Made by a program: the position numbers and the translations under genes
The notes under the pieces: generated by a model
Seen by the model: only the letters and a program-made list of their open reading frames with translations
Told to the model about the DNA's origin: nothing
The model's database searches: none
NCBI GenBank assembly: GCA_040005235.1
Contig: JBDTZG010000059.1
Coordinates: forward strand, 1 to 31,322
DNA: 31,322 bases
Direction of reading: 5' to 3'
From: Acidobacteriota bacterium
Lineage (GTDB): Bacteria > Acidobacteriota > Thermoanaerobaculia > Multivoradales > UBA5704
Shown here: positions 1 to 31,322 of the stretch, piece after piece
How the letters are laid out: every line of letters starts with the position of its first letter
Position numbering within the stretch: position 1 is the first letter of the stretch

Positions 1-1
1 C

Positions 2-1156
2 GCGTTGGAAGTTTTGACGGTATTCCTCCCAGGTGGTGGCGCCGATGCAGCGCAGCGTACCGTCCTGAAGGGCGGGCTTGAGTAGGTTCGAGGCGTCCAT
101 CGAGCCGCGGCCGGCAGCCCCGGCGCCGATCAGCGTGTGGATCTCGTCGATGAACAGGATCGGCCGGCGGTCGCGCGCGCCGCCGCCGGTCTTGCCCGCC
201 GCGGCGCTGGCTGGAGTCGGCGGGGTGGGCGTCGGCGCCTCGGCACCCTCGGCACTACTTTTCGCATCCTGGGTCGAGAGCGCCGCCAACGCCGCGATCA
301 CCGCTTTCAAGCGGTTCTCGAAGTCGCCGCGAAATCGCGTGCCCGCGAGCAGCGCGCCGAGGTCGAGGCGGAAGATTCGCGTCTCGGCGAATCGCGGCGG
401 GACGTCGCCTTTGGCGATCCGGAGAGCGAGCCCTTCGACCAGCGCGGTCTTGCCGACGCCCGGGTCGCCCACATAGATCGGGTTGTTCTTCCGCCGCCGC
501 TGGAGGATGTGGAGCGTCCTTTCGATCTCGCGGTCGCGGCCGATCAGCGGATCGATCGCCCCACTCTTGGCGAACGCGGTCAGCTCCTGGCAGAATGCTT
601 GGAGAGGATTGCCCGCGGGAGAGGAGGCCCCTTCCTCGTCGTCGTCCTCGCCCCCCTCGCGCTCGCCGATCGCTCCGTCGTCCGAGTCGGAGGGCCGGTC
701 CAGCCCGCCGGGGCCGGTGCCGGAAAGGCGCGAGACGCCGTGCGAGAGGTAGGAGATCACGTCGAGACGCGACACCCCCATCTCGTCGAGCAGCGAGATC
801 GCGAAGGTGTCGGGTTCGGCGAATAGAGCCACCAGCACGTCCGAACCGCGAACCTCGTCGCGGCCCGAGCCCGCTACCTGGGCGCTCGCCCGCGCCAGAG
901 CGTGGCGGACGCCGAGTCCGAGCCGGGGCTCCAGGTCCTCGTCGTCGAACCGGTCGATCTCCTCGGTCAAAAACTTCGCGAGCTGGCGCTTGAGCTCTTC
1001 GAGGTTCGCGCCTGCGTGGCGCAGCACGTCGGCCGTGCCGCGGTCGAGGGTGAGGGCGTAGAGGAGATGCTCTACCCCGGCGTATTCGTGGCCCAGCCGG
1101 GCCGCTTCGGAAAGCGCCACGGAAAGGCTGATCTGGAGCGGCTGCGAGAGGTTCAA
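2..1156 (-). CDS. clpA: ATP-dependent Clp protease ATP-binding subunit ClpA, 5' part (runs off the left window edge)
   Basis: Not in the ORF track because no stop lies in the window. Manual translation from TTG at 1156 (TTGA overlap with the clpS stop) gives [35 protein letters not shown] (Clp N domain), [18 protein letters not shown] (Walker A), GTRFRGDFE (pore loop), ILFIDEIH (Walker B) and LRCIGATT. It lies directly downstream of clpS. Confidence 0.95.
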
Positions 1157-1488
1157 GCGTCCCCCTCCGCGGCGGGTTCCAAGGTCAACAGCAGCGGCAT
1201 CCCCTCCGCGCGCGCCTCGGCGGTCCCCTCGGCGACCTTGGTCTCGGCGACCTCTTTCGGATAGACGCCCGCGACGCCGATTCCCTGATGATGAACTTCG
1301 AGCATGATTTGCGTAGCCTCGCCCGGCGGCCGGCGAAAATGGGTGACTAAAACGTGGACGACGAACTCCATGCTGGTGAAGTCGTCGTTGTGCAGCAGCA
1401 CCCTGTAACGCTTCGGCCGGGTCGTCTTCTTCCGCTTTTCGACGGCGACGCCCGATTCGCCGGTGGGGTCGGAGGTGGGGTGGGTCAT
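1153..1488 (-). CDS. clpS: ATP-dependent Clp protease adaptor ClpS
   Basis: Signature YRVLLHNDDFTSMEFVVHVL...IMLEVHHQGIGVAGVY...EVAETKV; canonical clpS-clpA order. Confidence 0.97.
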   Translation of the reverse strand: MTHPTSDPTGESGVAVEKRKKTTRPKRYRVLLHNDDFTSMEFVVHVLVTHFRRPPGEATQIMLEVHHQGIGVAGVYPKEVAETKVAEGTAEARAEGMPLLLTLEPAAEGDA

Positions 1489-1489
1489 T

Positions 1490-3043
1490 CTACTTTCCCG
1501 CCAGCTCGGCCAGCATCGCGGTGTACATCTCCAGATTCAACAGCATCCGGTCGCGGCCGATCCATTCGTGCTCGCTGTGGCCGGTGTAGACCTCGCCGGG
1601 CATTCCGGGGCCGAAGTTCACGCCGTTCGGGAGCAGGCGGGCGTGGGTGCCGCCACCGACCGAAATCGGCTTCGGGTCGGCTTGGCCGGTGTAGTGGGCG
1701 AAGATTCCGAGCAGCACCGGAATGTGCGGCGCTCCATCGACGAAGTGGGGCTCGTTGACGTCGGTCTTGAGCGCCACGGGGACGTGCGCCTTCTTGGACC
1801 AGGCTTCGACGGCTTCGAGGATCGACGTCTCGACTTCTTGCTTGCTCCGCCCGACCGGCCGGCGGAGGTTAAGCCCGGCGGTTAGCCGGCCGTTTTCCTG
1901 TTTCAGCGTTCCGAGCGAGAGCGTCGTTTTGCCCATGAACGTGTGCTCGTAGGCGAGATGGCCGAATTTCTCGGCGTAGATCCCTAAGCCCACCAGGTCG
2001 TTGAGCAGGCGGACCATCCGCGCGGCCTGGCCATCCGGCCAGGTTTCGGTTCCAAGCAGGGCGGCGAGGTGGGCGATTGCGTTCTTGCCGTCCCAGGGAG
2101 TGGAGGAGTGAGCCGAGACGCCGCTGGCGCGCACGACGAGATCGCCGTTCGGCCGCGGCTCGAAGGTGAAGCGGACATCGCCGTCGCGGCGCGCGGCGTC
2201 CATCAAGCGGGCGGTCGAGTCGTGGACAGCGCCGGAGATCGTCGCCTCGGCGTCCTCCGGCACCTGGGAGAGGAAGAAGCCGCCAGAGAAGCTCGCAAGT
2301 CGAGGACCCTTGGCCGCCTCTTCGCGCACCGGATCTAGCCCCAGTTCAATCGAGCACCAGCCCTTCTCGGCGACTACCACCGGATAGTCGGCGTCGAGGC
2401 CGACGTTCAATGCCGGCGCGGTCCAACCGGCGAGGAACGTCTGGAACGGCACCCAGTCGGACTCTTCCGTATAGGAGATGACGAGGTCGATCCGCTTGTT
2501 GGGACCGAGCCCCTTGTCCGCCAGCGCCTTCATCGCAAAGAGTGCGGTCGCGATCGGCCCTTTGTCGTCTTCCGAGCCGCGGCCGAGCAGTTTGCCCGGC
2601 TCGCTCTCGGCGTCGAGATGGAACGGGTCTTTCTTCCACTTGCTCGGATCGACCGGTTGCACGTCGCCGTGGACGATGAGGCCGAGGCGGTCCTCCGGCT
2701 TGGCGTCGGCCTTGCCGGCCGAGATCACCACCACCGCGCCGTGGTCCTCGAAGGCGAACCCCAGCTCCTTAGCCTTGGCCTGAAGATAGGCGGTCAGCTT
2801 GTGGAATTCTGGGTTCTGCGCATTCGCCAGCCCCTCGGTCTCGACCGTTCGAAACCCGACCAGCTCCCCGAGTGTCGCGATCGATGCCTCGCCGTACGTG
2901 GCCTTGGCGTACGCCGCGACCTCTACGGAACGGGGCGAAGGAGAAGGCGGCGCAGCGCTCGCGGGAGTGGCGAGCGCCAGCGCGAGCACCGTGACGAGTG
3001 TCGCCGCGGATCGAGCTCGGATCGTCACTTCGGTCACGTTCAA
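1490..3043 (-). CDS. Secreted M20 family metallo-dipeptidase (PepV/Sapep-like)
   Basis: C-terminal half of the 1490..4750 ORF. Signal-peptide-like N-terminus (ATLVTVLALALATPASA) and M20 motifs HGDVQP, GRGSEDDKGP, TEESD, SAHSS, GGGTHAR, HSEHE. Start is TTG 3043 (overlapping the upstream stop) or GTG 3037/3028. Confidence 0.88.
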   Translation of the reverse strand: MNVTEVTIRARSAATLVTVLALALATPASAAPPSPSPRSVEVAAYAKATYGEASIATLGELVGFRTVETEGLANAQNPEFHKLTAYLQAKAKELGFAFEDHGAVVVISAGKADAKPEDRLGLIVHGDVQPVDPSKWKKDPFHLDAESEPGKLLGRGSEDDKGPIATALFAMKALADKGLGPNKRIDLVISYTEESDWVPFQTFLAGWTAPALNVGLDADYPVVVAEKGWCSIELGLDPVREEAAKGPRLASFSGGFFLSQVPEDAEATISGAVHDSTARLMDAARRDGDVRFTFEPRPNGDLVVRASGVSAHSSTPWDGKNAIAHLAALLGTETWPDGQAARMVRLLNDLVGLGIYAEKFGHLAYEHTFMGKTTLSLGTLKQENGRLTAGLNLRRPVGRSKQEVETSILEAVEAWSKKAHVPVALKTDVNEPHFVDGAPHIPVLLGIFAHYTGQADPKPISVGGGTHARLLPNGVNFGPGMPGEVYTGHSEHEWIGRDRMLLNLEMYTAMLAELAGK

Positions 3044-4386
3044 TGCGCCCCGATCCAATCGAGCAGCGGACGCCAGAAGAGCGTCGGCGCGTCGTTCGCG
3101 GTGAAGATGTCGACGTGGCCGATCTCCAGGGCGCGCGCCACGGGAGGCCCCAAGCGAACGACCCGCACCGTCACGTCCGTGCTCCCGAGAAGCGTCGTCG
3201 TGTAGATCCCGTAGTCGCCGACCCCGCCGCCCGCGCCCAGGTAGAGCACAGGAACGTGGATGTCGCCGAGTTGATCGTCGAACGGTACGTCGGTCGCTTC
3301 GCAGATCGGCGCGTCGCCGTCGGCGAGCAGGCGGTTCGGTTCGAGCGGCGAGGCGCCTTCGAGGAAGTCGTACCAGTGGGCTTCGCTCGTGTAGGTGAGG
3401 CCGGTGGGAAGGCCCGCGCTGTCGAACGTGCCGCCGAGGAAATGGTAGAGCGGCACGAAAGATTGCCCGGGTGGCAGGAAGATGTAGGTTGCCGAGCCCG
3501 CGAGCAGGCCGGTCTGGCGATTGGTAAAGCCTGGCGCGATAGGGGAGGCCCCGGAGGGGTTGGTTTCGGCGAGCGAACCGATCGCCGCGAACAGCTGGCC
3601 GCTGGTGGCGGCGGTCTGGCCGGCGGCGAGGAGCGCTTCGGTCGCCTTCAGGCGCGCGCAGGCCGCGGCTTTGACCTCTGGGTCGTTCGTTTTCAGAAAG
3701 GAATCGACCACCACCGCGCCGCGCGTCTGGCGCAGGCCCGGCGGCAGCTGGCTCTCGGCGCCGAGGTAGACCAGGGCGGTCTGGGCGCCGCGGCTCCAGC
3801 CGAGCAGGTGGATCTTCCGATTCCCCTGGCCGGTCCCGAGGCGCACGCCCCGGGCGACGGCCAGGCCGATCCCCAGGTCTCGCGCGTCGGTCGCGATTCC
3901 CCAGTTCGCCAGCTCGGCGAGGTTCGGCGCGTCGGCCGGCAGCAGCGTCCAACGGAAGTCGATGCCCCAGACGTCGATCCCGTTCTGGGCGAGATAAATC
4001 GGCAGCGCGCGCGAATCCGGCACCGCGGGGGAGGCGACCGCCGACAGGAAAGCGGCGTCGAAGCCCCAGGCGTCGCCATGGGCGAGGAAGATCGCCTGCG
4101 CCGCGCGCACCGGGTGGCCTGGAGAGGTCTCCTTGACCACCCGGTGGAGACCGATCACCTCGCGCGCGCCGACGCCGACCCGCAGGCGCAGCGAGTACTC
4201 GGCGACGTTGCCATCGAGCGCGCGGCGAGAGAAGGAGCCCGGCACGACGAAAGCGTCCGCGCCGGCGATTCGGGCGGCCTGCTCGAACGCGGCGGGGGCG
4301 GCGATGGGCGGAGCGGCGAAGCTGGAGGCCGCATCGACGAATAGACAGGAGAGCGCAAGCAGGAGGAGGACCGTCGATCGTCTCAT
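3040..4386 (-). CDS. Secreted alpha/beta-fold hydrolase
   Basis: ATG 4386 gives signal peptide MRRSTVLLLLALSCLFVDAASSFA. Contains FLAHGD (oxyanion region), DVWGIDFR, nucleophile elbow LLGWSRGA and C-terminal GHVD (catalytic His). Confidence 0.82.
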   Translation of the reverse strand: MRRSTVLLLLALSCLFVDAASSFAAPPIAAPAAFEQAARIAGADAFVVPGSFSRRALDGNVAEYSLRLRVGVGAREVIGLHRVVKETSPGHPVRAAQAIFLAHGDAWGFDAAFLSAVASPAVPDSRALPIYLAQNGIDVWGIDFRWTLLPADAPNLAELANWGIATDARDLGIGLAVARGVRLGTGQGNRKIHLLGWSRGAQTALVYLGAESQLPPGLRQTRGAVVVDSFLKTNDPEVKAAACARLKATEALLAAGQTAATSGQLFAAIGSLAETNPSGASPIAPGFTNRQTGLLAGSATYIFLPPGQSFVPLYHFLGGTFDSAGLPTGLTYTSEAHWYDFLEGASPLEPNRLLADGDAPICEATDVPFDDQLGDIHVPVLYLGAGGGVGDYGIYTTTLLGSTDVTVRVVRLGPPVARALEIGHVDIFTANDAPTLFWRPLLDWIGAH

Positions 4387-4505
4387 CGGGGGAATCTCCG
4401 GATTCCGGCCGGAACGACACGTTCCGGCTTTCGAACGAAACGAAGTATATCGACCGATCGGTAGATCGGGCCGGGATGTCCGAACGCTTCGGGCACGTGG
4501 CCGGC

Positions 4506-4842
4506 GCCTCGGGAGGCTGCCTAAACTCCTCGGGAAGCTGCCCGAGCGCCTCGGAAGGCTGCCCCGACGCTTCGGGAGGCTGCCCCAGAGCCTCGGGGGG
4601 CTGCCCCGACGCTTCGGGAGGCTGCCCCAACGCTTCCGGGAGGCTGCCCCGACGCCTTGGGCGCCCTCCCCAACGGCTCGGAAAGCTGCCCCTGCGCCTG
4701 GGGAGGCTTCCCGAGCGCCTCGGGTGCCCTCCCCAACGCCTCGGGCACATTCCCCAACGCCTCGGGAGGCTGCCCGAGCCGCTCGGGATGCTCCCCCAGG
4801 CGTTCGGGCGCCCGCCTGAGGCATTCGGGATCCCTCCCCGGC
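4506..4842. repeat. Degenerate tandem array of 16 x 21-bp units (consensus about GCCTCGGGAGGCTGCCCCRAC)
   Basis: Units read directly at 4506, 4527, 4548, 4569, 4590, 4611, 4632 (22 nt, one extra C), 4654, 4675, 4696, 4717, 4738, 4759, 4780, 4801 and 4822. There are no spacers. The minus strand reads as PEALGQP heptads. Confidence 0.93.
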
Positions 4843-5369
4843 GGCGCGGGCAGGGGTCCCGACAGGTGGGGCGCCCTTCCGGGACTCACACCTGTCCTTG
4901 CCGAGCGGGTCATTAATGGACGGAGAGGGCCGGGTTCTTTTCCCACCTCCGACGCTCCCTCGTCGTTCCTCCCTCCCGGCCCTCTCCGGCTGTTCAACTT
5001 CCGGCCGCGCTAAGATCTCGACTTAGACGCCGGGGCTGCATGCCTGAATTCTGGCGCTGCGGATGATCGCGCAGAAAGGGCCTGCACAGCGCAGTCTCGA
5101 GATCGGCGGTGAGATGCGCTGTACAGGTTCTTGTACTACGTCCTTCCTCCTGAGGGGAGGGTGCTCACCCGATCGATTTTGTCGCGTTACGGCTCGCCTG
5201 TCTCGCTGTAGAGGGGTGTCGTGTCGTCAGCCAAGCCGATAGGTATTCGACCCCTGGAAAGACCCCGGATTGCTGATCCAGATTACGACGGCCCGACGTG
5301 TTTCAGGGCTGGTACTGGGACGGACGAATCGGGCTCGACTGGCGAGCCGGCCCCTCGGCCCGCTGATCG

Positions 5370-5787
5370 TCACATCTCGGCGAGGGTAGCCAGCACGCGG
5401 GCGCGAGCGGCTTCGGTCGCGGGGGTAGGGTTCTGGCTAAGGATCAGACGCAGGTGCAGACGGACAAGAAACGCCTGGCGGTTGCGTACGGCGGCGTAGC
5501 GAGCGGGATCGATGTGAGTGCCGCTGTTGCGCAGGTCGCGCGCCGCGGCGACAGTCCGACAGCTCTTCGACCAGCGCCGCGGCCGACGAGCCGTTGGGCA
5601 CCGCGAAGTCGGCGGCCACGACGGCGCGCCAGAACGCTCGGTCGTGCGGGACCGCCGATGCCACCTGTGTCGCGGGCTCGGCCGGGCCGCCCGGCGATGC
5701 GGCGCCGAGCGACAGGGCGAGGCCGCAGGCGAGACCCGCGGCCCAGCCCTGGCGCTGCCGATGGAGCGGCTCTACCAGATGCGGCAT
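5370..5787 (-). pseudogene. DUF2785-like gene remnant with a large internal deletion and frameshift
   Basis: N-terminus: signal-like segment then HDRAFWRAVVAADFAVPNGSSAAALVEELSD. At about 5553 the protein-like sequence switches frame to VAAARDLRNSGTHIDPARYAAVRNRQAFLVRLHLRLILSQNPTPATEAARARVLATLAEM* (TGA at 5370-5372). Both ends resemble DUF2785 proteins as I recall them, and the core is missing. Confidence 0.62.
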
Positions 5788-7832
5788 AAGTCTTCGGGCT
5801 TCTTCACCATCGGCTGGCCGGGCTTGCAGGCGAAGGCCTGGGCGAACTCGGGCATGTTGACCACCACGCCGTTGATCCGGTAGCGGCCGGGGGAGTGGGG
5901 ATCGGTCTTCGCGCGCAGGCGGAGATTCTCGGGCCGGTCGTTGTTGCAGACCCATTGGGCAAAGCCCACGAAGAAGCGCTGGTCGGGGGTGAGGCCCTCG
6001 ATCGGTTCGAGCTTCTTGTCTTTTGTCGCGTCCTTCCAGGCGGCGTAGGCGATGATCTCGCCGCCGAGATCGGCGACGTCCTCGCCTAGGGTGAGCTTGC
6101 TGTTGATCTTCAGGTCATCGACGATCGGGTATTGGGCGTATTGATCGACCACGCACTGGGCGCGTTTTTCGAATTCTTTGGCGTCGTCGGCGGTCCACCA
6201 GTCGCGCAGGTTGCCCTTGGCGTCGAATTGCCGCCCTTCGTCGTCGAAGCCGTGGGTCAGCTCATGGCCGATCGTGCCGCCGGTGTCGCCGTAGTTCGGC
6301 GCGTCGTCGGATTTGGCGTCGTACAGCGGCGGCAGCAGCACACCCGCGGGGAAGTTCATATCGTTCATCTGCGCGTCGTAATAGGCGTTGACCGTTGGCG
6401 CGCTCATGCCCCACTCGCCGCGATCGACCGGCTTGCCGATCTTCGCCAGATCGCGCTGCTGCTCGAAGCGGTAGGCCCGGGCGACGTTGGCGAGGTAGTC
6501 GCCGCGCTCGACGGTCAGGCTTGAGTAGTCGCGCCAGACGTCCGGATAGCCGATTTTGTTGCGCATGCCGTCGAGCTTCGCCTGCGCTTGCTTCTTGGTC
6601 TCCTCGCCCATCCAGGGGAGCGCCGCGATCCGCGCCGCCATAGCCTTTTCGATCCGCAGCGTTATGTCGAGCGTGCTCGCCTTGATCTCGGGCGAGAACG
6701 ACTTGGCGACGAACACCTGGCCGAGCGCTTCGCCGAGGTCGCGATCGACGTTGTTGACGCAGGTCTTCCAGCGCGGCGGCATCGCCTGCACTCCGCGTAG
6801 CGTCTTGCTGTAGAACTCGAAGTTCGCGGCGCGGAACGCGTCGGTCAGGTATTGCGACCGGACGTTCAGGACCTGCCAGGAGAGATAGGTCTGCCAGTCG
6901 GCGAGGCTCGCCTCCTTGATCTGGCGCTCGACCCGCTCGAAGAACTTCGGCTCGCTGACGTTCAAATCGGTGATCTTCGGCGCCCCGACTCCGGTCAAGT
7001 AAGCGTCCCACGAAAACGAAGGCGTCAGTTTCTTCAAGTCGGCTAGCTGCGTCCGGTGCCAGGTCTTGTACGGGTCGCGGCGCTCGACGCGTGAAAGCTG
7101 GGCTTCGGCGAGGGCGGTCTCGAAGCGAAGGACGGTTTTAGCTTTTGCCGCGGCGGCGGCCGGGGAATCCCCGGCGAGGCCGAAGATCCGGGCGACGTGC
7201 TTCTCGTAGGCCTCGCGGATCGACTTCGTGTGCTCGTCGGTATCCAGGTAGTAGGACCGGTCGGGGAGCCCCAGGCCGCCCGACCCGACTTCCGGCATCT
7301 CGCGATCCGCGTTGTCGGCGTCCTGAGTTGCGCCGAAGGAGAACAGCATGCGGCGGGCGAAGCCGTTCGGGTGCAGCTTGCCGAGCAGCGCCGCGATCTC
7401 CCCTTTGGATTTGAGGGCGGCCACCGCGTCGAGATCGGGCCGCACGGGAGTAAGTCCCGCCTTCTCGATGCCGGGAAGATCCATGCAGGCCGAAAAGTAA
7501 TCGCCGATCAGCCGCTCGGTGGGGGTGCGGCCGGGGGTATCTTTTGCCGCGGTTTCGAGCAGCCCCCAGAGGAAGCGCTGGTTTTCCTGGGTCACCTTGG
7601 CGTAGACGCTCCAGCTCCCCTGGTCCGAGGGGATCGGATTGCTCTTCTCCCAACCGGCGCACGAAAAAGCGTAGAAATCGACGCACGGGTCCACCGAGCG
7701 ATCCATCGCGGCGAGGCTCAAGGAGGGCGAGTAAGGTAGAGCGGTGAGCGGCGTCTCGGTTTCGGCGCGGGCCGCGGAGAGCGCGGTGTTCGCGAGGAGC
7801 GCGGCCAGGAGAACGGCGAAAGCATGTTTCAT
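5772..7832 (-). CDS. Secreted M13 family zinc metallo-endopeptidase (neprilysin/PepO-like)
   Basis: Signal peptide; DPCVDFYAFSC, GLGLPDRSYY, VNAYY, HELTHGFDD (HExxH), GEDVADLGG, DPHSP, CRIW end. Confidence 0.96.
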   Translation of the reverse strand: MKHAFAVLLAALLANTALSAARAETETPLTALPYSPSLSLAAMDRSVDPCVDFYAFSCAGWEKSNPIPSDQGSWSVYAKVTQENQRFLWGLLETAAKDTPGRTPTERLIGDYFSACMDLPGIEKAGLTPVRPDLDAVAALKSKGEIAALLGKLHPNGFARRMLFSFGATQDADNADREMPEVGSGGLGLPDRSYYLDTDEHTKSIREAYEKHVARIFGLAGDSPAAAAAKAKTVLRFETALAEAQLSRVERRDPYKTWHRTQLADLKKLTPSFSWDAYLTGVGAPKITDLNVSEPKFFERVERQIKEASLADWQTYLSWQVLNVRSQYLTDAFRAANFEFYSKTLRGVQAMPPRWKTCVNNVDRDLGEALGQVFVAKSFSPEIKASTLDITLRIEKAMAARIAALPWMGEETKKQAQAKLDGMRNKIGYPDVWRDYSSLTVERGDYLANVARAYRFEQQRDLAKIGKPVDRGEWGMSAPTVNAYYDAQMNDMNFPAGVLLPPLYDAKSDDAPNYGDTGGTIGHELTHGFDDEGRQFDAKGNLRDWWTADDAKEFEKRAQCVVDQYAQYPIVDDLKINSKLTLGEDVADLGGEIIAYAAWKDATKDKKLEPIEGLTPDQRFFVGFAQWVCNNDRPENLRLRAKTDPHSPGRYRINGVVVNMPEFAQAFACKPGQPMVKKPEDLCRIW

Positions 7833-7879
7833 CGGGAGCTCCAGGGTGCAGGAAGGGCGTTGGACATAAAGAGCCAGTC

Positions 7880-7909
7880 TACGAATACGGATCGGGGCGC
7901 GAAAGGTTC
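7880..7909 (-). promoter_or_regulatory. Putative ECF-sigma-type promoter upstream of the M13 peptidase
   Basis: The minus strand reads GAACC-TTTCGCGCCCCGATC-CGTA-TTCGTA, i.e. GAACC-N15-CGTA, about 50 nt upstream of the ATG. Confidence 0.38.
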
Positions 7910-7925
7910 GGCGCCGGCAAAGCCT

Positions 7926-8792
7926 TCACAACGCCTGAGTGAGAGGTATGCCCACTACTAGGATTGCAACTCCTGCCCACTGCCAGGGGGCGACCCGCTC
8001 GCGCAGGAAGATCGCGGCCAGCAGGACGGTGATCGCGGAAAACATCGAAGTCAGCACCGTGGTCAGCGTCACGTCGCCCAGGGAGAGGCCCCAGGTAGAG
8101 GCGAGAAACGCTCCGGTGTCGAGCAGCCCGATCACCGAGAGAAGCGCCCAGATCCGGCGGGGCGGCAGGTCGAGGCGCCGGCCCAGCGGGGCGGCGAGCA
8201 GGGCGAGGACGAACGGCGCCACCAAGCGGAAGATCCAGACCGGCACGATCGGTCCGAACGCGGGGGTGATCCGGAAGCCGAGCAGCCAGAACAGCATGCC
8301 GAAGGTGGCCGAGCCGGCGAGCGCCCAGGCGACCCCCGGCGGCAGGCGGCGCCAGGATCGGCTCTCTCCCTCCGGTGCCGGGCCGGTCGAAGCGAGGACG
8401 ACGCCGAACAGGACGACGGCGAGGGCGATCGTCTTACCGGTTCCCAACCGCTCGCCGGAGAGATAGGCCAGCGCCCCGGTGAGCGCGCCATAGCTCGCGG
8501 CGATCGGCGAGACGAGGGTGAGCAGGCCGATCTCGAACGAGCGGAACAGGGCGAAGGAGGCGAAGATGTTGAGCACGCAGCCGAGCGCCATCCAACCCCA
8601 GGCGGTTGGGCCGAGCAGGGCGAGAGCGCCGAGCTTGCCGGTCGCGATCAGATAGACGGAGATCCCGGCGAGCCCCAGGAACTGGAAGTAGAACAGGCTG
8701 CGAAAGGCGCCGATCTCGCGGGTAACGAAGCGCGAGAGGAAATCGCCCACTCCCCAGCCGAGCGCCGCGGTGAGTCCCGGTAGGGCGTTCAA
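7926..8792 (-). CDS. EamA/DMT family transporter
   Basis: About 10 hydrophobic segments in two repeats; AALGWGVGDF, LVSPIAASY...GERL and FLRERV...QWAGV motifs. TTG start preceded by GGAGG. Confidence 0.92.
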   Translation of the reverse strand: MNALPGLTAALGWGVGDFLSRFVTREIGAFRSLFYFQFLGLAGISVYLIATGKLGALALLGPTAWGWMALGCVLNIFASFALFRSFEIGLLTLVSPIAASYGALTGALAYLSGERLGTGKTIALAVVLFGVVLASTGPAPEGESRSWRRLPPGVAWALAGSATFGMLFWLLGFRITPAFGPIVPVWIFRLVAPFVLALLAAPLGRRLDLPPRRIWALLSVIGLLDTGAFLASTWGLSLGDVTLTTVLTSMFSAITVLLAAIFLRERVAPWQWAGVAILVVGIPLTQAL

Positions 8793-9139
8793 GCGGAACC
8801 TCCGCGAAAGTAGGGAGAACGGGCAGGTTGGAGCCGGGGCATAGGCCGCAGATCCTACCGCGTTGCGGATCGAAGGCCGAAGTTGCCCTCTGTTTCTTGG
8901 AGCCTCACGATGGCTCGGCTGGACGACTTCGAGCGTAAAGCGTTGCTCGGCACCGCGCTTCGCTCCGAGCTGATGCCGTATTCCGGCCTCGCCTACCTAC
9001 GGCCGGGGCGTTCTGCTCTACCTCCGGAACCACGCTGCCCTACGCGCCCTCGACCCCATCTCAGGATCAGCCAACGATTAAGAAGGCCTCAAGGCGGCGA
9101 CCAGGTCGGACCAATTGTCTTACACTTGGGCTCCTACGT

Positions 9140-9526
9140 CTATGGGAACGGTGTCGGGGAAACGATCCGCAGAAACGTCTCCACGCCGACCACGGCCGGG
9201 TCGAGGGCGAACTCCCACAAATCGAGGCCGCCGAACAGCGCTTTGACGTTGCCCCAGCCCGCCGCCTGCATGTGGCGGGCGCCTTCGATCGCCGTCGCTC
9301 CGTCGTCGTCGAACAGGACCACCTCGCGATCGCGTGGCGGCTCCCACTCCGGTCCCGGGTAAGGGATTGCTCCCGCGAGCGAACGGACGCCCGGCTCCGC
9401 GCGGACATCGATCAAGAGCGGCGGGTCGCCGTCGGTGAGCCGACGGAACACGTGGTACGGCGAGATTTCGAGCGAGAGATCGAACTGGATCACCGGGGTC
9501 GAATCGTCGAGGAAGCGGGCGGGCAT
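9140..9526 (-). CDS. Rhodanese-like single-domain protein, catalytic Cys replaced by Asp
   Basis: LLIDVR, LAGAI, VVLFDDDG (normally VVxYCxxG), ARHMQAAGWGNVKALFGGLDLW. Start is ATG 9526 or TTG 9553. Confidence 0.8.
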   Translation of the reverse strand: MPARFLDDSTPVIQFDLSLEISPYHVFRRLTDGDPPLLIDVRAEPGVRSLAGAIPYPGPEWEPPRDREVVLFDDDGATAIEGARHMQAAGWGNVKALFGGLDLWEFALDPAVVGVETFLRIVSPTPFP

Positions 9527-9663
9527 TGGGGAGTGTCCTGATTCTTGATCCAACGACCAAATCGGCGAGAAGCGCCGTTGCCGTTAAGATATTGTCATGA
9601 ACGCCTTCCCGTTCTCTGCCTAGTCGGGCTGTGAGATCCGTGCGAGGCGAATGAGGAGGCGTC

Positions 9664-9915
9664 GTGCCTGTTCTTGAGATCCCCTACAGTGAAGACCTCT
9701 TGATCGCATCAGGCCAGGAACCTCGGGAGTTAGAGCTGGAGCTCCGCTTCTTGCTTGCGTCTAAGTTGTTCGAGCTCCGCCGCTTGTCTCTCGGTAAAGC
9801 AAGCGAGCTGGCGGGCCTTCCCCGTTTGCAGTTTATGGACGAGCTAGGCCGCCGATTGATTCCCGTCATCAACCTCGCAGACGATCAGATCGCCGACGAG
9901 CTTCGTGATGACTGA
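9664..9915 (+). CDS. UPF0175 family (COG2886-type) predicted HTH antitoxin
   Basis: 83 aa with LASKLFELRRLSLGKASELAGLPRLQFMDELGRRLIP; strong GAGGAGG RBS; overlaps the downstream PIN gene. Confidence 0.88.
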   Translation: MPVLEIPYSEDLLIASGQEPRELELELRFLLASKLFELRRLSLGKASELAGLPRLQFMDELGRRLIPVINLADDQIADELRDD

Positions 9916-10399
9916 GTGGGTCGTCGTTGCGGATTCGAGCCCATTGATCGGCCTCGCTCGGATCGGCCAGCTCGAGATTCTCCGCAAGCTGGCCTCGCGG
10001 ATCCTGATGCCGCCTGCGGTGCAAGCGGAGATCACCCAACATCGGCGAGAAGCGCCGGGAGCTGCGGCGATCCGGCAAGCAGCTTGGATTGAAATCGCTA
10101 CTCCTGATCCTCCCGAAGTGGAACTCCTTGCCATCCTGCTCGATCGCGGTGAAGCGGAAGCTATCGCCTTGGCTCAGAGGCTTCCAGGTTCAACGCTTCT
10201 CCTGGACGACGCCAGAGCGCGTCGGGTGGCCGAACGATTGGCCATTCCCCGCATAGGTACGGTCGGTCTCTTGAGGCGAGCCAAGAAAGCTGGCTTGATT
10301 CAGGCGGTCAAGCCTTGCATCGAGGCGCTCATGGCGAACGGGATTTACATTCATCGAACCCTGATCGATGCAGTTTTGAAAGACGTGGGGGAATCCTAG
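9908..10399 (+). CDS. DUF3368 PIN-domain protein (COG2405-type), predicted toxin
   Basis: VVVADSSPLI, LDRGEAEAIALA, LLLDDARARRVA and GTVGLLRRAKKAGLI motifs; paired with the upstream antitoxin. Confidence 0.9.
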   Translation: MTEWVVVADSSPLIGLARIGQLEILRKLASRILMPPAVQAEITQHRREAPGAAAIRQAAWIEIATPDPPEVELLAILLDRGEAEAIALAQRLPGSTLLLDDARARRVAERLAIPRIGTVGLLRRAKKAGLIQAVKPCIEALMANGIYIHRTLIDAVLKDVGES

Positions 10400-10490
10400 A
10401 CGACCTTCGCTCGGTGAGCGATCTTCGGCGTGTGATTCCCAGTTACGGCAGCCGCCGGGGGGCCGAAGGCTCCCCGGCTGACTTTATTTC

Positions 10491-11732
10491 TTACACCACC
10501 CGCGAGTCGTGATCCGCCCACACCAGGCCGGACATCACCTTGGGCAGGAAGCGCGTCGATTTCGGCGGCAGCATTTCGCCGTGTTCGATCGCCAGGGCGA
10601 AGGCGGCCGGGGTCATCGGGGGGAGCCAGATGCCGGTGCCCGCTTCGCCGTTTTCGATCATCCCGTAGAGGACTTCCGGATCGGAGCGGTAGATGGTGGT
10701 GCCGTCGATCGCCGCGGCTGGGGCTAGACCGAGGGCCGGGTAGACGATCTCGTGGAGGAGGACGACGGCGACGTTGCGCGCTCCTGGGGAGAGCGAGGCC
10801 GGGCCGCGCTCGGGGTCGAGGACCCAGATCTCCGCCGGGCGGCCTTTCACCTTGAGGCCGATCGCCGTGGCGCCGGCTGCGGCGACGGCCTCGGCGAGCG
10901 CTGTGCCGGTCGATACGTCGACGGTCTTCCGGTCGGCGCCCGAAACGCCGGAAGCCTGGGCGATCCCGTCGAGGTCGATCGCGGTTCCGAGCGCCCGGTG
11001 GATCGGATCGATCGTGAGTGCGGGCGACGACAGGCTGGTGATGATCGCGAGTTTCGCGGAGGCTGCCGTGCCGGAGGCGGCGCCGTGGGCGCGGGCGAAG
11101 TGTCCCGCCACTTTGTAGCGGTGGTGTCCGTCGGCGATCGCCGAGGGGCCCGCGGTCGCCTGTTGGTAGAGGGCGATGCGCGCCGGATCGTCCACCCGGA
11201 ACAGTAGGTGGTGGTGGCCGTCGGGATCGACGTGATCGACGAGCGGGGTCTTGCCTTCGATGTCCTCGGCCACCAGGGCGTCGAGCCGGCCGCCATCGTC
11301 GGAGAGGAGCAGGGCGGGCTCCAGATCGACGCGCGTCGCCTCGAGCAGCGCCGTTCGATCGGCGATCGCCTTTTCGAGCGTCTGCTCGTGCGGGCGGATG
11401 GTCGTGGCGTCGGCGATCTCGACCAGACCGGCGATTCCCAGGCGCCGGCCGCCGCCGGCCAACTCGATCACATAGGGGTAGATGGCGGGCTTTTCGTCGC
11501 GGACGATGTCGCCGTCGGCAATCCAGGCTTTGTGGAGGGCCGCCGCGCGGACGTACGGGTTCTCGCCTTCGGGGGCGACGGGGCAGGTAAGGTGGACGAA
11601 CTGAAACGGCGAGTCCGCTTGGTAGCGGTCGCGAAGCGCCGGGTTGATCTGGTCGTAGGGGAGAGCCGCGAGCGGGCCGGGAACTCCGGCCGGAGCGCCG
11701 TAGCGAAGCCCCGAGAAAGCAAATAGACGCAT
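10491..11732 (-). CDS. DUF1015 family protein
   Basis: LPYDQI, IRPHEQT, IADGHHRY and C-terminal MLPPKSTRFLPKVMSGLV; GGAGG RBS; TAGAAT -10-like hexamer at 11766-11771 on the minus strand. Confidence 0.92.
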   Translation of the reverse strand: MRLFAFSGLRYGAPAGVPGPLAALPYDQINPALRDRYQADSPFQFVHLTCPVAPEGENPYVRAAALHKAWIADGDIVRDEKPAIYPYVIELAGGGRRLGIAGLVEIADATTIRPHEQTLEKAIADRTALLEATRVDLEPALLLSDDGGRLDALVAEDIEGKTPLVDHVDPDGHHHLLFRVDDPARIALYQQATAGPSAIADGHHRYKVAGHFARAHGAASGTAASAKLAIITSLSSPALTIDPIHRALGTAIDLDGIAQASGVSGADRKTVDVSTGTALAEAVAAAGATAIGLKVKGRPAEIWVLDPERGPASLSPGARNVAVVLLHEIVYPALGLAPAAAIDGTTIYRSDPEVLYGMIENGEAGTGIWLPPMTPAAFALAIEHGEMLPPKSTRFLPKVMSGLVWADHDSRVV

Positions 11733-11798
11733 CTTTCCTCCGTTGGGTGTACCGCCGAGGCGGGGATTCTATCCCGAGCGCAGCGCCGCCATTCCTCA

Positions 11799-11834
11799 GG
11801 AATAAAATAGACGTCATGCTATATTGACATGTCT
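11799..11834. promoter_or_regulatory. AT-rich divergent promoter region with an imperfect inverted repeat
   Basis: AGACGTCA-TGCTATAT-TGACATGTCT in the DUF1015/M12 intergenic region, preceded by AATAAAAT. It includes a TGCTATATT extended -10-like string and a TTGACA. Confidence 0.4.
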
Positions 11835-12020
11835 CCACGAGCGCGAGGCGCGGCTGGAAAAAGCCGAGACCCCAAGGTGGCCTGATCCTCGCATCAATGT
11901 AGTCATGCGGTTATCGAGATGAGCGAGGTGTGAGCGGGCCCTAGAGACTTTCAGCGGGGATTCCCGGACATCCGGACCCCAAGGTGCAAGCGGACACACG
12001 ACTTCCGCCGGAGGACACGC

Positions 12021-14087
12021 ATGCCGATTTCTGTCACATCGTGGCGTCGCTTTTCGCCCACCGGGCGGCCTGCGTTTCCTGCCCTGCTCGCCGCCTGCGC
12101 TCTCGCGGCGGGTCTCCTGGCGCCGATCGGCACCCTTGCCCAAGCGGAGGAGACTCTCCTGCCGCTCACCGGCGCGCCGGAGACCGGGGAGAAGATCGAA
12201 TCCCGCTCGGGCGTTTCCGCCGAGCTGTTTTCGTTCGAGGAGGGGCTCGCTGCTTCGCTGATCGGGGAGCCGTTCGATCGGGAGGTGGAGATCAGCGCGT
12301 TCCCCATCGCCCCTGGAGAGCGGGCCGACGTCATCCTCGCCCGGCACGAGATCTACGCGCCCGACGCCAAGATCATCGCGATCGACCAGGGCCGGCCGAC
12401 GGAAGTGCCGCGCTCGCGCTGGATCTTCTACTGGGGCGGCTCGGCCGCCGATCCCGCGACTCGGATTTTTCTCTCGGTCGATCCCGAACTCGGAGAGATC
12501 CGCGGCTTCGCGTCCGGTCCGAAAGGAACCTGGGATTTCCAGCCCTACGCCGACGCTGGCAAAGGGCAGAGCCTGATCGCGCCGCCGGCGTTCTTCCAAA
12601 CGGGATCGAAGGCCGCCGAGCCGACGTGGGCCTGCGGCGAGGACGAGGGGCCGGGCTTCCTTTCGTTTCCGCCCCCGGCGGCGGCCGACGCGCCGGAGCC
12701 GAACGCGATCACTACGCTCCACTCGATGACCCTCGCGATCGACACCGACAACGAGCTCATGGCGAACAAAGCCTGTTCCGGCAATCCGGCGGTCTGTGAC
12801 AACACGACCGTCGCGAGCAACTATCTCGCGAGCCTGGTGGCGGCGATGAGCGCGATCTACGAGCGCGACCTGCTGGTCCGCCTGCTCCAAGGGAACACGA
12901 CCTTGCGGGTGTCCACCACGGCCGACCCCTACGTGCAGAACTCGAACGGCAACGCGTCGCCCTCCGAGCTGTCGGAGTTCTCGAACTATTGGGGCGCCAA
13001 CTTCGGCGGCGTCAATCGGGGCCTCGCGATGATGATCTCGGGCAAGCAGCCGCAGAGCAACGCCGCCTCCGGGATTGCCTGGATCAACGGCCTATGCAGC
13101 ACCAGCGTCGGCTACAGCTTCAGCAAGGTGTTCGGTCCGGCGTTCGCGGTCTCCAACGACGCCAAACTGGTCGGCCACGAGCTGGGGCACAATTTCGGGT
13201 CGCCGCATACGCACTGCTACTCCCCGCCGCTCGACAACTGCTTCAACGGCGAGGGCGGCTGCTTTTCGGGCGGTACCAGCTGCCCCGCTCCGACCACGAT
13301 CAACGGCGTCACCAACGTGCGCGGCACGATCATGAGCTATTGCCATCTGCTCGGCGGCTGTTCGGCCTCCTCGGTGTTTCATCCGGGCTCGGTGGCGCTG
13401 ATCGCGCCTCTGATCCAAGCCCGAGTCAACGTCTGCATCTTTCCCGGCACCGGGGGTGGGGGCGGTGCCGTCACTGGAGTTTTGCCGCGGTCGGGCTCGG
13501 TGGTGGGCGGCACGCCCGTCACGATCAGCGGATCCGGCTTCGCGGCCGGCGCCGCGGTGACCTTCGGCGGTTCGGCGGCCACGGCGGTCGTCGTGGTCAA
13601 TTCGACCACGATCACCGCTCTCGCCCCGGCGAAGGCGACCGGCAAGGTGAGCGTCACCGTGACCAATCCGGGCGGCGCGCCGATGACGCTCACCGACGGG
13701 TACTTCTACATGCCGGTCGACGCGGCGCGGAGCTTCTTTACCGTCTCGCCCTGCCGGGTGCTCGATACCCGGAATACCGGCGGCGCACTCGCCGGTACCT
13801 CGACGCGGGGGGTCCAGGTGACCGGCATCTGCAGCGTGCCGAGCACGGCCAAGGCGATCTCGGCGAACGTCTCGGTGGTCACCGCCGGGGGCTCCGGCTT
13901 CTTCGGCGCGTTCCCGGGTAACGGTTTCCCGGTGGGCACGACGATCATGAGCTTTGCGGCGGGTCAGACGCGGACCAACAACGCGATCATCCTGCTCGCG
14001 ACCGACGGCACGGGCACCGCGCTGTTCCAAAACGGCGCGACCCAGCCCGCGCACCTGGTACTGGATGTGAACGGATACTTCCAGTAG
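12021..14087 (+). CDS. Secreted M12 (reprolysin-like) zinc metalloprotease with IPT/TIG domain and C-terminal beta-rich domain
   Basis: Signal peptide; pro-domain with possible Cys switch (WACGED); HELGHNFGSPH zinc motif; Met-turn TIMSY; IPT/TIG (GGTPVTISGSGF...VTVTNPGG); terminal PCRVLDTR...HLVLDVNGYFQ module; GGAGG RBS. Confidence 0.92.
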   Translation: MPISVTSWRRFSPTGRPAFPALLAACALAAGLLAPIGTLAQAEETLLPLTGAPETGEKIESRSGVSAELFSFEEGLAASLIGEPFDREVEISAFPIAPGERADVILARHEIYAPDAKIIAIDQGRPTEVPRSRWIFYWGGSAADPATRIFLSVDPELGEIRGFASGPKGTWDFQPYADAGKGQSLIAPPAFFQTGSKAAEPTWACGEDEGPGFLSFPPPAAADAPEPNAITTLHSMTLAIDTDNELMANKACSGNPAVCDNTTVASNYLASLVAAMSAIYERDLLVRLLQGNTTLRVSTTADPYVQNSNGNASPSELSEFSNYWGANFGGVNRGLAMMISGKQPQSNAASGIAWINGLCSTSVGYSFSKVFGPAFAVSNDAKLVGHELGHNFGSPHTHCYSPPLDNCFNGEGGCFSGGTSCPAPTTINGVTNVRGTIMSYCHLLGGCSASSVFHPGSVALIAPLIQARVNVCIFPGTGGGGGAVTGVLPRSGSVVGGTPVTISGSGFAAGAAVTFGGSAATAVVVVNSTTITALAPAKATGKVSVTVTNPGGAPMTLTDGYFYMPVDAARSFFTVSPCRVLDTRNTGGALAGTSTRGVQVTGICSVPSTAKAISANVSVVTAGGSGFFGAFPGNGFPVGTTIMSFAAGQTRTNNAIILLATDGTGTALFQNGATQPAHLVLDVNGYFQ

Positions 14088-14095
14088 AACACGAC

Positions 14096-14122
14096 CGGGG
14101 CGGCCTATTGGCGGCCGCCCCG
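14096..14122. terminator. GC-rich hairpin between convergent genes
   Basis: CGGGGCGGCC-TATTGGC-GGCCGCCCCG perfect 10-bp stem between the stops at 14087 and 14128. Confidence 0.65.
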
Positions 14123-14127
14123 ATTCG

Positions 14128-15831
14128 TTATTTTCCCGCGACCGCCGCGAGCGCCTGTTTCCTCGTGCCCTCGAATTCGTCGCCGGGGGCCCAGGTGGGC
14201 ATTGCGTCCTGTTGGGCGATCCAAAGCGAGGCGAAGAAGCCGAGGCGCGCGTCTTCGATCATGCCGTCGTAGTTCCAGTCGGGCGAGATTTCATCGCTCG
14301 GCTGGTGGTACTGGACCTCTTCCCATTTCTCCTGCGTCTCTTTGCCCCAGCCTTCGGGCTTGCCGCGGAACTTGCGCCCGGCGTCCAGGTAGATCGCCGG
14401 GACCCCGATCTTCGCGAAGCTGAACTGGTCGGACCGGTAGAAGAAGCCGCGGTCGGGCGCCTGATCGGGCAGGACCTCGCGACCCTGCTCCGCGGCGAGG
14501 TCTTTGACGATGCCGTCGAGCGAGCTTTTGCCTAAGCCGATGTAGGTGAGGTCGGTCGTCCGTCCCCAAATGTTGCCGCCGTCGAAATTGACGTTCGCGG
14601 CGATCTTGCCCGCCGGGAAGGTCGGGTGCTCGGCGTAGTAGCGGGAGCCGAGCAGGCCCTGCTCTTCGGCCGCCACGAACGCGAACAGGATCGAGCGCCG
14701 CGGGCGCTCCGGCAGGGCGGCGAACGCCTTGGCGATCGCCAGGATCTGCGCGCAGCCGGAGGCGTTGTCGACCGCGCCGTTGTAGATCTTGTCTCCGGTC
14801 TTGTCCGGCTCGCCGATGCCTAGATGATCGTGATGGGCGGAGAGGATCACCACCTCGCTCGCGAGCTTCGGATCGCTGCCGGGGAGCAGGCCGAGCACGT
14901 TGGCGGTGGTGGCTTTCTCGATCTTGTTCTTGAGCGTGAGCGTGGTCTTGGCTTTGAGCGGGATCGGCCGGAAGTCGCGGCTCTGCGCGTCGGCGATCAG
15001 CTTCGCGAGATCGAACCCGGCGGCGGCGAACAGCCGCTTGGCGGCATCCTCGGTCGACCAGGCCGCAACCTGGAGGCGCGGTTCGGCGCCCGCCGGCAGC
15101 TCGAACTGCTCGCCCGTCCAGGAGGTCTGGACCACCTGCCAGGGATAGCCGGCCGAGTGGTTGGTATGGATGATGATCGCCCCGGCCGCCCCCTGTCGGG
15201 CGGCGCTCTCGTATTTGTAGTCCCAGCGGCCGTAATAGAGCCGGCGCTTGCCGGCGAATAGGTTGTCGTCGTCCTCCGGGTCGTTGTTGAGCATGACCAG
15301 GATTTTCCCCTTCAAGTCCATCCCCTTGAAGTCGTCCCAGCGATACTCGGGCGCCTGGATGCCGTAGCCCACGAAGACCAGCTCGGCGTCTTCGAGCTGG
15401 GCGCTCGCGGCCTGGACGCCCGAGGTCGCGATGTAGTCGTCGCTCCGCTTCCAGGCGACCGACTTGTCGCCCAGCGAGAAGGTCCAAGTCGCGGGCATCG
15501 CCGCGTCGTTGCCGACGATGTCGAAGCTCTGCTGCCAGCCGCCGTCCGGCCCGCCGGGGGTGAGGCCGAGCGCTTCGAGCTCGGTCGCGAGGTAGGCCCT
15601 GGCGAGTTGATCCCCGCGGCTCGCCGGGCCGCGCCCTTCGAGCGCGTCGGAGGCGAGGAAACGGATCGGAGCGGCGAGGCTGCCGGCGTGGATGGCCTGG
15701 GAGGCCTGCTCGGCGCCTTGGGGGAGGCTCAAGCCGGCGATGTCGGCAGCGCTGGCGGCGTTGGCGGCCACGGCGGAAAGCAAGAAGGCGAGGCTAGCGG
15801 TCGCGAGCCTTAGGCGGCGGAATCTCTGCAT
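14128..15831 (-). CDS. Secreted M28 family metallopeptidase with PA domain
   Basis: ATG 15831 lies 6 nt after GAGGAG. Signal peptide; LASDALEGRGP, PA domain (VFVGYGI...YYGRWDYKYE), SAHHDHLG, NGAVDNASG, AAEEQGLLGS, RSDQFSF, YHQPSDE. Confidence 0.94.
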   Translation of the reverse strand: MQRFRRLRLATASLAFLLSAVAANAASAADIAGLSLPQGAEQASQAIHAGSLAAPIRFLASDALEGRGPASRGDQLARAYLATELEALGLTPGGPDGGWQQSFDIVGNDAAMPATWTFSLGDKSVAWKRSDDYIATSGVQAASAQLEDAELVFVGYGIQAPEYRWDDFKGMDLKGKILVMLNNDPEDDDNLFAGKRRLYYGRWDYKYESAARQGAAGAIIIHTNHSAGYPWQVVQTSWTGEQFELPAGAEPRLQVAAWSTEDAAKRLFAAAGFDLAKLIADAQSRDFRPIPLKAKTTLTLKNKIEKATTANVLGLLPGSDPKLASEVVILSAHHDHLGIGEPDKTGDKIYNGAVDNASGCAQILAIAKAFAALPERPRRSILFAFVAAEEQGLLGSRYYAEHPTFPAGKIAANVNFDGGNIWGRTTDLTYIGLGKSSLDGIVKDLAAEQGREVLPDQAPDRGFFYRSDQFSFAKIGVPAIYLDAGRKFRGKPEGWGKETQEKWEEVQYHQPSDEISPDWNYDGMIEDARLGFFASLWIAQQDAMPTWAPGDEFEGTRKQALAAVAGK

Positions 15832-16003
15832 GGTCATCTCCTCGGCGAGGTGGGGGGCGGATCGGAAACTCGGAGGGGGTACGGAGGGCATTGCACGTCG
15901 GGCGGACTGTAGCAAATCGGGGTTCGATCGCAGTTAGGGGAGCCACCACCCGGCTGCGGGTTGCTCGCGCGCCCTGCTGCGAGCTAAGGTCTCGCTCGCT
16001 AGG

Positions 16004-16813
16004 ATGAAGATCGAAACCCAGCTCCGCGACGGCCTGGTCCTCAACTGGGCGGTGCCCAAGGAGGTCTTGCCGGCGCTGCCGTCGGCCTTGCGCTATCAGA
16101 TCCTCGCCGACGAGGGGAGCGAGCGGGTGATGGTCTCGGCCGTCCTGTTCCATCACGAGCGGTTGCACTGGCCGGCCCTGCCGCTGGTTCGGTTCTCGTG
16201 GCCGCAGATGAACGTCCGGATCTGCGTGCTCGACGAGGAGGGCGTTGCGTCGCTCTTGATCCGCCGGATCTTCGTGCCCGCCTGGGTCTATCCCGGCGCC
16301 CGCCTATTCGCCGGACCGCCGGTCGCCGCGGCACAGCTCGCTTTTCCCCGCCCTTCGAACCGGCCGGACGACCGGGAGTGGCTTTGGCGCGCGGCGTGCG
16401 GCCTCCGGTTCGCGGTGAGCGCCAAGCCGGCGGGGCCCGAGAGCGCCGCCGCCGGGCCTCAATCGCCGCTCGGTTCCTGGGAGCGCACCGTCCGCTACGT
16501 CCACGATCGGCCGCGCGGTTATACGCTTTATCCCGACGGCCTGCGGCGGATGGAAGTCGACCATCCGCCGATCGAGGTTTTGCCGGTGCGGGCCGAGATC
16601 CGCGAAACCGATCTGCTCGCGGCCTGTTTCGGCTTGGCGCACTTCGCTCTGCCACCGCTCCATTCATCCTGGCTGATGCCTGAGGTCCGCTTCTCGTTCG
16701 AGCTGGCGCTCACTCCGCGCCTGGTCGTGCCGCAGGGGGTGCCGCATCCGGCGGCGAGCCGCGCTGCGCTCCGCGAGCGTCATTCCTCTCCTCCGCCGCG
16801 CCTCGCGGCCTGA
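16004..16813 (+). CDS. DUF2071 (YqjF-like, acetoacetate-decarboxylase-like fold) protein
   Basis: LVLNWAVPKEVL, VSAVLF, WPQMNVRICV and RMEVDHPP pattern typical of DUF2071. Confidence 0.7.
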   Translation: MKIETQLRDGLVLNWAVPKEVLPALPSALRYQILADEGSERVMVSAVLFHHERLHWPALPLVRFSWPQMNVRICVLDEEGVASLLIRRIFVPAWVYPGARLFAGPPVAAAQLAFPRPSNRPDDREWLWRAACGLRFAVSAKPAGPESAAAGPQSPLGSWERTVRYVHDRPRGYTLYPDGLRRMEVDHPPIEVLPVRAEIRETDLLAACFGLAHFALPPLHSSWLMPEVRFSFELALTPRLVVPQGVPHPAASRAALRERHSSPPPRLAA

Positions 16814-16829
16814 ACCCGGAGGTTCCCCG

Positions 16830-17216
16830 ATGGGCATCGAACGCGTGCAGACCGGAGCGCCGTGGGAATCGATCGTCGGCTATTGCCGGGCGATCCGGAT
16901 CGGGAATCAGATCTTCGTCTCGGGCACCGCGCCGGTCGCCGAGGACGGTTCGACGTTCGCGCCCGACGACGCCTACGCCCAGGCCGCCAAATGTCTGGAG
17001 ATCGCCCTCGGCGCGCTCGCGCGGCTGGGCGCGGACGCCTCGCACGTCGTGCGGACGCGGATGTTCGTCACCGACATCTCACGCTGGGAGGAGTACGGCC
17101 GGGCCCACGGAGAAGTGTTTCGGAACCATCCTCCGGCAACCTCGATGGTCGAGGTGCGGGCGCTGATCGATCCGCAGATGCTGATCGAGATCGAGCTCGA
17201 CGCGGTCGTCGCTTGA
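16830..17216 (+). CDS. Rid (YjgF/YER057c/UK114) family protein, subtype lacking the catalytic Arg
   Basis: GAPWESIVGYCRAIRIG...VSGT, VVRTRMFVTDI, PATSMVEV (no PAR Arg), LIEIELDA; GGAGG RBS. Confidence 0.93.
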   Translation: MGIERVQTGAPWESIVGYCRAIRIGNQIFVSGTAPVAEDGSTFAPDDAYAQAAKCLEIALGALARLGADASHVVRTRMFVTDISRWEEYGRAHGEVFRNHPPATSMVEVRALIDPQMLIEIELDAVVA

Positions 17217-18754
17217 CCTCGCGAAGGACGGGGATCGGGTCGGGCGGCCCGCAGACCGTGGCGAGCCTGGAAGGCTCCGCTGCCGGGGTGCTGCTCGGCT
17301 CCGGCATCACCATCGCGAGCGCGCTCGGCGTGCGGGTGGCGATGGTGCGCTTCCTCACGCCGGACGATCTCGGCGCCGTGCTGTTGGCGATCGCGGTCAC
17401 CTCGGTCGGCGGCATGGTGGCGACCTCTGGTCTGCGCTCGGCCTCCGCCCGGCGGATCGCGGACCGGCTGGCGCTCGGGGCGCGGCCGGAGGCCCAATCC
17501 GCCGCGCGCACGGCGATCGGGCTCAGCCTGGCGACCGGCCTGGTGGCCGCCCTGTTGATTCCCTTCCTGCCGCTCTTGGGCCTCGGACGGCTCGCGGATC
17601 TGCCGCTCGCGGTGCTCGCCGGGACCGCGCCGGCCGCCCTGGGATTGAGCGTCGGCGTCGCGATGTGGGGGATTTCCCAAGGTCATGGCGACACCCGAGG
17701 CAGAGCGCTGTTTCGCGACGCGGGGGGCAGCGCGCTGCGCCTCGCGGGAGTCGTGGCCGCCGGGCTTCTCTCCGGCGGGCCGGCCTGCTTCGCGCTCGGC
17801 TGGGGGATGGGCTCGCTGATCGGCGAGCTGGCCTTCGTCGGTTACGGCGCCCGCCGTGGCTGGCTCTCCCGCTCCGCTCCTGCCTCGGCACGGGTCGACC
17901 GCGGCCTCATCCGCTCACTGCCGCCGTTTATCGGCATGACCGTGATCAACCAGGCCGCCACCTGGCTCGACATCGTGCTGCTCGGCGCGCTCGCGCCGCT
18001 CGCCGCAGTGGGGATCTACGGCGCCGCGCAGGGCTTGAGCCGCGTCCTCGGCCAGGTGAGCGACAGCGCCTCCCATCGCTTTCTGCCGCTCGCCTCGGCC
18101 GCCGTCGCGGCGGGGGACGAAGTGACGCTCGCCTCCGGCTATCGGCGCTCCCGGCAGCTCGCCTTCGCCTATCTCTGGCCGGCTCTCGCTCCTTGTCTGC
18201 TCTGCCCGCAGGCGCTGGTCCGCGTCGCGTTCGGCGCTCACTACGAAGTGGCCGGCTCGGCGCTGCGATGGCTGGCCGCCGGCTGGCTCGCCCGCTCTCT
18301 CGCCGGCTATACCGAAGAAGCTCTGGTGGCGCGCGGGAGGGCGGCGCAGGTGTTCGCGATCACGCTCGGCAGCACGCTGCTGATCGCCGCCCTGTTCTTC
18401 ACCTGGGTGCCGGTCTGGGGAGCCCTCGGCGCCGCGATGGCCGTGGCGGCGGGCCAAGCGCTGCGCGGCGCGGTGGGGGTCGCCCTGTTCGACCCGCCGC
18501 TGCGCCGCGCCGCCCTGATGCCGGTCGATTTCCTCCGCTTTTTCGGCGCCGCGGCGCCCGCGCTCGCGGTGGCGCTCGGGTTTGCGGCTTGGCCGGGCGC
18601 CTCGCCTGCCTGGCTGGTGCTCGGCGGGGTGGTGCTCGCGGCGCTCGCCGCCGCTTCCAGGCTGGCGGCGAGAGCACTTCGCTCCTTCTTCGCCGGCGCT
18701 CGCCGCGAGCGAGCCGGGCGGCCCGAAGACCGCCCGGGAAGCAGTGCCGAGTAA
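17213..18754 (+). CDS. MOP-superfamily exporter (Wzx-like oligosaccharide flippase / MATE-like)
   Basis: About 12-14 hydrophobic segments; RFLTPDDLG and LDIVLLGAL...VGIYGAA, VPVWGALGAAMA motifs. Start is TTG 17213 (TTGA overlap with the Rid stop) or GTG 17258. Confidence 0.85.
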   Translation: MTSRRTGIGSGGPQTVASLEGSAAGVLLGSGITIASALGVRVAMVRFLTPDDLGAVLLAIAVTSVGGMVATSGLRSASARRIADRLALGARPEAQSAARTAIGLSLATGLVAALLIPFLPLLGLGRLADLPLAVLAGTAPAALGLSVGVAMWGISQGHGDTRGRALFRDAGGSALRLAGVVAAGLLSGGPACFALGWGMGSLIGELAFVGYGARRGWLSRSAPASARVDRGLIRSLPPFIGMTVINQAATWLDIVLLGALAPLAAVGIYGAAQGLSRVLGQVSDSASHRFLPLASAAVAAGDEVTLASGYRRSRQLAFAYLWPALAPCLLCPQALVRVAFGAHYEVAGSALRWLAAGWLARSLAGYTEEALVARGRAAQVFAITLGSTLLIAALFFTWVPVWGALGAAMAVAAGQALRGAVGVALFDPPLRRAALMPVDFLRFFGAAAPALAVALGFAAWPGASPAWLVLGGVVLAALAAASRLAARALRSFFAGARRERAGRPEDRPGSSAE

Positions 18755-18767
18755 ACCGGCGGCGAGG

Positions 18768-18962
18768 CTAGAACGTGCAGGCGGCCGGCACGCAAGCCGT
18801 GGGCGAAGCCGTGCACTGCGGCAGGCAGGACCCGAAGATCGAGCAGCGGACGCAAACCGATACCTGCTGCGTCGGGAAGGGGCCGGCGGCTCCGCCGTTT
18901 ACGCCTTCGATCACTTCGAGGTGGCGTAGGGTGTCGCGGTGTAACTTCAACTTCCGTTTCAT
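18768..18962 (-). CDS. Putative RiPP precursor peptide: KLKLHRDTLRHL leader, double-Gly site, Cys/Ser/Thr-rich core
   Basis: MKRKLKLHRDTLRHLEVIEGVNGG / AAGPFPTQQVSVCVRCSIFGSCLPQCTASPTACVPAACTF. The leader is 24 aa; the 40-aa core has 6 Cys and 8 Ser/Thr. GGAG RBS upstream; it fills a gap not covered by any other credible gene. Confidence 0.82.
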   Translation of the reverse strand: MKRKLKLHRDTLRHLEVIEGVNGGAAGPFPTQQVSVCVRCSIFGSCLPQCTASPTACVPAACTF

Positions 18963-19037
18963 GATCGTTTTCTCCGAGATGAGCGCCGGGGGAGCCCCGG
19001 TCTCTGGAAAGAGAGACGATCGCGAATCCGGAAGGTA

Positions 19038-21713
19038 TTAGACCGGATCTCGATGGCCCGCGACCAAGGCCCCCCTCAGCAACGCCGCCAGATTCGCCAC
19101 GTGGGGCGGGTTGAGCATTTGAATGTGGTCCCCGGGCACGTCGATGATTTCGAGCGCCCCGCCCAGGCGGCGCGCCCAGCCGTTGTCGCGGGGAACCAGC
19201 CGGCACCAGAGCCGGGCGGTGCCGGCACCCAAAGCCGCGCGCAGCAGCACGACACGGGTGCCCGGCAGGAAGGCGGGCGGACCGAAGCGGAAGCGGCTCC
19301 GTGCCGCCATCGAAACCCGGCGCACCTCGTGGATTTGATGTTCGACCAGGGTGTTTCCGATCCGGCGCCGGGCGGCGCGCTGGATCAGGTGGGCGAGCGC
19401 TCGCACGGCGGTCGGCAGCCGACGGCCGCTGCTCCGCCAGATCCGCTGCGCGGCGAGCGCCAGCAGCTCGACGTCACGGACCGCGCGCGCGGCGATCGAC
19501 ACCGCGTCCGGCGTGTGCGAATCGCACATCGCGAGCAGCGCCACCGGCTCGCCGCGGGCGGCCAGGCTCCGCGCCATCTCGTAGGCGACCAGGCCGCCGT
19601 ACGAATGTCCCAGTAGAAAGTAAGGACCGCGCGGCTGCACGGCGCGCATCCGCCCGATCAGCGCCTCGGCGAGATCTTCGACGGTCGCAAGCGGTGCCCG
19701 GCTGCCGTCGAGTCCGGGAAACTGGAGAACCCGCAACGGCAGGACTTCGCGCAGCTCGGCCGCCAGCGGCCGATAGACGAAAGCATAGCCATCGACCGCC
19801 GGGATGCAGAACAGCAGCGGCCGCTCGGCCGTGCCCTGGTGGCCCAACGACAGAACGGGCAGAAGGGCATCGCGTCGCACTCCCTCGCGCAGATGTTCCG
19901 CGAGGGCGCTCACGGTCTGGGCCGAAAACAAAAGGGAAAGCGGCAGCGCCGTCCCGAAGCGCCGCTCGATCGCGGTAAACAGGGAAACCGCCGCGCGCGA
20001 GTTGCCGCCGAGGTCGAAGAAGCTCTCGTCGATCCCCACCGTTTCTTGGCCGAGCACCTCGCACCAGAGTGCCGCAAGACGCGTCTCCACCGGATCGCGC
20101 GGGTAGGCGAAGGTCCGCTCGGCGATCAGCTCGCGGCCGGCAAGCGTCGCGAGCGAGCGTCGGTCGAGCTTGCCGTTGGCGGTCATCGGCAGCCGTTCGA
20201 CCACCCGAAAGCGCGTCGGCACCATCGGCTGGGGCAACCGTTCGGCGAGCGCGCGCCGCAGATCGGCGCGGGAGAGCGGGAGGCCTCCCGCGGTGACCAG
20301 GTAGGCGATCAACTGCGGTTCTGCGCTCTCGCCGGAGGCGTTTTGCGCGGCGTCGTCGATCACCGCGACCGCGGCGTCGGCCACCCCCGGCAGATCGGCG
20401 AGCGCCCGCTCGACCTCCGCGAGGTCGATGCGCAGGCCGCGGATCTTGATTCGGGCGCCCACGCGGCCCAAATGCTCGAACGTGCCGTCTGCGGCGCGGC
20501 GCGCGAGGTCGCCGGTGCGGAAGCTCGGTCGGCCTCCGGCCGCTCCCTCGGTGCTCTTCGGATCGCGCCAATAGCCTTGGGCCACCTCCGTGCCGGAGAC
20601 CTCGACCTCCCCCACCTCGCCGGGCGCCACGGGAGCCCCCGCGGCGTCGAGCAGCTGGATCTCCACGCCTGCCGCCGGCCGGCCGAGCGGCACGAGGGAA
20701 GGTAGCGGCTCGTCGTGGCCGTACGAGCAGATCGTCACCGTGCCGGTCTCGGTCGTGCCGAGCCCGAAGACCAGCCGCGCGCCGGGCCGGAAGACGCGCC
20801 GGAACTGCTCGATCTCGCGCCGGCCGACCGCCTCTCCGCCGAGCCGGACGCGGCGGATCGAATCGAACGCCTGTCCCGTCGGCAGCGTCGCGGCAAGCTG
20901 GCGGAATAGCGTCACCCCCGAGCTATAGACCGTGATCCGCCGTTCGGCGAGCCAGGCGCCGAGGGAGTCGATTCCCTCGGTGGTGACGAGGTAGGGGAGC
21001 AGCTCCGCGCCGGAGAGGAGCGCGCTCGCCAAATCGCGCAACGCCGGGTTGACGCTCGGTGGATAGAGGAGGGTGCAGCGGTCGGTCGGCTCGATTCCGA
21101 GCGCCTCGCGATTGAGCGCGGCGTTGCGCAGCACCGCGCCGTGGGTCTGGACCACCCCCTTCGGCCGGCCGGTCGAGCCCGAGGTGTAGGTGAGCGCGGC
21201 GATCGTCGCGCGATCGACCGAAGCCGGAGGCAGCAGCGGCCCGTCGCTCGCCGCTTCGAGCCACCCCGCGGGATCGAGGTCGAGGCGGATCGGCGGCGCC
21301 GGATGGCCTTGCCCCCATTCGCGGCCCGGCGCCGCGATCGCCACGTGCGCCTCCGAGTCCTCGACGATCCGGGCGTTGCGCTCCGCGGGAGCGACCGGAT
21401 CGAGCGCGACGAAGAAACGCCCGGCGCGCCAAGCCCCGAGCATCGCGGCGGTGAGCCGCAAGCCCGGCTCGGCGATCAGCAGCACCGGCCGATCGGCCGG
21501 TGCCCCGGCCTCGATCAAGCGCCGCGCGACCCCCGCCGCCAGCCGGTCCAGCTCGGCGTACGTGGCGCTGCCGTCGGCGGCACACACCGCAGGCCGGTCC
21601 GGCCACCGCGCCGCCGCCGCGGAGAACGCCACGGCCAACCCTCCGGCTTCTTCGTCTCTCGGGTCCTTGGAGTCGTTGCCGTCTTTTGGATCCAACGCCC
21701 GCGCGATGCTCAT
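19038..21713 (-). CDS. Stand-alone NRPS-like enzyme, adenylation-PCP-thioesterase (A-T-TE), no condensation domain
   Basis: A domain: TYAELD, YTSGSTGRPKG, GLGTTETG, GEVEVSG...GYW, FRTGDL, GRVGARIKIRGLRIDLAEVE, NGKLDR. PCP: FFDLGGNS. TE: GHSYGG and PGDH. Confidence 0.93.
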   Translation of the reverse strand: MSIARALDPKDGNDSKDPRDEEAGGLAVAFSAAAARWPDRPAVCAADGSATYAELDRLAAGVARRLIEAGAPADRPVLLIAEPGLRLTAAMLGAWRAGRFFVALDPVAPAERNARIVEDSEAHVAIAAPGREWGQGHPAPPIRLDLDPAGWLEAASDGPLLPPASVDRATIAALTYTSGSTGRPKGVVQTHGAVLRNAALNREALGIEPTDRCTLLYPPSVNPALRDLASALLSGAELLPYLVTTEGIDSLGAWLAERRITVYSSGVTLFRQLAATLPTGQAFDSIRRVRLGGEAVGRREIEQFRRVFRPGARLVFGLGTTETGTVTICSYGHDEPLPSLVPLGRPAAGVEIQLLDAAGAPVAPGEVGEVEVSGTEVAQGYWRDPKSTEGAAGGRPSFRTGDLARRAADGTFEHLGRVGARIKIRGLRIDLAEVERALADLPGVADAAVAVIDDAAQNASGESAEPQLIAYLVTAGGLPLSRADLRRALAERLPQPMVPTRFRVVERLPMTANGKLDRRSLATLAGRELIAERTFAYPRDPVETRLAALWCEVLGQETVGIDESFFDLGGNSRAAVSLFTAIERRFGTALPLSLLFSAQTVSALAEHLREGVRRDALLPVLSLGHQGTAERPLLFCIPAVDGYAFVYRPLAAELREVLPLRVLQFPGLDGSRAPLATVEDLAEALIGRMRAVQPRGPYFLLGHSYGGLVAYEMARSLAARGEPVALLAMCDSHTPDAVSIAARAVRDVELLALAAQRIWRSSGRRLPTAVRALAHLIQRAARRRIGNTLVEHQIHEVRRVSMAARSRFRFGPPAFLPGTRVVLLRAALGAGTARLWCRLVPRDNGWARRLGGALEIIDVPGDHIQMLNPPHVANLAALLRGALVAGHRDPV

Positions 21714-21717
21714 CGGT

Positions 21718-22743
21718 TCACCCGGTCGTCCCGGTGCGCGCGGCCCCGTCGCCCCTCACCCGTCGCCAGATCTCCCGCGCCGGCAGCCGGACCGCCGCCC
21801 GAGCGATGCTGCCCGCCCCGAACCGCCGCCCGCCACCGTTCGCCGCCGCGAAGCGCGGATCGTCGCCCAAGTGCAGGGCGTGTAGCGCGTTCTTGTACAG
21901 AATCCGATCGAGCACCGCCGGCCGCCACCCTTGAAGCAAGAAGCGATCGACCGTCCGAGGCAGGCTGCCGCAGAGCGGAAACGCGCTGCCGAACAGGAAT
22001 TGGTCCGCGATCTGGCCCCGGTTGACCGCGTAGACCCATTCCCGGCCGCTAGGGGTGAACAGGTACAGGTCGGGGGAGGGGAAGACGTTGGCCCGCCGCA
22101 CCGTAACCGCAATCATTTCGCGCACGAAAGGGTACGCGCCGTGGCCGCAGATCAGATGCAGGCCGGGGAAGTCGTGCGCTACCCGATCGATCCATCGAGG
22201 GTGCGCATGATCGGGGCTCTCGCCGCCCCAGATCCCGGAGGTCTGAAGGAACAGGGCTACTCCCAGTTCCTGCGCCTTCTCGTAGAACGGATAGAGGCGC
22301 CGGTCGGCCACATGCTCGGAAAGCATCGGCGCGCGCCCCGGCTCGATCGCGATCCGCTTCAATCCGAGGGCGGTCACCACCCGCTCCAGCTCCGCCAGCG
22401 GATCGTGGCGCGCGCCGGAGACGTCGATCCCCGCGGCGCCCAGGAAACGGCCGGGGTACCGCGCTTCGAGGGCGGCCAGATCGTCGTTGTTCGTCCGCCG
22501 TGGCGGCAGCTCCCGCGCCCCGAGCTTCAGCCCGTCGTTGTTGCCCGAGACCGACACCGCCGTTCGAACCCCCGCCCGGTCCAGCTCGGCGAAGAATCCC
22601 TCGGGCGACAGGCCGGTCCAAGAGGCGAAGCGGTGACCGTCCGGACGCCCGGCAAGATAGGCGCCGTCGGAGGCGGAGGGCAGGCGGCAGCGGACGTCGA
22701 GGATCACGCGAGGGTTTGTCTCCGGAAGAGGGTAGGGGCTCAT
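21718..22743 (-). CDS. Amidohydrolase_2-like TIM-barrel protein with atypical active-site residues
   Basis: ATG 22743. ELDRAGV, NDDLAAL...YPGRFLG, LYPFYEKAQELGVAL, VAHDFPGLHLICGHGAYP, FLFGSAFP, ILYKNA. It ends 4 nt before the NRPS-like start. Confidence 0.88.
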   Translation of the reverse strand: MSPYPLPETNPRVILDVRCRLPSASDGAYLAGRPDGHRFASWTGLSPEGFFAELDRAGVRTAVSVSGNNDGLKLGARELPPRRTNNDDLAALEARYPGRFLGAAGIDVSGARHDPLAELERVVTALGLKRIAIEPGRAPMLSEHVADRRLYPFYEKAQELGVALFLQTSGIWGGESPDHAHPRWIDRVAHDFPGLHLICGHGAYPFVREMIAVTVRRANVFPSPDLYLFTPSGREWVYAVNRGQIADQFLFGSAFPLCGSLPRTVDRFLLQGWRPAVLDRILYKNALHALHLGDDPRFAAANGGGRRFGAGSIARAAVRLPAREIWRRVRGDGAARTGTTG

Positions 22744-22880
22744 TTCGTCCCGCAGCGACTGGCTGCTGCCGAAGGTGCCCGAAGGAGCGAGGAGACCAAA
22801 TGAACCCCTACCCGAAACAGAGGGCGAGCAAGACGCTGATTGTATCGCGGCCGTGTGGCGCCGAAGCCTTCGAGACCCTG

Positions 22881-22932
22881 TGCTAGCATCCCGCCTCGCC
22901 GCATTCGTCACAGATTCGTCACCCCACGTCAT
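22881..22932 (+). promoter_or_regulatory. Extended -10-like element followed by a Pho-box-like 11-bp-period direct repeat
   Basis: TGCTAGCAT at 22881-22889; ATTCGTCAC at 22903 and 22914 (11-bp period); a third CGTCAT at 22927; directly upstream of DUF47-PiT. Confidence 0.55.
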
Positions 22933-22964
22933 CGTGAACTGGAGCCTTGGAGCGGAGGGCGCCT

Positions 22965-23618
22965 ATGAGTAAGGCCGATGCGATCATCAAGTGGTTCATG
23001 CCCAAAGAGGAGCGCTTTCACGAGCTTCTCGGGCGTGGTGCGGTCAACCTGGGGGAGGCCGCCAGGGTCTTCGCCGCGCTCGCCCACTCCGAGGACTTCG
23101 CGGTCCGCAAGAGCCACACGCAGCGGCTGCGCGAGTTAGAGAAGACGGGCGACGGCATCACCCGCGAAATCTTCGACGCGCTCAACTCCACGTTCATCAC
23201 CCCGTTCGACCGCGAGGACATCCGCTCGATCGCGATCGACATGGATGACATCCTCGATTTCCTCGAAGCGGGGGCGAACTCGCTGGTTCTCTTCGAGCTG
23301 TCCGAGGCTCCCGAACCGCTGCGCCAGTTCGCCGACATCCTGGTCGACATGGTGACCGAGGTCGCCAAGATCACCGACCTGGTCTGGGACGCCAAGAACC
23401 AGGCGCGCATCCACGAAGCGATCGTCCGCGTCTCGGACCTTGAAAACCGCGCCGACGACCTGTTCAACCGGGTGATCGCCGAGCTGTTCCGCGGCGACAG
23501 CTCGCGGGCGATCGAAATCCTCAAGTGGAAAGAGGTCTACCAGGTGCTCGAAGACGGTTGCGACGCCTGCAAGGACTACACGCACATCATCGGCAACGTT
23601 CTGGTCAAGAACGCCTGA
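22965..23618 (+). CDS. DUF47 family phosphate-transport regulator (PhoU-like Pit accessory protein)
   Basis: LEKTGDGITREIFDALNSTFITPFDREDI, LENRADD, ILKWKEVYQVLE...DACKD; GGAGG RBS before ATG 22965; upstream of PiT. Confidence 0.95.
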   Translation: MSKADAIIKWFMPKEERFHELLGRGAVNLGEAARVFAALAHSEDFAVRKSHTQRLRELEKTGDGITREIFDALNSTFITPFDREDIRSIAIDMDDILDFLEAGANSLVLFELSEAPEPLRQFADILVDMVTEVAKITDLVWDAKNQARIHEAIVRVSDLENRADDLFNRVIAELFRGDSSRAIEILKWKEVYQVLEDGCDACKDYTHIIGNVLVKNA

Positions 23619-23626
23619 GGCCGATT

Positions 23627-24625
23627 GTGGGCACTTCCGAGCTCGCACTCGCCGGCATCATCCTCGTCGCGCTGGCCTTCGATTTCCTGAACGGCTTCCA
23701 CGACGCGGCCAACTCGATCGCAACGGTCGTTTCGACCCGGGTTTTGACGCCGCAACAGGCGGTGGTCTGGGCGGCGGTCTTCAATTTCGTCGCCGCGTTC
23801 GTCCTGGGCACCCATGTCGCGAAGACGATCGGCAAGGGGATGATCAATCTCGACATCGTCTCGCCGGACGTAATCCTCGCCGGCCTGTTGGGCGCGATTT
23901 TCTGGAACCTGATCACCTGGTACTACGGCCTACCGGTCTCTTCCTCTCACGCGCTGATCGGCGGCTACGCGGGAGCGGCGGTGGCCAAAGCCGGCTTCGG
24001 CGCGCTGCTGCTCTCCGGCTGGACCAAGACGCTGCTGTTCATCGTGCTCGCCCCGATCATCGGCGCGGTGTTGGCGTTCATCCTCTCGATCGCCGTCACC
24101 TGGATCTTCCGGCGCTACGCCCCCTCGCGCCTAGACCGGGTGTTCCGTCGCCTCCAGCTCCTCTCCGCGGCAGCCTACAGCCTCGGCCACGGCGGCAACG
24201 ACGCGCAGAAGACGATGGGCATCATCACCGGCCTCCTGGTCGCCTCGGGCCAGCTCTCGAAGTTCGAAGTGCCGCTCTGGGTCATCCTGCTCTCCCACGC
24301 CGCGATCGCCTTCGGCACCCTCTTCGGCGGCTGGCGCATCGTCAAAACCATGGGCACCAAGATCACCAAGCTCCAACCCTTCGGAGGCTTCTGCGCCGAA
24401 ACCGCCGGAGCCATCACCCTCGTCGGAGCCACCCTCGCGGGCATCCCCGTCTCGACCACCCACACCATCACCGGAGCCATCATCGGAGTCGGCTCCACCC
24501 GCCGCCTCTCCGCCGTCAAATGGGGAGTCGCCGGCAGGATAGTCTGGGCCTGGGTCCTCACCATCCCGATCGCCGCGGCGGTGGCGGCGTTTGCGTACCA
24601 CGTGATTCGGACGTTTCAGGGGTAG
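23627..24625 (+). CDS. pit: Inorganic phosphate transporter, PiT family
   Basis: GFHDAANSIAT, GLPVSSSHALIGG, HGGNDAQKTMG and GIPVSTTH motifs; GTG 23627 after GAGG. Confidence 0.96.
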   Translation: MGTSELALAGIILVALAFDFLNGFHDAANSIATVVSTRVLTPQQAVVWAAVFNFVAAFVLGTHVAKTIGKGMINLDIVSPDVILAGLLGAIFWNLITWYYGLPVSSSHALIGGYAGAAVAKAGFGALLLSGWTKTLLFIVLAPIIGAVLAFILSIAVTWIFRRYAPSRLDRVFRRLQLLSAAAYSLGHGGNDAQKTMGIITGLLVASGQLSKFEVPLWVILLSHAAIAFGTLFGGWRIVKTMGTKITKLQPFGGFCAETAGAITLVGATLAGIPVSTTHTITGAIIGVGSTRRLSAVKWGVAGRIVWAWVLTIPIAAAVAAFAYHVIRTFQG

Positions 24626-24762
24626 GGGGTGGGGGCTCCGCGCCCCCTGAGGAACAAATTTTCGCCGATCATCGAGATTAGCCACCCGTTTTACGTCTTT
24701 TATCCAGGTGAATGGGCCTCACCCCTTGTCTCACTACCTTGGGGCCCGAAGGAGACACCTGG

Positions 24763-25656
24763 ATGGCGGGCGGTCACGATCAACTCTGGAAGGATCTGAT
24801 TCGAACATTTCCGGTCGATTTCCTAAGGCTCGTCGACGACGACCTGGCGAGCAGGCTAGAGGTGTCTTCACTGACGCTCGGGCCGGTGGAGGAATTCCTT
24901 GACCAACCCTCGGGCGCCGAACGGCGGATGGATCTGGTGGGCAGCGCCAAAACTCTCGAAGGAAACGACGTCATCGTGCATGTGGAGATCGAGCTGAAAT
25001 ACCGGGCGCCGGTGCCGCCGCGGCTCTGCCTGTACAACCGTTTGCTCAGCTTGCGGAAGCGGCGACCGGTCCACACGATCGTGGTGTACCTTCATGGCGG
25101 CCCGGCGGGAGCGGGAATCTCGCGGTACGTCGAGATCTCCTGCGAACGGGAGATTTGGCTGTTCTCCTACCTGAGCTTCGGGCTGTCCGGGTCGCGCTCA
25201 CGGCACTTCCTCGCCCGCCCTGAGCCGCTGGCCTGGGCGTTCGCTGCCCTGATGCGACCCATGGGCAGAGATCGCCAAGCCCTTCGTCGTTCCTGTCTTG
25301 ACCGGATCGCGTCGGCAGAAGGTTTAACCGAGGTCGAACGATTTCTCCTATTCAACTGCGTGGCAACGTATCTAGAATTGGGAGGCGGTGCTGCGGAGGA
25401 GTTCGCCGTGCTTCGCGCCCGCTACAAAAAACCGGAGGCAGAGATGAAGCCAGTCACCTGGGAAGAGAAGGTCGAGGAGCGGGGCAAGGAGACCGGAATG
25501 CGCGAGGTGATTCTGCGACTGCTCCGTAGTAGGTTTCCGACCCTTAACGGTCAGGCGATCGAGCGGGTGGAGGCGATCCATTCCCCGGACGAGCTCGGAT
25601 CGCTCGCCGAGCGGTTGCTGACCGCCCGCTCGCTCGAAGAGCTGGGACTGGCGTAA
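24763..25656 (+). CDS. Rpn/YhgA-like (transposase_31-like) PD-(D/E)XK protein with DUF4351-like C-terminus
   Basis: HDQLWKDLIRTFPVDFLRL, RRMDLV, IVHVEIEL, PVHTIVVYL, PLAWAFAALM and the C-terminal LLRSRF...LAERLLTARSLEELGL; AAGGAG RBS before ATG 24763. Confidence 0.82.
   Translation: MAGGHDQLWKDLIRTFPVDFLRLVDDDLASRLEVSSLTLGPVEEFLDQPSGAERRMDLVGSAKTLEGNDVIVHVEIELKYRAPVPPRLCLYNRLLSLRKRRPVHTIVVYLHGGPAGAGISRYVEISCEREIWLFSYLSFGLSGSRSRHFLARPEPLAWAFAALMRPMGRDRQALRRSCLDRIASAEGLTEVERFLLFNCVATYLELGGGAAEEFAVLRARYKKPEAEMKPVTWEEKVEERGKETGMREVILRLLRSRFPTLNGQAIERVEAIHSPDELGSLAERLLTARSLEELGLA
25444..25656 (+). CDS. Putative nested in-frame small protein (RpnS-like, 70 aa)
   Basis: GGAGG at 25434-25438, 5 nt before the in-frame ATG 25444 (MKPVTWEEKVEERG...), exactly at the start of the C-terminal domain. 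Confidence 0.55.
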   Translation: MKPVTWEEKVEERGKETGMREVILRLLRSRFPTLNGQAIERVEAIHSPDELGSLAERLLTARSLEELGLA

Positions 25657-25675
25657 GCCCGCCGCGAACGCTGCC

Positions 25676-26149
25676 ATGCTCCCGAAGGCAACCACCCTCG
25701 ATTGGCGGCGCGACGACGGTTTCATCGTCACGACCGATCCATCCCGATTTCAGCTCGGCGAGATCCATGCCTTCCTTACGGGCTCCTATTGGGCCGAGGG
25801 GATTCCGCTCGCGACGGTCGAGGCTTCGATCCTAGGATCGCTGGCGTTTGCGCTGCTCGATCCGGAGGGCCGGCAGGTCGGTTTCGCGCGGGCGATCACC
25901 GACGGGGCGACGTTTGCCTACCTGGCCGACGTCTACGTGCTCGAAGAGTTGCGAGGCCGCGGGCTCGGGACGTTTCTGATGGAGTGCGTGAGCGCCCACC
26001 CTGAGCTTCAAGGGCTGCGCCGCTGGTCGCTGGTGACTCGCGACGCCCATTCGCTGTACCGTCGTTTCGGGTTCGGCGAGCTTGGGCGGCCGGGGGGATG
26101 GATGGAAAAGACGGACTCAGAGGTTTATAAGCGAAAAGGGGCATCGTGA
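25676..26149 (+). CDS. GNAT family N-acetyltransferase
   Basis: SYWAEGIP, QVGFARAITDGATFAYLADVYVLEELRGRGLG, LVTRDAHSLYRRFGF. Confidence 0.94.
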   Translation: MLPKATTLDWRRDDGFIVTTDPSRFQLGEIHAFLTGSYWAEGIPLATVEASILGSLAFALLDPEGRQVGFARAITDGATFAYLADVYVLEELRGRGLGTFLMECVSAHPELQGLRRWSLVTRDAHSLYRRFGFGELGRPGGWMEKTDSEVYKRKGAS

Positions 26150-26724
26150 TTCTTACGCCGATCGTCCTCGAAGGGCCGTCGATCCGGCTGGAGCCGTTGA
26201 CGCTCGAACATGCGGCGGGGCTCTTCCGTTACGCGAGCCCGGAAGTCTTCGAGTGGATGGTCGATTGGCCGATTGACGAAGGTCTCGATGCCTATCTGGA
26301 CTGGGAACGCCGGGGGCTTGAAATTCCCGACTCGCAGCTGTTCGCGATGGTCGTGAAGGAGAGCGGAGAGCCGATTGGCTCGACCGCCTTTCTCGACGCG
26401 CGCCCGAGCAACCGCGCGATCGAAATCGGCCGCACCTGGATCGGCAAGGCCCACCAGGGAAAGGTCGCCAACCCGGAGAGCAAGCTCCTCCTCTTGACTC
26501 ACGCCTTCGAGATGCTCGGCGCGCTGCGGGTTCAGCTCAAGACCGACTCGCGGAACCTCCACAGTCAACGAGCGATCGCCAAGCTCGGCGCCGTCCGCGA
26601 AGGCACCCTCCGCAATTATCAGGTCCGCGCCGACGGCCGTCCGCGCGACACCGTGATGTACTCGATCACCGCGGAGGAATGGCCGGCGGTGCGGGCGGGA
26701 CTGGAACAGCGGCTGGCGATCTAG
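26146..26724 (+). CDS. GNAT family (RimJ/RimL-like) N-acetyltransferase
   Basis: IRLEPL, IEIGRTWI, NPESKLLLLTHAFE, RVQLKTDSRNLHSQRAIAKLGAVREGTLR, RDTVMYSITAEEWP; GTGA overlap with the upstream GNAT. Confidence 0.94.
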   Translation: MILTPIVLEGPSIRLEPLTLEHAAGLFRYASPEVFEWMVDWPIDEGLDAYLDWERRGLEIPDSQLFAMVVKESGEPIGSTAFLDARPSNRAIEIGRTWIGKAHQGKVANPESKLLLLTHAFEMLGALRVQLKTDSRNLHSQRAIAKLGAVREGTLRNYQVRADGRPRDTVMYSITAEEWPAVRAGLEQRLAI

Positions 26725-26760
26725 CGTCACGGAACATCCGCCACCCGCCCGCACCCCGAT

Positions 26761-26775
26761 TACAATAGGCCCCCA
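26761..26775 (+). promoter_or_regulatory. -10-like hexamer immediately before hutU (possible leaderless transcript)
   Basis: TACAAT at 26761-26766, ATG 8 nt later, and no Shine-Dalgarno in between. Confidence 0.45.
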
Positions 26776-28469
26776 TGAGCCCTACCGCGCCCGCCGCCGA
26801 CTTAGCCGCCGCTTCGCTTCATCTCCCTCGCACCGTCCGTGCCCCTCGGGGGACGGAGATCTCCTGTTTGGGTTGGCAGCAGGAGGCGGCGCTGCGGATG
26901 CTGATGAACAATCTGGATCCGGAGGTGGCGGAGCGGCCGGAGGAGCTGGTGGTCTATGGCGGGTCGGGCAAGGCCGCTCGGAACTGGGAGTGTTTCGATG
27001 CGATCGTGGCGACGCTGCGGCGGTTGAAGAACGACGAGACCCTCCTTGTGCAGTCGGGCAAGCCGGTCGCGGTGTTTCGGTCGCACGAGGAGGCGCCGCG
27101 GGTTTTGATTGCGAACTCGAACCTGGTGCCGCATTGGGCGACCGCGGATGAGTTCCGGCGGCTCGAAGGGTTGGGGCTCACGATGTACGGCCAGATGACT
27201 GCCGGCTCGTGGATCTACATCGGCACCCAAGGGATCTTGCAGGGGACGTTCGAGACGCTCGCCGAGGCGGCGCGGCAGCATTTCGGCGGTAGTTTGGCCG
27301 GGCGGTTGACGGTGACGGCCGGGCTCGGCGGGATGGGCGGTGCGCAGCCTCTTGCGGTGACGATGAACGAGGGGACCTGCCTGGTGGCCGAGGTCGATCG
27401 GACGCGGATCGAGCGCCGGTTGGAGACCCGCTATCTGGATGAGGTGGCGCCCGATCTCGAAAGCGGCATTCGCCGCGCTCTCGAAGCGCGAGACCGGCGG
27501 GAGGCGGTATCCATTGCGGTCGAGGCGAATGCGGTCGATCTGCTGGAACGGCTGCTGGCCTTGGGCATCGTCCCCGACGCTCTCACCGACCAGACCTCGG
27601 CGCACGACGCTCTGCTCGGCTACGTACCGCAGGGAATGACGTTCGCCGAAGCGGTCGAGCGGCGTAGAGCCGAGCCTGAGTCGTACGTCGCCCGTTCGCT
27701 CGCCACCATGGTGGCCCACGTGCGGGCGATGCTCGCGCTGCAGGAGCGGGGGGCCATCACGTTCGACTACGGCAACAACCTGCGCGGCCAGGCGCTCGCC
27801 GCGGGGGAGACGCGGGCCTTCGAGATCGGCGGGTTCGTGCCGATGTTCATTCGGCCGCTGTTCTGCGAAGGGAAAGGCCCGTTTCGTTGGGCGGTGCTGT
27901 CGGGGGATCCGGAAGACCTGGCGGTGACCGACGAGGCGATTCTCGCGACCTTCCCGGAGGATGCGGCGCTCGCGCGGTGGATCACGCTCGCGCGGGAGCG
28001 GGTGGCGTTCCAGGGGCTGCCGGCGCGGATCTGCTGGCTGGGCTACGGCGAGCGGGCGAAGGCGGGTAAGGTGTTCAACGAGCTGGTGGCGTCGGGCAAG
28101 GTCAAGGCGCCGATCGTCATCGGCCGCGATCATCTCGACTGCGGCTCGGTCGCATCGCCCAACCGGGAGACCGAAGGGATGATCGACGGCTCCGACGCGA
28201 TCGCCGACTGGCCGATCCTGAACGCGCTGATCAACGCGGTGAACGGCGCCACCTGGATCTCGCTCCACCATGGGGGCGGCGTCGGCATCGGTTATTCGCA
28301 GCACGCGGGGATGGTGATCGTCGCCGACGGCACAGAGGCCGCCGCGCGGCGGATCGAGCGCGTGCTCACCAGCGATCCCGGCATGGGGGTCGTCCGCCAC
28401 GCCGACGCGGGATATCCGGACGCGATCCGGGTCGCCCGCGAGCGCGGCGTCGACCTGCCGATGCTGTGA
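26775..28469 (+). CDS. hutU: Urocanate hydratase
   Basis: [82 protein letters not shown]. Confidence 0.98.
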
Positions 28470-31321
28470 AGCGTTCACCGGCTCGCGCGCTCCGTTTTCT
28501 CCTTCTCGTCGGGGGCCTCGCGGCCCCTCTCCTTCCTCCGTACCTCGCCGCTCTGGTGCTCGGTGGCCTGGCCCTCGGCGGCTTGCTCGGCCTGCGGCCG
28601 CCGGGGCGCGAGCGGTGGATCGCTCTGGCGGCCTCCGCGGTCGCGGTGGCGGCGCTCGCCCGGCAGGGTTGGGTCGATGGCCAGGTGGAGCCGTCTGCCG
28701 AGCAGCTCCGCGCCAAGGCCTCCCGGGCATTTTCCGCCCTCTGGACCGATCTCGATCGGGAAGCCACGGCGGCGACGCTCTCTCTCGCTTCGGCAGAGAC
28801 CGATCTCCAGCGCTTCGAAGCCCTGGGCGCCTTGACGCGCCGCGAGGCGGGCTGGCGCGGCGAGCTGGAGCGCGCCTGGGGCGGTTGGGACAAGGGGCGC
28901 CGCTCGATCCTATTGCTCGATCCGGACGGCCAGGCGGTCGCCTGGGCGGGGGAGGGGTTGCTCCACGAGCTGGCGCCGCAGGCGTATCCGATCCAGGGGC
29001 GGCTCGCCGCGGCGAGCTTCGGCGCTGCGACGCTGCTCGCGATCCGGCCGATCGGGAGCGAGGCCAGGCCCCGCTGGCGGATCGTCGTCGGCGCGAGCTA
29101 TCCGACCAACCAGCTGCCGTTCCACTATGCCTGGCGGCGCCACCGGTGGGCGGTTATCGGTTCCGAGACGAGCCTCTCCACTTCGCAAGGAGACCGGCTG
29201 GACATGCCGCCGGGAACTCCCGAGCTGGCGGTCCGAAAGAGGGATCCGAAGGCGGTCCGGACGCCGCGCCTCGGTTTCTCTGCCGGCGCGCGGGTCGCCT
29301 GGGGGGCGCTCGGCCTGTCGATTCTGGCGCTCGCCGTGCTCCGCAGCTCGGGCCGCGCCCTGCCGAGCGCCACCTCCGCGATCGAAATCGCCCGCAGACC
29401 GGTGATTCCGCTCGCCCTCGGAGGCGCGCTCGCCCTGGCCGCCGCGGCGGGGGCCGGCGGTGCCGCTCTCTCCATCCTCGCCGGCGGGTTGGGAATCGCC
29501 GCGCTGGGGCTTTCTTCGGGTTCGCCGGGGTTGGCGGCGAGGCCGTTCGGACACATCGGCGGCCGCATCGGCCTGCGCGGCGCGATGGGGACCTCGGCCC
29601 GGCGGTTGGCGGGGCCGCTCGCCGGAGCGGCGAGCCTGCTGGTGCTGGTGGTCGTCGCCCTGCTCGCGCAGCGGTTCTCCGGACCCATGGACCTCGGCGG
29701 CAGCCTGCTCGGCAGCGCCAATGCGACCGCTTGGCGGGTCGGTTTCGCGCTCGCGACGCTCGGCCTGTTGTTCGCGGCCGGCCGGTTCGCCGCGGAAGCG
29801 CCCGAGCAGGAGCGTTGGGGCTGGATCGCGTTTGGTCTGGCACTTGCGAGCGGCGCGGCGGCCGATTTCGGCGCGCTGGCGATTCCCGGACTTGCCGCGG
29901 CGGGCGCTGCGGCTGCCCGTTGGGCCGGTCCCCGGGGGGCGCGCGAGCGCCCGAGCCCGGACGCGCCTCCCGGCGAAGGGCGTCATCAGGCGGCGGCGCT
30001 CGCCGGCTTGGTCGCCCTCTCGTGCCTGCTCGCGGGAGGGGTGGTCGAGGTCTCCTATCGCGCCTGCCTGCGAGGTGTCGTCGCGACCCGCCTGCCGGCG
30101 CGGCTCGCTCCGCCTCGGCCCGACGAGATCGTAGCGCTCCGCAAGCAGATCGAGAGCGGTTTTACCTCCGACCTCGATCGGTTGGCGCTTTCCGGCCCTT
30201 CGAGGCTCGAAGGGGAAGACCTGGCGTACGCGCTTTGGTGGCGCTCGCCGCTCGCCCGCCGCGGCGCGCTTTCGGCCCTCTCGGTGCAGCCGCTCGACCG
30301 CTCGGCGGGATCGGTCTTCTCTTTCGGCTTGCCGCTGTCTCCGGACCGACATCTCGATCGGACGAGCGAACGCTGGCGCGCGCTCGATCTGCCGCCCTGG
30401 CGGCAGGGTTTGATCGAAGGAGAGGTGCCGCTCTCGTGGGCCGGCAAACCTTGGGCGGTCGCGCGTTTCTGGTTCTTGCCGCGGCCGGGATTCCATCTCG
30501 CCGACGCGCGGCCGTTGGAGGAGATCGATACCGGTCTGCTGCGCGGCGGTCCGGCGGCGGTGGCGGTGGCGGAGCTCCCGGCTCAGGTGCAGTTTGCGCT
30601 CTACGACGGAGAAGGTCGGGCTCTCGCGCCCTGGGATGCGTCGCCGCCGCTGCCGGCCGCGCTGCGGCGCGCCCCGGCGACGATCGAGCCGCGGGTGCAG
30701 ATGCCGGGCGGGATCGCGCTCGCCGCGGTCCGCCGGGTGGGGACCGGCTGGTCGGTGCTCTACCTGCCGCGGCTCGATGCGCCGGCCGCCCTCGAACGGG
30801 TGGGCAACGCGGCGGTCGGCGTCGTTCTGCTGTTTGCCGGGGCCGCCCTGCTCGCTCTCGTGGTCGTGCTGCCCCGCGCGGCGGTGCGCGAGCTGCTCGC
30901 CCGTACGGTGCGTTCCTATTCGCGTCGTCTGCTGCTGGTCTATGGCGTCCTGCTGCTGCTGCCGCTCGCGCTGCTCAACGCCGTGCTGGTCCGCGGCGTC
31001 GAGCGTCGGCTCGCCGAGCAGCAACGGGTGGCGGGCGAGGCGGCGCTCGCCTCGGCGCAGAGCCTGCTGGCGGAGGTGCTCGGCTCGCTCGCGACCGGCT
31101 TTTCGGTCGAGACGACGCTCGACGACGCGCAGCTCAGCCGGATCGCCGGCCTGGTCCATCACGAGGTCAACCTCTATTGGGTGGCCAAGGTCTACGCGTC
31201 GAGCAAGCACGAGCTGTTCACCGCGGGCCTCCTGCCGGAACGGATTCCGGGCGACATCTATGCTCCCTTGGCGCTCGGCGGCGAATGGGTTTCGTCGCGC
31301 ATCAACCGCGCCTCGGGCGGC
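28466..31321 (+). CDS. Large multi-pass membrane protein, probably the N-terminal part of an NtrY-like sensor histidine kinase (runs off the right edge)
   Basis: GTG 28466 overlaps the hutU stop. I translated both ends in the same frame and saw no stop. Many hydrophobic segments; [14 protein letters not shown]; [22 protein letters not shown]; HHEVNLYW...[20 protein letters not shown]. The kinase domain itself is not within the window. Confidence 0.68.
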
Positions 31322-31322
31322 G

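Follow-up and report, generated by a model that had tools for sequence, protein, structure and literature searches.

What does a gene of only 64 codons make when its product carries six regularly spaced cysteines and the genes around it include no recognisable maturase? The question is raised by a locus in a 31,322-nucleotide stretch of an acidobacterial genome, which we call the window. An earlier note, made from the letters alone, had offered three answers: a lanthipeptide-type precursor modified in trans, a triple-disulfide peptide or a metal-binding peptide. The locus itself is composed as follows:

18768..18962, minus strand: putative lanA-type precursor gene, 64 codons plus TAG stop (ORF listing, GC3, leader HMM, orthologues, dN/dS)
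18891..18962, minus strand: predicted leader peptide, residues 1-24 (MKRKLKLHRDTLRHLEVIEGVNGG), with L5-x-L7-x-R9-x5-L15 and a double-Gly end (sequence, motif, family alignment)
18771..18890, minus strand: predicted core peptide, residues 25-64, 40 aa with 6 Cys, 4 Ser and 4 Thr (sequence, orthologue alignments)
18972..18975, minus strand: Shine-Dalgarno-like GGAG, 9 nt 5' of the ATG (sequence)
18976..19037, minus strand: intergenic spacer between the stop of the next gene upstream and the precursor, with a possible stem-loop that takes in the Shine-Dalgarno motif (RNA fold)

The frame reads as the earlier note described it: an ATG start, a basic leader (KRKLKLHRDTLRHL), VNGG at residues 21-24 and a core with the spacing C-x2-C-x5-C-x3-C-x6-C-x4-C and eight Ser/Thr. 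The note had also expected gene callers to miss so small a frame, and here it was mistaken, as the protein and a 78%-identical orthologue are already in the databases as 'hypothetical protein'; the source of one database protein, an orthologue, is labelled Thermoanaerobaculia. The codon-position GC of the frame is 0.57/0.54/0.82, with the third position inside the range of the neighbouring real genes (GC3 0.81-0.88), and the overlapping frames give 0.69-0.76 in the same comparison. Judged by this composition, the GGAG motif and the conservation set out below, it looks like a real gene rather than a chance frame. The spacer together with the Shine-Dalgarno motif folds at -31.6 kcal/mol (z -2.0; 6 of 200 shuffles fold equally well), which makes the upstream stem-loop marginal. 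A scan of 18400-19400 gave no consensus promoter or terminator, and no RNA runs containing the locus are listed. The Pfam search with the frame returned no match, PF28317, the family named by the ESM Atlas, being apparently absent from the release searched, and a Cas4g/Cas1g match in NCBIfam was rejected as spurious (17.2 bits against a cut-off of 560).

The gene is inherited within its genus. Orthologues are present in all seven same-genus genomes, the six cysteines are invariant among the three closest sequences, and the C-terminal CTASPTACVPAACTF block of the core is kept in the orthologues, with CTxSPTACVPxAC as the form of the subfamily. Five synonymous changes and one non-synonymous change separate the precursor from its nearest relative (G003); for the next (G002), which carries three tandem copies of the subfamily, dN is 0.184 and dS 0.52. 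Within the latter comparison dN/dS is about 0.19 in the leader and about 0.49 in the core, and constraint is strongest on the N-terminal LxLxRx5L block. On these alignments, purifying selection on the precursor is visible, with dN/dS below 1.

The precursor does not stand alone in its genome, a fact that had escaped the earlier note. A word-based homologue search yielded only three proteins, its own cluster and two orthologues, so the wider family was sought with leader profiles. These place the precursor among 37 paralogues, dispersed over the contigs, that share the leader MKK..KL.L.RET(L/V/I)..L...G(G/A) ahead of hypervariable cores rich in Cys, Thr and Ser. A profile built from the other 36 leaders recovers the precursor at E 5e-7, rank 35 of 96,679 six-frame segments. 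Of the 37 genes, 32 are preceded by a Shine-Dalgarno-like motif, as against 17% of random ATGs, and a comparison of their upstream DNA gave no shared element beyond this motif. No neighbour family recurs within 8 kb of more than four of them.

The leader is of a type already described for class I lanthipeptides. In the precursor it reads L5-K-L7-H-R9-DTLRH-L15 and thus fits LxLx(K/R)x5L; in the family alignment T11 is invariant, and L5, L7 and E/D10 are kept at 90% or above. The excerpts of Walker et al. (2020) that we rely on report LxLxKx5L for Bacteroidetes class I LanAs, many of which end in GG and have a C39 protease in the cluster. The corresponding NCBIfam model, NF038153 (lant_leader_L1a, class I lanthipeptide; cut-off 22 bits), matches 15 of the 30 family members tested; two paralogues of the same genome reach or pass the cut-off (26.9 and 22.9 bits), and a LanA in a relative's operon scores 39.4 bits. 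The precursor itself gives no match to this model, even at E <= 10. As a lead only, the nearest named clusters in the ESM Atlas are class I lanthipeptide leader clusters (scores 0.84-0.85).

At the other end of the leader, we place the cleavage site after G24, as the aligned GG/GA column of the family would suggest. G-2, G-1, V-4 and I-7 of the precursor agree with the pattern of the peptidase-containing ABC transporters (PCATs), and -12 is Arg. Over the 37 leaders, -1 is G/A in 28, -2 is G in 30, -4 is V/A/I in 34, -7 is L/I/V/M in 27 and -12 is L/I in 30. The same positions sit in the C39 groove of LahT150 according to an excerpt of Bobeica (2019), and a review excerpt citing that work puts the positions required by LahT150 in a 13-residue stretch. 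The LxLxRx5L block lies upstream of a stretch of this kind.

Which enzymes could act on such a leader? As the earlier note stated, none is local. Pfam scans of the other large frames in the window gave no maturase, and every match to LanB, LanC, SPASM or the C39 peptidase domain lies on a contig other than that of the window. Elsewhere in the genome, one full-length LanB is encoded in a single 1129-aa frame (contig C66; PF04738 E 8e-171, PF14028 E 9e-66). Three LanC-like matches fall within frames of 467-502 aa, each with WCYG and CHG, which we take to be the signature motifs of LanC. One PCAT (contig C66) combines C39, ABC membrane and ATPase domains, carries QQTAASDCG and HFV motifs and aligns over its full length to the ComA and PCAT1 structures. 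For two of the three LanC genes, the gene directly upstream is a paralogue: on contig C35 the order is two LanA, LanC and a MacB/FtsX permease, and on contig C115 one LanA is followed by LanC. The LanB gene adjoins none of the 37.

Other maturation routes left little trace. No PF13575 match, and thus no LanM, was detected in the genome, in a search whose controls likewise remained without a match. The radical-SAM Cys-rich RiPP model TIGR04149 matched 3 of 30 members, at best with E 0.025 and below its cut-off, and did not match the precursor; of the three SPASM matches (C4, C56, C82:1433), none falls within 8 kb of a paralogue. A LanD/HFCD flavoprotein decarboxylase, as needed for AviCys-type lanthipeptides, was considered for the two PF02441 matches in the genome and rejected for both: one, of 204 aa, belongs to the UbiX family (TIGR00421, cut-off 108.9, scored at 127.5 bits), and the other, in a 410-aa frame on contig C17, is presumed from its size alone to be CoaBC. 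The 204-aa gene happens to lie 1.3 kb from a paralogue on contig C107.

Relatives supply the link between leader and enzymes that the window lacks. In five of them (G016, G024, G025, G027, G030) the leader stands within 5 kb of both LanC and LanB. The leader gene is directly upstream of LanC in G024, G027 and G030; G025 has the order LanB-LanA-LanA-LanC-LanC on one strand; and in G016 about 2 kb separate the leader gene from a LanC of divergent orientation. The LanB proteins of these loci are 45-55% identical to that of the window's genome over about 1100 aa. Four relatives have one leader copy each, and in three of these (G016, G024, G030) it stands beside LanB/LanC.

The same link appears in the distribution across 41 genomes, the window's own and 40 relatives. 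All 24 leader-positive genomes have a PF04738 match, which is a single match at E <= 1e-140 in 21 and in pieces in three (G011, G018, G022). Among the 17 leader-negative genomes, one has a match at E <= 1e-140, six have weaker matches only and ten have none. In three genera (g6, g7, g8) leader and LanB change together, the leader-positive genome of g6 being G022, one of those with LanB in pieces. The relatives are non-independent samples, so the statistical weight of this co-occurrence is overstated.

A complex prediction points the same way. LanB residues 1-760 with the precursor score 0.55 (0.57, 0.52, 0.55), the best of three controls scoring 0.00; the runs share at least 25% of their contacts, and the partner pLDDT is at least 36. 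The mark set for such scores lets through 58 of 80 solved complexes and, of 110 mismatched pairs, 2; among those let through, only 7 of the solved complexes but both mismatches score 0.60 or less. The model lends weak support to a docking of the precursor on LanB, and since NisB-NisA is a solved complex of like kind, the score may reflect this likeness only.

On all this evidence, we think it probable that the frame encodes a class I LanA that is matured in trans and belongs to a dispersed set of 37 paralogues with one leader type in common. The first of the three answers in the earlier note thus gains from the leader motif, the paralogues matched by NF038153, the distant LanB, LanC and PCAT and the operons of relatives. 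The genome search that it had proposed, for paralogous leaders and for LanB, LanC, LanM, SPASM and C39 genes, returned 37 paralogues, one LanB, three LanC and one C39 PCAT, and the leader paralogues and conserved cysteines on which it had staked its claim both exist. We infer every step of the following route from what was observed, namely the gene, the leader family, the enzymes with their motifs, the clustering in relatives and the co-occurrence of leader and LanB. First, the LxLxRx5L leader would dock on the single full-length LanB. This enzyme would glutamylate some of the eight core Ser/Thr and then eliminate them to dehydro-residues. One of the three stand-alone LanC would add the six Cys to dehydro-residues, giving up to six thioether rings. 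Finally, the PCAT, with an HlyD-like partner, may cut after Gly24 and export the 40-residue product. The computed mass of the core is 4017.84 unmodified, 4011.79 with three disulfides and about 3873.75-3909.77 after eight to six dehydrations.

Three other explanations need to be weighed against this one. The one that survives best, unlikely as we consider it, is that the peptide is unmodified or only disulfide-bonded, a double-glycine-leader peptide in the manner of class II-type bacteriocins or signals, exported by the PCAT without any part for LanB or LanC. The GG leader with hydrophobic -4 and -7, the single active-looking PCAT, the contig without LanB or LanC and the curated class I leader model that misses the precursor all fit it, and with an even number of Cys, three disulfides are chemically possible for this peptide. 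The family argues otherwise. Over the 37 cores, Cys makes up 17.7%, Thr 15.0% and Ser 9.5% of residues; the Cys count is odd in 21, and Ser plus Thr equal or outnumber Cys in all 37. The last Cys falls within the final four residues in 33 of the cores, the precursor itself ending in CTF, not in Cys. The triple-disulfide answer of the earlier note is weakened for the family by the odd Cys counts and the supply of Ser plus Thr, and keeps its chance for the six-Cys precursor; the metal-binding answer finds no specific support. Moreover, the same leader adjoins LanC in this genome, stands near LanC and LanB in relatives and tracks LanB over the 41 genomes, and the strongest constraint falls on the LxLxRx5L block, upstream of what the excerpted sources give as the stretch that LahT150 requires.

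The second explanation is that this copy is a decaying or orphaned paralogue, translated now or until recently and no longer processed. Between the ET motif and GG its leader lacks 2 aa that 35 of the 36 other paralogues have, which could break the spacing; the deletion brings Arg in place of Leu to -12, where it could impair recognition by the PCAT. It is also the weakest-scoring kind of member, by its leave-one-out rank and its lack of a match to NF038153. We nevertheless give decay little credence. The short spacing is found in all ten same-genus copies beginning MKRKLxLHRDT and would thus be an old, maintained state, purifying selection shows in the substitution pattern towards both relatives, the cysteines and the C-terminal block are conserved, and the subfamily has been multiplied to three tandem copies in G002.

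The third explanation turns to the neighbouring genes:

17300..18754, plus strand: MOP/Wzx-like 'polysaccharide biosynthesis' membrane protein, convergent, start approximate (Pfam PF01943/PF13440)
19038..21713, minus strand: stand-alone NRPS-like A-T-TE protein, 891 aa, 75 bp upstream of the precursor (Pfam AMP-binding, PP-binding, Thioesterase)
21718..22932, minus strand: Amidohydro_2 family protein, 404 aa (Pfam PF04909; syntenic within the genus)

Here the A-T-TE and Amidohydro_2 proteins would modify the peptide, perhaps acylating or aminoacylating it, and the MOP protein (NCBIfam MOP flippase match, E 1.6e-5; its stop 13 bp from that of the precursor) would export it or give immunity. Such a hybrid product is scarcely credible in our view, even with the A-T-TE gene on the same strand across a 75-bp gap, the order M28-DUF2071-RidA-[LanA]-MOP-[LanA]-A-T-TE-Amidohydro_2-PHO4 kept in same-genus genomes and LanA copies there placed without exception next to the MOP gene, on one side of it or on both, because A-T-TE orthologues turned up only in the genus (six of seven same-genus genomes plus the window's own; one weak match in the other 33), so that the synteny may be plain shared ancestry. 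In addition, G007 has its LanA on the far side of MOP and none between MOP and A-T-TE, G001 has its closest LanA and A-T-TE on different contigs, and Pfam shows no evident condensation or acyl-transfer domain able to act on a peptide. AMP-binding enzymes as partners of the family were likewise rejected, their presence within 8 kb of only 3 of the 37 paralogues being judged chance. We take the three genes as neighbours only, with at most a putative part in the precursor system.

On the class I reading with maturation in trans, to which we now return, the peptide would be one more LanA whose leader type the literature and NCBIfam already record. More striking is the arrangement around it: 37 hypervariable precursors, dispersed over the genome, apparently depend on one orphan LanB, a few LanCs and a single exporter. 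Within the genus, leader matches number 16-53 per genome, and this dispersed class I arrangement looks like a new variant, the one-precursor operon kept by some relatives being apparently the ancestral form. We see it as an evenly balanced prospect that this lineage has its own counterpart of the prochlorosins in class I, with one LanB, two to four LanC and one PCAT as generalists maturing 16-53 scattered precursors, and with the CTxSPTACVPxAC subfamily of the window as a stably inherited member. In class II, lanthipeptide libraries made by one enzyme from many substrates are known (ProcM, SyncM); if our proposal is true, such substrate-tolerant biosynthesis arose independently in soil bacteria, among the tRNA-dependent enzymes of class I. 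The literature searched holds no description of a class I equivalent of these libraries or of an acidobacterial expansion, and the precursor tables of Walker 2020, outside that search, might list members. If confirmed, the system would be a natural source of substrate-tolerant LanB/LanC enzymes for peptide engineering, and an uncultured bacterium of soil and roots would yield new polycyclic scaffolds by the dozen. Confirmation would also mean that cluster-based mining misses most precursors in such genomes, as it looks only a few genes around LanC.

How does the system compare with known ones? One of these is ThaA/ThaM/ThaO, from a coral-associated Thermoanaerobaculia MAG, where excerpts of the report (Nature 2026, PMC13083261) describe a precursor that was experimentally dehydrated and cyclised. 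As far as these excerpts go, ThaA likewise comes from this class of bacteria and is a lanthipeptide precursor whose core is rich in Cys; however, it is served in one cluster by a class II LanM and a GMC oxidase that forms thiazoles at Gly-Cys, whereas our core has no Gly-Cys and no LanM was detected in the genome. Class II bacteriocins and competence pheromones (ComC/ComA, PCAT1 and LahT substrates) share the GG leader with hydrophobic -4/-7(/-12), but these cargoes are unmodified and have neither an N-terminal recognition block of the LanB type nor a linkage to LanB/LanC. In nisin (NisA/NisB/NisC/NisT/NisP), the class I paradigm, a tRNA-dependent two-domain LanB and a zinc LanC act under guidance of the leader. 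The LanB with both domains and the LanC are matched in the acidobacterial genome; in contrast, nisin relies on an FNLD-type leader, a leader protease of the subtilisin type and a tight operon with a single precursor, and the precursor described here has an LxLxRx5L...GG leader, a PCAT as presumed protease and exporter and dispersed genes.

In leader and enzymes, the likeness is to the Bacteroidetes-type class I LanAs (pinensin family; NF038153), which, in so far as excerpted sources characterise them, share the basic N-terminus, LxLx(K/R)x5L, the Gly-Gly end, the core rich in Cys, Ser and Thr, the pairing with LanB and LanC and a genome that encodes a C39 protease/exporter. The precursor differs in giving no match to NF038153, in a leader 2 aa shorter, in its Acidobacteriota host and in its place away from the maturases. 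Against the relatives with a single copy beside LanB/LanC (G016, G024, G030), its genus is the expanded one. In architecture, the likeness is to the prochlorosins and cyanotins of marine picocyanobacteria (ProcA/ProcM; SyncA/SyncM), with scattered precursors, a conserved leader, hypervariable cores, GG and few enzymes. According to excerpts of Walker 2020, many of the prochlorosin precursors are encoded well away from their LanM, and SyncM modifies up to 79 SyncA according to the abstract of its report. Those systems are class II, with Nif11/NHLP leaders and a single bifunctional LanM, whereas the acidobacterial enzymes are a class I LanB and separate LanC proteins, with a leader of another type.

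The 64-aa product of the window ORF, 18768..18962 (-), would be a lanthipeptide-type precursor (LanA) modified in trans, and this first reading of the earlier note is supported, at the level of genes, by the leader type, by candidate enzymes elsewhere in the genome and by the linkage of such leaders to dehydratase (LanB) and cyclase (LanC) genes. The encoded peptide opens with MKRKLKLHRDTLRHLEVIEGVNGG and continues as a 40-residue core holding 4 Ser, 4 Thr and six Cys at spacings of x2, x5, x3, x6 and x4; leader, core, Cys spacing and Ser/Thr count had been described exactly as the sequence has them. Its codon-position GC (0.57/0.54/0.82, in a window of ~68% GC) is like that of the neighbouring genes (GC3 0.81-0.88), the overlapping frames are unlike it, and a GGAG lies 9 nt 5' of the ATG; thus, the ORF behaves as a real gene.

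Orthologues are present in 7/7 same-genus genomes, and none of the six Cys is lost in the three closest sequences. The window ORF and its G003 counterpart are separated by 5 synonymous and 1 non-synonymous changes; against G002, dN is 0.184 and dS 0.52, with tighter constraint on the leader (dN/dS 0.117/0.616) than on the core (0.23/0.473). Across 12 genus copies the best-kept part of the core is the C-terminal block CT(L/A)SPTACVP(A/R)AC, at 18771-18815 (-) in the window, while the N-terminal core is variable; a pair of rings, or a pharmacophore, may be conserved in this block.

The window itself holds no lanthipeptide, radical-SAM or C39 gene among its other ORFs, so the claim that there is no local maturase stands. 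These ORFs encode peptidases M20, M13, M12B and M28, EamA, RidA, DUF2071, a MOP/Wzx-like membrane protein, an A-T-TE NRPS-like protein, Amidohydro_2, PHO4, GNATs, urocanase and a Clp ATPase. The stretch 1490-15915 is unusually peptidase-dense (a 1086-aa M20-domain protein, M13, a reprolysin-like M12B with a TIG domain, M28). Pfam gave no match at E <= 0.001 for two frames, whose choice is uncertain at high GC: 28466-31321 (+), 952 aa and open-ended, and 10396-11838 (-), 480 aa. The order M28-DUF2071-RidA-[LanA]-MOP-[LanA]-A-T-TE-Amidohydro_2-PHO4 is genus-wide: in all same-genus genomes examined, one to three LanA copies (three in G002) lie to one side of the MOP gene or to both, and G007 has none between MOP and A-T-TE. 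The MOP/A-T-TE/Amidohydro_2 trio (17300-22932 in the window; loci L018, L019, L021 and L022) is genus-specific. Because A-T-TE orthologues were found in the genus only, their adjacency to LanA is indistinguishable from shared ancestry, and we treat all three proteins as neighbours of LanA rather than maturases. The 75 nt that separate the A-T-TE stop from the start of the precursor can form a stem-loop (18976-19037 (-)) in which the Shine-Dalgarno region is paired; at -31.6 kcal/mol (z -2.0, equalled by 6/200 shuffles), this fold might serve in processing or attenuation, or be chance.

The genome-wide search for paralogous leaders that had been proposed, made with an HMM derived from the matches of a six-frame regex scan, recovered a family of 37 small ORFs with a common leader in the 6.22 Mb and 140 contigs of this genome, the window ORF included. 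The consensus is MKK..KL.L.RET[LVI]..L, then ~12 residues and G[GA], ahead of cores of 19-48 residues; in pairwise comparison the leaders have a median identity of 38% and the cores of 23%, and 32/37 genes carry an SD-like motif at -20..-4, compared with 17% of random ATGs. An HMM made without the window ORF still recovers it at E 5e-7 (rank 35/96,679 frames), and one that also omits its closest paralogue does so at E 2e-6. The count leaves aside two truncated or weak candidates, on contigs C24 and C101; in the former (C24:59259-59351 (+)), a TAG directly follows the leader, and this candidate may be a paralogue that was truncated or became a pseudogene. Two more HMM matches, one a 496-aa frame and the other hydrophobic, were rejected as false.

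Among Bacteroidetes class I leaders of the LxLxKx5L type, many end in Gly-Gly, with a C39 protease in the cluster, according to Walker et al. (2020). The window leader reads L5-x-L7-x-R9-x5-L15, with GG at its end. The NCBIfam model NF038153 ('lant_leader_L1a, class I lanthipeptide') matches 15/30 family members scanned, two of the paralogues in this genome exceeding its 22-bit cut-off (26.9 and 22.9 bits); it matched neither the window ORF nor the 78% orthologue. In the window subfamily, the stretch from the RDT motif to GG is two residues shorter than in the family, which places Arg at -12, where 30/37 members have L/I; V at -4 and I at -7 are retained.

The candidate enzymes lie on other contigs of the same genome:

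C66, one copy: LanB, 1129-aa frame, PF04738 (E 8e-171) and PF14028 (E 9e-66)
C8, C35, C115: three stand-alone LanC, WCYG and CHG motifs in each
C66, one copy: PCAT (C39-peptidase ABC exporter), domains C39, ABC-membrane and ATPase; motifs Q-x5-DCG (Cys) and HFV

WCYG and CHG are zinc-ligand motifs of LanC enzymes, and the PCAT aligns with ComA and PCAT1 over its full length. Adjoining this sole PCAT, an HlyD-like membrane-fusion protein (L029 6064-8226 (-)) also has a GAF domain, unusual for a type I secretion adaptor. A search of this genome for a LanM domain gave nothing, as did the same search of the control genomes, and none of its three SPASM proteins is near a paralogue. Neither of two flavoprotein matches was identified as LanD: a suspected 204-aa protein 1.3 kb upstream of a paralogue (L084 3806-4420 (-), contig C107) is a UbiX-family prenyltransferase (NCBIfam 127.5 bits, cut-off 108.9), and the other, a 410-aa frame on C17, we take from its size alone to be CoaBC.

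A predicted complex of LanB residues 1-760 with the window LanA (alignments of 86 and 30 rows) scored 0.55 (runs 0.57, 0.52 and 0.55; best of 3 controls 0.00). The mark is passed by 58/80 solved complexes and 2/110 mismatched pairs, and at <=0.60 by just 7/80 solved complexes and both of those mismatches. The runs share >=25% of contacts, with partner pLDDT >=36. The model counts as weak support for LanB binding the window LanA; since NisB-NisA is a solved complex of this kind, it shows likeness at most.

Linkage ties the leader to these enzymes. On C35, two paralogues are followed directly by LanC and then a MacB/FtsX permease, with a third paralogue 3.7 kb on, and on C115 LanC is directly downstream of one paralogue; altogether 4/37 precursors lie <=5 kb from the three LanC genes, where chance would place ~0.2 (30 kb in a genome of 6.2 Mb). 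The C35 locus (L026, C35:34000-52000) has a GC of ~0.58-0.65 against ~0.68 in the window, and may be a horizontally acquired island. In five relatives, genes with this leader lie close to both enzyme genes:

G024, G027, G030: LanA-LanC-LanB on one strand
G025: LanB, two LanA and two LanC on one strand
G016: LanA and a LanC of divergent orientation ~2 kb apart, LanB beyond the LanC

Their LanBs are 45-55% identical to that of the window's genome over ~1100 residues, and their LanCs 34-48%. In this genome and 40 relatives, the leader (E <= 0.001) occurs in 24/41, with 1 to 53 matches each (16-53 in the own genus). All 24 have a PF04738 match, single at E <= 1e-140 in 21 and in pieces in G011, G018 and G022; the 17 genomes without the leader include one (G029) with a match at E <= 1e-140, six with weaker ones only and ten with none. 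In each of the genera g6, g7 and g8, one genome has leader and LanB (in pieces in G022 of g6) and the other neither. Since the relatives are not independent, we take this co-occurrence as a consistent pattern, not a test. In 201 genomes sampled evenly over the phylum, at least 8 have the leader at E <= 1e-5, the unpublished G189 among them, and among the matches listed large counts occur only in the window's genome and G025. Three G018 matches (C13:447707, C15:8325, C16:9131) are identical in score and frame length, pointing to an element with a precursor gene that was repeated recently.

The 37 cores are rich in Cys (17.7%), Thr (15.0%) and Ser (9.5%), Ser+Thr equals or exceeds Cys in all 37, the last Cys falls among the final four residues in 33/37, and Ser/Thr is enriched at -1 and -5 of Cys (0.40 and 0.43, ~0.24 elsewhere). 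An odd Cys count, in 21/37 cores, is at odds with an all-disulfide design; for the window member alone, the core may be disulfide-bonded, its six Cys being an even number.

Taken as a precursor modified in trans, the window peptide is a new, divergent candidate of a known precursor type, judging from its genes. The leader type and enzymes are already known, as are one-enzyme generalist lanthipeptide libraries for class II. The one Thermoanaerobaculia lanthipeptide paper (PMC13083261) describes clustered class II and III systems, and full-text searches on acidobacterial, Thermoanaerobaculia, Pedobacter lusitanus and class I/prochlorosin lanthipeptides and on the leader motif turned up neither a dispersed class I library nor this expansion. 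The precursor/enzyme architecture around the window peptide, a candidate dispersed class I library, would be a new form within a known kind. Many prochlorosin precursors sit far from ProcM (Walker 2020), and SyncM is reported to modify up to 79 SyncA; these are class II generalists, and the candidate library here is class I.
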